A stretch of DNA of 58,609 nucleotides from a virus (Duplodnaviria > Caudoviricetes): positions 1-58,609 of the IMG/VR virus record IMGVR_UViG_3300032280_000090; one strand, written 5' to 3'. This document shows, one piece after another, positions 1 to 58,609 of the stretch. The stretch's first letter is position 1; every line of letters starts with the position of its first letter. Below the pieces are notes generated by a model. That model made no database searches and was not told the origin of the DNA. It was given only the letters and a program-made list of their open reading frames with translations. Both the position numbers and the translations under genes were made by a program.

Positions 1-213
1 CAAAGAAATACCATTTGCATTATCAATGGTATCAAGAAGAACCTTATTTGCTGTAGTTGCACCTCCATTTGCTTGTGTGGTTGTAGAAAAAATAGCAGCA
101 AAATTGCTAATGTTTACAATCTGAGGATTGTTCAGTAGGTTTGAAACATAATTGCGCCAAGTTGCAGAACCTGAAGCAAGTTGAGCGGTAAGTCGGTATT
201 CTTGTGGTGTCAT
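1..213 (-). CDS. Small putative virion protein, 5' part (continues across the junction into 58609..58502; 106 aa total)
   Basis: ATG at 213 gives 71 open codons (MTPQEYRLTAQLASGSATWRNY...NGISL) to base 1, then continues in frame from 58609 (DVSPANAIQ...SQLS*). Confidence 0.7.
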   Translation of the reverse strand, partial: MTPQEYRLTAQLASGSATWRNYVSNLLNNPQIVNISNFAAIFSTTTQANGGATTANKVLLDTIDNANGISL

Positions 214-236
214 AGTCGTATTATTTAAGCAGTTGA

Positions 237-270
237 GGTTGCTGATGCAAACTTAATTACATCAGCAACC
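237..270 (-). terminator. Stem-loop downstream of the major capsid gene (terminator or mRNA stabiliser)
   Basis: Perfect 11-bp inverted repeat GGTTGCTGATG/CATCAGCAACC with a 12-nt loop just after the MCP stop; no clear U-tract. Confidence 0.55.
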
Positions 271-286
271 GATAACTACCTAACTA

Positions 287-1495
287 TTACAGACCTGTCG
301 AAGAGGTGCTGCAAGGAAGAGGATTGCCGTTGAATGGGCAACGCTTGAACAGAACAGGAACCACATTCTGAGGACGAATCGGCTGGAAGGCACGACTAAT
401 CTGATAGATATGTTGTCCGTAATCGCCATACAAGTTGCAATCATTATCACGGAAATACGTCCACTCTAGCTCACCCATAGCCAATTGAGGAGCGAAACGG
501 AATGTTCCCTCACCAACATAGTTCTCTGGGACGAGACGCTTGAACGAATCACCTGCGATGACGAAACCAACCTCATAATCAGCATTGACCCAAGCAGGGT
601 TACGACGCTGTGCAAAACCATTCTGAACAGATTGCCCAACGATTGGGTTGACAAGGATGAGATCACCATTGGCAGCAAACCCTGTCGCACGAAGCGGCTG
701 TTGGTCGATGCCAAAGGCAAAGCCCCTGTAACCTTGGAACTGATACCCTGCGATGCTCTCCTCACCGAGCTTGAAGCTACCAGCGGATAGATAAAGGAGA
801 TCCTCCTTAACATCTGCATCGTTGCGGATATTCTCAATCGCATCAGAGCCAAGCATCACTTGGAAGAACTCTCCGTCCTTATTGGCGAAAGGCTCAGCAA
901 GCATCTCTTCACGAAGGAATGAACCAATCTTGTAGAGGGTCTTGAAGTTCAATGGGCCATCAGGAAGAACCGGTGCGAACTTGATGTTGATCTGCTGCAT
1001 GTCGCCAGTAAGGTTTTGACCAAACGTGCGAGTGCTGTTGACAACATACTTCACGCCAGACTGAAGCAAGAACTGATAACGAATATCAGCATTGATGATC
1101 TGGAGGATGCTCTTCTCAAGCGCAATCTGAGCCTGAAGATAGCTACCCTTGAAAGCAGTACGAGCTTGCTTAACGCAAACACGTGGGCCTGCTCCACGAA
1201 GAGTCTGAAGTTGGAACTGATACTCGGTCGTACCAACTTGGTCAGGGGTTGCACCAACACCGCAAAGGTTGATGTCGTTGACGAAGTTAGGAGTTGCGAG
1301 TGATGCCGCAGGGACAGCCATCTCCTCAACGATAGAACGTACAACGTCCGATGCGCTGGAGAGTGTGCCGCCGTCGATGGCGTTAATATAAGGGGACTTG
1401 CGAGCCAAGACTTTTGCGATTTGCCCGATGATACGATTGGTATCTTTGGACGCAAAGTTCTGGATTGTTGCTACTGGAATACATTCGTTTGCCAT
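287..1495 (-). CDS. Major capsid protein
   Basis: 402 aa, downstream of portal and scaffold, own promoter and leader, followed by a hairpin; size and position typical of HK97-fold MCPs. Confidence 0.8.
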   Translation of the reverse strand: MANECIPVATIQNFASKDTNRIIGQIAKVLARKSPYINAIDGGTLSSASDVVRSIVEEMAVPAASLATPNFVNDINLCGVGATPDQVGTTEYQFQLQTLRGAGPRVCVKQARTAFKGSYLQAQIALEKSILQIINADIRYQFLLQSGVKYVVNSTRTFGQNLTGDMQQINIKFAPVLPDGPLNFKTLYKIGSFLREEMLAEPFANKDGEFFQVMLGSDAIENIRNDADVKEDLLYLSAGSFKLGEESIAGYQFQGYRGFAFGIDQQPLRATGFAANGDLILVNPIVGQSVQNGFAQRRNPAWVNADYEVGFVIAGDSFKRLVPENYVGEGTFRFAPQLAMGELEWTYFRDNDCNLYGDYGQHIYQISRAFQPIRPQNVVPVLFKRCPFNGNPLPCSTSSTGL

Positions 1496-1710
1496 GTCGT
1501 TTTGTTGTTTTTGTTCCTCGCAGGGTTCTCAACAAAGTTGTGAAGTGAGAAAACCACAAGGGTGAACAGCGGTTGCGTGCAACCACGATTCGTAAGTTGT
1601 GTTTTGTTCACTTCCCGGCACGCTGGAAGCAATGATTGCGGCCTGATTGATGAGTCCTTTTAGCTCTCACCTAGCTATTCCCATACGGAGGGAACCTGCC
1701 GAAGTTGATG
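1496..1710 (-). ncRNA. Structured 5' leader of the capsid gene (candidate cis-regulatory RNA)
   Basis: Several nested inverted repeats: 1678-1694, 1661-1677, 1611-1629, 1562-1568/1605-1611, 1571-1584, 1526-1551, plus a basal pairing 1520-1528/1692-1699. Confidence 0.5.
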
Positions 1711-1742
1711 AACTATTAAGCAATTCTTACAAGTTGGTCAAT
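1711..1742 (-). promoter_or_regulatory. Putative sigma70-type capsid promoter overlapped by a palindromic operator
   Basis: Minus strand TTGACC-17nt-TAATAG; overlapping imperfect palindrome AACTatTAAG-caatt-CTTAcaAGTT at 1711-1735. Confidence 0.45.
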
Positions 1743-1744
1743 AA

Positions 1745-2326
1745 TTATTTTAACTTTTTTACAACAAACTCAATAAATGCTTCTACCGCATTTACTCTTT
1801 CATAGGTTTGATCCACGGATGTTCCTAGCTTGTAGTTGTAGTTTGTGTCTACAAGTCTACATATTTCTGTTTTATGCTCCCCGAAGTTTTCTTCCAGCCA
1901 TTCAGGAAATTTCACATGGTTCGGAGCAGGGGATCCAATCTGCCACATGGAAAACGTGCTTTTGTGGTCGGGGTTGTAGCGAGAAGGCCAAACCATACCC
2001 TCATAAAGCTCCCACGATGGGATTGTAATCACCGCAAAGCCTCCGACCTTAAGAACCCTCATCCATGAATTCAAAGCGGCTACAGGGTCGTGCATGTGCT
2101 CTAAACACTGCGAGGCGTGAATGTAGTCGAAGGATTCCGCAGGGAAGTATTCGTGAAGTTTGTTTGCGTCACCATCTTCAACATCAAAACCTATTACTCC
2201 GTCAATTTTAATAAGATCGTCACCTGCTCCGATGTCGATTCCTTTACCTTTAAATATCTTTTCCCAAAATGATTTGTCTTTTCCGGTCATTCTGCGAGTC
2301 ATTGCTTTGGAGGATTCTTGGCACAT
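1745..2326 (-). CDS. Class I SAM-dependent methyltransferase (Methyltransf_11-like)
   Basis: GIDIGAG motif I, FDYIHASQCLEH, WMRVLKVGG. Confidence 0.85.
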   Translation of the reverse strand: MCQESSKAMTRRMTGKDKSFWEKIFKGKGIDIGAGDDLIKIDGVIGFDVEDGDANKLHEYFPAESFDYIHASQCLEHMHDPVAALNSWMRVLKVGGFAVITIPSWELYEGMVWPSRYNPDHKSTFSMWQIGSPAPNHVKFPEWLEENFGEHKTEICRLVDTNYNYKLGTSVDQTYERVNAVEAFIEFVVKKLK

Positions 2327-2334
2327 ATAGGTTT

Positions 2335-2913
2335 TTAGTTAGGGATTAGGTCTTGGTACTTGTCTCGGTGAAAAATTACTGCATCATTGCGTATCATGCT
2401 TCTGTCTCTTGGGAATCGGTGCGGTTCAGCTTTCCCGTGATCGTTATATATTCCGTAACTATGCTGAATCATAGGAGACCAGCGAATCAGATTCCACTCT
2501 TTCCGTAAAAGCCACATATCCCACCCATGCCCATGTAAATCTCCATCTATTACTTTTGGGATTATATCTTTAGTTCTAGGCCCATATACCCCGATGCCTC
2601 CTATGAAGTCATGAGGAGGATTACTATCTGAAGAAAGCATGAACTCTTTATTGTAATCACGATATTCATATTCAATCTTTTCAAGCCAGCCAGCGCAAAG
2701 CGGAATAGAATCCGGTTCAAGCCAAAAGAACGCTTCTCCTGCCATAATCTGTGCCGCTTGATGAAAAGCGCAATTATTTCTTGCAGGGTACTCTTTTGTT
2801 TCGTCAATAACCGGTATCACAAGAACCTCGGTTCCATCTAGCCCCTTAATGTAGCTGATGAGATTGTCAACTTCTTTGGCTTGACGTTCAGCGGCTACGA
2901 TTACTGCTTTCAT
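2335..2913 (-). CDS. Putative glycosyltransferase (GT-A-like)
   Basis: FFWLEPDSIPL (DxD-like), GIGVY, GWDMW; lies within the GT cluster. Confidence 0.55.
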   Translation of the reverse strand: MKAVIVAAERQAKEVDNLISYIKGLDGTEVLVIPVIDETKEYPARNNCAFHQAAQIMAGEAFFWLEPDSIPLCAGWLEKIEYEYRDYNKEFMLSSDSNPPHDFIGGIGVYGPRTKDIIPKVIDGDLHGHGWDMWLLRKEWNLIRWSPMIQHSYGIYNDHGKAEPHRFPRDRSMIRNDAVIFHRDKYQDLIPN

Positions 2914-3650
2914 TTCACTAATTTATCAAATTGCACATTACCATCAGAACAATACCAAGCTCCTTCGTATGGAATTATGCTGTTCGGCGCAATTATATAT
3001 GTTTCCTGTAGTAATGGTTTACGCAATCCTGCCGCAATCCAGAATGCACTAGATTGATTTCCAACAAAGAAGTCAGCCCCTTCGATTGCTTTTGCGACTT
3101 CTAAGCAGCTTGCCGTATGGTAACGCTCCACTTTGCCAACCACATTACAAAAGTCATCATATTCATGATCTGCGCCTATGAATAAAGCCTTATCACCAAA
3201 GAATTTCAGAACCTTTTTCCAAGGAAAACTATCATTCCTATATCGTGGTGATCTGTTAAAAATAACTCTATTTTTTGTTAAAGGATCAGCTTCTACTTTT
3301 AGCCAAGGCTCGGTTATTTCAAAATGACCATTTGTTTTGTCAACTACGCCTAAAAACCTAGCTTGCGAATCCATGAGGGATATATCGTCCTTGTAACACT
3401 CCCTCCAATTTGTAGTGTCATAATCTATAGCGAAAGATGATGTGTTTATGTCAGATGGAATTCCTTGGTTTTCCAGTAAAGGCTTTAAGGAGTTGTATTT
3501 GAAGCCCGACATTGGCTCTCCCCAACTTGCGTCTGTTATAACTAAGCGAGTTGCGTTAAGTTTCCGATAAATCGGGATGAATGCTATAATGTCGCCAATA
3601 TGCCCTTGGTGGAGAACAGTAACTTCTCTACTGAAGGGGCTTTTTATCAC
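2910..3650 (-). CDS. GT9/heptosyltransferase-like glycosyltransferase (GT-B fold)
   Basis: HQGHIGDII and AIEGADFFVGNQSSAFWIAAGLRKP resemble the GT9 signatures (IGD; VGNDSG..H.A.AL..P). Confidence 0.75.
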   Translation of the reverse strand: MIKSPFSREVTVLHQGHIGDIIAFIPIYRKLNATRLVITDASWGEPMSGFKYNSLKPLLENQGIPSDINTSSFAIDYDTTNWRECYKDDISLMDSQARFLGVVDKTNGHFEITEPWLKVEADPLTKNRVIFNRSPRYRNDSFPWKKVLKFFGDKALFIGADHEYDDFCNVVGKVERYHTASCLEVAKAIEGADFFVGNQSSAFWIAAGLRKPLLQETYIIAPNSIIPYEGAWYCSDGNVQFDKLVK

Positions 3651-4228
3651 TTCAGTAATTTCTGCATGAGTGATGATCTTGTTTCATCCTCAGTCTTTTT
3701 CACATGAACAACGCTTTTCCTGTATCCTGCAGTTGTTTGGTTAATCTCAAGCAACTCGTATTCTGGAACAAGTTTATCATCTTTCATAAACTCAGAAGTA
3801 AGGAACTTTTTAATAGCTTTTCCGCAATGCTCCTGAGTTGCATAAAAGAGATAAGCAGGATCACCAACTATCAACAATGTGTGCTTTTCTTCGGTCTTTT
3901 CTGCCGCTTCAGGCTTAAAGGATCTGTTAAAAACATCGTAGTCAGACATCCATCCACCGCCAGCCGCATGAAGAGCGCACCACCTAGCAAACCTAGCTGA
4001 AATCTTGTTGAATTCTACGGCTAGTTCCGGTGGCAGACTTAGCCCTAGGTTCATTACCTTTTGTTGTAGTTTTCCATACATGGGGCATGATTGCGCATGG
4101 CTTCTGTTAAGCATGGCGGTTTCCCATCCGTTTTGTTCCCAACTGGTTTTCCAGTAGTTAGCGCAAGCGAACTCTTCGCTTTGGTTTTCGGTCTGGATGG
4201 AATCGTAGAAAGCGTATATTTTGTTCAT
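3647..4228 (-). CDS. Putative DxD glycosyltransferase (GT32/Och1-like)
   Basis: RWCALHAAGGGWMSDYDV resembles the R...LY..GG.Y.D.D motif; SWEQNGWE N-terminal motif. Confidence 0.65.
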   Translation of the reverse strand: MNKIYAFYDSIQTENQSEEFACANYWKTSWEQNGWETAMLNRSHAQSCPMYGKLQQKVMNLGLSLPPELAVEFNKISARFARWCALHAAGGGWMSDYDVFNRSFKPEAAEKTEEKHTLLIVGDPAYLFYATQEHCGKAIKKFLTSEFMKDDKLVPEYELLEINQTTAGYRKSVVHVKKTEDETRSSLMQKLLK

Positions 4229-4229
4229 T

Positions 4230-5267
4230 TTAGTATGTTTTTACTCCCACATGGTAAATCGGTATTCCGATGTCAAGATGCGGTTGGTGTCCTGCCTCTT
4301 TTGCTCGTTTGCAAAAAGCAACATCCTCACCTCCAGCACTATCGTTAGGCCTGAAGTAATCGTAATCGTAATCTGGCACTTCTATCTTTAAAGAGTCTCC
4401 ATAATGCGAACGAATATCTTGGAAAACTTTCCTATGGATTAAGATGAATCCTGTTCCCATCCAATCCACCGGAACTACAGCGTCCTCGTATTGCTTTGCT
4501 CTGGTAAAAAGAGATTGGTCGCTACACATTAAAGCCCCACCTTCTTGCCGCCCAAAGTATGCACCGCCGACGAGTGTTTTATTTGCCCCGATTAGCCTAT
4601 GAATTCCATGCCTTTGAATTGATGCTTCCTCGGTATTCTTTGCGGCACGCACCCAATAACGCAACCAAGCTGGACGCCCGATGCTTGGAATAATATCATC
4701 ATCAATCATCAACATCCATTTTGCATCAGTTTCTAGGAACTTATGCGCTAGACGATTCCTAGCATGTTCAATCTTGCTATCCCCAATGGACATATCAAAT
4801 CTGATTTTGTCTTTTCCGAAGTCCAAAGCATAAGCAACTTGCGTCATTGCCGTAACAGGATTGGTCGTTTTATACCAAGGCCATGCAACAAAAATGTCAC
4901 GACCTGCGAACTCGCACCGATAGCTTGGCAACCCATCGGGACTTCTGGATTCTATAATTGGATTATTAAAACTCTCTTCCGCTTCTGCAAGAGTTACGCC
5001 ACTTAATACTGGTTCGTTTTCACTAGCTAGAAACTCCGCAACATCGTCAGGAACCGCCTGAATATCTTCATCGGCAAGAATGCCCTCATCTTCAATAAAA
5101 GGAAGCTCTGCGTCATCCTCGAACGATTGCAGGGGTTCTATTGGCTTAACTGGCCTTCCGTCCAGACTGCGAGTTGGTTGTGAAGGTGTATCGAAAGGAT
5201 TAGTTGAGCCAATAGCCCTAGCAGTCCTTTCCGTCATCGGCGTACTGATTGGATCTCTTGGCGTCAT
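4230..5267 (-). CDS. GT2-like glycosyltransferase with an acidic N-terminal extension
   Basis: ARNRLAHKFL, WMLMIDDD, GTGFILIHRKVF, GEDVAFCKRA. Confidence 0.8.
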   Translation of the reverse strand: MTPRDPISTPMTERTARAIGSTNPFDTPSQPTRSLDGRPVKPIEPLQSFEDDAELPFIEDEGILADEDIQAVPDDVAEFLASENEPVLSGVTLAEAEESFNNPIIESRSPDGLPSYRCEFAGRDIFVAWPWYKTTNPVTAMTQVAYALDFGKDKIRFDMSIGDSKIEHARNRLAHKFLETDAKWMLMIDDDIIPSIGRPAWLRYWVRAAKNTEEASIQRHGIHRLIGANKTLVGGAYFGRQEGGALMCSDQSLFTRAKQYEDAVVPVDWMGTGFILIHRKVFQDIRSHYGDSLKIEVPDYDYDYFRPNDSAGGEDVAFCKRAKEAGHQPHLDIGIPIYHVGVKTY

Positions 5268-5269
5268 AA

Positions 5270-6571
5270 TTATGCGCCAGCTTCATCCAGACCCATTTCG
5301 ATAGCGTCCATAGGATTCATTTTAAGCCTAGCGTTTGCGTCAGGCTTAGTCTGCGCAGGTGTAGTTACGTTGGTTTTAGGCACTTTTCCTGCACCTTTCA
5401 GGCGATTGTTCTCATCCGTTAAACGCTTGATTTGTTGCATGGCAGTTTCACGATGGCCTTGCTCCAACCTAAGTTGATCGGCTAGTTTGTGGCTAAGAAC
5501 AGCGGCAGCAGCTACAGATGCCCTTTCCTCGGAATTCTGAGGCCAAAGAGCAGTATTAAACTTATTGTGCAAATCCGTTACCATTGCGTTATGCTGTTGG
5601 ATCTTTTGGATTTGTTCCTGTGAAGCATTTTGTTCTGCTTGCTGATACCTAGCCCAAGGAATATCTTTCGTGATTCCTTCGATATGCTTTTGGATCCCTT
5701 CGTTTTCTTGCTTGTACCAGTTAATGTTCTGGTTTTTGCGCTCCTCAAGAATCTGTTCAGCATTCTCGGCAGCGTATGAGATTTCCTTCTCTTGCTCCAT
5801 TTTCAGCTTATTAATGCTTTTAAGATTATCTTTTAAGTCATCAGCATCTAGCATTGGCAGTTTGTCGATAGCGTTTTCTTTCCACCAATTCTGGTCAATC
5901 TTGTCTGGCCCTCCTGCCTTTTCAATGCTTTCGATTAGCTCGTCAGTAGCACCATTCTTTTTCATTACCGAGTAAATGGTTTCTTTTGCGGTTTTAAGAG
6001 GCTCCTCGTACTTGCTTATGAAAGTCGGATCGTTCTTAAAGTCGATAATAGCCTTAAACTTCTTTAGCTCCTCGTAATCTGAAGGAGTTGCGGCAGTCTG
6101 CGAGCTTGTTTCAGCTAGTCTTTGACGGAGGACTTCCGCTTCTTCGGCTTGCTTTTTGTATTGCGTGGCAGTTTCTTGGAGCTTACGCCAGTTGTTTTGG
6201 TTTTTTTCGGAGAGGTTTCGGGGCTGTTCGATTGCTGCGATTTCTGGGTCGATGTCTGCTCTTTCAACTCCGATGGGATTAGGATTTCCATTTCCCGATT
6301 GATCCTCAAAATTAGGTGCAGCATCGGGACTGACAATCGGATCTGCATCTTGATCGGCAGGAGCATGAACAGGCGGAGTAGGATCTTGGTTATTAGTGCT
6401 TTCATTTTCGGTATTTGGTTCGTTGTTTGTTTCGCTTTCTGCTTCGTCAAGAAGAGAATCTAGGTGATTGTGGATGTCCTGAGTTACAGGGTCAGCGTCT
6501 AGCCTTTCTGCCCCACCATTGGGATTTGCGGCTGTGATTTCTGGCACTTCGTTGTTGTTTTCTTCGTCCAT
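5270..6571 (-). CDS. Putative capsid scaffolding protein
   Basis: Acidic disordered N-terminus plus long coiled coil; lies between portal and MCP. Confidence 0.6.
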   Translation of the reverse strand: MDEENNNEVPEITAANPNGGAERLDADPVTQDIHNHLDSLLDEAESETNNEPNTENESTNNQDPTPPVHAPADQDADPIVSPDAAPNFEDQSGNGNPNPIGVERADIDPEIAAIEQPRNLSEKNQNNWRKLQETATQYKKQAEEAEVLRQRLAETSSQTAATPSDYEELKKFKAIIDFKNDPTFISKYEEPLKTAKETIYSVMKKNGATDELIESIEKAGGPDKIDQNWWKENAIDKLPMLDADDLKDNLKSINKLKMEQEKEISYAAENAEQILEERKNQNINWYKQENEGIQKHIEGITKDIPWARYQQAEQNASQEQIQKIQQHNAMVTDLHNKFNTALWPQNSEERASVAAAAVLSHKLADQLRLEQGHRETAMQQIKRLTDENNRLKGAGKVPKTNVTTPAQTKPDANARLKMNPMDAIEMGLDEAGA

Positions 6572-6580
6572 AATTTTTTA

Positions 6581-6820
6581 TTACATTGATGTGAATGAAG
6601 CTGTAGCAGCATCATCGGTTTTATCTTCGTCGGAGAGTATTTCATCCAAGCGAGCAATCATATCTTCTGCGCCTTGTTTGTATGCGGCAGAAAGAGCGTA
6701 AGCCTCCATATCGGCACCTTGCGATCGTGAAACGCAACCCTTAAGGAAAGAAATTAGCTTCCCTCCTGTTTGTTGATTGTATTGTCGAAACCTAGCAGAA
6801 TCAGATTTATCCCAAGTCAT
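6581..6820 (-). CDS. Hypothetical protein (head module)
   Basis: 79-aa ORF abutting the scaffold gene. Confidence 0.6.
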   Translation of the reverse strand: MTWDKSDSARFRQYNQQTGGKLISFLKGCVSRSQGADMEAYALSAAYKQGAEDMIARLDEILSDEDKTDDAATASFTSM

Positions 6821-6849
6821 AATTTATTTCAGATGTGGTTTGTTAGAGC

Positions 6850-6882
6850 ATGATAATTAGCATAAGCAAAAATATCGTCAAT
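6850..6882 (-). promoter_or_regulatory. Putative sigma70-type promoter
   Basis: Minus strand TTGACG-16/17nt-TAATTAT in the intergenic gap. Confidence 0.4.
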
Positions 6883-6906
6883 CAGTTATTTTAAGAGCAA
6901 GTACGT

Positions 6907-7224
6907 TTATTTACGCTTCTTCATTTTCTTGGCAGTCTTAGCTTTCATGTATTCACTTGGGGTTTCTAACGCCTCATTGTCGATATTTGAATTTGAGGAA
7001 GTATTAGTAAAATCACTCATCTGTTTATTTTGGAAATCCATTTCCGCAGAATCCCTTGCGGCTTGAAATTCCTGAGCTTTTTGCGATTCGGAAGCTAGGT
7101 CAGCGTTACGAAGTTGTTCTTGTTCGGGAGTAAGAGTAACAGCATTGCCTTCTGTATCATAGGTGCCCCTAGAAACAGGAATGTTTGCTGATGCCGGTGT
7201 TGGTGTTGCTGCTGTTCCGCCCAT
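6907..7224 (-). CDS. Hypothetical protein (MGG-start, basic C-terminus)
   Basis: 105-aa ORF with an A-rich leader directly after the portal gene. Confidence 0.6.
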   Translation of the reverse strand: MGGTAATPTPASANIPVSRGTYDTEGNAVTLTPEQEQLRNADLASESQKAQEFQAARDSAEMDFQNKQMSDFTNTSSNSNIDNEALETPSEYMKAKTAKKMKKRK

Positions 7225-7258
7225 ATTATTATTTGTGTTGGTTGTTTTAGTTGGTGAA

Positions 7259-9661
7259 TTACGCAGCAGTATCTGGCCTTGCAGGGTTAGAAACTGCTTG
7301 GATTACATCGCTTTGCCCACCCATGCTCATAGCAGGATTTCCTTGTGGTTGCGGAGTAGCGGCTTGGCGTTGTGAACCACCACTTTTTGAACTAGCGGCA
7401 GCAGGAGCAATATCCGGTGGAGGAGGAAGGTTTTTACCAGCCGAAATGAATTTAACAGCTTGATTATACATATCCCTGAACTTCTTAGTCTCTTCCTTGT
7501 TTGCGCCTTTAGCCTCGGCTTGCGCAATGTGATCGCCAAAGTGTTTCATAGCTTCAACCAAAGGGGCAATTCCTTCTTGTGGCAAGGATCCCTGCGGAAT
7601 GCTCTGGAATACAGGCATGAGTTTCATAGCCATAGTATCTAGGTGAACAAGATCGTTATCTCTTGGTGAAACAGGAACCTCTTGCCCTGCGATGATGGCT
7701 TGTAGCTCAAGCACTTGTTGACGAGTGGCTTCAATAGCAATAGCTTCAATCTGATCCTTCGGAAGAATAACAGACTTAGCGATTGTGTCGCCCATCTTCT
7801 TACTCCAATCCAGACGCATAAGCTCATCTTGGTTCACATTAGGATTACCTGCGTAACGCTGAATAAGAGAATCCAGAATCATTACGTCTTGTTGTGCGGT
7901 ATCTTGGGTCAGTTGAGAAGCAGGACTATATGCCATAAGCATAATATCAGATGGCGGAATGTTCTGCTCAATCATAGACAAGCAGCAAGAAACTGCATCT
8001 TCGTCGAGATGAGGAGGAATATCGAAAGGAACTAGGAAAGTCGGAAGCTCCATGAAGGAACGATCAAAAGCATCGACCACTTCCCTCTTAGCCCAAACAG
8101 CATCTGGGATTTGTTGGCGTTTAATGTCCAGAAGCGTTTTAAGCTCCGCTGCGGTCTTTACGTGTTCAGGGTGGCAAATGCCCCTCTGCATGCGTTCAAC
8201 AGCCTTGGAGAACTGCCTAGAGAAACGCATAAGCACACCCTCACGCAGTTGGTTTTCGATAGCCGCAACACGATTGACTTCTGAAGCAGTACGATTCGAT
8301 GATGTTTCCATCGGTGATCCGGGCAAGAACGTGCCAACTTGGATCTCGGCAAGGTTGCTTACGAATTGGTCGAGTCGCAGGAAGTCATCAACATCGGCAG
8401 GAACATTCTGAGGGATAACCTCATAGCCTTCGGAAACAAAAGCTACAGGATGGTGAACTGTCAAAGGAGCGACACCGACCTTTGCGGTTGGGCCTTTCTT
8501 CAAGAGCAAAAGACCCTTTAGGTATGAGTTATCAATAACTAGGTTTCTGGCCTTTTCGATTGCGATGTGCGTGTTGTAAAGGTCACGACCAGCACCACGG
8601 CTAGACATAAGACTTCCTGAACCAACCTCAACCGCAAACAAAGAAATGCACTCGCTCATGTTATTGTAGCGATCAAGTTGCGTGCATATTTCCTCACCGG
8701 ATTTATCATCAAAAAGGAATCGGCTAATCTTTCCGTGAGGTTCTTTGATTAGGATCTCACCTAGCTCGACATACTTGGCATCGTTCTCGTAGCTTGCGCC
8801 GTAACTTCCCTCACGTGTCCAATCCTCGTAGCGTCTTGCATCCTCGTTAGAATCCAGCGTCCTTCCAGCAGGAGTAGCCGTGTTAATTGCCTTTACCAAA
8901 TTGTTTACGTGCCAACCTGCGGCTGCGGAAATTTCTGGATCTTCAAGAACTGGAAGCAACTCGGAGATTTGGTATCTGCGTTTCCTTCCCCAAATAGGCG
9001 TTTGATCTGCAACTTGTGGCGTTTCGATGCTGAAAAAGGTATAATCTTGGCGAAGGAATTCTGGCTTCCAATCACGAAGGTCATCCCAACAAAGGCCACA
9101 ATAACCGAAGGTTGTGTTTTCATGGACAACTTGCGCTAGAAGATCGTCGAAACCATTCCATCCACGAATGCACTTGGTAATGGCATCACGGAAAACTTTT
9201 GTTTTAGTTTCAGCGTCAACAGATTCGATTGGGTACTTGGCAAAAGTAATAGTTGCGGCTTGTTCCACGACCTGACGGAAAGGTGGCTGAATGCGGCTAA
9301 CCATTGTGGAAAGGAATCCTGTTGGCCTGTTTGATCGCCAGTTTTGACCCATGCTCTCCAGCTTCTTATTCTGGTAAGGAGGCTCAAGATTCAGTTTCTT
9401 TTGGATTAGCTGATTCTTCTTATTCCTTTCAATGTTTTGCTGTTTTAGCCTTCGGTATGCGCTATGGGCTTGCTCGGTATCACGAAATGTCCTGCGTATT
9501 TGGAGGTTCTTAGGATTAACAACCTCATAGTTGCCGATGGTTGGATTAACTATTTCTAAGTCTAAAACCCTAGGAGAATCGTGAGCATCGCCAAGCCTAG
9601 CAGACCTGTTCGCAAACTCGTCCGTGATGATTGGATCTAAAGGTTTTAGTGTTGTTGCCAT
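7259..9661 (-). CDS. Portal protein
   Basis: 800 aa; RTASEV motif typical of podovirus-type portals; Pro/Gln-rich tail; lies between terminase and scaffold. Confidence 0.8.
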   Translation of the reverse strand: MATTLKPLDPIITDEFANRSARLGDAHDSPRVLDLEIVNPTIGNYEVVNPKNLQIRRTFRDTEQAHSAYRRLKQQNIERNKKNQLIQKKLNLEPPYQNKKLESMGQNWRSNRPTGFLSTMVSRIQPPFRQVVEQAATITFAKYPIESVDAETKTKVFRDAITKCIRGWNGFDDLLAQVVHENTTFGYCGLCWDDLRDWKPEFLRQDYTFFSIETPQVADQTPIWGRKRRYQISELLPVLEDPEISAAAGWHVNNLVKAINTATPAGRTLDSNEDARRYEDWTREGSYGASYENDAKYVELGEILIKEPHGKISRFLFDDKSGEEICTQLDRYNNMSECISLFAVEVGSGSLMSSRGAGRDLYNTHIAIEKARNLVIDNSYLKGLLLLKKGPTAKVGVAPLTVHHPVAFVSEGYEVIPQNVPADVDDFLRLDQFVSNLAEIQVGTFLPGSPMETSSNRTASEVNRVAAIENQLREGVLMRFSRQFSKAVERMQRGICHPEHVKTAAELKTLLDIKRQQIPDAVWAKREVVDAFDRSFMELPTFLVPFDIPPHLDEDAVSCCLSMIEQNIPPSDIMLMAYSPASQLTQDTAQQDVMILDSLIQRYAGNPNVNQDELMRLDWSKKMGDTIAKSVILPKDQIEAIAIEATRQQVLELQAIIAGQEVPVSPRDNDLVHLDTMAMKLMPVFQSIPQGSLPQEGIAPLVEAMKHFGDHIAQAEAKGANKEETKKFRDMYNQAVKFISAGKNLPPPPDIAPAAASSKSGGSQRQAATPQPQGNPAMSMGGQSDVIQAVSNPARPDTAA

Positions 9662-9662
9662 A

Positions 9663-10241
9663 TTAAGTATTCAGCCAGCAGTTGTCAGGCGTAGAGGTTG
9701 CACGAGAAATATGCTCTTTGTCAAAGAAAATAGCTGTTCTGTTATCGTGACGCAATACGGCGCATCCTCCTAAGACTGCGCTAGAATCCGTATCACGACC
9801 TTGCCTAATGCTGGCACAAATCCTATCTGCCGCATTTACGCAACTATTACAACCGGATCGCCAGTTGATATTATTAGGACAAGCTCGGCATACTTTTGCC
9901 CTTTGCTCGGCTAAATCATCCGTGACCAGCATGTGAGTCTGATTACTATGAAGAATGTTTTTAGCCCATGTTTGAATATCATTAAGTAGTTCCGTTGTTG
10001 CAGTAGGAGCATTTACGGAAGTAACCGACACCATATCGACCCCATGGCAAAAGTGAGGCCAATTTGTGCAGATATAAGAATTAATATCGCCAGCCACATC
10101 ACCGATAGGCAAGTGGTTCTCGGCACGATAATTGGTTACGTTTTCGATTAGGACATCATAAATGTATCCTTCGATCTTTACGTCTCCGTCGATGTAGTGC
10201 CAGCCTCCGGGGGGAACCATGCCCATAATTGGTGTTGCCAT
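9663..10241 (-). CDS. Cys-rich hypothetical protein (two CxxC motifs)
   Basis: 9 Cys including CRAC and CNSC; abuts the portal gene. Confidence 0.7.
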   Translation of the reverse strand: MATPIMGMVPPGGWHYIDGDVKIEGYIYDVLIENVTNYRAENHLPIGDVAGDINSYICTNWPHFCHGVDMVSVTSVNAPTATTELLNDIQTWAKNILHSNQTHMLVTDDLAEQRAKVCRACPNNINWRSGCNSCVNAADRICASIRQGRDTDSSAVLGGCAVLRHDNRTAIFFDKEHISRATSTPDNCWLNT

Positions 10242-10254
10242 AATTGTTGTTTTG

Positions 10255-10989
10255 TTAGATGCCGTATTTCTTTTTTAGAAGAGGATAGTTCACTTCAATC
10301 TGATTGTCCCTAGTTTTGTGATCTTTCACTAAAGTGCCCCATTTGTCTTTAATGTAATTGTTGCACTTTAATTCTCTGAAGAAGTTCCTGTAAGTGTTAG
10401 CCCCCCCTTGGTTGCTTCTATGAGGGAAGGATCCAGATAGATTATCAAGCCTCATCACAGAACCCTTTCCGGTAACGATACTAAGAAACATATCATAATC
10501 TTCTTTCAGATCGGCTTTCTCATCATAAACCAATCGGGAGTCGGCAAGTATGCAATCGTTAACGATTAGTTTGTTTTTGGTGTAATAGCTTGATTTATAG
10601 TTCCTTGGATTGTCGTTAATAGAAAGCCCAACCAGTTTTATGTTTTCACCAATGGCTCCGATCATCTTCTTAATCACATAATCGAAATCAACTGATACGT
10701 ACTTCTTTAAGTTTATGAACTCTATGAACTTGGTTACATCGTCGCTAAGTTGAAGGCAATGGGAGCAATCGTTGGCAAGAGCGTCAGCCAAAGCTCGGTT
10801 CCTAGCTACAACTATGTTTCCGTCCACCTCGACAACAGCACTTGCGCCGTTGGCTTTATATTGCGGAGCCTCGTTAGGGCATACATACCAAGTGGTATCT
10901 ATATGCTTGGTGATTTTAGTTACATTCTTGGGACGTTGCGTAGAGATACACACAGCCCATATTTTACGGCCATTTATTTTATGCAGCAT
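10255..10989 (-). CDS. TET-associated (TAGT/GREB1-like) glycosyltransferase
   Basis: ISTQR, ARNRAL, LQLSDD, LKEDYD, QGG motifs; overlaps the end of the TET gene. Confidence 0.75.
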   Translation of the reverse strand: MLHKINGRKIWAVCISTQRPKNVTKITKHIDTTWYVCPNEAPQYKANGASAVVEVDGNIVVARNRALADALANDCSHCLQLSDDVTKFIEFINLKKYVSVDFDYVIKKMIGAIGENIKLVGLSINDNPRNYKSSYYTKNKLIVNDCILADSRLVYDEKADLKEDYDMFLSIVTGKGSVMRLDNLSGSFPHRSNQGGANTYRNFFRELKCNNYIKDKWGTLVKDHKTRDNQIEVNYPLLKKKYGI

Positions 10990-11815
10990 TTTTAGTTTTT
11001 AGTTTAGCTTCTCCTGCTCTTTTACGCTCGTACTCGGTGCGACGATTGCGAAGGATTTCAAGTTCTGTTCCGGGAGTCTCGCAGTTCCACATTTGCTGAA
11101 GGCTATAGTAAACAATCGTGTACCTTTTAGCGTCAGGATGGGTTTTCTTAATAGGGGTAACTCCATGAAGAATTCCTTGTCCGTCAAACATAGATAAGGA
11201 TTTGTCAGAGATTTTGAACTTTATGTCGATCTCTGGCATAGCTAGGTAGCCACCCTCAATTCCTTTCTTAAAGCCAAACATAGCCGACCAAACCCCTTTG
11301 TAGTTCCCTGCGTCAAAGTGGTACAGAAGTGGGTTATTGTCGTTAATAATGCCGCTAGTGAACATGGTTGATCCCATGCGGTAATTACCTAAAACCTTCT
11401 CGTCGGTGAGTTGCTGGTGCGCTGAAGATAACTCAGGATTGTTCTTCCGGTAGTAGGATGCGGCGATTTCAGCGGCACGAACGATTGCGTCATGTTGCTT
11501 GGGTGAGTCGCCAGCGAGCGAGGTAGCCCGACAAGGCGCATTACGGATCACATTGCGGGGTGCGTACCCAAAAATCTTAGAAGTCGTTACAAGGCCATTT
11601 GTGCGTGTTGACTTGTCGTATTTGATCTGCGTTAGGGCAGTATAAAAAGAATTAAGATCCTCTTCAACCTTGTCGATATAAACGATAGACAATTTACCAT
11701 CAATATAGATTATGGCATTTTCATCGACTAGGATGCTGCAATCCTTCTCGTCAGCACGACGAAAGCGATATTGCTTTATGTCTATGGCACGCCTAGTTGC
11801 GTGAATTGTTTTCAT
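10979..11815 (-). CDS. TET/JBP-family 2OG-Fe(II) dioxygenase (5-methylpyrimidine oxidase)
   Basis: FTSGIIN, YHFDAGN (HxD), GGYLAMPE, LHGVTPI (distal His), RYTIVYY (2OG-binding Arg). Confidence 0.85.
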   Translation of the reverse strand: MKTIHATRRAIDIKQYRFRRADEKDCSILVDENAIIYIDGKLSIVYIDKVEEDLNSFYTALTQIKYDKSTRTNGLVTTSKIFGYAPRNVIRNAPCRATSLAGDSPKQHDAIVRAAEIAASYYRKNNPELSSAHQQLTDEKVLGNYRMGSTMFTSGIINDNNPLLYHFDAGNYKGVWSAMFGFKKGIEGGYLAMPEIDIKFKISDKSLSMFDGQGILHGVTPIKKTHPDAKRYTIVYYSLQQMWNCETPGTELEILRNRRTEYERKRAGEAKLKTKNAA

Positions 11816-11817
11816 CG

Positions 11818-12471
11818 TTACTCTTGTTGAGTATTGATGTCGTAGCCATTGGTCTCAAGAAGATGGCTAAGAACTTCCGTATTATTGGAAAGGCCAAACT
11901 TCTCAGCGTGTTCACCCATAGCGTCGACGATCTTAGCGTACTCTTCCAAAGGATAAACCAAGATAATCTGGCGAACGCTGGCATCTTCCATGCCTTCTTT
12001 CAGTTCGGCAGGAGTACGAGAGTTGCCTTCGTTGTTAAGGGTTTCAACCTCTTGCCCAACTTGCGTGAACATCTCCATCTCTGCGGTAGAGAACCCAAGC
12101 AACTCTAGGTCGATTTCAGTTTCTTTTAGGTCAGCAAGCTCCAGCTTCAACATCTCTTCGTCCCAACCTGCGTTAAGAGCAATGCGGTTGTCAGCAATAA
12201 CGTAAGCACGCTTTTGGTTCTCGGTAAGATGGTCGATACGAATGCAAGGGACTTTCTCAAGCTGAAGTTTCTGAGCCGCAAGAACACGACCATGACCTGC
12301 TATGATGTCGTTATCGAAACCGATAAGAACAGGGTTATTGAAACCAAACTCACGGATGCTGGCAGCAATTTGTGCCACCTGAGTTTCGCTGTGTGTTCGG
12401 CTATTCCTAGCGTAAGGAATGAGGTTTTTTGTTTCGACTTGTTCTAACTGCGGAGTATTTTTCTTTGTCAT
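11818..12471 (-). CDS. ParB-like N-terminal domain protein
   Basis: LIPYARNSRTH, SIREFGFNNPVLI, IIAGHGRVLAA, YVIADNRIALNAGWD; likely start MTKKN (ORF open to 12504). Confidence 0.88.
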   Translation of the reverse strand: MTKKNTPQLEQVETKNLIPYARNSRTHSETQVAQIAASIREFGFNNPVLIGFDNDIIAGHGRVLAAQKLQLEKVPCIRIDHLTENQKRAYVIADNRIALNAGWDEEMLKLELADLKETEIDLELLGFSTAEMEMFTQVGQEVETLNNEGNSRTPAELKEGMEDASVRQIILVYPLEEYAKIVDAMGEHAEKFGLSNNTEVLSHLLETNGYDINTQQE

Positions 12472-12531
12472 ATTGATTAGGGTTGGTTTTATAGTTCCCC
12501 TCATGGGGGTATTTCAAGTATTATTTCAAAC

Positions 12532-12777
12532 TTAGCTGCGTTTACTGCGACCGCCAATGCACTTCCACTTTCTTCGGCTTAAATTATTAGGGGAGTTAGG
12601 GTCGGATCGCCAATCGCCTTCGATCTTGTTTGACCTAGCGCAATAGGCGTCACCCTTCGCTGTTCCCGGACGGATGCGATCACCGCCATCTTTAGCTTTG
12701 CCAGCCTGACCGAATTTAACAGTACGAGTGCGTCCTGTTTCCTCGTTCTTGATTACTTTCTTAAATCGCTTTTCCAT
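12532..12777 (-). CDS. Small basic conserved phage protein (DUF6321-like)
   Basis: VKFGQAG...YCARS...SPNNLSRRKWKC pattern. Confidence 0.65.
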   Translation of the reverse strand: MEKRFKKVIKNEETGRTRTVKFGQAGKAKDGGDRIRPGTAKGDAYCARSNKIEGDWRSDPNSPNNLSRRKWKCIGGRSKRS

Positions 12778-12923
12778 TACTTCATGCGAGCAGATTTCGC
12801 AGATTGCTTGAAGGCTTTTGCCGTTGGCGCACCCTTAGATCCGGGTTTACGCATCTTCTCTCCGCTACCAGCAGCGATGCGCTTCTTCTTAGCGTGTATA
12901 TTGGCGTAGAGTCCTTGCTTCAT
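12777..12923 (-). CDS. 48-aa highly basic phage protein (not in the ORF track)
   Basis: Translated by hand: MKQGLYANIHAKKKRIAAGSGEKMRKPGSKGAPTAKAFKQSAKSARMK; its stop overlaps the next start. Confidence 0.75.
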   Translation of the reverse strand: MKQGLYANIHAKKKRIAAGSGEKMRKPGSKGAPTAKAFKQSAKSARMK

Positions 12924-13084
12924 CTTCGTTATGATTTGTTTTATTTTTTTAAGGAAGGAACTCCCCTACCTCATAGGAAGTAGGAGAGCGATTTCCCTTT
13001 TACCCCAATCGGCGTCCATTGCTGGCGGCAGTTGGTGAGGCGCAAAGGTAACGAATGAGTTTTCTGTACGCAACAAAAAACTAT

Positions 13085-13154
13085 CAACCAGAGAGGGAGT
13101 CGAACCCTCATCCATGACTGAAGAGCCACATCTTTCCATTTAGACGATCTGGTG
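13085..13154 (-). tRNA. tRNA-Glu-like RNA with a truncated anticodon loop (pseudo-tRNA or tRNA mimic)
   Basis: ACCAGA/TCTGGT acceptor, GTCT-AAATGGAA-AGAT D arm, GAGGG-TTCGACT-CCCTC T arm; anticodon arm TGGCT-CTTC-AGTCA is 3 nt short. Confidence 0.65.
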
Positions 13155-13166
13155 ACTAAATTACAA

Positions 13167-13194
13167 ACTCTACACAAGTTTGCATAAATGGCAA
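13167..13194 (-). promoter_or_regulatory. sigma70 promoter for the tRNA-like RNA
   Basis: TTGCCA-16nt-TAGAGT with extended -10 TG; overlapped by palindrome CAAACT-N7-AGTTTG. Confidence 0.55.
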
Positions 13195-13199
13195 GGTTT

Positions 13200-13792
13200 T
13201 GTATGGGGACGATTAACTGATTTGTTAATTATTGGCAGTCGCCTTAATCGACCTATTTTGCTCACGAACTCGCCATAAATGACGATTCTGTGTCGATTTC
13301 GGGTTTTAACTCGCCACTTTTGCCTCATTAAGAACGCTTTGATTAGATGAATGTAGCCAAATGAACCTGTAGGGGGATCTTACGCCCTAGATCTAATCAA
13401 TTCCCCCTCATTCGATGGAATTAGAAAATGTGTCGTTAGGCGTATAGTAAAAGATTATCCTCTCTGTGAGCTAAAAATACTGATCCCGATAGGGTATACT
13501 TTTTAAAGGGACAGGTTTTAACAAATGCGTCCTTCTAAAAAGGATAGATTCCCATAGAATGAATAGATGCCTGAAAAATAACTCTTTGATAATAAACACC
13601 TTCTATTACTTTTGAATAGTAACGAAAATTTGTAAAAAATTTATGTTCAAAAGATAAACTCCCTAAACTTGCTCAATTTATCACTAATGATAAACTCGGC
13701 AAGCACACTACAAATGACGAATGTAGTGTTCGCAATACATATATCGGGATAATGTCGTATATCTGCAACTTGTAAGCCTAACTGATGAGTTG
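13200..13792. repeat. Non-coding array of about 12 different short palindromes
   Basis: ATTAAC-N6-GTTAAT, GATCT-N8-AGATC, AATTCC-N12-GGAATT, CCCGATAGGG, TTACT-N7-AGTAA, TTTATCA-N4-TGATAAA, ACACTACA-N9-TGTAGTGT, CAACT-N17-AGTTG; no ORF of 60 aa or more. Confidence 0.6.
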
Positions 13793-13864
13793 GCTACCCC
13801 TCGTGGACTTGAACCACGACTAAGCGAGTCAAAGTCGCTTGTGCTACCATTACACCAAAGGGTA
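13791..13864 (-). tRNA. trnQ: tRNA-Gln (UUG) with encoded CCA
   Basis: TACCCTT/AGGGGTA acceptor, GTGT/GCAC D stem, AGCGA-CTTTGAC-TCGCT anticodon arm, CGTGG-TTCAAGT-CCACG T arm, 3' GCCA. Confidence 0.95.
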
Positions 13865-13869
13865 AAAAA

Positions 13870-15765
13870 CTATTCTGACATATCCACAAACTGCATATTG
13901 TCCACAAGGCTTTTCAAACTTCTGCCATAATCTTCAGGTGCTGCCCTTTGCTCCGTCATGGAAGCTATGGCACCGGAGCGTTGGCGCATCAGATAAACCA
14001 AGATTGAGAGCGAGTCGAGAGCGTCAGGACTGCTTGATCGTGTACGCTTGCAGTATTCTCCTTTGCTCTCTACACGAACCATGCCTTGTCCTTTCTGTTT
14101 GTAGCGTCTAGCGGTAGCTTGGCGAACAAGATCCTCGTTACGGAATCCCGGAGAGATTTTTAAGTATTCAAACTCTAGGTACTTTGCCACACCGAAAAGC
14201 AGTTCTGTTACTACGCCATTGTATAGTTCATTTGCCATCTGGCTATCTTCGCCAAGAATATGCGTATCTGAAGCTGCCCAAGAGTAATTAATGCCCATTA
14301 CCTCGGAACCGAAGAGCGTACACAATGAATCGTGAATACCGGATCCGTTGCCAGTACGATCAACTGCCAGCCAATTAGGTTTAATCCTCATTTGGTTACA
14401 GAACTTAATAATTGCCTGAGTTTGTTCCAGCGTGGCTCGTTTCGGGAATGGCATCTGGCTATCTAACTGCAAGGCTGTACGGATAGACTTGAATTCATGG
14501 AAAACACCAGCTTGATCTGTCCAGCCATCGCAGGATCCAAAGCGTCCGTATGAACACATGACTTGATCGTTACCTTCCAAGGCTAAATCGAAAGCGGCTA
14601 AAGGAACAACAGGGCCAACGAAGCGAAGCATACCCATAGCGTTGTTCATCATGCTAGGGGTGATGATGGACATAGCCATTCCCTCCTCGGGGAACCATCC
14701 CCTAGCCATCGTCATAGCTTCGGCAGTTCTACCCCTAGCCATATAGCCCATGAATCCTTGGTAGGTCTGTAGGCCAGCATACACGATCTCTCGCTCCTCT
14801 ACGTTCTCACACTTGGCTGCGTCTAGCCTAAGAACATGGTAGCCTTCTTTACTTTCCCATTGGTAATCGGTTTCGCAGTCGATAGAACTCCAGCCATTAC
14901 GAGGTTCACAGCGTTGCCCGAAGTCGCTAGTGCGATCCTTTGGGTTACTTGCGCCAAAGATTTTGATATGTCCGGGAGAGCCTTGGATGTCGGCAGTGGA
15001 TATGATGTTGTTAATACCCTCCCATACGCCAGCAGGAACTTCTTCAGCCTCGTCAAGAATGACATGGGTACGAGATAGCCTTCCCCAACGCTTGTGTGCC
15101 TTACCGAAGCGTGGGGTAGGATGGAAACCACGAAGCGTTCCATGCCCACTCTCGCCTTTAGGAATGGCGACTAGATGAATGCCTTGCTTGGCATCGTCGC
15201 TGGCTTGGATGCTGGTAACTAAATCCTCGGTCTTGTGGAACTCTGGCCTAACGAGTGCAGTACGATGGAAGTTCTTAATGCTGGCGAAGATGTTACGCTC
15301 GGCATGCTCTCGGGTCAGCGATACAGTCTTGATGTTCGTGTAAAAAGGATCACGAAACCAATCTAAGTAGAACCATGCGGCAGCACCGAAGGATTTACCC
15401 ATAGCTCCTGCGCCTTGGATTAGGAGCAGGTCGTGTTCAAACAGGCAACCCCATGCGTCTCGGGATGACTTGGGACGCCAATCGTACACTTCCGTACCCC
15501 ATAGGATAGTAGCTCCTGCCTCGAAGTGGTCTTTGTCGAGTAGGTGCTGAACAAACTGAAGGACAATCTGCTTGGCAAGGTTTACGTCAATCTCTAGTTC
15601 CTTGGGAGGGTTTAACGCTCCTTCGGCTAGAATCACCTCGGCAGCTAGTAGGATGCCTCTACTTTCATCAGAATCTACTGCAGCCCTAATTTTCTCAGCT
15701 ATTTGGATAGCCGACTCGACACAGCGAGTAGGAGCTTTGATTTCTCTTTTGACTTTAGTGTGCAA
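13870..15765 (-). CDS. terL: Terminase large subunit
   Basis: Walker A GAGAMGKS, Walker B VILDEAEE, ASNP coupling motif, nuclease AFDLA...D, LAVDRTG, SPDALDS. Confidence 0.92.
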   Translation of the reverse strand: MHTKVKREIKAPTRCVESAIQIAEKIRAAVDSDESRGILLAAEVILAEGALNPPKELEIDVNLAKQIVLQFVQHLLDKDHFEAGATILWGTEVYDWRPKSSRDAWGCLFEHDLLLIQGAGAMGKSFGAAAWFYLDWFRDPFYTNIKTVSLTREHAERNIFASIKNFHRTALVRPEFHKTEDLVTSIQASDDAKQGIHLVAIPKGESGHGTLRGFHPTPRFGKAHKRWGRLSRTHVILDEAEEVPAGVWEGINNIISTADIQGSPGHIKIFGASNPKDRTSDFGQRCEPRNGWSSIDCETDYQWESKEGYHVLRLDAAKCENVEEREIVYAGLQTYQGFMGYMARGRTAEAMTMARGWFPEEGMAMSIITPSMMNNAMGMLRFVGPVVPLAAFDLALEGNDQVMCSYGRFGSCDGWTDQAGVFHEFKSIRTALQLDSQMPFPKRATLEQTQAIIKFCNQMRIKPNWLAVDRTGNGSGIHDSLCTLFGSEVMGINYSWAASDTHILGEDSQMANELYNGVVTELLFGVAKYLEFEYLKISPGFRNEDLVRQATARRYKQKGQGMVRVESKGEYCKRTRSSSPDALDSLSILVYLMRQRSGAIASMTEQRAAPEDYGRSLKSLVDNMQFVDMSE

Positions 15766-15769
15766 GATG

Positions 15770-15946
15770 CTATTCGCTGGCAGTATCTTCCTCTTCTTCA
15801 GGACGATGGACTTGAATCATCACATCGCATAGGTCATGGATCAACTTGGTTTTACCAAGCGAGTTTAAGGTTTTTATCTTCTGGAATGCAGCAGATATAA
15901 ATTGAAAATGGCGATCACGATCAGTAGGTATATCATTTATTGTCAT
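15770..15946 (-). CDS. 58-aa hypothetical protein between terS and terL (not in the ORF track)
   Basis: ATGA overlap with the terS stop; MTINDIPTDRDRHFQF...EEEEDTASE. Confidence 0.55.
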   Translation of the reverse strand: MTINDIPTDRDRHFQFISAAFQKIKTLNSLGKTKLIHDLCDVMIQVHRPEEEEDTASE

Positions 15947-16518
15947 AGGGTTGTTATTTGTGTTTGGTCTAGTTCTATCGGAGAGTTTTCGTATTGGGAG
16001 AAATCCATATCGTTGATTGGATAGTCTGGCTCAGTAAGTGCTGGTCGTTCCATCGTATCCTCTTCAACAATTTCAGCATCTATCACATTTGCCACATCGG
16101 GACGAGTATTCCTACCTTGAATCTTAAATGTGAGTTTCAAGTTGCTGGCAATAATCTCATGTCGCTCCGGTGCAAACTCTCCTGCTAGTTTGGCGTCGAG
16201 TTGTAGGGCAGCTAGGCGATCAAACTTCGCTATGATGCCTCCCGATTTGTTACGGATGACTTCGGTAGGGAATTGCCCTTCGATCATCTGGCGCAAGATT
16301 TCACGCTTCCTACTGATGGTCATTACTGATCTAGTGGCAACTTCCTCTCGCACCTCAGATATGCGAGTCTTTACCTCTGGCCTATGGTAAACCTTATGCC
16401 CAAGAACGTGCGGAGCGTTCACATGAGGCATTAGCTTCTTGTACGCCTCGGTTTGCGAGTCGCCTTCAGCGATAAGCCAAGCAAAACGCTCGTGTAATTT
16501 ATTCTGTAACGGAGGCAT
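15943..16518 (-). CDS. terS: Terminase small subunit
   Basis: LQNKLHERFAWLIAEGDSQTEAYK HTH, PEVKTRISE; upstream of terL. Confidence 0.75.
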   Translation of the reverse strand: MPPLQNKLHERFAWLIAEGDSQTEAYKKLMPHVNAPHVLGHKVYHRPEVKTRISEVREEVATRSVMTISRKREILRQMIEGQFPTEVIRNKSGGIIAKFDRLAALQLDAKLAGEFAPERHEIIASNLKLTFKIQGRNTRPDVANVIDAEIVEEDTMERPALTEPDYPINDMDFSQYENSPIELDQTQITTL

Positions 16519-17034
16519 AATTTATTCTGTAATTTCTAACCAAAGGGGAATTTAACCGCAAGGATTAATTTTTTCTCTGTTTTGGATGTCCATATTACTC
16601 TGTAGTTCCTGAATTGTCTTGACACTTAACCCGGAAAAGGTTCTTAAGTATCTCCAAATTATTCGCTACCACCATGAAGGGCCAACCTTTAGTCCGCATC
16701 TTTGGCATTGGTATTTGCGTAACCGATTGCGTGAGCTACGCCAAGTTATACGGAAGTTATGACCTTTATAAGCGCACAATAAATTAAGGATTATTTGGTA
16801 TAGATTCATCATTTTTTAGTAGTCCTAGTTTGATTAGTATGTTTTTTAATGCTGGCGATTGCTCTGCCTGTTTGATTAGGAATTGGATTTCTTCCTCTTG
16901 TTCTGGTGTGGTTTTCATTTTCTGGTATTAAAGAATGCTTCGATTTCTGGTATAAAGCATATTGCTAGGAACATGATGAATGCTCCAAGCGCACCTATTC
17001 CGAAGCATTGTAGGGCTAGTGTGATGGTCATATT

Positions 17035-17646
17035 TTAGTCTTGGGTGAATGCTGTGTCTTGAGCGTTGCGACCGATCTCTGCGTGCCATGTGACGGGCGG
17101 CATCACTCGGTACTGGGGTATGGATGTTTGTTTCACGAATGAATCATCTGACCAAATGATTCGGTTGTTTGGTTGTGCCGCTATTTGACCGGAACCATCG
17201 TCGAGCAGGAGGAGGTGATAGCACTTGTGCTCGGAAGGGTACTGGCTGAATCCGTTGTCCGTATGGTCTAGGGTAAACCAGTAGGTTGCCGGAACCTTGT
17301 TGCCGTCTCGGTCTAGGTAATGGCATGACATTTCACGTAGGTACTCATAGCGGCAGACTGAGAAATCCCATCCGTGGCTATCCCACATTTGTAATTTCGT
17401 GATAGGGTGAGTTGGTGCGTCATCCTCTGGCTCTTCATGGTATAACTTATGAAGCGGTATCCTTGCCCATTGTGCGCCTGACTCGCAAAGAATTGAGAAG
17501 TGCAATGCTCGGCTAGGGATTGATGTTACGCCAATTATAACGCATGGCTCAATGTCCGTTGATCCGTTTAGCCCATGCAAAATGTCTGAGGCGACATATC
17601 CGTACAGGTGTTGGGGAACGCTGGCGTTTAGGCAATGGTGGTTCAT
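17035..17646 (-). CDS. Conserved phage hypothetical protein
   Basis: 203-aa ORF with GAQWARIP, YWFTLD, EHKCYH, GQIAAQPNNRI; coupled to the upstream gene. Confidence 0.7.
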   Translation of the reverse strand: MNHHCLNASVPQHLYGYVASDILHGLNGSTDIEPCVIIGVTSIPSRALHFSILCESGAQWARIPLHKLYHEEPEDDAPTHPITKLQMWDSHGWDFSVCRYEYLREMSCHYLDRDGNKVPATYWFTLDHTDNGFSQYPSEHKCYHLLLLDDGSGQIAAQPNNRIIWSDDSFVKQTSIPQYRVMPPVTWHAEIGRNAQDTAFTQD

Positions 17647-18209
17647 TTCAGAAGTACCTTTCTATTTTTCCTATGCCATTCCATTGATGGCGTTTTCCTT
17701 GTTGAGTCTAGAATTTTGGCGCAAAGTTTCTTAGTTCCTTCATGCCCTTCTCGTTCAAGAGATAAGAGCTTCGTTAGCCTCTCGACCTCCTGACGGAGTT
17801 TCGTGATTTCCTCATCAGTTCGCTTCCCCCTATCTTTACAGCATTCCCAGATAGTTCCGTTTGGGTCACAGAACTCACAGCGGACTCCCATATCTAAATC
17901 CCGATATTTCTGTCTCCATGTTTTCCATGAAGATGCGTTTCGGCAGAGGTCTAATAGCTCTTTATGAGTACGTTGGCCTTCGTCTCCGAGGGCTTTTCTG
18001 ATCTCTAAGTTCTGTGCCTCTAGCTTCTGGTAGTCCCTGTAAAGGAGATCATGGCTGTCTCTCAGAGAGAGGGCTTCGTTTTTGTAGGTCGCGGCTTCCA
18101 ATTCTAGCTCCTGCCCAAGTTTTAATGGGATGCAGTCCCATCGGAACGCAGAGTCTCGCAGTGCCTCGAATCTAGCGGCTTCTGTTCGTGGTGTGTCGGT
18201 TGTTTTCAT
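17643..18209 (-). CDS. Hypothetical coiled-coil protein
   Basis: TDTPRT N-terminus, coiled coil, overlapping start/stop junctions. Confidence 0.65.
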   Translation of the reverse strand: MKTTDTPRTEAARFEALRDSAFRWDCIPLKLGQELELEAATYKNEALSLRDSHDLLYRDYQKLEAQNLEIRKALGDEGQRTHKELLDLCRNASSWKTWRQKYRDLDMGVRCEFCDPNGTIWECCKDRGKRTDEEITKLRQEVERLTKLLSLEREGHEGTKKLCAKILDSTRKTPSMEWHRKNRKVLLK

Positions 18210-18886
18210 ATTGATATTACTTTTGTGAATTCTCCTAGCCTCCGCATAATGGCGTCACCCCTATCGGCAGACATCATATCGTGAAGTTGTTCGGCGGTGG
18301 AATTAGCCGTCCAGATGATCGGTAACTGCTTCTCGCTCCTTTTGTCCAATATATCGTACAATAGTTCCTCTGCTGCTGGCGATAGCCGACCTTTTCCTAT
18401 ATCGTCGATCAGTAGGAGTTGGCACGTATGGGCTGAACGGATTGCCCTGTGCGCTTCGCTCTGCATCTCTTTCTCGTTACTGAACTGGCTGGCGGCATAC
18501 TTGGATATATCCGTTGCTTTCAAGAAATATACTGATTTTCCTTTCATTTTAATCTTTAAGAGCAAGGCCACGGCGCAACGAGTTTTCTGCGAACCGCTGC
18601 GACCTCGGATCCCGATACCTTTTGGCGAATACTCCCAACCGAGCACTTGACGTGCAAGGTCGGCGTTTAAGCGTTCTAAATCTGTCTCTCGGTATAATGG
18701 CGGCACCGATGCCCAAAAGTCACGTTCTAGGCTATCCTTGCGTGACTGCTCAGCATTTGCTTCGGCCTCGGTGATGCGTTTTTCCATACATGGTTCGCAC
18801 ATGGTAACAAAACATATCTTTTTACCATTTATTTCAATTTCTTCGGCTGTGAATGTTTTTTCACATGCTTTGCATTTCAAGTTCAT
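18206..18886 (-). CDS. DnaC/IstB-like AAA+ helicase loader
   Basis: N-terminal CxxC..CxxC, Walker A GRSGSQKT (variant), LLLIDDIGK, IIWTAN, AIMRRL; follows the initiator. Confidence 0.85.
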   Translation of the reverse strand: MNLKCKACEKTFTAEEIEINGKKICFVTMCEPCMEKRITEAEANAEQSRKDSLERDFWASVPPLYRETDLERLNADLARQVLGWEYSPKGIGIRGRSGSQKTRCAVALLLKIKMKGKSVYFLKATDISKYAASQFSNEKEMQSEAHRAIRSAHTCQLLLIDDIGKGRLSPAAEELLYDILDKRSEKQLPIIWTANSTAEQLHDMMSADRGDAIMRRLGEFTKVISI

Positions 18887-19554
18887 TAGAATATATTTTT
18901 GTATTTTGATTCTTCCTCAGTCTTTTGTGGTTTAGAGGTAGTGCCTTGGTCTGCAGGGAAAATTCCCTGCCATCCATTAGCGATTGAGTTATTTATTGCG
19001 GTTATTGCGGCTTCCTGTCCCCATCCTTCCATCTGCTTCCACTTGGCTAGGAATGAGGTGGGGTAAAGTGGTTTTTTTCGTTCTTTGCGATATTGTAGGT
19101 ATTTATTCCAAGCGTCACGGAAATCTGAAGAATCTAGTGCTTTTGGTAATTCAGAAAAATCGGTTTCGCTTTCTTTATTGGTACTTGGTAATTGGGTATT
19201 GGTACTTGGGAGGGTATGCGTTCGGTTAGCGATGGGTAAGCGGTGGGTACGTTTACCTCCTTTTTTGCCATTTTGTGATTGTTTTTCTACGAATTCTTGA
19301 TGGTTTTGTACCTCACCCATGACCCGACGATTAATCCAGCCTTCAGAAGTCGATATAAAAAACTCTTCCAGCATTGCACGAACAAGCGGTTCCGTTGACC
19401 GGATTCGTCGTGCGATAATGGCAGGTTCATCGCTAATGGGGCTTTCCTTATCGTATTGGTAATCCAAAAGTCGCTTGTATGTAGCATCTTCTTCTAGGGT
19501 TAGGTGGGCGGTTGCTGTCCTGTAATCTCCTATATGATAGTTGTAATAATTCAC
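18886..19554 (-). CDS. Replication initiator (DUF1376/YdaU-like)
   Basis: YYNYHIGDYRTATAHLTLEEDATYKRLLDYQY N-terminus; C-terminal SIANGWQGIF. Confidence 0.85.
   Translation of the reverse strand: MNYYNYHIGDYRTATAHLTLEEDATYKRLLDYQYDKESPISDEPAIIARRIRSTEPLVRAMLEEFFISTSEGWINRRVMGEVQNHQEFVEKQSQNGKKGGKRTHRLPIANRTHTLPSTNTQLPSTNKESETDFSELPKALDSSDFRDAWNKYLQYRKERKKPLYPTSFLAKWKQMEGWGQEAAITAINNSIANGWQGIFPADQGTTSKPQKTEEESKYKNIF
19176..19250. repeat. Iteron-like repeats inside the initiator gene (putative origin)
   Basis: Tandem 11-mers GGTATGCGTTC/GGTTAGCGATG/GGTAAGCGGTG (19213-19245) and TATTGGTACTTGG twice at 21-bp spacing. Confidence 0.55.
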
Positions 19555-19889
19555 ACTTCTGATTTATTTATAATTTCTTCATCCTCAAGTTCGCTCAGCG
19601 TCGAATTAAAGCGTTCATACAGAGAATGAAAAGCATTTTGTAAAATTAAATTCGCCCTTCGCTCCAACTCCAGTTCTGCTTGCAGAATTTTAATTTCATC
19701 CTCTGGATCCATAATGTAATTTTTATGCTTTTCCTTGATCCTATTTTGGAATCTTTCGTCGGATGCCCACGATACACCTCCCAAGAAAGCTACTAATTGA
19801 TAGTATTCGTGCCAATGCTGTCCTTTCGGAACAACCATCCTAACTCCTTCTTGTGCATACCAATCTTGAAACGCTCTTTTGATATTCAT
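19551..19889 (-). CDS. Hypothetical protein
   Basis: 112-aa ORF in a coupled operon. Confidence 0.6.
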   Translation of the reverse strand: MNIKRAFQDWYAQEGVRMVVPKGQHWHEYYQLVAFLGGVSWASDERFQNRIKEKHKNYIMDPEDEIKILQAELELERRANLILQNAFHSLYERFNSTLSELEDEEIINKSEV

Positions 19890-19890
19890 T

Positions 19891-20217
19891 TCAGAGATGC
19901 AAAGGAATTGGTGGAAGTACGTCCTTAGAGAAAGGATTCATGCAGATATTTCCTTCATCCAAGTTAAAACCAAGGATTGAAACCTCGGCTCGTACAATGG
20001 AAATTGCCTTAACTACAGCGAATCCCCTTGGGTGATTAGGATGCTTCGCAGCAAGACGCTCTGCTTCCATCCTAGCTTCATTCTCATCATCGTAGCGAGT
20101 GGTAGGTAGTGAATCATCTTTCTGATATCCACCACTTCCAAGCCTCACGACCATGTAGAAAGGTCTGTTATCTATGATGTCTGCTTGTATTGGTTTTTGT
20201 GTTTTGTATGTAGTCAT
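19891..20217 (-). CDS. Hypothetical protein
   Basis: PTTRY...EARMEAERLAAKHP phage-type motif. Confidence 0.65.
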   Translation of the reverse strand: MTTYKTQKPIQADIIDNRPFYMVVRLGSGGYQKDDSLPTTRYDDENEARMEAERLAAKHPNHPRGFAVVKAISIVRAEVSILGFNLDEGNICMNPFSKDVLPPIPLHL

Positions 20218-20379
20218 ATATTTAGTTTTTTACCTCACGTGCTTCTACGATCATTTCACCCCATTCTTTGGAGTTTACGATCAGTCTGTTACCTTGCGTC
20301 CTGCCTACGATGTGCGCCTTAAAGCAGCGTCCATCTTTTAACTTTACTGTGCATTTTTTATTTATATTTGATTTCATAT

Positions 20380-20721
20380 TTATTCGTCGAATGTGCTTTT
20401 ATTTAGTTTAAAGATACCCTCCAAATCACTTTCCTGTCTCATAATGAGTCGTGCGTAACCAGCCGCAAAAGCATTAGGAAACTTATACTCTTCCTGCGAT
20501 TCGATATTCATAAAGTAGTTCCACCTCAATACCTCGAAAAGCATTTGTATTCCTATCACCCTGTTCGGTCGATTCCTTCGACAATCCCTAGCTAACGCAA
20601 CTAGGTTGCGGTAAACGGAGGGGTTGCTTGCGTGGAATCTATCAAACCTAACTGCTAATGAGTATTTAAGTGGTTCTTCACTTATTGGTTCAAAGTCTAA
20701 TTCTGTTTCTTCGTAGTTCAT
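20380..20721 (-). CDS. Conserved phage hypothetical protein
   Basis: FHASNPSVY...LFEVLRW...YARLIM. Confidence 0.7.
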   Translation of the reverse strand: MNYEETELDFEPISEEPLKYSLAVRFDRFHASNPSVYRNLVALARDCRRNRPNRVIGIQMLFEVLRWNYFMNIESQEEYKFPNAFAAGYARLIMRQESDLEGIFKLNKSTFDE

Positions 20722-21038
20722 AATCTATCGGATGCCATGTTTAATGGATAACCAAGCAGTATTAATGCTTGGAAGATTTCGTTTTCGTCAGTATGGGCAA
20801 CCTTGTCAGGATTTGCCCTTTCCCAAAGCAACTGAACGACAGGAACATTTATCAAGTCGTCGAGATTTTCCCAACGATTCGCTACTGTTCTGTGACTATA
20901 CCAATCCCACCAAATTATCCTAGCCACGGATGGCTGGAGATGTTTTGGGAGTAGCATAATTAATTCCCTCCATTCATCCTGCGTTCTGTAACGCATGACA
21001 TCGGTAATGTTTTTATACTCCTTTTGTTTCTTGGTCAT
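20718..21038 (-). CDS. Hypothetical protein
   Basis: 106-aa coupled ORF. Confidence 0.6.
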   Translation of the reverse strand: MTKKQKEYKNITDVMRYRTQDEWRELIMLLPKHLQPSVARIIWWDWYSHRTVANRWENLDDLINVPVVQLLWERANPDKVAHTDENEIFQALILLGYPLNMASDRL

Positions 21039-21477
21039 TGTATTTATTTAGTTTGCTCATAGATATAGCTATCCATGGTTTCTGTCCAAAAGGACAATAA
21101 TATTTGCGGATATTTAGCGCAACAATCTGCGAATCGTCTAACCAAAATCCCTTAAAAGCATCTTGTGTACCTTTCTGAAGGTTGTCTAGGTCAGGACGCT
21201 TATCGTGATATTGTGCGCCAGTACCATGCGCCTTTGTATTAAGCCTAGCAGGACGCTCCAAGAAGTAATCGACTTGTAAATATATAGGGCATTCCCAAGG
21301 TTCTTTCGGCCTATGTTGGCTTGCATAAAGGCGAATGATCTTTTGATAATCGCTAGCCTTCTGCGTCTTAAAGAATATGGGTCTGCCCTTGCGAATTACC
21401 ATCTGCTTGCCCGATGTTTGTAAAGACATCGGACAAACAGGGATAATAAACCTAATTAAATCAGCCGTCGAATCCAT
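21013..21477 (-). CDS. rusA: RusA-like Holliday junction resolvase
   Basis: KRPDLDNLQKGTQDAF...WLDDSQIV..IRKYY. Confidence 0.9.
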   Translation of the reverse strand: MDSTADLIRFIIPVCPMSLQTSGKQMVIRKGRPIFFKTQKASDYQKIIRLYASQHRPKEPWECPIYLQVDYFLERPARLNTKAHGTGAQYHDKRPDLDNLQKGTQDAFKGFWLDDSQIVALNIRKYYCPFGQKPWIAISMSKLNKYNDQETKGV

Positions 21478-21676
21478 CAGCGTAAGCGTCGATTCTCTCC
21501 TCTTGGCAAAGATGACAACGGAAAACAGAATTAGCAGGATTACTGCGATCTGCCTTCACGATGTATAAATCAATATCTCTAGTGATTACATCATTGCCAT
21601 TGTATTCTGAGTCGCAATCGCAACACACGAATACTTGTTCGGGTTTTACGCCTTTAGGGGAGAGTATTGCTGCCAT
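21461..21676 (-). CDS. Small Zn-finger protein
   Basis: CCDC...CHLC; likely start MAAILSP. Confidence 0.55.
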   Translation of the reverse strand: MAAILSPKGVKPEQVFVCCDCDSEYNGNDVITRDIDLYIVKADRSNPANSVFRCHLCQEERIDAYADGFDG

Positions 21677-22022
21677 CGTCGTGAAACATATCGGGTTGGT
21701 TTGGGTTTTTAACAAACACCTCGGCTTCATCCGTGTTTTTTACGGAGTAGCCTAGCTTTGCCTTAACTGATCGGGCATCGGGTGAAAGATGTTTGAGCGT
21801 GATATTAATTGAAACGGAAGCCTTTCCCTCTGCGCTATCGTAGATGGTTTTCTGGATTCCATGCCAATTAGATTCAAGCAAACCTACAATTAGGTTTCCT
21901 GTTCTATCAAGCTCCAATCTGCCAAACTCAAGTGGGTCATAATCACCGGAGAAAACTTGCGTTACATCTGGTGCTACAACAATAGTTCCATCCTCGTTGG
22001 GAATCTCTGTAAGGGATTTCAT
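21654..22022 (-). CDS. Hypothetical protein
   Basis: Likely start MKSLTEIP; C-terminal PNQPDMF resembles a sliding-clamp-binding motif. Confidence 0.6.
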   Translation of the reverse strand: MKSLTEIPNEDGTIVVAPDVTQVFSGDYDPLEFGRLELDRTGNLIVGLLESNWHGIQKTIYDSAEGKASVSINITLKHLSPDARSVKAKLGYSVKNTDEAEVFVKNPNQPDMFHDDGSNTLP

Positions 22023-22023
22023 T

Positions 22024-22557
22024 TTAGAATGGGATGTCATCGTCAGCTTCGGGCTTAGACTTATCGGAAGGAGCAGGCGCCCAAACCTCATCGTCAGAAT
22101 CCTCAAGCGTTGTCTTTGCTACTGACTTAGCTTTCTTGCTCAACTTGGCAAGTGCCTTCAACTTTTCCCGATCCAGTTTTTCACCAGCAGGAAGGACTGA
22201 GTTTAGCCAACGGATTTTAATCCTAGCCTCACCATTGTATTCCTCCTCCTCGCAAACGACCTGACACTCTTTTCCGGTGAAAGGATCCACCGAACCCTCG
22301 GTAAGTGCCTCAATATCGCCATCCCACCCGAAGGCTTTGGTAAGCGTCTTGATCGTATTATCGAAAGCCCCTGCGGTGAGGTAGCCACGCCATACGATCT
22401 CACGATCCTTTTGGTCGCCTTCCTCCTTAATCTTAACAGGAATTCGGATAAAGGGAGAAGCCTTGGCTCCTGCCTCACCGAACCATCCGTTTCCGGGTGA
22501 CTTGACTACGGCTAGGAACTTCCCTGCCGCTGTTACATATCTATTATCTTCTGACAT
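22024..22557 (-). CDS. Single-stranded DNA-binding protein (phage OB-fold type)
   Basis: Acidic tail ending DDDIPF; follows the nuclease/annealase pair. Confidence 0.75.
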   Translation of the reverse strand: MSEDNRYVTAAGKFLAVVKSPGNGWFGEAGAKASPFIRIPVKIKEEGDQKDREIVWRGYLTAGAFDNTIKTLTKAFGWDGDIEALTEGSVDPFTGKECQVVCEEEEYNGEARIKIRWLNSVLPAGEKLDREKLKALAKLSKKAKSVAKTTLEDSDDEVWAPAPSDKSKPEADDDIPF

Positions 22558-22579
22558 GATGTTGTTTTGTTGGTTTGTT

Positions 22580-23635
22580 TTATTTTGTGCGAGACATAAC
22601 AGGCTCGCTCTGTTTTGTGGTTATGACATCACTTAGCAACTCTGCCAGCTTGTCTTTTCCTTCTTTCGCTTTCAGTTGCAATTTAGCGACCACGGCTTTT
22701 TCAAGCTGAGATACGCTAACTTTGCAACATTCGGCAAATTCTTTTGGATCTAATACTTCTGATAATGCACCATAGGCTTCATCAGCATTTTCTATGGAAC
22801 GAGAGGTTCTTCCAGACTTTAGTTCCCATCCTCTAATCGGTGTTCCTGCGTTTAGGCGACGCCTAGTTTCAGCTCGGATTGCTTCAATGACGGACTCAGC
22901 GACATCTGCCGCATCGTTATACTCTGCCAGTTGGGCATCCCCAAGCTCTAGGATGGTCATGGGAGAGGTTTTTGCCACCTCGTGAACCTTTGCCCCTGCT
23001 TCGGGACAAACGCTCTTACCTCGGCAGTATTTACACGCATTATAGGATGGTGTTCGTGCTGCGGTAGGGGAATAAGCGTCCTCGCAGATTTTGATGATTT
23101 CCGCCCTAGCTGAAGCAAGTGCCTCCTCATTATACTCGGCTATTGTCGCAGGAACAGCCATCGGCTGAATAATGCAAACATAGATTTTCTTAAGATTAGG
23201 CAAGTTCTCTTTTACGAGAACCGCATAAGCTCGAAGCTGAAGGTTTTCGGCAGCGTCACTCTGTGCGATTCTGCCTGTTTTGTAGTCGGTTACGATAGCA
23301 ATCTCATCGCCTATATGGTCAATGCGATCAATCTGCCCCGAATACATATCACTTAGCCATAGACGCTTTTCCGTAGTAACATGGGTAACGTCACCAGCGT
23401 TAATGATGTCTAGGGTTTCTTTGTGATATGCGATACACAATTCAGCAATTTCTACCTCTTCGGGCTTTAGGTTCCCTTCGCCAGTTGCGATATATTCGTG
23501 AATGCGAGTACCCATGTCTGCCGCAGGGGAGCTTTCCCCCCTCGGCATTGTGGATTCTAGGTTGAACTTACCAGCGCACTCAGCATAGCCAGCCATGCCG
23601 CTTCCGCTAATTTTATCGTTACGATCGTCGCTCAT
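22580..23635 (-). CDS. PD-(D/E)xK Cas4-like exonuclease (DUF2800-like)
   Basis: GTRIHE, GQIDRI, DYKTG, QLRAYA, CKYC...CP. Confidence 0.85.
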   Translation of the reverse strand: MSDDRNDKISGSGMAGYAECAGKFNLESTMPRGESSPAADMGTRIHEYIATGEGNLKPEEVEIAELCIAYHKETLDIINAGDVTHVTTEKRLWLSDMYSGQIDRIDHIGDEIAIVTDYKTGRIAQSDAAENLQLRAYAVLVKENLPNLKKIYVCIIQPMAVPATIAEYNEEALASARAEIIKICEDAYSPTAARTPSYNACKYCRGKSVCPEAGAKVHEVAKTSPMTILELGDAQLAEYNDAADVAESVIEAIRAETRRRLNAGTPIRGWELKSGRTSRSIENADEAYGALSEVLDPKEFAECCKVSVSQLEKAVVAKLQLKAKEGKDKLAELLSDVITTKQSEPVMSRTK

Positions 23636-24438
23636 CAGTTTAACGAGTGTTTGATTACTGCCTCAAAAGCAACAAGGAGTCTTTCCACTAGAGCGTCACT
23701 GAATTCAATAACAAACTCTGGAATGTCTTTCATACCTTTTGATAGGCAAAAAGAACGAACATCTTTCTCGGAAACCTTGTTCTCGTCCATCAGAGCAAAT
23801 AGGTGATCGTGAGGTTTAATCGTTTTTTTAGGTACGACCACCGCCTCAATAACCTCTAGCTCCTCGGCTGGCTTTGGATTCATGAATTCAACTGCGTCCT
23901 CGCCTCCTTTTGCTACGAATACTGGTTTCGCAATGGTTGGCTTCGGGGTTTCCGCAGGGGTAAAATCCTGCACTTCCTCTGGCGTATAAAGACCACTGAC
24001 AACGCTCGGATAAACTGCCCTAACACCCTCGCTGATGACACGTGCCGAAAGCATCTGGCGTGGATATTTCTTCCAGTTATCGCCATTAGCCAACCCTGCT
24101 CGTTTGCCATCTTCGATTGTCCAAGTGACCAATAACTCACCTCCCTGCGGATGCGAGAATAGTGCGCTAACCTTGGCGTCAGTACGCTCCTCCCACTTCA
24201 CCGAGCCTCCTGCTTGCTGAAAGCGTGCCAGCATAGCATCAGCCTTTAGGGACGGACGACCTTTAATGATGTGATATTCCTTTGCGGCTGAAGCAGGATG
24301 CCTCCCCTCACTTTGGGCTACCAGCATAAGAGCAAGAGCCTGATCGGGGGTATTAACCCCGAAAAGGCCACTCTTAGCAACTGCTACGGCCATCCGTTCC
24401 ACATCGGAAACCGGAATAACTGCAATTTGATTGCTCAT
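23635..24438 (-). CDS. RecT/Redbeta-like ssDNA annealing protein
   Basis: HIIKGRPSLKADAM, WTIEDGKRAGL, NWKKYPRQML, GLYTPEE; likely start MSNQIAV. Confidence 0.8.
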   Translation of the reverse strand: MSNQIAVIPVSDVERMAVAVAKSGLFGVNTPDQALALMLVAQSEGRHPASAAKEYHIIKGRPSLKADAMLARFQQAGGSVKWEERTDAKVSALFSHPQGGELLVTWTIEDGKRAGLANGDNWKKYPRQMLSARVISEGVRAVYPSVVSGLYTPEEVQDFTPAETPKPTIAKPVFVAKGGEDAVEFMNPKPAEELEVIEAVVVPKKTIKPHDHLFALMDENKVSEKDVRSFCLSKGMKDIPEFVIEFSDALVERLLVAFEAVIKHSLN

Positions 24439-24442
24439 CGTA

Positions 24443-24628
24443 TTAGGCAGTAGCGGTTTCGATGGGTTGAACCATTTGGCTCTTAGCATCGTTCATTCGG
24501 GACTGCATTGCGCCGACGAGAAACTTACGGAGAGTTTCACGATTCTTTTTACCGCCGATTGCTGACTGAGCTGCGGCGACTTCCTCATCACCATAAGGGA
24601 TGCGGAGTGTTAGGTTCTTATGTTTCAT
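24443..24628 (-). CDS. Small hypothetical protein (possible ribbon-helix-helix regulator)
   Basis: KNLTLRIP strand followed by helices. Confidence 0.45.
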   Translation of the reverse strand: MKHKNLTLRIPYGDEEVAAAQSAIGGKKNRETLRKFLVGAMQSRMNDAKSQMVQPIETATA

Positions 24629-24652
24629 TTATTTGTGTTGTTGTTGTTTTGG

Positions 24653-24907
24653 TTATTCCCCCGACTTACGAGGGAAATCTGTTGCAAGAGCGAACAAGGC
24701 ACGCTCACCGAAATCTTTAGGTGCTTTTTTGATACGATAACCAGCATCGGTGAAAACCTTTTTAGCGTGATCTTGGTCGTTGAAAAACGCTAGGCACTCG
24801 TGGGCATTGGTAACGCCTCCGTTGTCGTGAAGGACTAGGAACTTCGTGGGGTAGTTCGTGCGGTAGTTTTCCCACAGAGCTTGATCGGTATTATATAATG
24901 GTGTCAT
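24653..24907 (-). CDS. Hypothetical protein
   Basis: 84-aa ORF behind repeated promoter A. Confidence 0.6.
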   Translation of the reverse strand: MTPLYNTDQALWENYRTNYPTKFLVLHDNGGVTNAHECLAFFNDQDHAKKVFTDAGYRIKKAPKDFGERALFALATDFPRKSGE

Positions 24908-24962
24908 TTTATTTATTGATTTATTGGTTTGGATTTATTTGTTGGCTTTCACCAACACCAAC

Positions 24963-25002
24963 ATTGTTGCCTTTTTCTTACCGAATGAAAAGGAAAAAAG
25001 TA
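24963..25002 (-). promoter_or_regulatory. Repeated early promoter, copy A
   Basis: Minus strand TACTTTTTTCCTTTTCA..AGGCAACAAT; near-identical to 27692-27730. Confidence 0.55.
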
Positions 25003-25173
25003 ACTATTTTTACTCTTTAGAATGCGAATCTATACACTTTTTCGCTTGCTTTTTCTTTTTCTTGCCAAAAATAGCATCCCAATTTTCTCTATACTTTTTT
25101 CGATCCACCGGACGCTCATGGTCGCCTTTTCCTGCGCCTGTCCCGAATTGATTTTTAGGAATTGCTTGGCTCA

Positions 25174-25407
25174 TTAGGCTTCTTCCATTTTAGCCAACCG
25201 ATGAATTTCCCGATTGATATACCAAATCGCTTTCTTAAGATCCTCAATCTCGGTTGCCTTATTCTTGAAGCCAGCCCTAGCCAAATACTTCACCGCATTA
25301 CCTCGGCAGAAGTTCATGTGTTCCGTTAGGTCAATGACTTCAATGCCTTGATGTTGGTAATGCGATGGATGATTGACTGATTCGGGGAAATTTATTTCAG
25401 CGATCAT
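25174..25407 (-). CDS. DUF3310 family protein
   Basis: VNHPSHY..IEVID..FCRGNAVKYLARAG.K..EDLKKAIWY. Confidence 0.9.
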   Translation of the reverse strand: MIAEINFPESVNHPSHYQHQGIEVIDLTEHMNFCRGNAVKYLARAGFKNKATEIEDLKKAIWYINREIHRLAKMEEA

Positions 25408-25412
25408 AAATT

Positions 25413-25685
25413 TTAGCTTACCGCTTGGTCTGATGGGCTTTCTTCAATTTCAGGTTCAGCGACTACTGGCTGATCTTTGATGATAAGCCTTTCGAGTAGT
25501 GCTGCTGCGATTAGAAGGTTAAAGGAAAAGATTTTGCTTTTATTGATAATGTCACAAAAGACATCATCTCGTGAAATTGTATTCAGATCAATCCCTTCCA
25601 GAATTTTATCAATCTGATCCTCGTTAATCAAACCTGCTGGCTTGGTCGTTTCTTCTGTTGTTGGTTCGGTGATATTTTCGCTCAT
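25413..25685 (-). CDS. Hypothetical protein
   Basis: 90-aa ORF with A-rich leader. Confidence 0.6.
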   Translation of the reverse strand: MSENITEPTTEETTKPAGLINEDQIDKILEGIDLNTISRDDVFCDIINKSKIFSFNLLIAAALLERLIIKDQPVVAEPEIEESPSDQAVS

Positions 25686-25711
25686 ATTTTTGTGTGTTGG
25701 GTATTTGGTTT

Positions 25712-25942
25712 TTAATCTGCCATGTGTTCCATCATCGCTTCAGCAAGCTCGAAAGCCAATGCTGCTGCTTTCTTTGGATCCGTTCCATCTTCCGTAGAAG
25801 CAATACCAGCAAGTGCTGAAGAGGCAAAGAATTGCTTCATGCTCATGCCGGTATTGCTTTTTACTGGAGGGTGACTGCTATCGCCTTGGTATGCGGCTAC
25901 AGGAAATGCTGGAAAGTTAAATTTCTTAAATGGTCTATTCAT
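25712..25942 (-). CDS. Conserved phage hypothetical protein
   Basis: PAFP...GMSMKQFFASSALAG...AFELAEAM motif. Confidence 0.7.
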   Translation of the reverse strand: MNRPFKKFNFPAFPVAAYQGDSSHPPVKSNTGMSMKQFFASSALAGIASTEDGTDPKKAAALAFELAEAMMEHMAD

Positions 25943-26092
25943 GATTTTGTTTGATTTTTTTATTTTGCGCAGGGCAAGTAAGGCGATACTTTTTCTCTAA
26001 TTTGCCAAGCCTGTCAAGAAATACCCAAACGCAAGGAATCAAAGGATTGTACCTTTCTTGCTTATTATAATCTTTTAAGGACATCATGGCGG

Positions 26093-26344
26093 TTATTTGT
26101 TTGGAGGAGTGCAACACCCATCGCACCCATGAGTTTTATCGGTAGCCGGGTCATCTGGATCTGGGTGACCTACGCCATGCTCACACATGCGCTCCATAAT
26201 ACCCCGATCATTACGCCAGTTCTGAGGCCAATCTTTCATGTGATGATCGCTCGGATTGTGAATACAGCAATTCTCGCCTTTGCATTTCTTTTTATCGTGG
26301 ACTGACAAAGTTCTGTCTGATCCTATTAATTTATAGCTTTCCAT
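26093..26344 (-). CDS. Cys/His-rich small protein
   Basis: CCIHNPSDHHM...MERMCEHGVGHPDPD...HGCDGCC. Confidence 0.75.
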   Translation of the reverse strand: MESYKLIGSDRTLSVHDKKKCKGENCCIHNPSDHHMKDWPQNWRNDRGIMERMCEHGVGHPDPDDPATDKTHGCDGCCTPPNK

Positions 26345-26346
26345 AT

Positions 26347-26565
26347 TTATTCGTCTTGTGTTGGTTCGTTTGTTTTTTCCATTTCCACAGCTTGATCTGC
26401 TCGGATGTCGTGGATCATGTTTTTAACCATTATCGTGCAATCAGCCTCTTTTCCATGATACTTCCGTAAGAAGAGATAGTGATGCTCGTAGATGTACGCT
26501 AGGATCTGCTCTCGCATATCATGGCGTCCTGCTGAATATCCATCGTCGTATTTATCGTTGTTCAT
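26347..26565 (-). CDS. Hypothetical protein
   Basis: 72-aa ORF in tandem array. Confidence 0.6.
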   Translation of the reverse strand: MNNDKYDDGYSAGRHDMREQILAYIYEHHYLFLRKYHGKEADCTIMVKNMIHDIRADQAVEMEKTNEPTQDE

Positions 26566-26586
26566 GACTTGGCTCGTATGATTGGT

Positions 26587-26784
26587 TTATTTCGTGGAGT
26601 CAATACTTTTTTTTCTCCTTTCGCATTCCTTCATTACGGAAAGCATGAAAACCTGCATTCCTTCTAATACACGATCTGGATCTCCATCGCAGAAAACGAT
26701 CATTGATTCCAAGAAGTCGTTTGCTCGTATCATTACAATATCACCTAAGTCCTTTTCTGGATGATGGCGGTTTTTCTTAGTCAT
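26587..26784 (-). CDS. Hypothetical protein
   Basis: 65-aa ORF overlapping the end of the Ocr-like gene. Confidence 0.55.
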   Translation of the reverse strand: MTKKNRHHPEKDLGDIVMIRANDFLESMIVFCDGDPDRVLEGMQVFMLSVMKECERRKKSIDSTK

Positions 26785-27196
26785 TGTTTTGTTCCTCCTT
26801 TAGTTTTTCTGCATCCTCTTTCTCTTCCTTGTAGGTATCGAAAAGATCTTCTGCGTTGTTGGTGAACCACTCACAAACCTCTTGGTGAATGTAGAAGTAT
26901 ATAGCGGCCATTCCGTCATTTTCCCTAGGGTTATCGCCAACTCCTGCGTCAAAATGCGCTTGCTCAATTTCCTGCCCATGAAGATACCAAGCGGTATTTA
27001 TTTCATGGGTGTAGATAGGTACGCATCCGTCCACTATTTCGTGAATAGCACCGGAGTAGTCTAGGTCGTTTATGTCTGGGCAAGAATCTGGCTCATTCTC
27101 GTTCAGGTATTTAATCAGTTCTTCCTTAACCTCGCTTATGGCGACTTCTACCCTGTCAGGTAAGGTATCTTCTACTTCTATGTTTCGTGTTGTCAT
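26777..27196 (-). CDS. ocr: Ocr-like (T7 gp0.3) DNA-mimic anti-restriction protein
   Basis: AIHEIVDGCVPIYTHEI aligns by eye with Ocr AIHMAADNAVPHYYADI; AEDLFDTYKEEKE with AEDLLNEYLEEVE; very acidic. Confidence 0.75.
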   Translation of the reverse strand: MTTRNIEVEDTLPDRVEVAISEVKEELIKYLNENEPDSCPDINDLDYSGAIHEIVDGCVPIYTHEINTAWYLHGQEIEQAHFDAGVGDNPRENDGMAAIYFYIHQEVCEWFTNNAEDLFDTYKEEKEDAEKLKEEQNND

Positions 27197-27226
27197 ATTT
27201 ATTTTGTTGTTTTTTTGTTTATTGAT

Positions 27227-27460
27227 CTAACGATCAAATTCTTGGTAATCATCTGGGTCTGGGGTGCAGTCCTCTTCGACCTCTTCGATATTCACTTCCT
27301 CGCCACATTTAGGGCACTCGAAAGGACTGCATTCAGCTTCAGAACCCGGATCATAATGTTCGGGCAGTCCTGACATTCCAGTAGCAGGAGTTTCGGGAGT
27401 GAAGTTGACTTCAAACTCATGTTCGCACTCTTCGTTTTTACAAGTGTATTCGTGTTTCAT
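27227..27460 (-). CDS. Acidic Zn-ribbon protein
   Basis: YTCKNEECEH...CPKCGE; D/E-rich. Confidence 0.65.
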   Translation of the reverse strand: MKHEYTCKNEECEHEFEVNFTPETPATGMSGLPEHYDPGSEAECSPFECPKCGEEVNIEEVEEDCTPDPDDYQEFDR

Positions 27461-27461
27461 T

Positions 27462-27647
27462 TTAGTTATTTATTTTTGTTACAAGTTCAATCATTTCAGA
27501 ACGGACGCACTCGGTAGGACGGATTCCTCCGTGTTCCCAAACCAAAGGCTCAATAAAGCCTCGGTCGCCGTTCCACTCAACTACTAGGTATTCCTCGTAG
27601 CCACCTTCCCATTCGGGACGGATTTTAACAATACATCCGGTGTGCAT
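27462..27647 (-). CDS. Small SH3-like hypothetical protein
   Basis: GCIVKI...YLVVEWNGDRGFI; first gene after promoter B. Confidence 0.6.
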   Translation of the reverse strand: MHTGCIVKIRPEWEGGYEEYLVVEWNGDRGFIEPLVWEHGGIRPTECVRSEMIELVTKINN

Positions 27648-27691
27648 ATTATTTATTTATTGGTTATTTATTGGATTTTACCGACAAGATA

Positions 27692-27730
27692 AGTATTGCC
27701 TATTTTGTCCTGCATGAAAAGGAAAAAGTA
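27692..27730 (-). promoter_or_regulatory. Repeated early promoter, copy B
   Basis: Minus strand TACTTTTTCCTTTTCA..AGGCAATACT; matches copy A. Confidence 0.55.
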
Positions 27731-27754
27731 CCACATTTTGTAATTATTTTTACC

Positions 27755-28057
27755 CTACGCCAAGGCTGAGAAACTAGGGTTTTTAGCCACTAGCGCAGGG
27801 TCGTTAAACCGCTTCAGCAACTTCTGGCGGTCTTGCTCGGTGATTTGTACCGCAATCCACTTCATCGCTTTGTAAGCCCTGCGGCATCCTGCCGAATAAC
27901 GAAGAACCGCCATGCGAAGCAATTCAGAAAAATGCTCATGTTCGCCATCAATAAACAATTTGTCTGCTGTGCTGTGAAAAGCGCATTGGGGAGGAATAGG
28001 AATTCCTGCCGCTTGTGCGTCTCGGTAAAAATCTACATTAATAAGAACAGCGTTCAT
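27755..28057 (-). CDS. Hypothetical protein
   Basis: 100-aa ORF. Confidence 0.55.
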   Translation of the reverse strand: MNAVLINVDFYRDAQAAGIPIPPQCAFHSTADKLFIDGEHEHFSELLRMAVLRYSAGCRRAYKAMKWIAVQITEQDRQKLLKRFNDPALVAKNPSFSALA

Positions 28058-28236
28058 TATTCGTCACCTCCATAATATCCGTAGTCCTCATCAGTTCCGA
28101 ATCCTGCCGATGCTAGGGCTTCCCCATCATCATAGCAATCGTCGGGCATTCTGCCTACGCAACGCTCTTCGGGATCATTGCCTATGGGTTTAACTTCTTC
28201 CTCTTCGGGAAGATTTTCGTTATCTGGATTTATCAT
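28057..28236 (-). CDS. 59-aa acidic protein (not in the ORF track)
   Basis: MINPDNENLPEEEE...DDGEALASAGFGTDEDYGYYGGDE; first gene after promoter C. Confidence 0.65.
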   Translation of the reverse strand: MINPDNENLPEEEEVKPIGNDPEERCVGRMPDDCYDDGEALASAGFGTDEDYGYYGGDE

Positions 28237-28257
28237 ATATTTATTTATTAGGGTTGA

Positions 28258-28300
28258 CTAACGCAATCAATCAAACCTCCGACCAACAAAAAAGAAAAGG
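28258..28300 (-). promoter_or_regulatory. Repeated early promoter, copy C
   Basis: CTAACGcaaTCAATCAAACCT (+ strand) shared with 30104-30124. Confidence 0.5.
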
Positions 28301-28308
28301 TCTTTTTT

Positions 28309-28617
28309 TCACTCTTTTTGCTTTTCGTGTTTTTGCATTTTAGTGAAGATTTTACCGGCCAGCGAAGATAGTTCTTCAATGGCATGTTCCTGCATATCGG
28401 GAAACCTAGCATGGGCAACTTCGTGGAAAATAGTTTCCGCAAGGCTTCTGAAACGTCCTCGCTTCTCAGCTTGTATAATTATCTTCCGTTTCTCCCAATT
28501 ACATATTCCATCGTGAACTCGTAGTTTGCCACGAACCTTCTGGCCTCCCGGATAACCATACCCGACTGTCCATCTTTTTTTGTTAATGTTGATGCAAAGG
28601 ATTTTTTGAAAGCTCAT
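28309..28617 (-). CDS. Minimal HExxH zincin-like protein
   Basis: GICNWEKRKIII...ETIFHEVAHARFPDMQE. Confidence 0.65.
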   Translation of the reverse strand: MSFQKILCININKKRWTVGYGYPGGQKVRGKLRVHDGICNWEKRKIIIQAEKRGRFRSLAETIFHEVAHARFPDMQEHAIEELSSLAGKIFTKMQKHEKQKE

Positions 28618-28628
28618 AGCGTGTGGCG

Positions 28629-28811
28629 TTATGGTTTCTTATGTTTGATGCTTATTTCCGCCTTGTAGGGATCGTAAAAATATCTTGCGTGGGTTATCTC
28701 ATGCTTAATTAGTCGCCACATATCTGAACGAACAAATTCATCGAAATCACCGGATGATGCTATTTCTGGCACATCCGGTGGATCCGAGTCTTTATCGCAG
28801 ATAATTATCAC
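28629..28811 (-). CDS. Hypothetical protein
   Basis: 60-aa coupled ORF. Confidence 0.5.
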   Translation of the reverse strand: MIIICDKDSDPPDVPEIASSGDFDEFVRSDMWRLIKHEITHARYFYDPYKAEISIKHKKP

Positions 28812-29356
28812 TATTCCTCAATTATCTTTATGCAGCTTTTTAGTTCAAGAACAAGTCTCTCCCTTTCGCTTTTTATGATTGACCTGAGTAGATCTCTTTC
28901 ACGCTTTAGCTCTTCTATTTCGTCCTGTAGCTTCGTTTTGGAAACTTCGTCGGGGTTTTCCTTCAATAATTCCATAAGCATCCACAGGGCTTCCTTGCGG
29001 TGCCCACCTACGTTCCATTCCGTTATGTTTTCAACCTCTTCGCCATGGTGTGCTAGGTAATTCTTTCCGTTCTTCCAGTTGTAGATTGTGCAGACTAATC
29101 CGTGGTCGGCATGTTTGCTTACCTCGCCTTCAGGCATGGGGAAGCGGATGATCCACTCGGCATCCGTTTTATACTCGTCGCCTTTGGTTGGCTCACCGAA
29201 TAAGCTAACGAGTTTTTCGTAAGGGGCTTCTAGGTATCCTTGTAGGAAAGTTCCACCTACGGCTATTTTGCTTTCGTTATGTGTTTCGTATTTCATGTAT
29301 TTATTCATTGGTTGTTGTTGGATTGAGGATTTCTTTAATTTTGTCGAATAGTTCAA
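28811..29356 (-). CDS. Conserved phage hypothetical protein
   Basis: GTFLQGY..LFGEP..YKTDAEW..TIYNWK..EWNVGGH; true start probably 29308 or 29296. Confidence 0.7.
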   Translation of the reverse strand: MNYSTKLKKSSIQQQPMNKYMKYETHNESKIAVGGTFLQGYLEAPYEKLVSLFGEPTKGDEYKTDAEWIIRFPMPEGEVSKHADHGLVCTIYNWKNGKNYLAHHGEEVENITEWNVGGHRKEALWMLMELLKENPDEVSKTKLQDEIEELKRERDLLRSIIKSERERLVLELKSCIKIIEE

Positions 29357-29445
29357 GTCGCTCTTTAATTAGCCTTATTTCTAGTTCGATAACTCGCAAT
29401 TCGTCAGATATTTCGTCTAAGGTTTTCGCAGGTGTTTCCATAGTG

Positions 29446-29613
29446 TTATTCTTGGTAGTCTTGAATCGTTGTAACTAAGCCATCGAAATCCTCGTCACGC
29501 CCAAGCAGGTCAGCCGCAGCGTAAACGATTTCCAGCGGCACTCCGTAATCTTCAGCAAGGCTATCTAGGTAGTCCTTGCGGTTCTTATATCCATTTTCAG
29601 TGTATAGGCTCAT
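29446..29613 (-). CDS. 55-aa acidic protein (not in the ORF track)
   Basis: MSLYTENGYKNRKDYLDSLAEDYGVPLEIVYAAADLLGRDEDFDGLVTTIQDYQE. Confidence 0.65.
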   Translation of the reverse strand: MSLYTENGYKNRKDYLDSLAEDYGVPLEIVYAAADLLGRDEDFDGLVTTIQDYQE

Positions 29614-29865
29614 TTTATTTATTTGGTTTTAGGTTATACTCTACTTTTTTATCCATACTCTCTGAAATATGGCAAACATACGCTTGCCATACTCCGGGTA
29701 TTTACTAACAGGGATTCGGTGCGCCTTGCACCACTCGACAAAATCTTTTCTGCACCGGATTTGTTGAACTATGTTCATCAGTCCCAAAGCAAGCAAAGGA
29801 TAATTCCGACGATGAAGGCTTCCACGAAAAGAAGCTGAATTGCGTTGAAAAGTAGGTCTTTCATT

Positions 29866-30075
29866 TTATTTGGCTTGTACCAACTTGGTATATTCTGCAA
29901 TTTCGTCCTCAATTAAAAATTTGAGGCTAGGTTCAGCGATGAGGCATTGCTTTAACACGCAGAAAAGTTCCATGTTCATATATTCAGATGAATCGTTATT
30001 TTTACGAATTGCATCTGTGAGGCGACCAAGAACTGAAATGTCGATTTCATTTTCGCCATTGATTAGCTTGCTCAT
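29866..30075 (-). CDS. Hypothetical protein
   Basis: 69-aa ORF, first after promoter D. Confidence 0.6.
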   Translation of the reverse strand: MSKLINGENEIDISVLGRLTDAIRKNNDSSEYMNMELFCVLKQCLIAEPSLKFLIEDEIAEYTKLVQAK

Positions 30076-30103
30076 TGTATTTATTTATTGGTGTTTGGGT
30101 TTC

Positions 30104-30146
30104 CTAACGAAGTCAATCAAACCTTGTTTTTCCGAAAAGGTAAACA
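30104..30146 (-). promoter_or_regulatory. Repeated early promoter, copy D
   Basis: CTAACGaagTCAATCAAACCT; minus strand TTTACC-17nt-TTTGAT. Confidence 0.5.
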
Positions 30147-30186
30147 AAAAAGATACACTTTTTTCATCCAAAGGAGGAAAATAGTT

Positions 30187-30894
30187 CTAAAAAGTACGTT
30201 TTTCCCACGCCTCACGAGCCTTTTCTACCGAAATTGCAGGCTTTCCGATGCGCTCATTCACATCGTTGTGAAGGTGAACGCTCCAGCCAAAAAGATCCTG
30301 CCATACCGGAGGATGCTCGGAAATGAACTGGCGGAAATGTTCTTGGCAAGGACATCCGTCAAATGGAAGGGATTCCGACCAATCAAGAAACCATAGCTTT
30401 CCTGCGTAGTCGTGATTTTCGCTATTGTGCTTATATCGTAGTGCGTACAAATGTAACTCTGCCCAATGGCGAGAACCTTGCTTTGTGATTTGCGTGGCAG
30501 GGGACGAGGCGTGCGAACGAACAATTTCATCACCGCAATTATTTACCCATTTCCGGTGCTGGTCTGGATCGACGCCAAGTGCCTCACGAACGATCTCCGT
30601 AACTTTTTTTGCAATGGCATTTTGTCGATCGTTTGGGGCAATCGTATGCCTTCTTAGCAAATCGGTATTCATGGTGCTAATTTGCCACTCGGTGACTTGT
30701 TCCTCGGTAATGCCATCCTTACGGCATAACCACGCTTCTACCATTTTACTCAACGCAATGAGAAAAGCGTCATTTTCACGACTTCCGTAGTCAGTGACTA
30801 GAATTTGAAGCGTCCCATCGGGTAAGAACCGCCAATCGCCAACCTCGCTATACCGCATAGCCGAAGGGTCTATAGCCTTTATTTCAATTCTCAT
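30187..30894 (-). CDS. ERV1/ALR-family FAD sulfhydryl oxidase fused to an N-terminal domain of unknown function
   Basis: C-terminal GSRHWAELH...LPFDGCPCQEHF...LFGWSVHLHNDVNERIGKP matches the ERV/ALR consensus G..W..LH / LPCxxC..H / W....HN.VN..LGK. Confidence 0.8.
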   Translation of the reverse strand: MRIEIKAIDPSAMRYSEVGDWRFLPDGTLQILVTDYGSRENDAFLIALSKMVEAWLCRKDGITEEQVTEWQISTMNTDLLRRHTIAPNDRQNAIAKKVTEIVREALGVDPDQHRKWVNNCGDEIVRSHASSPATQITKQGSRHWAELHLYALRYKHNSENHDYAGKLWFLDWSESLPFDGCPCQEHFRQFISEHPPVWQDLFGWSVHLHNDVNERIGKPAISVEKAREAWEKRTF

Positions 30895-30895
30895 G

Positions 30896-33800
30896 CTATT
30901 TCATCATCAATTCTTGCAGAGGTAGCTTTTTCTTATTGTCTGGAACGATTAGCTTAATGTTTTTTAAAATGCCTCCATCACCGGCATTAAAGCTATTGGT
31001 TAGCAATCTCACGTTTTCAAGCGTTTGCGTTGCGCTAGTTGCGCTAGGTTGAGGGGTTGCAGCTTCGGGAGTGAATTGGGGCTGACCTCCGGTTTGGATC
31101 GCCTCACGCATTTCTGGCGTAATTTTTACTTTCCAGATTTTGTACGTTTTTGTTCCTTTGCTATGCACTCTTGCCCATTCCTCTGACAAATCCCGCTGCC
31201 TTTCCATGAAAAGATCCCTGTATTCGTCTTGATCTACATTTTCATCGTCCTCAAAAATTCCCTCTCTTTCTAATTGTTTTTCAACCTGATTGAAAATTCT
31301 ATCTTGCGCTTCTTGTGGGATGTCATGAAGAGGGTCGGCATATCTTTCGCCTGTAACAATTTCAGATTGTTCTACTTTTCCTTTGAACTTTTTTTCAACA
31401 TATTTGCCGATCTCTTTAGGAAGCATCTGATCGTAAAATTTTTTCATGCCTTCGCCTCCTATTTCTAGTTTGGTTCCACGAAGGTCTTTTGCTCCAGAAA
31501 ATGTATCTTTTTCGCCTTCACCATTTACTATTTTTTCAGCAACTTCTTTTCCAACATTTGCAGCCAGATCAGCTTCTGGAATAGATGCACCAAGAGTTCT
31601 CCAAGCTGATCCATCACCTTTACCGATATATTTTATTTTGTATGTTCCATCTTCTTGTTTGGAATATCTCAGAGCGTCGATTTGAGTGGATAGCCTATAG
31701 CGAGCAGCTTGCGTTGCCCCATCAGTCCAAGAAACTCCATCCTTACCTTGTTCAATAGCCATTTGTAATTGGCGTTTAAACAACTGAAGCCCCCAATCTT
31801 TTCTGAATGGTGCGTCTGCGACTTCTTTTCCTGTTAAGTTTCCTTGAGCATATTTAATGGCTTCTTCAGCATTTTTACCATATGCCTCAATACCAGCAGG
31901 ATATTCTTTTGAAGATACAACCCATCCCCAATTGGTTTTTGTAGCTATTGGATCAGTTAGTTTAATGTTCTGATCTCCCTGATACCCCTGCTTTCTGCCT
32001 TTCTGATGCCGTCCAGACTGATATTCTTCTGAATGCAATAGATTATCACCAGCTACGTCCTTGCGCTCGTTAAGCCTCATGTGGGCTACATAGTTAGGAA
32101 TGTCAGGGAAGTGAGAGTCGGTGTATTCAGAAGTCCGTTTTGGAGGTTTCGTTTCTTTTGAAAGGCGATTAAACTCTGCAATGTTTTCTTCTGTGCGAGG
32201 AAGATTTTGAAGTTCTTTAAGTCTTTTAATTTTAGATTCAAAGGAAGGCATCGTCATCACTACTTCCCTGTAGTTCTGTCCGTCAGGGGTAACATAGGTT
32301 CCGTATTTTGGATCGCCAATAGCAGTTGGTCGTGCATTAGGCGTATTTTGCGCATCCGTTGTGTCAAAAAACTCCCCCAAAGTCATATCTAAAGAATCTG
32401 CGTAATCTTTTGCCAATTTAAGTAATTGTTTTTTATCCGCTTTTGGATTTTTTAATTCATCATCGAACGAATCATTAGGAGCCATTTCTACCTCCCTCCA
32501 ATTCTGTAATTGTTCCCGAATATATTCGGGAGTATATTCATTAATTATTTCTTCTTCTGTCTTATTTTTTTCTACTGCTAAATACTTTTCTTCAAACTGA
32601 ATCTGCCCTTCGTTCTTCAAATAATCACTTACTTCTTGCTTGGTGACGCTATCTTTGCCTTCTAGGAAGCCTTCTAGGTTGCTCCATTTGATTTCTTCAG
32701 GCTTTACTCCCGAACCTTTCGTTGGGTCAACTATAGCCATGATTTGCTGAACGGATGCTTTATTAGGCATCTTTTCGTCAATCGTCTTTTGCAACTGAGA
32801 GTAGAATCCTTTTTCTGAAGTAGGGTAGGTGCTAGTGTAGTCAGGGGTGAATTGCGCTTGCATCGGCTGTAATTCACCAATAGGCGTATATGGCTCACTT
32901 GTTTTCGCATCTGAAACTAATGGTTTCCACTTACCATCTTTACCTTTATATTCTAGTAAATTAGGAGGAACATTTCCCCTTCCTTGAAGTAAAACCTCTC
33001 CTGTGCCGTCATCGAATTGAATTCCGTTTTCATTTTCAGGGTACCTCCCAAACAAATCTACAAGTTTTTGTTTATTTATTCTAAAAAGGTTTCCGGAATC
33101 TAATGAAGAATAGTATTCTGTATTTTTAGGGGTATTTCCCATATAAACACCTTCTCCAGAATAACCTTCTTCAGATGGCCTAATTCCCTCTTTTATGAAA
33201 TCTCGTGGATTTGCATCTGTTAAATGGTAAACATACGGATCTGTGGTTCCGAATATTTGTTTTTCACCGCTAGAAGTGAAAGCTGATCCCATTGTCATTG
33301 CGTCCTTTCCTTGAATGGCGTTTGCGCCTCGCAGGAGGTCGCTAGAAATCTTCGGAACAGATTCCTCGCCCATTTGTGTAGGCATACCCTCTTGCGTCAA
33401 CTCAGGGTCAATTATGGCTTCTGGAACCGCATTGAAAATCGACTTGCCGTATTCAAACGGATATTTCTGTCCATTACTCTGCTCATAGTGAGAATAAGCA
33501 TCCAGCCTCCTACTACGAATAAGTGACATAGGATCACTACTCTTGGCGTCGGCTTTCTCTTCTTTGCTCATTTTGCTCCGAGGAACCTTCGGGAGAGAAA
33601 TAACTACAGGATTGAAATTCTTTGGCCTTGCCTCAGTTTGCGGAGGCTTGACGTTCAAGAAAGCGTCATAAATATAACGCATTTGCATAGCCTTATTGAA
33701 ATCTGTATCCAGATTGCGATGTCGAGCTTGTGCCGCTTGTTCGGAAAGAGCATCCATTTCGGCAGGATCGTTCTGCCAATTCTCCATGTATTTGCTCAAG

Positions 33801-36800
33801 CCTTTGATAAATTCATTCGGATCGTAGTTCCACATCTTCAGCAACTCAGGCTGATACTTCAGAATAAGATTTGCCTTATCCTTGGCTCCGGTGACGTTGA
33901 ACTCGTTCACTAGGAAGTGACCATCTTTACTGAATGACAAAGAAATCGGCTTGCTCTGGACGATTTTAGGCGAGAAAGGCTTGTATTTCCCCCCTGCCGT
34001 TAGCCGAGACATATACATTCCGATAGTTGGTGTTCCATCAGCACGATTAATAATATCCCTAGCCAGAGCTAGTTTGTTCTTAATTGAATATGGAACTATA
34101 TTCTCTGGTAGGGATAAAATCTCATTAAGTTGCTTTTCAGTCAACCTGCCACGGAAACTTAATCCGTCAGGCGTAAAGGGACGCATCGCCTCGGGGTTAT
34201 CTTGGTCAAACTTCAGAATAGAATCTCTAATCAGTTGCGACCTAGCTTGCATCAGTCCCTTATAGGCGTCTGGCTTGCGTTCTACTGGCTTTCCCTCACC
34301 ATCGTACACGATTTGCGAAACAATACGCATGGATCCACCAGTAGGGATAATCTGCGTAGTCAGTTCTTCGGGCATTTGCCCATATCCCTTAACACGAACA
34401 GGTGTATTCTCGCCGTCATCCGAGCCTCTCCATTCTCCTTCAGCAGCTTCTGGATTTGCGATCAAATGCGAATAAATTACATTTCCATCAGCATCCACAA
34501 CTTCAGCTACTTTCGTGGTCTTAAATTTTCCATCGTCTTTAGCAAACTCTTCAGCAATAGCACGATTGTTCTTAATATCTTTCGGCGTGATCTCAGGCGC
34601 AACATCCGATCCATCGTGAGGCGTAAGAACTCCGTTAAACTCGTTAAGGGCAATGTTGTTCCTGCGAACTTGCGCCATCATTTCAGGCGTGAAGGATGTC
34701 CCAGTAAGTGCTGAATAGTATGGGTCTTTAACTCCTGCGTATGCACCCTTGCGAATAACAGCGGCTAGTCGGTTATTCTCATGGTTCACCATTGCCCAAT
34801 CAATAATGTTCTGGACAGGCGAATTAAGCCTTTGCATCCCTTTTCCGCCAATTTGGTTTGCCCCCAATCCTGCGGAATTAGCTTCAGCAAGGATTTCACT
34901 TTGCATATACTTAGCAACCTTTACTGGATCGTAAGTTTTCGTTTGGTAGTCCCACATGTCGTTATTCTTTGCGAACTCGACTTTTTGTTCAGGAGTACGC
35001 TTAACTAGGTAATTGTTAAGAAACATATCCCCTAGCATTTCGTTAGAATATGCACCTTCCGTTCCGGGAACTACCTTGCCTTCGGGAGTATAAACCACTT
35101 TCCCGAATAGTTTTTCTCTTAGCGGTTGCGTCAGCTTTCGGTATTCGGTAAAGCCCTGTGCAATATGGTCAGCTTCGTGCGTAGCAACCCAAGCCAAAGG
35201 ACGGCCTGTTGCTTCTTGAATTTCTCGCAATTTATCCACATTCAGAACTGCGGTATCACGCATTGGATCGAAAATAAGAGCTTGTGCTTTTGGCCCTACC
35301 ATATCTCCGGTAGGCAGTTTTACCTGACCGCTGGCGGCATACCTAGCTCCAGCATTCTTTGCGTAAAACTCTGCCGTGGCTTTCTCCATTCCGGGATTCA
35401 CATCCATTAACTTTTGCGCTATTTCCTCCGTGGTCATTATCCGCAAATTGAAATTGCGTCCGGGAGCAAGTGGCCCATTAATGCGACGATCAGCACTAGA
35501 AAGCACCCCTAGCACTTGCCTTGTGTATTCTTGGCGAGTTGGCACGGATGCCCTTTGGTTCATCTCGTAGATGCCCTTTTGCGTAGTGACATCGTTCTGT
35601 GCCGCTTGCGCTTCTTCGGATTGTGGATCCTTTTGCGTTAGTTCATTAGCCCTAACTTGTGCTGCGTCCAGCTTGCGTTTTGAATCAGCAATTACTTCAT
35701 CCCATGAAGCAGCAGCATTAAGGTTAGCCCTGTCAGTTTCAGGCAACCTTTGCATAAGTTTGTAATTCTCGTAATCCTTCTGTTTGCGATACCTTTGTGC
35801 TTCGTAGGGGTTTTTACCCAATGCCCTATTGATTCCACCATGCGTATAGGAAAATATTGCGCCATTTGCCAAGGTTTCACCCATTTCCTGTGCGTCTTGA
35901 TCGTTGTAAATACCGAGCGCAATTCCAAGCGGAACCATTTCGGCTCCTGTGCGAATAAAATCTTTTAGGTTATTGCTAGTCCAGTTAATTACCGATTCAT
36001 TAACGAAAGGAATTTTGCGTGAGGGAATGTAACTTAAAGCCTTCGTTGCCACGGATGATTCTGGAGCTGCAATCGCTGTGGAGAACATATCTCCGGGTGC
36101 TCCAGCAAGCCTTCTATTAGCTTTCGCTAGGTCAGCTACAACTCTTGGGGCATAAAGCGTGGAAGCAAGGGTCATTCCTTTGAGAATTCCTCCTAGCCTG
36201 TCCTCGGGATTTGCTAAAGCTCCTACACCTGCCGCCCCAAGTTCCAAACTAGCAAGCGGTAGGTACTGGCGAACATAAGGACGATAAAACGATGGCACGT
36301 TCTCTAGGGCTTCTTCTAGTTTTTGACCACCTTTGCTTATGCTATCAGCAACAATAGTGGCGTATTTCTCAACAGCACCTTGTTCTGCTTTGGCTTCAGC
36401 TTTTCCAGCAAATGCCGCACCTTGTTTAGCCTCTTCCGCAGCATTAGCCGCAGCTTCAGCTTCAGGAGTAAGCGGATTAGCAATTTTAGCCCCTAGTTTG
36501 ATAACTTTACCAGCACCTTCAAAAGCCTTCATCGCCATAGAAAACTCATTACCAGCAGGAACAACCATTCCTGTAGCAAACAACTCGTTTTCAGTTGGTG
36601 CGGTTTTGTTTTGGTAAGCAATAGATTTATCAATGAAATCTTTCGCCAAGAATCCATCCTGTTCTTTTTTGTATTGAACCGCTTGTTCCCTGCTCCATTC
36701 TGGATGTTGCGCTAGGATTTGATCTGGTTGTGCCGATAGTTGCGAAATCATCGCCAGCAATGCCTTTTGCGTAACAGGACTAGATGCGTCGATAGCTCTT

Positions 36801-37621
36801 GCGGCTACGTCAGGGTTTTCCTCATCGTACTGAGCATTGTGCGTATTAAAATACTCTCTATTACGGAAACCTTCTTTTGCTTCTTCTTCAGTTTTTAGTC
36901 CCAAAGCAATTAAGGCTCTATCGGCGGTTGTTTGACCATTCTCGACTAGGTTTTTACCCTGCCTCCAAAACCCTTCAAATGTATTAGCTACTGACTCTGG
37001 AAATGCCTTGATTGCACGAATAGCTTTCTCCTCACCTCCGGGAGCTGCAGTCATATTTGCAGGATTTACAGAACCTAAATCGCTAATGATTTCCCCTGCT
37101 CCCGATATAAGGCCACCGACCATTCCGGGAGTGCTTCCTACTGCCGATTCGATTGCCTTAGAAGCGGCATCGTCTAGGGTTTGATTCTTGCGATGCTCGT
37201 ACAGATAGTTAATCTGTTCAGGTGTTTTCTCAAACCATTGTGGAAATTTCTTGATCTCTTCTGGATCAGTTTCTTCTTTGGCAACATTGGCAAGTTCCTC
37301 GCTGACATTTTTGAAACCTGCTTGCTGAAGCGTTTCGCCAATGGTAGGCAGCTTGGCGCCACCGACTTCCGGCAAGTTTTTCTTAGCAGATTGGATCAAC
37401 TGATCCATCGCTGCTAGGTCAGGATTATTCTGTTCCGTTACTGATATTGTAGGAGTTGCCTTGGATTCGGTTGCTCCTGTTCCTCCCATTGCTTTGCTTG
37501 CTGAAGAAAGCAACTGATCCATGTAAGCTAGATCATCGTCTTTTTTTGGGTTTTCAATTCCTAGAGCCATCGGAGGATTATTGCGGAACAACTTCGATTT
37601 GTCCAACATCTCCTCCACCAA
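30896..37621 (-). CDS. Giant internal virion/ejection protein (polyvalent type) with an ART-like domain
   Basis: 2241 aa (likely start ~37570); last gene of the internal-virion block; YVYHLT..GIRP..GEGVY..GEV ART-like motif; GFYSQL...GVKPEEIKW module. Confidence 0.7.
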   Translation of the reverse strand: MVEEMLDKSKLFRNNPPMALGIENPKKDDDLAYMDQLLSSASKAMGGTGATESKATPTISVTEQNNPDLAAMDQLIQSAKKNLPEVGGAKLPTIGETLQQAGFKNVSEELANVAKEETDPEEIKKFPQWFEKTPEQINYLYEHRKNQTLDDAASKAIESAVGSTPGMVGGLISGAGEIISDLGSVNPANMTAAPGGEEKAIRAIKAFPESVANTFEGFWRQGKNLVENGQTTADRALIALGLKTEEEAKEGFRNREYFNTHNAQYDEENPDVAARAIDASSPVTQKALLAMISQLSAQPDQILAQHPEWSREQAVQYKKEQDGFLAKDFIDKSIAYQNKTAPTENELFATGMVVPAGNEFSMAMKAFEGAGKVIKLGAKIANPLTPEAEAAANAAEEAKQGAAFAGKAEAKAEQGAVEKYATIVADSISKGGQKLEEALENVPSFYRPYVRQYLPLASLELGAAGVGALANPEDRLGGILKGMTLASTLYAPRVVADLAKANRRLAGAPGDMFSTAIAAPESSVATKALSYIPSRKIPFVNESVINWTSNNLKDFIRTGAEMVPLGIALGIYNDQDAQEMGETLANGAIFSYTHGGINRALGKNPYEAQRYRKQKDYENYKLMQRLPETDRANLNAAASWDEVIADSKRKLDAAQVRANELTQKDPQSEEAQAAQNDVTTQKGIYEMNQRASVPTRQEYTRQVLGVLSSADRRINGPLAPGRNFNLRIMTTEEIAQKLMDVNPGMEKATAEFYAKNAGARYAASGQVKLPTGDMVGPKAQALIFDPMRDTAVLNVDKLREIQEATGRPLAWVATHEADHIAQGFTEYRKLTQPLREKLFGKVVYTPEGKVVPGTEGAYSNEMLGDMFLNNYLVKRTPEQKVEFAKNNDMWDYQTKTYDPVKVAKYMQSEILAEANSAGLGANQIGGKGMQRLNSPVQNIIDWAMVNHENNRLAAVIRKGAYAGVKDPYYSALTGTSFTPEMMAQVRRNNIALNEFNGVLTPHDGSDVAPEITPKDIKNNRAIAEEFAKDDGKFKTTKVAEVVDADGNVIYSHLIANPEAAEGEWRGSDDGENTPVRVKGYGQMPEELTTQIIPTGGSMRIVSQIVYDGEGKPVERKPDAYKGLMQARSQLIRDSILKFDQDNPEAMRPFTPDGLSFRGRLTEKQLNEILSLPENIVPYSIKNKLALARDIINRADGTPTIGMYMSRLTAGGKYKPFSPKIVQSKPISLSFSKDGHFLVNEFNVTGAKDKANLILKYQPELLKMWNYDPNEFIKGLSKYMENWQNDPAEMDALSEQAAQARHRNLDTDFNKAMQMRYIYDAFLNVKPPQTEARPKNFNPVVISLPKVPRSKMSKEEKADAKSSDPMSLIRSRRLDAYSHYEQSNGQKYPFEYGKSIFNAVPEAIIDPELTQEGMPTQMGEESVPKISSDLLRGANAIQGKDAMTMGSAFTSSGEKQIFGTTDPYVYHLTDANPRDFIKEGIRPSEEGYSGEGVYMGNTPKNTEYYSSLDSGNLFRINKQKLVDLFGRYPENENGIQFDDGTGEVLLQGRGNVPPNLLEYKGKDGKWKPLVSDAKTSEPYTPIGELQPMQAQFTPDYTSTYPTSEKGFYSQLQKTIDEKMPNKASVQQIMAIVDPTKGSGVKPEEIKWSNLEGFLEGKDSVTKQEVSDYLKNEGQIQFEEKYLAVEKNKTEEEIINEYTPEYIREQLQNWREVEMAPNDSFDDELKNPKADKKQLLKLAKDYADSLDMTLGEFFDTTDAQNTPNARPTAIGDPKYGTYVTPDGQNYREVVMTMPSFESKIKRLKELQNLPRTEENIAEFNRLSKETKPPKRTSEYTDSHFPDIPNYVAHMRLNERKDVAGDNLLHSEEYQSGRHQKGRKQGYQGDQNIKLTDPIATKTNWGWVVSSKEYPAGIEAYGKNAEEAIKYAQGNLTGKEVADAPFRKDWGLQLFKRQLQMAIEQGKDGVSWTDGATQAARYRLSTQIDALRYSKQEDGTYKIKYIGKGDGSAWRTLGASIPEADLAANVGKEVAEKIVNGEGEKDTFSGAKDLRGTKLEIGGEGMKKFYDQMLPKEIGKYVEKKFKGKVEQSEIVTGERYADPLHDIPQEAQDRIFNQVEKQLEREGIFEDDENVDQDEYRDLFMERQRDLSEEWARVHSKGTKTYKIWKVKITPEMREAIQTGGQPQFTPEAATPQPSATSATQTLENVRLLTNSFNAGDGGILKNIKLIVPDNKKKLPLQELMMK

Positions 37622-39458
37622 AACCTTCTTTTACATTTCTGTCTTGTAATGCTTTTGCTCCAAGCAGAAGGCTATCCGTATCAGCTTCTTCTGCAATTCT
37701 ATCATGAAAGATTTGAGCCCTTCTTTTAATTCCTTCAATCTTCTTGTTAATAATTTCTGCATCTTCGAGGCTTGCGGTAGCTTTTTCTGTAATTAGTTTG
37801 GCAATTTCTTTTTTGCCATCCTCCATTCTTTTATACGCATCGGATTTAAGCATCACTTCATCTTGAGGAGTGTGACCACCAACAAAATAATAAACGCCAG
37901 CCTTTTCAGCAGGAATTCCAGAAGTTGAAAGCCTGTCCCTTGTTGCTGTAACTACTTTATTTGCGTTATCAGCTCCGTAGTTGAAGGTTTCCGTAAATGT
38001 CCTAACCATTTGCTGTTTGATTGGCTCTGGAAGGAATCCGCCGCCAAATGCCTTACCCTTGAACTTTGTTACGTATTTATCTTTCAGCGACATTGCGTTC
38101 TCAATCAACTGAGTCTGACCGACTGTGATTTTACCTCCCGACATTGCCCTTCCGAGCAAGTCAACCATATCTACTTCAGCTTGTCCTGCGGCTTCAGGAT
38201 GTTTGTTAGAGTTTTCGTAAGCGGCTATGAAAGGCATCATCAGTTCTTTCGTTCCACCTTGCCTCAAGAAATTAGAAACAGGCTTTTGCAAGCCAAAGGC
38301 TTTTGATTCACGGAGGATTGTATTCTCCATTCTGTTTTGCTCGGTGGATTTAGCAGTCGCTTCACGTAGTTTTTGAGCTTCTTCCCTTGTTTTTTGCGCC
38401 TCTTCCCTAGTCGCACGCAAATTCGGATCGTTTTGTTTCCAAGGAATAACAAATACCCCTTGCTTATTAGGCTCTGGAGTTCCAGCGGCATACCAATTTG
38501 GGTTATCTGCTTGTGTCTCCATGTATTTGCGTGCTTCCTCGTAAGTTTTAAATCCAGAACGAGGAACCGAGTATTTAGTAACAGGCGGTTGCGCAGGGAT
38601 AGGAGCAACCTCCTCTAGTGGCATGGTAGCCAATTCTTGTTCTATGTTTGCAAGTCCAGTAGGCGAAATGCCTCCTAGCGTTTTAATACTAGCAGGAGGT
38701 TTTGCGTTTGCGAAAACGGACATGGTTTGAGGAATGCTCGTTTCCATAGGGTTTCCTGCGCCAAGGCTTGCCCTTATGCTTGACCAATCGACATTGGCTA
38801 GGGAATTCAGCGCATTGCTTCCAATCGGCGTTGGTGCGGCTTCTAGCGGCATCGGGGCAGTTAGGTCGCCCAAGATCCTATCCGTTTTCATCAAACTCGG
38901 ATCTTCTTCTGGCGCTTCGGGAAGATTAATGCTATCAAAAGAAAACCCACCAACAGGAGGAGTGTCACGTTGGTATCTCTCTTGCGTTGGTAGGGCTGAA
39001 GGGGTAGGTGCAATTTGTTTAGGAGCCTCATCCGAACTGCTTGTAGTTGTAGCTGAAGAAGATCCACCGCCCCACTCTTCAGGAACCACCTCTTTAATTC
39101 TTTCTTGAGAAATTCGCTCCATTTCTTTGTTATGCCGCTGCGTCTCCATCATACTAATTTGCTTCTCTTCCTTTGAAGCCTTTAGCTTAATCATATCCCT
39201 TGCCAACTCTCTTTGGTCTTTTAGGTCTTGAAGTTTCTGATCCCTATCGGACTTAATTGCAGACAACAATCCAGTAGATATATCCTTAACGCCAGAAGCT
39301 ATTCCCTGTGCCACAAGTTCTGGCTTTGAGCTTGCTACCTGCAATGGTGTGAGAGGCCTGATTTGCGTCATATCCAGACCACCTAGCGAAACAGGCTGAA
39401 CATTAGCTAACGCAGAAAATGGTTGGAATGTAAAAGCCATAAAATTAGTTGCCGCCAA
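37578..39458 (-). CDS. Putative internal virion (ejection) protein
   Basis: 626 aa, helical and Pro-rich; position in the block; likely start 39440. Confidence 0.55.
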   Translation of the reverse strand: MAATNFMAFTFQPFSALANVQPVSLGGLDMTQIRPLTPLQVASSKPELVAQGIASGVKDISTGLLSAIKSDRDQKLQDLKDQRELARDMIKLKASKEEKQISMMETQRHNKEMERISQERIKEVVPEEWGGGSSSATTTSSSDEAPKQIAPTPSALPTQERYQRDTPPVGGFSFDSINLPEAPEEDPSLMKTDRILGDLTAPMPLEAAPTPIGSNALNSLANVDWSSIRASLGAGNPMETSIPQTMSVFANAKPPASIKTLGGISPTGLANIEQELATMPLEEVAPIPAQPPVTKYSVPRSGFKTYEEARKYMETQADNPNWYAAGTPEPNKQGVFVIPWKQNDPNLRATREEAQKTREEAQKLREATAKSTEQNRMENTILRESKAFGLQKPVSNFLRQGGTKELMMPFIAAYENSNKHPEAAGQAEVDMVDLLGRAMSGGKITVGQTQLIENAMSLKDKYVTKFKGKAFGGGFLPEPIKQQMVRTFTETFNYGADNANKVVTATRDRLSTSGIPAEKAGVYYFVGGHTPQDEVMLKSDAYKRMEDGKKEIAKLITEKATASLEDAEIINKKIEGIKRRAQIFHDRIAEEADTDSLLLGAKALQDRNVKEGFGGGDVGQIEVVPQ

Positions 39459-41352
39459 ATTGTAATCCTTCTATCTTTGGAAGCAAGGAAGAAGCATTAA
39501 GTGAATTTGCTACTGGAGCTATTGGCGTTGGGGCTGGCCTTGCAAAAGATGGTATTTTTAATGCTTGAGGGGTTGGGGCAGATTGCTCAAGAGCCTTTTC
39601 CGCAAACCCTCCCGCATAACCTAAAGGATTTCCGCCTGTAAATTTTGTCTTATCAAGCATTTCGGCATCGGCCAGCTTTTGATTGGCCTCCATATTTTTA
39701 AGTTGCTTTCTCCCCAAATTACTATTGCCTTCCGCAGCCCTCAATGCCGCTTCTATTTGAGAATCGTAATCAAATTGTTGTGAAGCACGCAGCCTAGACG
39801 CTTCTGCTTCTCTAGCATCAGCTAATTTTTTAGCTTCAATTTCAGCATTTGTTTTATTTTGTTGATCTAGTATGTTTTGAGATTGTTTCTTTATGGCATC
39901 AATCTCCTCCGCCCCTCTTTTTTTTAGCTCTTCAAACGCTAGGGCGTCTTTCTCTCTTTGTGCGGCGGATATCTTTTCCTCTCTATTTTCATCCAGCGTA
40001 AGCTGTTCAGACATTTTCTTATCCAAGTTCTCCTGAGTGATGGGAGTTAATGGAGTAATCGGGGCTATATCGTTTTGAAATACCGATAGGTCACTTCCAA
40101 CTTGGTTGTCGATTGTGTATTCCGGCCTATCAGTTTGTGATGCAACTCCTGCGTATACGCTTTTTATCAAATAATTCGCTATTATATCTTGAACTTCTTT
40201 TGCTTGCTTTGCCAAGTCTGCATTAATAACAGAAGCATTCGTAATTGCTGATTGTGCCGTATTGTAATTTACAATTGGCGTGATATTCTTGGCGGTGTCC
40301 AGAGACCTTACGTTTGAATCTCCACTTGCAACACTGATCTGAGGGCCATTCTGTGAACTGGTTACATAATATACGTCTCCGCTAGTTGATGGTATCATTG
40401 ATAATGAACCACCAAATTTTGTTTCGCCAACATCATTAGGTTTCAACGCATAGTTTACTTTTCCTCCAGCACCTCCGCTTCCCCATATATATGGGTCATA
40501 ATATGGTGTTCTCGTTGGCTCAAACGATTTATCTTGCTGCCCTGATGATAGGTAGTCCTCTACGTCATGTCTCGACTGAGTGAGGTTAGATTCAATAACC
40601 TGCCAAGGTTCTCTTTTGTCGAGTGCGCCAGAAGTGCGTTCTAAAAAATCTAATGGTCTTTCTTTTGTTCCTGCGCCTAGAAGTTGTGCAAGTGGATCTA
40701 AATTAAATTTAAGCTCTGCATCTGGATTTTTAACCCATTCCGGTCTGGCATAATTCTGTCCGTTATATGTTGTTACTTTATCTGTCCGTGTGTAATTCTT
40801 GTCTTGAAAATCACGCAGCAAATTGTTTACTGTCCCAAGATATTTGGTTGCAAAAGTTTGTTTATTTGGGTCTGCATGAACTAAACCGGCTTCTTCGTCA
40901 CTATCTATATTTTGCACCAAGGCTTCCCACTCTTCATCATTTCTTTTTTGTAATTCTTGAGTTACTTGATTTGCAAAAGAATTGGAGTAACTATTGTTTA
41001 ACCCAACTCCAGTGCTAGTATAAGCTAGTTGTTTAAGTATGTCAGATGGGGTTTGGTTTCTGCCATAATTGTCGTATTTCCATAAATCATTATAGCTTTT
41101 GATCTCAGACTTTCCTATTTTGGTTGGAGAAGCCGAATACATATCCTGCCAAACCCCAAGCGGTACAGAATTAACTAATCCTGATATACTTTTGCCTTTT
41201 TGATTTAATTCTTCCTTAGATATTTTTCCACTTAATGCGTCTTGTAATGTTTTTAGGTTTTGAGAGATTACAGGATCTTTTAACGCAAGATAACTATAAT
41301 ATAGATTTTTAGAATCTATATTTGTAACATTTTCTGGATTTGGATAGATCAT
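39445..41352 (-). CDS. Putative internal virion protein
   Basis: 635 aa; C-terminus GLQFGGN resembles DLKFGGL of the neighbouring gene. Confidence 0.55.
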   Translation of the reverse strand: MIYPNPENVTNIDSKNLYYSYLALKDPVISQNLKTLQDALSGKISKEELNQKGKSISGLVNSVPLGVWQDMYSASPTKIGKSEIKSYNDLWKYDNYGRNQTPSDILKQLAYTSTGVGLNNSYSNSFANQVTQELQKRNDEEWEALVQNIDSDEEAGLVHADPNKQTFATKYLGTVNNLLRDFQDKNYTRTDKVTTYNGQNYARPEWVKNPDAELKFNLDPLAQLLGAGTKERPLDFLERTSGALDKREPWQVIESNLTQSRHDVEDYLSSGQQDKSFEPTRTPYYDPYIWGSGGAGGKVNYALKPNDVGETKFGGSLSMIPSTSGDVYYVTSSQNGPQISVASGDSNVRSLDTAKNITPIVNYNTAQSAITNASVINADLAKQAKEVQDIIANYLIKSVYAGVASQTDRPEYTIDNQVGSDLSVFQNDIAPITPLTPITQENLDKKMSEQLTLDENREEKISAAQREKDALAFEELKKRGAEEIDAIKKQSQNILDQQNKTNAEIEAKKLADAREAEASRLRASQQFDYDSQIEAALRAAEGNSNLGRKQLKNMEANQKLADAEMLDKTKFTGGNPLGYAGGFAEKALEQSAPTPQALKIPSFARPAPTPIAPVANSLNASSLLPKIEGLQFGGN

Positions 41353-41374
41353 GCGTATTTATCCCACGCAAAAA

Positions 41375-42115
41375 CTACAATCCACCGAACTTCAAGTCAT
41401 CCACTTTAGGTGATGTGAATTGTTGCTGAGTGTTCCCAAATTGGTTTAGATAATTCTGTTGTGATGCGGCTGATTTCATTGCAGGATTCTTCTGTTGCAT
41501 AGCTAGGTTGTATGCAGTTGGAGCCATTTGAGATGATACTCCACGCAGATTCTGTAGCTTTTGCTGTTCGGCTTGGTTTACATCAAACGCAGGAGCCGTA
41601 TAGCTTTTACCTTTATTTGCTGATTCTTTAGCATATTGGTTTGCTGAAGAAGCATCCATTGCCCTCTGCATTGCATCTGCCGAATACATTTGCTGGTATG
41701 CTGCTTGTTCAGCTTGCGTTGCCATCTGACTAGCTTGAGTAGTTGCCGATTGGTATGCAGCTTGGTCTTGAGCGAGCTTTGTAGCCGCAGCACGATCCGC
41801 AGCAGCTTGGATCTCACGCTCCTGTTGCTTAGTTGCGTAGTCCTGAGTTAATTGCGCTTGTTTAGTCGTAAATTGATCTTGGAAGTTTCTTTGCAGTTCC
41901 GCTTGCGCTGATTCAAAAGCACGCTGTTGCTCTGCTGCCCACTTGTTGTATTCAAGTTGGGCTGCTGCTTGTGCTTTGCTGTATTCTAAAGCCTTTGTTT
42001 GATAAGCAAGATTCGCCATGCCCATTGCAGAATTCTGAGCGTTGATAGCCGCAATAAGGCTTGCTGTATTATCTTGCCGTTGTGGCGCAGGTGTGCTAGA
42101 AGAACTTCCTCCCAT
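41375..42115 (-). CDS. Putative ejection/pilot protein
   Basis: MGGSSS start, Q/A-rich coiled coil. Confidence 0.6.
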   Translation of the reverse strand: MGGSSSSTPAPQRQDNTASLIAAINAQNSAMGMANLAYQTKALEYSKAQAAAQLEYNKWAAEQQRAFESAQAELQRNFQDQFTTKQAQLTQDYATKQQEREIQAAADRAAATKLAQDQAAYQSATTQASQMATQAEQAAYQQMYSADAMQRAMDASSANQYAKESANKGKSYTAPAFDVNQAEQQKLQNLRGVSSQMAPTAYNLAMQQKNPAMKSAASQQNYLNQFGNTQQQFTSPKVDDLKFGGL

Positions 42116-42146
42116 AGTAGTAGTGTGTTAGGTGTTAGTTTTTTGG

Positions 42147-43478
42147 TTAATAATATCTTTTGGGGTACATTTGGTTGAACGCTGCTGGCGCAAATGCACC
42201 GACTGCCATGCCACCTATAGGGCCAGCTAATGCTGTTCCAGCCATAGTTCCAGCCGCTCCAATAAGCGCACCAGTAGTTGCGTTTTGGTTAGCGGCATTT
42301 TGCGCTGATATTTGCGATAGTGTATTTTGATAATCACGCCATTCTTGGCGATTAGCCTGATTCAAAGATAGTGCTCCTCCCATAGACTTGTTAATAAAGT
42401 CGGACATGGTTTGGAAATTTCCTGCCTGTTGTCCTGACAACGCATTGATGTTCCCCATTTGGGTTTGACCAAGGGAATTTAATGATCCTGTTAGGTCATC
42501 ACGCAACCTATTAGCTCCAGCAAATTGCATATTTCCAAAATTGGACATATTCTGAGCCTGTTGCGCCGAAAGACCCATGAGGTTTTGATTCTGCATCTGG
42601 CCTAACTCAGCAACATTAGCCATTCCAACCCTTCCGACATTTTCGCCAAGACCCCTAGCGGCCTGTAAGATGCCCTGTTGCCATTGGTTCATCCTATTAA
42701 GATTCTGACTCTCAACCTGCTGTTGCTGTCCAATAAGAGCCTGTGGGTCAATCGTTGCAATCTGAGGGGTTTGTTTTACGAACTGATCCCGAAGGGCCAT
42801 ATTTTCCATGTCCCTCTTACGCTTCTGCTCCAAGGATTGATCGGCAAATGCAGCTTCTCCAATTGAGCCAGCACCAAGACCAGATTGCATATTCCTAACG
42901 ATTCCAGAACGGATGAGTTGGTTCATCCATTCTTTGTCATATTCCTTTCCCGTAAGTTTTTCTACATCTGCACCCAAGGTTTGACGCATTTTAGCGGCTT
43001 CAGGATTAAGGATCTCCTCAGCTTCACGTTGCCTTTGAACATTACCAATGGAAAACTTTTTAGACTCCTCTGCGGCTTTGTTAGCGTCAAAACGCTCCAT
43101 TGTAGGAGCAAACTGAGCCTCCCTAAGAAGTTGCTGGTTTTGAAGGTCTAAAAGACTTGATTGAACTGCGTCTCTAGTCTTGAGTTGGCCTGTTTGAATG
43201 GCTCCCTGCGTGTCTAAAAAGCCTAGTTGACCTTTTGCTAGGCTTTGCAAGTAACCTGTCTCAATCTCTTTCTGCGTCCTTTGATTAGCAATCTGAGAGT
43301 CGCTGTATGCTTTAAGCAAATCAGTTTCAATGCCGCCTCTGCCTTTCAGAAATGCTAAATCACTACTTAGCTTTTGTTGGAAAAGATTACTTCCAGCATT
43401 CAGTTGCGCCGTCAGAATATCATAAGCTGATTGATTTCCATCAGGCGCAGAAGGAGTTGTTGTAGGTGAGCTTCCCAT
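42147..43478 (-). CDS. Putative ejection/pilot protein
   Basis: MGSSP start, Q/N-rich, C-terminal Gly/Ala hydrophobic segment. Confidence 0.6.
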   Translation of the reverse strand: MGSSPTTTPSAPDGNQSAYDILTAQLNAGSNLFQQKLSSDLAFLKGRGGIETDLLKAYSDSQIANQRTQKEIETGYLQSLAKGQLGFLDTQGAIQTGQLKTRDAVQSSLLDLQNQQLLREAQFAPTMERFDANKAAEESKKFSIGNVQRQREAEEILNPEAAKMRQTLGADVEKLTGKEYDKEWMNQLIRSGIVRNMQSGLGAGSIGEAAFADQSLEQKRKRDMENMALRDQFVKQTPQIATIDPQALIGQQQQVESQNLNRMNQWQQGILQAARGLGENVGRVGMANVAELGQMQNQNLMGLSAQQAQNMSNFGNMQFAGANRLRDDLTGSLNSLGQTQMGNINALSGQQAGNFQTMSDFINKSMGGALSLNQANRQEWRDYQNTLSQISAQNAANQNATTGALIGAAGTMAGTALAGPIGGMAVGAFAPAAFNQMYPKRYY

Positions 43479-43481
43479 AAA

Positions 43482-43859
43482 TTATGCAGGATAGTATAAT
43501 TCTCTGTTTAGTTTTACAAGTCCTAGTTTTTCCATTGTTTTGTCTGGAAAATTAGGACGCAATTCGTTTGTTGGAACTCCAATATATCCAAGTGTTCCGT
43601 TAAATTCAGAATAGTGCCGCCAATCGTTCATAACCTGAATTATATCTCTTGGTCTTGTAAACTCAGGGTGAAAAGCAGGATAAACTACAGGAAATGAGCA
43701 ATGGTCGCTATAACCAAACAATTCACCATTCCTTGTGTGAGCAAAAACATTTATGGATGGATGTTCGATAATGGTGTGGTCAAAAGATTTAGCAAATTGT
43801 TGTATTTTGCTAAATGCCTCAGTGTTTCTAGGAACGTATGTGTATTTGTATTTGTCCAT
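43482..43859 (-). CDS. Hypothetical protein (tail/ejection junction)
   Basis: 125-aa ORF between the stabilisation and pilot genes. Confidence 0.6.
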   Translation of the reverse strand: MDKYKYTYVPRNTEAFSKIQQFAKSFDHTIIEHPSINVFAHTRNGELFGYSDHCSFPVVYPAFHPEFTRPRDIIQVMNDWRHYSEFNGTLGYIGVPTNELRPNFPDKTMEKLGLVKLNRELYYPA

Positions 43860-43863
43860 TGTA

Positions 43864-44109
43864 TTAAATTATTGTTGTTACGACACCTGTTTTATTATTG
43901 GTTTCATAACCAATTGATTGCGTTGTATTGATTTCGCTTCTTGTTCTAGAATTGCCACAAATAACACAAGGAAGGCAATTGGAATTTGTGGGAGTGTTGT
44001 AAATTGGAATACTGGAATAAAGAGGAATAACCCCATCATTTCCGTATGGGCTGATATACTTGTTCGGAAACTCTGTAATTGGCGTTGCCGCTGTTAGAAT
44101 AGAAGGCAT
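43864..44109 (-). CDS. Small Cys-containing putative virion protein
   Basis: 81 aa, CLPCVICG. Confidence 0.6.
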   Translation of the reverse strand: MPSILTAATPITEFPNKYISPYGNDGVIPLYSSIPIYNTPTNSNCLPCVICGNSRTRSEINTTQSIGYETNNKTGVVTTII

Positions 44110-44111
44110 AT

Positions 44112-46250
44112 TTAGCAGGGATTTGCTGTTCTATAAAGGTTAGCGGCTGTCGTAGCTTCTTGGGTTGCTATTGCTGAAGCCTGAGTCACCGCATCGCCTT
44201 CAGATACATAACTGATGTAGCTTGCCGTGGCAGTGGAAGAAACTGCCGGAACAGAAGATCCCCCACCGCAAGGAAGAGTTATTGTTCTGGTTTGCGTGCT
44301 TTTCCAAGAATTTATACCTTCTGGAACTTTTTCAGTAGATGAAGTTGCAAGATCAAATGTCTTTGACTCTCCGTTTTCGCCTACAGCACAATAAATAGTT
44401 TCATTCTGAGTATTATTACCAACCGATTTGTCAGGCCAAGGATCAAGATACATTCTTACCGAATCGACTCCAAGTGATCCACACCATTCAATTAAAAAGC
44501 TGAAGCACTTATCCACATCATTAGAGTTATATGATTCGCAAGAAGAATTTCCCAGCACTCCACTTATGTTTTGCGTTACAAGCCTTCTTGCTTGTGTCTG
44601 AAGGATTCCAAGGTCTTCTATTTCTGTTTGGTACGGAGTATTTTCATACTGGTATTGCTCGGTAACTGCCAAAATCCTCTTTTCAAGAACGCTTTGGTAT
44701 TGCCCCTTTGTACCTCTGAAGGAAACTTTAACATCCACAGTTCCTGCAATCTGACTGCAATCAACCTCCCCATAAGCCAGTTGCTTTAGATCCATTGTGT
44801 CACCAAGCAATCCTGTTTCAAACTGGCAGTAGATCCTATTAACCCTTTCTGTGGTGGTTCCATCTTGGTTAATCTCAAAGTATTTGTCCTCTCTTTCTTG
44901 AGAAAAAGCCTCCCATAGATGGTTAAAAGAACCATCCGAAGAAGGTGAATAATCTACTGAAAATGCAAATAGCTTTGGCTGATTGTTAATCATTCCAGAA
45001 GCCCACTCTACTGGCCTAATTCCTGTCCACACGCCCGACCATGCTGGTATTTTGTTTTGGTTCCATTCTGATGCAACCGCATAATCTAAAACCATCGTTA
45101 CGCTGTTTAGCTTTTCTAAATAAGGAATAGAATAAAGAACGTAATTCTCAAAAGATGCGGCACAGATTCCAGTATAATCTGATGGCATAAAACGCTTTGC
45201 TTTTGCCATTTCGATGTCTTTAAAAAGAACCTGACTTGAAAGGTATGAAGCCGAGGCAACGTCAACGCTTACTAAGCCACCCTGCGAATACCACCACATC
45301 TGACCAGCTTGGAATGCAATACTTTTTCCCGCAACGCATCCGATATGAGGAAATATGTTTCTTTGGAAGTTTGGGGTGTTTCCCCAAGTATCTCTATCTA
45401 AGATTCCACTGGATATTGCATAAGTTGCTTGGTCAGTGAACACATAAAGATTTGTTTCGTTATTTTGCCCAATATAATCTTGTAGCGCAGTAATTCTACG
45501 AGGAACACTAAAGTCACCTCTGCCTGATCCTGCTACTCTTTCTTCCCAACTGAGGGGGTCGGCTAGGTCTGAGGCTGAAATTATATTTCCATTTGCAACC
45601 CATAGTCTATTTCCAGAGTAAGCCATCCAATATCCAATGGGCATATTTGGAGCCGTGTTTCCAGTATTATTAGAACCATCCCAATAGCTAGGAGTATTAG
45701 TTCCATCTTGAATGATTACGACCCTATGTGAAGGTGTTATAGCCACTCCACCGCCGGAACTGATTGTTGCTGACCTAGTAGAAATAACAAAATTAATTTT
45801 ATCAGCATTGGGATTCATTGATATACCAGACAACCGATAATCTTCCCAATCTGACGGCTGAACCAATGGAAATGGAAGATAATAAACCTTACCATCTACA
45901 GCAAAAACAATATAAGGAATTTCTTCAGCTTGTACAGGTTTACCATTAGAATCAAATATTGTATTTATGTATGTTTCTCCAGCTCCATTAACCCCTGTTG
46001 AGATTAAAGATGATTGCGCTTGTTTGTTTGCATTAAAAACAACACCACCTTGGAGGTTTCCTGCTGGCAAAGATAATTTCATCGAATACCCTTGGCGAGT
46101 TTGTACCATTCCACCCCTGCAAGTGACATTTACACCCCACTTATATTGATTCTCTTGTAATGTCCAAGGATTCCTAACACTATTTGCACCCAAGAACCAA
46201 GCAGTAGAGCTTTTTACTTCTCTTCCTGACGTAATGTTTGGACTTTTCAT
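44112..46250 (-). CDS. Tail tubular B / head-closure (P22 gp10-like) beta-propeller protein
   Basis: 712 aa; NVTCRGGMVQTRQG, MAYSGNRLWVA, ASDLADP, IGCVAGKSI; follows the adaptor. Confidence 0.7.
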   Translation of the reverse strand: MKSPNITSGREVKSSTAWFLGANSVRNPWTLQENQYKWGVNVTCRGGMVQTRQGYSMKLSLPAGNLQGGVVFNANKQAQSSLISTGVNGAGETYINTIFDSNGKPVQAEEIPYIVFAVDGKVYYLPFPLVQPSDWEDYRLSGISMNPNADKINFVISTRSATISSGGGVAITPSHRVVIIQDGTNTPSYWDGSNNTGNTAPNMPIGYWMAYSGNRLWVANGNIISASDLADPLSWEERVAGSGRGDFSVPRRITALQDYIGQNNETNLYVFTDQATYAISSGILDRDTWGNTPNFQRNIFPHIGCVAGKSIAFQAGQMWWYSQGGLVSVDVASASYLSSQVLFKDIEMAKAKRFMPSDYTGICAASFENYVLYSIPYLEKLNSVTMVLDYAVASEWNQNKIPAWSGVWTGIRPVEWASGMINNQPKLFAFSVDYSPSSDGSFNHLWEAFSQEREDKYFEINQDGTTTERVNRIYCQFETGLLGDTMDLKQLAYGEVDCSQIAGTVDVKVSFRGTKGQYQSVLEKRILAVTEQYQYENTPYQTEIEDLGILQTQARRLVTQNISGVLGNSSCESYNSNDVDKCFSFLIEWCGSLGVDSVRMYLDPWPDKSVGNNTQNETIYCAVGENGESKTFDLATSSTEKVPEGINSWKSTQTRTITLPCGGGSSVPAVSSTATASYISYVSEGDAVTQASAIATQEATTAANLYRTANPC

Positions 46251-46251
46251 T

Positions 46252-49200
46252 TTAGAACATTACCTCATCAGTGTAATCGCCGTAAGTGATATTATTAATC
46301 TGCGGAGGTTGCATTGCGTGGCCTTCCAAACTTTCGTTTTGATTGCGAAGATAACCATAGGCAACAGCCCAATACTTTTGTGATTGGTCGAAGAAGTCTT
46401 TATCTTCTAAATCTACTGCGTGAAGTGCCGCCAAAATTGCCCTTTGATTCTCTAGTGGTATGTAATCATATTCGCTAGTAATCTGTGGAGCCTTGACCCT
46501 GTAAATAACCCTAGCCCACGAGCATTGTTTGCCGATCCTGATCCTTCTATACTTTGGATTGGTTTCTTTTGGGTGATACTGACCAATCAACGCCATGTCG
46601 TTGCTCCTTCCATTGTCGAAGGCATACAGACTTACATAACCCAATGTTTCAGGCTTTTCTATGTGGTAGATGCTCTTGATTAACACTGGTTGTAGAATCA
46701 CATCCGTAAAGAATGTGCTGCTCACAAAATTTCCAATGTCATAGAATGTGATTCTGCCAGTTGTCGAAGCAACATTCAGCGCATTGCTTGATGTATTGTA
46801 GAGTTCAATAAGGTTATTTCCAATAGCTCTAGCGTAGTAGTAGTTAGGAGATTGAAGTGTGCTTTGCAGCAATCCAGTAGGAAGAACATCATTTTGATTC
46901 GGCCTAACAGTCAGTTGGTCGCCAGTATTGAAAAGGCTATTCGTTACTTGGATATTTGTGGAAGGCTGGATTGTAAAATCCCTTCTAATTAGAAGATTTA
47001 ATTCACCGATCTGCAAAGTTGGAATTCCGTTTTGAGAAAAAACAATAGGTGTTCCATTTTCCTCTTTTACGGATAGATATTTACCATTAGGGCTAACTAA
47101 ATAGTTTGTGTTTGCGTTTAAAGGGAATGGTAATGTTCCTGTGGTTCCAAATTGAACCCTAGTATTACTTTCAATATATTCATTATATTCTACAAACAAA
47201 AGATTGTTGTACGCTTTAGCATAGGCTGGAACACGAATAGCATAATAAGTCTGACCAGTTCCTAGTTGACTGATTGCTATGAGTCCTAGAGTAGAAGTTG
47301 TTGCTAAAGCATTTGCTTGTGAATTGTATAACTGAACAGAAGTATTATTTAATTTCCGAATGTAATATAGAACATTATTACTAACTCCAGATGGCAGAAG
47401 GTAGTCGGAATCTAAATAAACACCCTGACCTGTTGTTATTCCTGAATAATCCCCATTCCAAATAAAGTTAAAGCCAACCGTGAAAGACCTAGAGATAGCA
47501 AGGAAGAAATTTCCTGTTGGCGCACTTGTTATGTTGATTGATTTTCCTTCTGTTGTCTTAACAGTAAAGTTTCCTGTAGATGTGTTTAATGGTGCTTCAG
47601 CTTTATACGCAACACTGGATTCAAGAGGAGCAGGTAATGATCCTGTAGAAACAAACTCCACAAAAACTCCAGTGGATGCTGTAATAGTGACATCTGGTAC
47701 TGATGTGTAACCTGTTCCCTCTGTAATAATGTTTACTGAAGTAACAACTCCTGTATTTGGATCTGCAACAGCAGTTGCAGTTGCACCAGTTCCACCGCCA
47801 CCCGTGATCGTAACTAAAGGATCAGTTGTGTAACCAGAACCAGCGTTGGTTATTGTGAATTTAGAAACAAGAGAAGTTTGGATTGTAGCTGAAGCTGCTG
47901 CATTTCCAGAAGAAAATGTGATAGTTGGTGCTGTTGAATAACCAGAACCAGCATTAGTAAGAACAATGCTTCCAACTTTATCGGTTGGACTTCCAACGCC
48001 ATCGGGAACCATAATTGCGTAGCCAGTTGCTGGATTAGCGATTTGCCCAGCTCCTTCAGGGGGAGATGGTGGAGGACTAAATAAAATTGTTGGTACTACT
48101 CCTCTTGTGTAGCCGCTACCTGCGTTTGATAGGTTGAGTTGAACAACTGAACCAACAACTACCGCCGTTGCCTTTGCTCCTGAACCAGAAGGTGCTGAAA
48201 TAGGAAATCCGGCGGCAGTAATTTGCGATGTGCTTCCTATTACTGATGTTGCAGGGATAAGTTTTACAAGGGCATTTACTCCTGTGCCATTATCGGTAAG
48301 AATAACTGGATTCACCAATAGGCTACCACTGGAAGCCTCCGCATCCGCAAGATTCGTATGCAAGGAAATTGTTAAAGTATCTATTACATTTACGAAATAC
48401 TTCTGGCCTGAAATCAATGGAGCTGGAAGCGTTCCTCCAGAAGAAAATGCTTGCACTTCATCGCCATTTAAATAGTAGTGACGCACATTGAACTTTAGTG
48501 TGGTTTGGGGAGCAATGGGCTTTCTTATATCCACATTGAACTTACCACTGCTTCCAGACATTAATACTGGATTAGACTTATTTTGAGCGTCTGCAAAAGA
48601 ACTATAAATGAGAAGATTATCTGCGTCTTGAGGGTTTGCGTAGTATGTTGCGTTAGGAATTAAGGGGGTTGGAAGCGTTGCGGAAAAGCCCTCTTCAGAA
48701 CTTGTCGAAAATGATACAGAGTTTGGAGTGTCGATTGCTACCGATGGGGCTGATATAAAATTAACCGCCGTAAGGAGGTTTGAGTTTCTACTATCTGTTA
48801 ATCTTATGGCTTGTGAATCAACGATGCTTTGGAGGCTAATTTTGTTAGCTTTGTATTGAGCGTCTAATGAGCTTTTATAAAGTGAGATTTCATTGGCATC
48901 TTCTACGCCGACATAATAAGTTTCTCCATTTACAAGGTTTTTTACAGCTCCGGCAATTTGCGTATAAACCGCAGATTGACCTGAAGAAAACTGGTGCGCC
49001 GTTGCTGAAATAAAGCGAGAAATTGGAGATACTGCGACTTGCCTAGTGTCAATTCTAATTCCATCTGGAATGATTGTCCCATAAGGGAAATCTCCTTGTG
49101 AATGAACATCTACAAGAATTCCATCAATTGTTTTTCCATCTTGTAATTGTGTTCGCAACTCTCTGTTGTTTGAATCAGTTCCAATCAATCTTATTTGTTT

Positions 49201-49587
49201 TCCTGCATCAGCAGAATGTTCTGCAACAGCAAGTATCTGACTTGGCTGGCGGATGTCCATGATTGTGCTTACAAATCCCCTGTCATCCCAAGCCCAATCA
49301 ACAGAATTATACATTCCCCCTTTATTGACATGATACTGGAAAAGCCTTCCCCTAAAATAAGTTGGCGAGCCATCTACATTCACCGCCAAAGGAACCTCAA
49401 TGCCCCTAGGGAGCGTTATTGTTTGTCCATCCCACCCTGTGCAAACATCGACCTCTGAATTAGTGTGCAGGTAGTGTCCAGACTCCATAAGAATCTGGAC
49501 GGCCTGCGTTAGCTTCCTAAATACTTTATCTTTATCAGTTGTGGCTAGTATCTCGGAAGCCTCGTCAATAATTTGCGAGACAAACAT
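46252..49587 (-). CDS. Head-tail adaptor (tail tubular A-like) with a large repeat insertion
   Basis: Adaptor-like helical termini (IIDEAS..LTQAVQILM; AILAALHA..YWAVAYGYL); about 7 LP.PL...YY domains and 4 G(S/T)GY(T/S) repeats in between. Confidence 0.6.
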   Translation of the reverse strand: MFVSQIIDEASEILATTDKDKVFRKLTQAVQILMESGHYLHTNSEVDVCTGWDGQTITLPRGIEVPLAVNVDGSPTYFRGRLFQYHVNKGGMYNSVDWAWDDRGFVSTIMDIRQPSQILAVAEHSADAGKQIRLIGTDSNNRELRTQLQDGKTIDGILVDVHSQGDFPYGTIIPDGIRIDTRQVAVSPISRFISATAHQFSSGQSAVYTQIAGAVKNLVNGETYYVGVEDANEISLYKSSLDAQYKANKISLQSIVDSQAIRLTDSRNSNLLTAVNFISAPSVAIDTPNSVSFSTSSEEGFSATLPTPLIPNATYYANPQDADNLLIYSSFADAQNKSNPVLMSGSSGKFNVDIRKPIAPQTTLKFNVRHYYLNGDEVQAFSSGGTLPAPLISGQKYFVNVIDTLTISLHTNLADAEASSGSLLVNPVILTDNGTGVNALVKLIPATSVIGSTSQITAAGFPISAPSGSGAKATAVVVGSVVQLNLSNAGSGYTRGVVPTILFSPPPSPPEGAGQIANPATGYAIMVPDGVGSPTDKVGSIVLTNAGSGYSTAPTITFSSGNAAASATIQTSLVSKFTITNAGSGYTTDPLVTITGGGGTGATATAVADPNTGVVTSVNIITEGTGYTSVPDVTITASTGVFVEFVSTGSLPAPLESSVAYKAEAPLNTSTGNFTVKTTEGKSINITSAPTGNFFLAISRSFTVGFNFIWNGDYSGITTGQGVYLDSDYLLPSGVSNNVLYYIRKLNNTSVQLYNSQANALATTSTLGLIAISQLGTGQTYYAIRVPAYAKAYNNLLFVEYNEYIESNTRVQFGTTGTLPFPLNANTNYLVSPNGKYLSVKEENGTPIVFSQNGIPTLQIGELNLLIRRDFTIQPSTNIQVTNSLFNTGDQLTVRPNQNDVLPTGLLQSTLQSPNYYYARAIGNNLIELYNTSSNALNVASTTGRITFYDIGNFVSSTFFTDVILQPVLIKSIYHIEKPETLGYVSLYAFDNGRSNDMALIGQYHPKETNPKYRRIRIGKQCSWARVIYRVKAPQITSEYDYIPLENQRAILAALHAVDLEDKDFFDQSQKYWAVAYGYLRNQNESLEGHAMQPPQINNITYGDYTDEVMF

Positions 49588-49595
49588 GGGTTATA

Positions 49596-49895
49596 TTATC
49601 GTCCGGCACTTGCCTCTTCAGCCATATCCTTGAGGAATTCCTCGTCACCTGCTGTTGCAGGAGGAGCCATTGGCGCAGTTGGCTCGACAGGGGCTGGTGT
49701 TCCGGCGGCTTGCTGTTCTACAGACTGAGCGAGCTGGTCAAGACCCATAGCCAATTGCGAAACAATCTCACGCATAGCGTTAAAAGCCTCACTAGGCATG
49801 GAAATCATTACTGATCCAGCGTCTTGTGGAGGAGGAACAACAGGGGCTTCTGGCATTGGCATCTCGGCTGGTGGCATTGGAGTCTCTTCGGGCAT
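49596..49895 (-). CDS. Pro/acidic hypothetical protein
   Basis: 99-aa ORF. Confidence 0.6.
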   Translation of the reverse strand: MPEETPMPPAEMPMPEAPVVPPPQDAGSVMISMPSEAFNAMREIVSQLAMGLDQLAQSVEQQAAGTPAPVEPTAPMAPPATAGDEEFLKDMAEEASAGR

Positions 49896-49915
49896 ATTAT
49901 TAAGTTGGTTGGTTT

Positions 49916-50362
49916 TTAATCTTCAGTTTCTTCTTCTTGCTCATCTTCTGAATCCGCATCAGTAGAAACTTCTTTTGAGGCTTCTTTTAAACCTTCTTCA
50001 ATCGCATCCTCATCATCTGGATAAATTTCTTTTGTTTCGTATGTTGCATCTTCTTCAGATGGTTTGATGCCGTGAATCTCTAGCTCAACGCAGTAATTGG
50101 AAATAGTTTTTCCATCTTTTTCCATCTTTTCTTCACGCTCCATAACCTTCTTGTAGTGAATTACAGCGGTTCCTTCTTTCTTGAGTTTACTCATACCCTC
50201 TGGAGCATTTGAGAAATACAAAGAAGGATAGTGAATGTTTCCTTTTGCTTCTTCAGATGCTGCTGTTCTTTCTGAAATCTGAATCAATGGGTGATTCACA
50301 ATTTCTTCACCAAGATCCAAGAAACCTTCTGGTAGGGATTGTTTTTTTGTGCTTGTTTCCAT
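49916..50362 (-). CDS. Acidic hypothetical protein
   Basis: 148-aa ORF. Confidence 0.65.
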   Translation of the reverse strand: METSTKKQSLPEGFLDLGEEIVNHPLIQISERTAASEEAKGNIHYPSLYFSNAPEGMSKLKKEGTAVIHYKKVMEREEKMEKDGKTISNYCVELEIHGIKPSEEDATYETKEIYPDDEDAIEEGLKEASKEVSTDADSEDEQEEETED

Positions 50363-50413
50363 TTTTTAATTTCTAAGGGATATAATCATTGTTTTAATCG
50401 CTCGGCAATACAA

Positions 50414-51658
50414 TTATCGAACTCTCCTAGCAAATATCCTTCCGAATGCACTTACAGTTCCAGCCGTAAATGTCGCCCTTGCCACTAGATAGATGAATGT
50501 CTGCGATGCCAATGAAAATCTTTGACTAGGGATCACAAAGCCGAAAGTTCCAGTTTTCGTTGTCAAGTCTAGCGTTTGAACAGCAAATGTATTTTCTGCT
50601 CCAAGGGTATCACTTGTTGCACTTGCCCCTCCAGTATAACCAGTAGCTCCAAAAACAGAGGTTGCTCCAGCGAGAACGAAACTAATATTTCCTCCGATTT
50701 CCCAATCTCCAGCAGTTAGGGTTATAACTGTTACATTCTTTGCTGTCGCAGTCACCAACGCTACGGCAGATCCGCTTGCAATAGATGCGGTAACATATTG
50801 ACCTTTAAATCCAGCAGCGGCAGAACTATTTGTAGTAACGCCAAGTTGATCGGTTCCCCAAACAGGGGCAGCATTTCCACCGCAAATTAAAATTAATCCT
50901 GCTGTGCTTGAAGGAAGCAATTCCGTGGTGTTTGCCGCTGTTTGATATGGAATTGAACCGATTGTTCCTCCACGAACATTTGTTGCAGAACTTGCAATTC
51001 CAGTTAAATTTGACGTAATCGTATTTGCGCTAAAGTTTCCGTTGTTGTCACGCAATACAATTCTGTTAATTTCGTTAGCTGAAGTTGGATTTCCGGCTAG
51101 TTTTACATTAGCTATTGCGGCAACAGCACTAATTTCTTCATTCGTTATGGAGTTATCAGCAATACTACCAGCCGTTATGCTGTTCGCAGGTAGAGAAACA
51201 CTTCCAGTAACTGTTAGACCTGTTGTGGTTAACATCCCTGCGCTATTCCAAGATGGCCCACCTGTGGAAAGATAACTAGGTAATACAGATCCGCTAGGGA
51301 GAGTTAGTGAGCCAGACGCAACTAGGTTAGAAACTGTTGGGCTATTAATGATAGGAGATGTGAGCGTCTTGTTTGTTAATGTTTGCACTCCATCAAGTGT
51401 AACTGGCGCAATTAAGGTATTATTAAAAGCCCTTATCATATAACACAAAAGCCCCTCTCCTGCATTCCTAGGAAGACTACTGATTTGCGCTGTATTGTTC
51501 GGATCACATGGGATGTTCCAAACTACCTGACGATTAACAACAGATTTCGTTACATTATCACCATAAAGTGCAGATACCAAATTGTTAATAAGGCTTGGAA
51601 CTGACTCATTGCTTACTGATGGGTAGGGAATGTCTTTTCTGCAAGTTTCGTGGCTCAT
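50414..51658 (-). CDS. Tail fibre protein
   Basis: QTLTNKTLTSP fibre motif, G/S/T-rich; N-terminal domain paralogous to 53364..54140. Confidence 0.7.
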   Translation of the reverse strand: MSHETCRKDIPYPSVSNESVPSLINNLVSALYGDNVTKSVVNRQVVWNIPCDPNNTAQISSLPRNAGEGLLCYMIRAFNNTLIAPVTLDGVQTLTNKTLTSPIINSPTVSNLVASGSLTLPSGSVLPSYLSTGGPSWNSAGMLTTTGLTVTGSVSLPANSITAGSIADNSITNEEISAVAAIANVKLAGNPTSANEINRIVLRDNNGNFSANTITSNLTGIASSATNVRGGTIGSIPYQTAANTTELLPSSTAGLILICGGNAAPVWGTDQLGVTTNSSAAAGFKGQYVTASIASGSAVALVTATAKNVTVITLTAGDWEIGGNISFVLAGATSVFGATGYTGGASATSDTLGAENTFAVQTLDLTTKTGTFGFVIPSQRFSLASQTFIYLVARATFTAGTVSAFGRIFARRVR

Positions 51659-51665
51659 AATTTAA

Positions 51666-52853
51666 TTAAGTTATCGTCCATCCCTTGTTTGTGGCAATTG
51701 CTTTATCGTCATTAGTTAGATTATTAAATCCAATACACTTACTTATGCGTAATTTTGCACCAGCGTTAGCCAATCCTAAATTTGTCATTATTTCTATTAA
51801 TGTTTCTCTTGTAAACTTTTGTTGTTGTGAAGCATCATTACCAAATCCATCAAATTCCAGAGTGTTTTTCATTCCCACAGCTTTAAATCCTCTTGTGCGA
51901 AGGTCCATAGTGAGATTTGTACTGTTGTAAGTTCCAGTAGCAGATGAAAAACTTAAATCTAGGGCTGGAAATTCTAACAAATTACCACATCCTAAAAACA
52001 TTCTAAAAATATTGGATGGAGTCCCAACAATATTTGCTTTATATAAATTAACACAACCCCGAAAACTACCGTTCATATCTGGAGTACCAGTTAAAACTAT
52101 TGGGGGTGTTGTAGTTATAGCACTACAACCTTCAAACGCAGTTATAAAATTATTAAAAACGCTGTAGTCGATATCAGGAAGGTTGATTAATGATGAACAC
52201 CCTCGGAATGCGACTTGATCACTTACTAGATTTGCTGTAGAAAAATTGGGAATATATTTCAGATTTGGGCAATCAGTGAAATTAGCAATAGTTATCGATT
52301 CATATCCAAATTCAATAGAAACTAAAGAAGGACAACTCGACACAAATTCAATTTTACACATCATTTTAGCGTGCTGTAATCTTGGCAGACCATTAATCCA
52401 ATTAGTGTACAACAATGCTCCTGACGCAACCACTTCTAATGCTCCCAAAGTTTCATATCCACCATCTCCATATATAGCTGTTAAATCATTTCCAGCTTGT
52501 GGTGTTATAGTAATTACTACTTGCCTATATCCTTCTGTCGTTTGAGTTGAAGATGGGATAGAACTAAATACATAATCATGTTGTGCAATAGAACCAACAG
52601 AATAATTTTCAATACTTCCATCACCCCAATTTATAATTACATTATCGCCTGTGGCAAAAATAGCCTTGTTATAATTTGAATTATCAACAGCAAATAGAAC
52701 AGCAAAAATTTGCTGAGTTCCATCAACTTCTGGCAATGGAAGCCAATCGCTAGGCCGTGTCCATACATCTCCTCCTGATGGAGTTGGTGTATTATCATAC
52801 TTATTAATATCGACTGAAACACCATCTGCTGAATTAATTTTTATACTACGCAT
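51666..52853 (-). CDS. Putative receptor-binding protein with BspA/DUF285-like LRR repeats
   Basis: WTRPSDWL, INWGDG, repeats AFRGCSSL/AFEGCSAI/SFRGCVNL/MFLGCGNL, IATNKGWTIT. Confidence 0.7.
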   Translation of the reverse strand: MRSIKINSADGVSVDINKYDNTPTPSGGDVWTRPSDWLPLPEVDGTQQIFAVLFAVDNSNYNKAIFATGDNVIINWGDGSIENYSVGSIAQHDYVFSSIPSSTQTTEGYRQVVITITPQAGNDLTAIYGDGGYETLGALEVVASGALLYTNWINGLPRLQHAKMMCKIEFVSSCPSLVSIEFGYESITIANFTDCPNLKYIPNFSTANLVSDQVAFRGCSSLINLPDIDYSVFNNFITAFEGCSAITTTPPIVLTGTPDMNGSFRGCVNLYKANIVGTPSNIFRMFLGCGNLLEFPALDLSFSSATGTYNSTNLTMDLRTRGFKAVGMKNTLEFDGFGNDASQQQKFTRETLIEIMTNLGLANAGAKLRISKCIGFNNLTNDDKAIATNKGWTIT

Positions 52854-52854
52854 A

Positions 52855-53364
52855 TTATGTCAATTCTGTAACATGAAGATCCCCTGCTCCTGTGCAATTT
52901 CCCTGAAGTGCAAGAATAACGCCAGTTATTGTTGCGGTATCTCCAGCTTCCAATAAAATAGAATAATTGCTTGAAGAGGCAACTCCAGATCCGAAAAGAA
53001 CATATACCACAGATCCATTCACATCATTAGAAAGAATTATGCTTTTTCTGTTGGTGTTACTTGCTAGGATTTGCGTCGATGCCCCTATCGAAGAAAAATT
53101 GCTAGTGGTTGCAGATGAAGCAGAGTTTGGAAGTCCATCATCAAAATAGATTGTTAGTTTATCCCCTGCCGTTGGTGCTGTTGCTACAGTGATTGTAGAG
53201 TTTGCGGCTTGCGTGTATGCGGTTGGGGCAGGGCCAGATACAGAATAATGAATAAATCCAGTAGTTGCGTTTGCCACAAGTAAGATTTGATTCAATGGAA
53301 CATTTACCCCTGTTAATGTGATCTGTGCGCCATTCAGCGTGTATGTCTTTACGAGTTGTTTCAT
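52855..53364 (-). CDS. Putative virion structural protein
   Basis: Beta-rich; ILASNTNRKSIILSN motif. Confidence 0.6.
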   Translation of the reverse strand: MKQLVKTYTLNGAQITLTGVNVPLNQILLVANATTGFIHYSVSGPAPTAYTQAANSTITVATAPTAGDKLTIYFDDGLPNSASSATTSNFSSIGASTQILASNTNRKSIILSNDVNGSVVYVLFGSGVASSSNYSILLEAGDTATITGVILALQGNCTGAGDLHVTELT

Positions 53365-54140
53365 TATGATAGTGCGATTGCAAAGGCGATGGCCTGTTGT
53401 GGTGTTGCGGCTCCCACGTTAGCCGCTGTGATTGTTTTAAAGGTCGGCACTGATGTTCCATTGCTTCCTAGAAATTGACCGCTTGTTCCGTTTGCAATGA
53501 ATCCTGTAACGCTGGGTGATATTTGATATGGAATTTGGCTTGCGTCTCCACCAATAAGGTCGTCTGCAGATGCGCTTACTGTTGCATTCGTAATCCATTG
53601 CACCCCACCGCTTCCATTTGGCGACAAGACCTGCCCTGCGCTACCTATAGGGAGATATGCGGTGACTCCTACGCCCGATTGGTAAGGCAGAGAACCTTGC
53701 GCTCCCCCAGCTAATGCAGTCGATTTTCCTGCGGTAATAGCAGAGAAATTTCCATTTGAAGCTACAGCAGATCCAAAATTGATAGTGCCAGATACGCTAG
53801 AATTATTTAGCGTCTTGTTGGATATTGTTTGGACGCTTGATAAATCAACAAGATTGGCAAAATTAAACGAGTTAAACACTCTAATGAAGTAACATAAAAG
53901 CCCTTCTCCTGCGTTTCTAGGAAGTCCACTAATTTGAGCCGTGTTGTTTGGATCGCAAGGGATAGTCCAAACAATTTTCCCGCTTGTGACATTCTTTTCT
54001 ATCTGCCCATAAAGTGCCGCAACAAGGTTATCTATGAGGCTTGGAACAGACTCGTGCGAAATAATCGGATATGGGGTATCAGCATTGCAGGTGCTTTCAT
54101 AAACCCCATTATCATAGCCAGAATTGCATCCACAGGACAT
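53364..54140 (-). CDS. Tail fibre-like protein (paralog of 50414..51658)
   Basis: Shared ESVPSLI.NLV.ALYG...IPCDPNNTAQIS.LPRNAGEGLLCY; GSLPYQ repeats. Confidence 0.7.
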   Translation of the reverse strand: MSCGCNSGYDNGVYESTCNADTPYPIISHESVPSLIDNLVAALYGQIEKNVTSGKIVWTIPCDPNNTAQISGLPRNAGEGLLCYFIRVFNSFNFANLVDLSSVQTISNKTLNNSSVSGTINFGSAVASNGNFSAITAGKSTALAGGAQGSLPYQSGVGVTAYLPIGSAGQVLSPNGSGGVQWITNATVSASADDLIGGDASQIPYQISPSVTGFIANGTSGQFLGSNGTSVPTFKTITAANVGAATPQQAIAFAIALS

Positions 54141-54148
54141 ATTTCGTA

Positions 54149-54178
54149 GATCCTAATGATTGTGAAGCATAATGCAAG
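54149..54178 (-). promoter_or_regulatory. Putative sigma70 promoter for tail fibre genes
   Basis: Minus strand TTGCAT-16nt-TAGGAT just upstream of 54140. Confidence 0.4.
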
Positions 54179-54466
54179 TCACTTTTTGTTTCTGTTTAAC
54201 ACTTTAGATTGCACTATGATGCGATAGTGATTTGTGGGATAAGTTTTAAGTCCTACTGCGACTAGGAACTTTTTCGATTCAACCATGCCAGATTTTATCG
54301 CTGCTTTCATATCTTGCCGAGTAGTCGTGACGCTCTTTCCTGTTTCTTCAGCAATTTGTTCTATGGTGGCAAAACCGGAAGGTACGACGTCTGGCGTTTT
54401 AACATTTGCGGCAGTCAGGACAGTAGCCCAATCGTTTGGGGTTTTTTTTATAGAGGTAAATGCCAT
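54179..54466 (-). CDS. Winged-HTH-like protein
   Basis: TIEQIAEETGKSVTTTRQDMKAAIKSGMVE. Confidence 0.6.
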   Translation of the reverse strand: MAFTSIKKTPNDWATVLTAANVKTPDVVPSGFATIEQIAEETGKSVTTTRQDMKAAIKSGMVESKKFLVAVGLKTYPTNHYRIIVQSKVLNRNKK

Positions 54467-55209
54467 TTTTCGTTAGGTGTTCGTTGTGTTATCTGAATAG
54501 ATGATTGATTGAGTTGTTCGCAATATTCACCCCATAAGAAGGCTTGTGACCACGCCATGGTCGCCCTGCGAGTGTTTGCGTAAGCCATGCTTCCCCTTGT
54601 TGTCAATGTGCCAATATTGTATCCTGTTCCTCCGTTGCGGTGTCGTGCGCTCATAGTAGACACTTTATGAGTATGCCCAAAAACTATCTTCCTTCTGTCC
54701 GGGGTGCAGTAGCTCTCGGCCATGTCTCGACTTGCCATTTCGTTGAACATCGAACCATGCGTAAAGGCTATGTCGGCTATATCAACTAACTGCTCATTGC
54801 CATCGTAGGGGATAAGCCTCGCCTTTAGCTTTTGACAAGTTTGTTCGATAGCTTCTACGATTTTGTGTGCGGCGTATGCTTTAGTTGCATTCGGGTTGGA
54901 TCTTTCGTTGAAGGCTCTCACCTCATGGTTTCCGCAAAGCACATACGGATTTTTGCATCCTGCGAGGAGTTGCTTCAAGTGGACTAGACCAGTGTCGATG
55001 TCAGGGATAAGTGGCTCTGCTTCAGAAACACCTTTCGCTCCACTCATAAGGGAAGTCAGGTCAACGAAGTCTCCTAGATGAAGAATAGTATGCGGCTTAA
55101 ACTTGTTTTTGAATTTGAGAACAGCATCCCACGCATCCTTGTCTACATACTTTGCATGACTGCAACTTACAGCCATTATTTTTTGCCATTTGTGAACGAT
55201 GTTTGCCAT
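54448..55209 (-). CDS. Calcineurin-like metallophosphoesterase
   Basis: SCSH (variant DxH), HLGDFVD, GNHE, FTHG, GHTH. Confidence 0.85.
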   Translation of the reverse strand: MANIVHKWQKIMAVSCSHAKYVDKDAWDAVLKFKNKFKPHTILHLGDFVDLTSLMSGAKGVSEAEPLIPDIDTGLVHLKQLLAGCKNPYVLCGNHEVRAFNERSNPNATKAYAAHKIVEAIEQTCQKLKARLIPYDGNEQLVDIADIAFTHGSMFNEMASRDMAESYCTPDRRKIVFGHTHKVSTMSARHRNGGTGYNIGTLTTRGSMAYANTRRATMAWSQAFLWGEYCEQLNQSSIQITQRTPNEKWHLPL

Positions 55210-55481
55210 TAGAATACTTTTTCTGTTTCTCCTTCATCCTCATCGAAATCTCCATCTATCCATTTGCCAACATGGTTTTGTATGGCGAAACCATTGCCTT
55301 TGAGTATGTGCAAATGTTGAGTTTCACCCTCGTCATTTACCCAATTCAAAAACAAAGCAGCGTTTTGAAAATGCTCAGTAATTTGAGCAAGCGATTTCTT
55401 GATTATTTCCCACTCTGCATCCGTGATATTTAGAGGCTTCGGGTGTTTCACGATGGAGTCAAATGAACTAAATGACTTCAT
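55209..55481 (-). CDS. Hypothetical protein
   Basis: 90-aa coupled ORF. Confidence 0.6.
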   Translation of the reverse strand: MKSFSSFDSIVKHPKPLNITDAEWEIIKKSLAQITEHFQNAALFLNWVNDEGETQHLHILKGNGFAIQNHVGKWIDGDFDEDEGETEKVF

Positions 55482-55495
55482 GCGTCAACTCATTT

Positions 55496-56107
55496 CTACG
55501 CACACGAAGATACTAAATTCGCTTCTGCGTCCCTTCTTTTAAGAAGCCCTTCCATATTCTTTCCCTCCCAAAGACGCTTCATTTGACGGATTTCCTTGGC
55601 AATGGCGTGGTAGTTTTTTGTAGGAACGAGGTTGCGTATTGCTCGCATTTCTTCCCTAGATTTTCCCGAGAGGCTTCCTCCACGATTAAAAACAAGTGAT
55701 ACAAGTGCGCCATAAGCAGCATCACAAAGCTGATCAGATTGAGGAAAAACCTTGTCTGTAAGCCCAGCAAACTTAGGCCAAGTTGTTTTATAAAATATGT
55801 TTTGTGATTCTTCCCATGACATTTCAATTTCTGCCTTGCGCAGAACCTTGGTATATTCCTTTCCAGCAAGTCCTGTTTTGCCACTTGCAGACTCAACTAG
55901 CTTACGCTGTTTGAATGGGAGAAACGAGAACAGGTTGGATAGCTCACTTTGCGTGTAGTAGGCGCAATCAATGCCTATCCCGATGGTAGGGCCAGACGCA
56001 CCAGCAGGCCAAGTGAACCGCTTTAGGAATTTGTTGTAGTATTGTTCGCCACCTCCCACTTCATACTCAAATATCAAGTCTAACGCCTTTTTAGATGGAG
56101 GTTTCAT
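55496..56107 (-). CDS. Endolysin (lysozyme-fold, GH24/pesticin-like)
   Basis: LIFEYEVG, SGPTIGIGID, ALVSLVFNRG, GLLKRRDAEA. Confidence 0.85.
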   Translation of the reverse strand: MKPPSKKALDLIFEYEVGGGEQYYNKFLKRFTWPAGASGPTIGIGIDCAYYTQSELSNLFSFLPFKQRKLVESASGKTGLAGKEYTKVLRKAEIEMSWEESQNIFYKTTWPKFAGLTDKVFPQSDQLCDAAYGALVSLVFNRGGSLSGKSREEMRAIRNLVPTKNYHAIAKEIRQMKRLWEGKNMEGLLKRRDAEANLVSSCA

Positions 56108-56426
56108 AGTCGTCCTCTTTTGCGTTATGCGTAATTCGTTCTGATATATCCTGCTTAACTCTGGTTATAGTAGAAACAACCTCTTGGATTTGATTAGTTC
56201 CCATTTTCCAATCGTAAACCATTCTACCAGTAACAAGGAAAATCACGATAGCTCCTGTTACATACAGGGTATTTGTTGTAATTGTAACAAATCCAGCCAA
56301 CGCAACTTCTGGAAGCGTGTATAGATGGCAGATTGACCAACGCCAAGAGGCTTGAATTAATCCGATTCCGACAAGAGAAACAATTAGCCTCTGCGAGACT
56401 ACTTTGCTCAGACGAGGAATTTCCAT
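56091..56426 (-). CDS. Holin-like membrane protein
   Basis: Two hydrophobic segments; adjacent to endolysin; likely start MEIPRL. Confidence 0.55.
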   Translation of the reverse strand: MEIPRLSKVVSQRLIVSLVGIGLIQASWRWSICHLYTLPEVALAGFVTITTNTLYVTGAIVIFLVTGRMVYDWKMGTNQIQEVVSTITRVKQDISERITHNAKEDDYETSI

Positions 56427-56779
56427 GAGGTCTTGATCCCGATGTATCCGACAACGCAAACTACTGAAAAGATTGCGATGCCTCTCCAGAGCCAAAGCTC
56501 TCTTAACGCTTTAATCTGTTTCTCGTGCCAGTAAATTGCATCCTCTTCCGCTTTAGCGAGTAGGGAGGTCTGCTTCTCCACTTTGATTTGATAATCCGTG
56601 ATCGACTTCTGGAGGTCTGCGTATGCCTCTTTTCCCTCTGGACGAACATAAGGAGCAACCCTAGCCACATTTCGGTGGACTTCTGCACTTGATGGAGGAG
56701 TGTAATGATTTTCTTCATGGTGAGCGCAACCGACTACACAAAACATTGCACTTACCGAAATGATTTGTAGAGCCTTCAT
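56408..56779 (-). CDS. Lipoprotein with a C-terminal TM helix (unimolecular spanin candidate)
   Basis: Signal peptide ending VVG|C lipobox, coiled coil, C-terminal TM GIAIFSVVCVVGYIGI. Confidence 0.6.
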   Translation of the reverse strand: MKALQIISVSAMFCVVGCAHHEENHYTPPSSAEVHRNVARVAPYVRPEGKEAYADLQKSITDYQIKVEKQTSLLAKAEEDAIYWHEKQIKALRELWLWRGIAIFSVVCVVGYIGIKTSWKFLV

Positions 56780-56961
56780 TTGTTCTTTCTCCTCTCTTTA
56801 AGTATCTTATCAAGAGTCAAGACAGCGATAATTAATCCGATAACCAGAGAAGAGATCCGCAACCATGTCTCAATGTGCGGAAGCAAACTTATGACGGTAG
56901 CTCCTAGTGAGGTTGCTGTTCCGATTATTCCATTAGAAATTGTTGTGTCAGGATGGTTCAT
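56776..56961 (-). CDS. Small holin-like membrane protein
   Basis: Two hydrophobic helices and basic C-terminus KERRKNK. Confidence 0.6.
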   Translation of the reverse strand: MNHPDTTISNGIIGTATSLGATVISLLPHIETWLRISSLVIGLIIAVLTLDKILKERRKNK

Positions 56962-57190
56962 CTTCTGTTGTGTCTGGAATCCAAGTTGGCTCTCCTTTGT
57001 ATGGAGAAAGCGATGAAAGAAAAGGAATATATGGCGACCAAAACTTGTCGTCTGGAAACGCTAGCTTGTCAGCATTTGTAAGGATTACCCCATCTATCGT
57101 TGTTTTGGTAATGCAAACACGATCAGAATAACGAGCGTTGATCTCGTCTAGTTCTGAAATTCGATCTGATGGAATGATTAGAAACTTCAT
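56948..57190 (-). CDS. Hypothetical protein
   Basis: 80-aa coupled ORF. Confidence 0.55.
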   Translation of the reverse strand: MKFLIIPSDRISELDEINARYSDRVCITKTTIDGVILTNADKLAFPDDKFWSPYIPFLSSLSPYKGEPTWIPDTTEDEPS

Positions 57191-58119
57191 TATGTCAAAG
57201 AATCAATAGCGTTCTTAATAATCTGATTATACGCTTGGAAGTTACTTGTTATATTAAATCCACCTGTGGCTCTCGATGCCATCGAATAATAACCTATTTT
57301 CCCATTATAGTATCCAGTACTTGCCGCCCTAGAAAATATGTTTATCCCTGAGTTCAAAGCACCCGCTCCTGCGCCTGCTCCTGCTGGTGAGGAAGCAGTA
57401 GTATAATCGAAAGTAGCAATCGTTCCATTTCCACCCGAAGAAATTCTAGTTCCACTATAACAGGCTACCCTGTTGCCTACTGGTGGTAATGTGATAATCT
57501 GCACACCAGCATTTTCTGAAAAGCAAAATCTTGGATTTGGAGCAGTAGAAGTTCCTCTTTTAAACCCAAAATCTTGATTACTTGCTGATGCTGTGCCTAT
57601 TAGAAATCTTTGAATTTGATCGGAGGGAGTCACATAAAGGTCACGAAAATCGGTTGTTGCAATAGTCAAAACTCTTTGAGTGGCACCAGCCGCAATGTTA
57701 GTTGGGGTTATGTTTGTTTGTATGTTTTTATCTGTTTCGTTGCCAGTTAACCCATTAAATTTGTCATAATCTGAAGAAGTAAATCCGCCATTTATTGCGG
57801 AATAGCTTCCTCTTCCTGCCATTGGCACAAAACATCCTTGGTATGCGGAATCAGAACCATTATCAAAACCACAAAGGAATCCAGCCATCCTAATTCCTGA
57901 CCAGAAGTTTAATCCTGTTGGATTAAGTGTGCTATTCGGCAGGATTCCTTTTAGATCCAGAATGCAGTTGTTGAATACATCTTTATTGGCAGAACTAATA
58001 GATGCTCCAGCCGATTCAACTGCGGAAAACCATGCTGCGGCATCAGCGTCATACGAAGGGCCACTCGGCCCACCTATAAACGGATAATTAATACTAGCCT
58101 TTAGTGACAGGCTCGGCAT
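57190..58119 (-). CDS. Putative virion structural / head fibre protein
   Basis: YDADAAAWFSAVESAG N-terminus; G/S/T-rich beta region. Confidence 0.6.
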   Translation of the reverse strand: MPSLSLKASINYPFIGGPSGPSYDADAAAWFSAVESAGASISSANKDVFNNCILDLKGILPNSTLNPTGLNFWSGIRMAGFLCGFDNGSDSAYQGCFVPMAGRGSYSAINGGFTSSDYDKFNGLTGNETDKNIQTNITPTNIAAGATQRVLTIATTDFRDLYVTPSDQIQRFLIGTASASNQDFGFKRGTSTAPNPRFCFSENAGVQIITLPPVGNRVACYSGTRISSGGNGTIATFDYTTASSPAGAGAGAGALNSGINIFSRAASTGYYNGKIGYYSMASRATGGFNITSNFQAYNQIIKNAIDSLT

Positions 58120-58122
58120 GAC

Positions 58123-58497
58123 TTAGGATGTGTAAGCCACTACAGAAGTTCCAGCACCAGTTGTGAAGCTGGTAGTATTTCCGTACAGGACGAAACCAGC
58201 AGGGAAAGTAACGCCAGTAACAGTTCCAGTAATGTTGCCAGCGTAGGCAGTAAGCGTTCCGCTAGTTACAAACTGGAGTGCGTACCAAGTGCCAGCTCCA
58301 GATTCAGTAGAAGCAGGTACGATTGCGCCTCCGTTAGCTCCAGAGTTGTGATCGGATACATTCTGAAGTGATGGGAAATTACTTACCGAAACCACTGCTC
58401 CTCCACCACCTTCGCCAGCGATGTCGTAAAGTGCCTGAAGTGCGAGTTGGTAGAAGGTTGAAGTCGGGATTGTGGATGGAATTGTGAGGAGTGGCAT
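58123..58497 (-). CDS. Putative virion structural protein
   Basis: WYALQF...GVTFPAGFVLYG..TSF beta-rich protein. Confidence 0.6.
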   Translation of the reverse strand: MPLLTIPSTIPTSTFYQLALQALYDIAGEGGGGAVVSVSNFPSLQNVSDHNSGANGGAIVPASTESGAGTWYALQFVTSGTLTAYAGNITGTVTGVTFPAGFVLYGNTTSFTTGAGTSVVAYTS

Positions 58498-58501
58498 AAT
58501 T

Positions 58502-58609
58502 TTAGGAGAGTTGGCTGATAGAAATTTTTGCTGAAGGGCTAGCAGGGCGGGTTGGATTTGTTCCTGCTGGAGTATATGTCAACTGAATTGCATTTGCTGG
58601 ACTGACATC
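58502..58609 (-). CDS. 3' part of the junction-spanning ORF starting at 213
   Basis: 36 codons in frame ending TAA at 58502-58504. Confidence 0.65.
   Translation of the reverse strand, partial: DVSPANAIQLTYTPAGTNPTRPASPSAKISISQLS

What the first reader, a model, noticed from the sequence alone, without database searches (positions are those of the whole stretch)
30187..30894. ERV1/ALR sulfhydryl oxidase in a bacteriophage: possible cytoplasmic disulfide pathway for virion assembly
Seen: the C-terminal ~95 aa carry the ERV/ALR signature (W..LH, LP..C.C..H, W....HN.VN..IGKP). The gene is the last of the virion block, 1 nt after the giant ejection gene. Structural proteins are notably Cys-bearing: MCP has 6 Cys including near both termini, the closure protein has 11 and ends in NPC, the fibre N-domains have conserved Cys (MSCGC, PCDP, LLCY), and an 81-aa protein has CLPCVIC. 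Established: ERV/ALR oxidases are typical of eukaryotes and large eukaryotic DNA viruses (vaccinia E10, ASFV B119L), where they form virion disulfides in the reducing cytoplasm. Inference: this phage cross-links its virion by an analogous pathway, which I do not know to be characterised in tailed phages.
Basis: partly seen in the sequence, partly recalled or inferred. Interest (0 to 1): 0.85.

Follow-up and report, generated by a model that had tools for sequence, protein, structure and literature searches.

The report
Phage ERV oxidase with CPC motif
An uncultivated tailed phage carries a relative of the disulfide-forming enzyme known from giant eukaryotic viruses, in a phage-specific form with an altered active site, so some phages may oxidise their own proteins inside the bacterial cell.

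Summary
ORF 30187-30894 (-) encodes a 235-aa protein. Residues 143-231 match Pfam Evr1_Alr above its cut-off, and the predicted fold overlays ASFV pB119L (Z 14.2).

1. The flavin-proximal CxxC is replaced by an invariant Cys-Pro-Cys. It is present in 33 of 33 homologues and 52 of 52 related IMG/VR loci.
2. Residues 1-130 are a separate domain. It belongs to a large unannotated phage family with a weak zincin-like fold, and its H-E..E/APY motifs have decayed in this phage.
3. In relatives the gene is coupled to an ATP-grasp-like gene that this window lacks.

The link to cysteine-rich virion proteins is weak. 4,191 aa of the virion block contain no Cys, which is also true of T7, P22 and N4 ejection proteins. 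The other virion proteins fall in or just above the control range.

Independent support comes from siphovirus-like contigs, where a short CxC ERV follows a tail-module protein with 39-41 Cys.

I found no GenBank phage record and no paper (14, 15, 27, 75-77). It is a probable active oxidase, and its substrates are not shown.

The parts
30187..30894 (-). Two-domain gene of 235 aa: N-terminal zincin-like domain plus C-terminal ERV/ALR domain
   Evidence: ORF. 33 full-length homologues, all with PF04777 precomputed. dN/dS against L001 is 0.20.
30505..30894 (-). N-terminal domain (residues 1-130). It belongs to a large unannotated phage family, and its catalytic-looking motifs have decayed here (S49-K50 in place of H-E; APN..N in place of APY..H).
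   Evidence: A profile search found 1,707 cluster representatives at E<=1e-3, mostly stand-alone proteins of 115-160 aa. Invariant H48, E52, D70, Y87, H91 and E98 in the stand-alone forms. No Pfam or PHROG family covers the domain. The model has pLDDT 96.7; the best fold match is selecase 4qhf at Z 6.2, which is weak.
30190..30504 (-). ERV/ALR FAD-binding domain (residues 131-235)
   Evidence: Pfam; PDB sequence search; model pLDDT 89; Foldseek 3gwl_A E 3.7e-5, TMt 0.81; VIA 3gwl_B Z 14.2, rmsd 2.0 over 98 residues.
30346..30354 (-). Codons TGT CCT TGC = Cys181-Pro182-Cys183, in the place of the family's flavin-proximal CxxC
   Evidence: Sequence. Invariant in 33 of 33 homologues and 52 of 52 related loci. 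MAFFT aligns it to CPxC of CxxC-type viral ERVs with a one-residue gap.
30896..37621 (-). 2241-aa protein without cysteine, a probable internal virion/ejection protein. Its stop codon is 1 nt before the ERV start.
   Evidence: Its homologues in five relatives have 0-2 Cys in 2376-3594 aa. T7 gp15/gp16, P22 gp7/gp20/gp16 and N4 vRNAP (3500 aa) also have 0 Cys. No Pfam or PHROG family.
37578..43478 (-). Four further Cys-free genes (626, 635, 246 and 443 aa), probably ejection or internal proteins
   Evidence: The 443-aa protein has a language-model resemblance to P22_gp7 DNA-transfer proteins, which is a lead only.
43864..46250 (-). Candidate substrates: an 81-aa protein with conserved CxxCxxC, and a 712-aa protein with 11 Cys. 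Nine of the 11 sit in columns that are Cys in at least five of the six sequences (window plus five relatives), including the C-terminal residue.
   Evidence: Identity unknown.
50414..54140 (-). Fibre-like proteins of 414 aa (50414-51658) and 258 aa (53364-54140). They share an N-terminal domain with a conserved Cys pair (IPCDP ... LLCY, 21 residues apart). These are candidate substrates.
   Evidence: Tail-fibre PHROG hit for the 414-aa protein. Conserved Cys columns; sequences.

Best explanation
The gene encodes a phage-made, homodimeric, FAD-dependent sulfhydryl oxidase of the ERV/ALR fold. Its flavin-proximal redox pair is Cys-Pro-Cys instead of CxxC. It is fused behind a small zincin-like domain that has lost its conserved metal/catalytic residues in this phage.

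The gene is the last cistron of the late virion/ejection operon and is probably translated by coupling to the giant gene, whose stop lies 1 nt before the ATG. In the infected cytoplasm the enzyme would take electrons from cysteine pairs of phage proteins, pass them through the CPC disulfide to FAD and on to O2, and so form disulfides before lysis.

The likeliest clients are the Cys-bearing tail and virion proteins: the fibre N-terminal domains, the 712-aa protein and the 81-aa CxxCxxC protein. The ejection proteins are not clients, because they have no Cys.

Shown: homology, fold, conservation and synteny. Inferred: FAD binding, oxidase activity, timing of expression and the clients.
For: - Family and fold: Pfam E 3.2e-11, above the cut-off. 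PDB sequence hits to pB119L, ALR, Erv1 and Erv2. Model pLDDT 89. Z 14.2, rmsd 2.0 over 98 residues against 3gwl_B.
- Conservation: W144, H148, C181, P182, C183, H186, W204, H209, N210, V212 and N213 are invariant in 33 of 33 homologues. They align to the conserved W..H, second Cys, W and HN.VN of pB119L and ALR.
- Selection: dN/dS is 0.18 for the ERV domain against the 91%-identical L001.
- Dimer: the model supports a dimer through helices 141-155 and 163-175. Score 0.75 against a best control of 0.18. The mark was reached by 20 of 30 solved pairs and 1 of 23 single chains. Runs agree in at least 96% of contacts, and partner pLDDT is at least 90. Because Erv dimers have been solved, this may only show likeness.
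- Synteny: the gene lies downstream of the giant Cys-free gene. 39 of 52 loci have an upstream ORF of at least 1000 aa on the same strand; together these hold 21 Cys in 86,488 aa.
- The ERV part stays intact while the N-domain motifs decay.
- A second tailed-phage lineage (L063, L070, L073, L077; tape measure and minor tail PHROGs) places a short CxC ERV directly after a 464-487-aa protein with 39-41 Cys.
- Precedent: yeast Erv1p expressed in the E. coli cytoplasm forms disulfides de novo with O2 (CyDisCo; PMC8601162, passages read).
Against: - The defining CxxC is not present, and a CxC next to a flavin has not been shown to work. I know it only from shuttle disulfides (PMC3509050, passages).
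- No client is identified. The virion proteins' Cys content (0.2-2.0%) overlaps that of T7, P22 and N4.
- Conserved Cys columns are expected anyway at 44-73% identity.
- No protein of extreme Cys content exists in this family's six genomes.
- No thioredoxin- or glutaredoxin-like partner turned up among the 10 CxxC/Cys-rich proteins scanned, out of about 90 ORFs.
- The models give no coordinates, so neither Cys-Cys distances nor Cys-flavin distances could be measured.
- Host, oxygen regime and expression are unknown.
Confidence: 0.5

Rival explanations
1. The ERV domain is one step of a three-part modification module (ATP-grasp ligase, zincin-like hydrolase, thiol oxidase). The module makes or processes a thiol-containing peptide or small molecule, not virion disulfides. 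In this window the module is a remnant, with only the oxidase still active.
For: - In 26 of 42 scorable two-domain loci an ATP-grasp-like gene of about 430 aa lies within the roughly 10-kb flanks, and where the gene order was listed it sits just upstream of the ERV gene, mostly directly and often overlapping its start. L005 and L011 have one as well.
- Atlas features name that gene biotin carboxylase/GARS_A-like (score 0.98).
- The stand-alone N-domain sits next to a BLAST-detectable ATP-grasp homologue in 20 of the 57 ERV-less loci where the N-domain ORF was found; in one more it lies two genes away, and 26 of all 80 loci hold such a homologue.
- All 26 loci with the ATP-grasp keep the H-E and APY motifs. 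Of the 16 without it, 13 have lost them. No locus combines the ATP-grasp with decayed motifs. On the ERV tree the decayed forms sit in at least four separate places.
Against: - The ERV domain is equally conserved with and without the ATP-grasp and with a decayed N-domain, so its function does not depend on them.
- The siphovirus-type ERVs have neither partner.
- No candidate product is known.
Confidence: 0.17
2. The oxidase targets the host rather than the virion. It would oxidise host thiol pools or thioredoxin-type proteins, or make H2O2, to shift cytoplasmic redox for takeover, defence evasion or lysis timing.
For: ERV enzymes reduce O2 to H2O2 (recalled knowledge). No phage client is identified here. 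The protein has no signal peptide by eye and is therefore cytoplasmic.
Against: The gene sits at the end of the late structural operon, not among the small genes that follow it. In the siphovirus-type loci it is adjacent to a 39-41-Cys tail-module protein.
Confidence: 0.13
3. The domain keeps the ERV fold, and perhaps the flavin, but is not a disulfide catalyst because CxC cannot replace CxxC. It would then serve as a structural or assembly factor.
For: The canonical CxxC is absent in every member. Some viral ERV fusions carry folded domains without a redox role (PMC3509050, passage on Ac92).
Against: Invariance of both cysteines and the intervening proline across sequences only 40-55% identical, together with all flavin-contact positions, is hard to explain without chemistry. 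C-X-C disulfides are redox-active in the shuttle arms of Erv enzymes (PMC3509050).
Confidence: 0.12
4. The gene belongs to a eukaryotic virus, or the contig is chimeric, so it is not a phage gene.
For: The closest CxxC-type ERV domains come from NCLDV-like contigs. L055 has an NCLDV capsid protein, L066 is named GVMAG and L071 lies in a 501-kb contig.
Against: - The window is a 58.6-kb virus record rated 93% complete, with nearly all coding sequence on one strand (18,444 of 18,948 aa in the greedy ORF calls) and with phage genes throughout.
- Gene order across the ERV gene is conserved in relatives of 43-55% GC, one of which has direct terminal repeats.
Confidence: 0.02

Closest known systems
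ASFV pB119L (PDB 3gwl), a compact viral ERV sulfhydryl oxidase
   Same: It is the best sequence and fold match: phmmer E 2.3e-8, 31% identity, Z 14.2, rmsd 2.0 over 98 residues. Both have a single Cys pair at the flavin and no shuttle disulfide. Both are encoded by a virus that assembles in the cytoplasm.
   Different: pB119L has CxxC (LPCTRC in the alignment), while this protein has CPC preceded by Phe-Asp-Gly. pB119L has no N-terminal domain. Its host is eukaryotic. Its partner protein (pA151R, recalled) has no counterpart found here.
Cellular Erv1/ALR and Erv2
   Same: Same Pfam family and helical FAD-binding fold. The predicted homodimer uses the first two helices.
   Different: The cellular enzymes carry a flexible shuttle disulfide (C-X-C, CXXC or CX4C) in addition to the flavin-proximal CxxC (PMC3509050). 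Here the C-X-C spacing sits at the flavin-proximal site itself and no shuttle pair is conserved. The only other invariant Cys is C57, and it belongs to the N-domain family.
Viral ERV fusions: mimivirus R596 and baculovirus Ac92/P33
   Same: An ERV module fused to an extra folded domain of unclear role (PMC3509050 passages). R596 gives Z 12.4-12.5 and AcP33 gives Z 5.8.
   Different: The fused domain here is N-terminal and zincin-like. It also exists on its own in at least 1,707 protein clusters. The host is bacterial.
Vaccinia E10R-A2.5L-G4L cytoplasmic disulfide pathway (recalled; Pfam PF04805 for the poxvirus oxidase per PMC10598087)
   Same: It is the functional model: a virus-encoded oxidase that makes virion disulfides in a reducing cytoplasm.
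   Different: No relay proteins were found here (10 of about 90 ORFs scanned). No virion disulfide has been shown.
CyDisCo (yeast Erv1p plus PDI expressed in the E. coli cytoplasm)
   Same: It shows that an ERV oxidase can create disulfides de novo with O2 in a bacterial cytoplasm (PMC8601162). This phage would be doing the same thing naturally.
   Different: CyDisCo is engineered, uses a CxxC enzyme and needs an added isomerase for complex substrates.
Minimal zincin-like metallohydrolases (selecase 4qhf, abylysin 4jiu, YbeY, CapP, PprI/IrrE, SprT-type)
   Same: The N-domain model has three strands followed by a long helix that carries H-E-x-x-E at the position of HExxH. The top nine VIA rows are metal-dependent hydrolases or peptidases by their titles, except AQ_1354, which is titled hypothetical and which I recall to be a YbeY relative.
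   Different: Z is only 4.5-6.2 and Foldseek finds nothing at E<=0.001. The motif is HExxE, not HExxH. In this window it reads S-K-x-x-E.

Membership tests
ERV/ALR sulfhydryl oxidases (Pfam PF04777) | Sequence match to the family profile above the curated cut-off | tested here: met
   43.9 bits against a cut-off of 27.6, E 3.2e-11, profile positions 3-93 of 93. Also 44.7 bits in the six-frame search.
ERV/ALR sulfhydryl oxidases (Pfam PF04777) | Helical-bundle ERV fold | tested here: met
   Model pLDDT 89. 3gwl_B Z 14.2, rmsd 2.0 over 98 residues. Erv1, Erv2 and R596 give Z 12.4-12.9. Foldseek TMt 0.81.
ERV/ALR sulfhydryl oxidases (Pfam PF04777) | Flavin-proximal Cys-X-X-Cys at the start of the third helix | tested here: not met
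   The motif is Cys181-Pro182-Cys183 (C-X-C), invariant in 33 of 33 homologues and 52 of 52 loci. It aligns to CPxC with a one-residue gap. HMMER aligns C183 to the second Cys. I therefore file the protein as a homologue with a variant active site, not as a canonical member.
ERV/ALR sulfhydryl oxidases (Pfam PF04777) | Conserved flavin-contact positions (W..H of helix 1; W....HN.VN and Lys of the last helices) | tested here: met
   W144, H148, W204, H209, N210, V212 and N213 are invariant, and K218 lies within IGKP. All align to the same residues of pB119L and ALR. That these positions contact the flavin is recalled knowledge.
ERV/ALR sulfhydryl oxidases (Pfam PF04777) | Bound FAD and O2-dependent thiol oxidase activity | not testable with these tools
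   This needs purified protein.
ERV/ALR sulfhydryl oxidases (Pfam PF04777) | Homodimer | tested here: inconclusive
   The model supports a dimer: 0.75 against a best control of 0.18. The mark was reached by 20 of 30 solved pairs and 1 of 23 single chains. Runs agree in at least 96% of contacts and pLDDT is at least 90. Erv dimers have been solved, so the pass may only show likeness.
Zincin-like metallopeptidases (N-terminal domain) | HExxH metal-binding/catalytic motif | tested here: not met
   The family consensus is H-E-x-x-E...C. The window has S49-K50-M-V-E53.
Zincin-like metallopeptidases (N-terminal domain) | Zincin fold (mixed sheet plus active-site helix) | tested here: inconclusive
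   The best match is selecase at Z 6.2, rmsd 2.6 over 81 residues. Three chains reach Z>=5 and none reaches Z>=8. Foldseek's best is E 0.39.

The most novel reading that the evidence does not exclude
Tailed phages have their own clade of ERV oxidases, defined by a Cys-X-Cys flavin-proximal disulfide. With it they run a self-encoded oxidative-folding step in the bacterial cytoplasm for tail and virion proteins, a natural counterpart of the poxvirus/ASFV pathway and of CyDisCo. The shortened, more strained C-X-C ring would be an adaptation that lets the enzyme oxidise clients directly, without shuttle or relay proteins, against the bacterial reducing systems.
Probability: 0.35. Interest if true: 0.8.

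Novelty: new variant of a known kind. Interest (0 to 1): 0.66.

Why it matters
ERV/ALR oxidases are regarded as a trait of eukaryotes and their large DNA viruses (PMC3509050 and PMC10598087, passages read). Here the fold appears in tailed phages, and not as a stray. One IMG/VR scan found 418 stretches that encode relatives; the 80 kept include NCLDV-like ones, and 52 of them carry the two-domain phage form. At least two phage architectures share one active-site change.

If the enzyme is active, three things follow:
- Some phages form disulfides in the bacterial cytoplasm, where they are normally excluded. That bears on virion stability and tail-fibre folding.
- The C-X-C/flavin pair would be a new redox centre for enzymologists.
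- It would be a compact natural tool for making disulfide proteins in bacteria.

The work also produced two reusable observations. Podovirus ejection proteins are strictly Cys-free. A very common ATP-grasp/zincin-like gene pair of unknown function lies behind them.

Tried and rejected
- Cys-free block as a consequence of the oxidase: rejected. T7 gp15/gp16, P22 gp7/gp20/gp16, and N4 vRNAP, gp51 and gp52 also have 0 Cys without any ERV.
- ERV presence tracking Cys-rich structural proteins: not supported (the regions compared are not equivalent).
- The ~430-aa Cys-bearing neighbour as a client: rejected. It looks like a cytoplasmic ATP-grasp ligase and the window lacks it.
- PHROG match for the ERV protein: none.
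- GenBank phage records: no tblastn match for the window protein, the short L063 ERV or the stand-alone N-domain P0046.
- Species-representative prokaryote genomes: only 4 weak hits, all to the ERV domain alone, on small MAG contigs (Pirellula sp., Bacteroidetes). No two-domain gene, so no host clue.
- Search for shorter ERV-only relatives in the 5.8-billion-protein set: no candidate.
- Redox partner: Pfam scan of 10 Cys/CxxC-bearing proteins found no thioredoxin fold. About 80 ORFs were not scanned.
- Identity of the 712-, 800-, 443- and 402-aa proteins: no PDB, Pfam or PHROG match. I could not say which protein is the capsid or the portal.
- Terminator or promoter after the gene: nothing above the shuffled expectation.
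- Expression: no RNA holder listed.
- The first pattern search with alignment A3 failed for lack of a conserved stretch. It was repeated with the closer set A4.
Supplements of the papers were not opened.
- The structure tools return no coordinates, so Cys-Cys and Cys-flavin distances could not be measured.
Full report
**1. What is there**

The window is a whole IMG/VR virus record of 58,609 bp. It is linear, CheckV rates it 93% complete, and nearly all genes are on the minus strand.

ORF 30187-30894 (-) encodes 235 aa. Its ATG lies 1 nt after the stop of the 2241-aa ORF 30896-37621.

Evidence that it is an ERV/ALR homologue:
- Residues 143-231 match Pfam PF04777 Evr1_Alr at E 3.2e-11, with 43.9 bits against a cut-off of 27.6.
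- phmmer against PDB sequences finds ASFV pB119L (3gwl, E 2.3e-8), then human and rat ALR, Arabidopsis and yeast Erv1, and Erv2.
- An AlphaFold2 model built on 33 homologues has mean pLDDT 89.
- Residues 135-234 of the model superpose on 3gwl_B with Z 14.2 and rmsd 2.0 over 98 residues. Erv1, Erv2 and mimivirus R596 give Z 12.4-12.9. Foldseek gives E 3.7e-5 and TMt 0.81.

**2. The gene is real and conserved**

The 5.8-billion-protein search returned 33 proteins at E<=1e-3 among 131 candidates. All carry PF04777, 40-55% identical over 95-100% of the query, apart from the window's own cluster at 100%. A pattern scan of IMG/VR found 462 stretches, of which 418 encode a relative. Of the 80 kept, L001-L052 carry the two-domain form, mostly on contigs of 40-66 kb.

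Against the 91%-identical L001 there are 48 nucleotide differences in 705, and dN/dS is 0.20 (0.21 for the N-domain, 0.18 for the ERV domain).

Gene order around the gene is conserved in relatives whose GC content ranges from 43% to 55%. One relative, G001, has direct terminal repeats and is rated 100% complete.

**3. The active site is not canonical**

The family's flavin-proximal motif is CxxC (PMC3509050, passages read). This protein has Cys181-Pro182-Cys183. The motif is invariant in 33 of 33 homologues and present in all 52 two-domain loci: 50 by ORF scan, and L005 and L011 by direct translation.

HMMER aligns C183 with the second Cys of pB119L and ALR. MAFFT aligns CP-C to the CPxC of CxxC-type viral ERVs with a single-residue gap.

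The other conserved ERV positions are invariant: W144, H148, H186, W204, H209, N210, V212 and N213.

I built a tree of 51 distinct ERV-domain sequences from the window and L001-L079. I dropped duplicates, fragments under 85 aa, and loci where my ORF caller found no HN.VN-bearing ORF: L005, L011, L058, L059, L064, L066, L068, L075 and L079. The tree puts all 41 CxC rows on one side of a branch with 98/88 support, which appears in 97% of 200 bootstrap trees. The 10 CxxC rows are on the other side. The tree has few columns and no cellular outgroup, so the direction of the change is not shown.

The CxxC rows look like eukaryotic giant-virus fragments:
- L055 has NCLDV capsid domains.
- L066 is named GVMAG.
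- L071 lies in a 501-kb contig.
- The neighbours of L061 and L078 are a tryptophan halogenase, a DNA ligase and a mannitol dehydrogenase, which are not diagnostic.

**4. A second tailed-phage lineage with the same change**

L063, L073, L077 (ERV of 129 aa; GCQC or GCPC) and L070 (154 aa; RCDC) are short ERV proteins with C-X-C. They sit in siphovirus-like tail modules: the L063 674-aa protein matches tape-measure PHROGs at E 1.2e-39, and an L070 protein matches a minor tail PHROG at E 3.3e-22.

In each case the gene directly upstream encodes a 464-487-aa protein with 39-41 cysteines, about 8.4%. In L063 the two ORFs overlap by 4 nt. That protein has no Pfam family. This is the strongest circumstantial link between phage ERVs and cysteine-rich tail proteins. 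It comes from another lineage, not from the window.

**5. The N-terminal half is a separate domain**

A profile of residues 1-130 (alignment A2, 19 sequences) searched against 1.84 billion cluster representatives found 1,707 proteins at E<=1e-3 and 1,365 at E<=1e-10. Most are stand-alone proteins of 115-160 aa. Their invariant residues are H48, E52, D70, Y87, H91 and E98, with E49 and C56 nearly invariant. This gives the pattern LHExxExxxC ... EPGD..APY...H......E.

No Pfam or PHROG family covers the domain. The only family hits are HNH endonuclease parts of a few longer members.

A model of the stand-alone member P0046 has pLDDT 96.7. Its best fold matches are weak:
- Selecase 4qhf gives Z 6.2, rmsd 2.6 over 81 residues.
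- Next come AQ_1354, abylysin, BepA, PprI, YbeY, CapP, an SprT-type protease and lugdulysin.
- Three chains reach Z>=5 and none reaches Z>=8.
- Foldseek finds nothing at E<=0.001.

I read it as a probable zincin-like metallohydrolase domain with HExxE in place of HExxH. Membership is not established.

In the window the motifs are gone. S49-K50 replaces H-E, and APN..N replaces APY..H. The domain is nevertheless under purifying selection.

**6. A linked ATP-grasp gene, and co-decay**

In most relatives a gene of about 430 aa lies between the giant gene and the ERV gene, often overlapping the ERV start. It has no Pfam or PDB sequence match. Atlas features place it with viral 'biotin carboxylase family'/GARS_A clusters at score 0.98, which points to an ATP-grasp ligase. 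The window has no homologue of it.

The same gene flanks the stand-alone N-domain. A BLAST-detectable homologue is present in 26 of 80 loci. Among the 57 loci where my regex found the N-domain ORF, the homologue is the directly adjacent gene in 20, and many further neighbours of 408-456 aa were not tested.

I could score 42 two-domain loci (ORF of at least 200 aa and at least 1.5 kb of upstream sequence):

| ATP-grasp gene | N-domain H-E and APY motifs | Loci |
|---|---|---|
| present | intact | 26 |
| present | decayed | 0 |
| absent | decayed (SK, RE, HK, HQ and/or no APY) | 13 |
| absent | intact | 3 |

L005 and L011, read separately, are intact and have a 432-438-aa ORF upstream. On the ERV tree the decayed forms lie in at least four separate places. 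The loci are not independent samples, so I give counts rather than a test.

The ERV motifs are unchanged throughout. I conclude that the oxidase works independently of the N-domain's chemistry and of the ATP-grasp gene. In this window the N-domain probably survives as a structural part.

**7. The cysteine argument**

Five consecutive genes upstream of the ERV gene (2241, 626, 635, 246 and 443 aa, 4,191 aa in total) contain no cysteine. Homologues of the giant protein have 0-2 Cys in 2,376-3,594 aa. Across 39 loci the upstream ORFs of at least 1000 aa hold 21 Cys in 86,488 residues.

This is not specific to ERV phages:
- T7 gp15 and gp16 have 0 Cys in 747 and 1318 aa.
- P22 gp7, gp20 and gp16 have 0 Cys.
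- N4 vRNAP has 0 Cys in 3500 aa, and N4 gp51 and gp52 have none either.

It also argues that the ERV protein, which has 4 Cys, is not itself ejected.

The Cys-bearing virion proteins of the window have 0.2-2.0% Cys, against 0.2-2.65% in the three control phages.

Cys columns conserved in the window and five related genomes are found in the 712-aa protein (9, including the last residue), the 81-aa protein (CxxCxxC) and the fibre N-domains (a pair 21 residues apart). The terminase has 7 as well, and at 44-73% identity such conservation is expected.

No structural protein of extreme Cys content exists in the six genomes. Proteins of at least 500 aa with at least 2% Cys occur in 1 of 52 ERV-bearing loci and in 7 of 80 ERV-less N-domain loci. 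The regions compared are not equivalent.

**8. How it most likely works**

Shown: an ERV fold with all conserved flavin-side positions, an invariant Cys-Pro-Cys, purifying selection, a position as last cistron of the virion/ejection operon, and a predicted dimer through the first two helices. The dimer scores 0.75 against a best control of 0.18. The mark was reached by 20 of 30 solved pairs and 1 of 23 single chains. Runs agree in at least 96% of contacts and pLDDT is at least 90. This may be recall of solved Erv dimers.

Inferred: FAD binding; transfer of electrons from client dithiols through C181/C183 to FAD and O2; late expression by translational coupling; and clients among tail and virion proteins.

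The precedent that this can work in a bacterial cytoplasm is CyDisCo, in which yeast Erv1p makes disulfides de novo with O2 in E. coli (PMC8601162, passages). C-X-C disulfides are known as redox-active shuttle motifs in cellular Erv enzymes (PMC3509050). That Mia40 uses CPC and that C-X-C rings are unusually oxidising is recalled, not tested. I found no thioredoxin-like relay among 10 scanned proteins.

**9. Novelty**

No GenBank phage record matches the window protein, the short phage ERV or the stand-alone N-domain.

Six full-text searches of CC-licensed PMC and bioRxiv returned no paper on a phage-encoded ERV. The term sets were: sulfhydryl oxidase + bacteriophage + Erv1; Evr1_Alr + phage; sulfhydryl oxidase + phage genome; FAD-linked sulfhydryl oxidase + Caudovirales; sulfhydryl oxidase/phage/virome/Erv; and thiol oxidase + phage-encoded + disulfide. 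Of the hits, I read passages of PMC3509050, PMC10598087, PMC6842933 and PMC8601162; those passages deal with NCLDV, baculovirus or engineered systems. The other hits I saw only as titles and abstract openings in the listings. Subscription journals and supplements were not searched.

I rate the finding a new variant of a known kind: a known enzyme family in a new host range, with a changed active-site motif and a new fusion partner.

**10. Verdict**

It is very probably a real ERV-fold flavoprotein (about 0.9). It is probably an active thiol oxidase (about 0.65). That it oxidises virion or tail proteins is the best reading, but it is unproven (about 0.4-0.5).

Noticed in passing
window 30896-43478; controls L081 (T7), L109 (P22), L110 (N4): Podovirus ejection/internal proteins are strictly cysteine-free: 4,191 aa here, T7 gp15/gp16, P22 gp7/gp20/gp16, and N4 vRNAP (3500 aa), gp51 and gp52. 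The scaffolds T7 gp9 and P22 gp8 also have none. This could serve as a simple marker for ejected proteins in unannotated phages.
   Followed up: partly
L002:8695-10011, L058:8423-10098, L111-L190: A conserved gene pair occurs behind large Cys-free genes in many 45-55-kb phage contigs: an ATP-grasp-like gene of about 430 aa and a zincin-like gene of about 125 aa. The small protein family has at least 1,707 clusters and no Pfam or PHROG entry. Its catalytic-looking motifs decay where the ATP-grasp gene is absent.
   Followed up: partly
L063:4176-5570, L070:8403-9866 (also L073, L077): Tail-module proteins of 464-487 aa with 39-41 Cys start with MSCFGKCGCGCC or MARIGKCCCLCEC and lie directly upstream of a short CxC ERV gene. 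They have no Pfam family. The window's 258-aa fibre-like protein starts with MSCGC. Whether the N-termini are related was not tested.
   Followed up: no
window 9663-12504: This may be a DNA-modification module. It holds a DpdA-like queuine tRNA-ribosyltransferase PHROG hit (10979-11815, E 2.3e-38), a glucosyltransferase-like protein (10255-10989), and a 192-aa protein with 9 Cys, 8 of them in conserved columns (9663-10241).
   Followed up: no
A metallophosphoesterase also follows the short ERV gene in L063.
   Followed up: no
window 30896-37621 (giant protein): The 2241-aa protein contains an H-E-A-D-H (HExxH) string in ...WVATHEADHIAQG.... No Pfam or PHROG family matched, so a peptidase domain remains unverified.
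   Followed up: no
L019 and L026 (one 66,054-bp contig); L018 and L027 (one 94,385-bp contig): Two different ERV genes (CPCKAH and CPCEAH types) lie on the same IMG/VR contig, about 50-60 kb apart. This could mean two related phages joined in assembly, or a concatemer of diverged copies.
   Followed up: no
window 18206-18886 and 22580-24489: An IstB/DnaC-like ATPase carries two N-terminal CxxC pairs. A RecT-plus-exonuclease recombination pair is also present.
   Followed up: no
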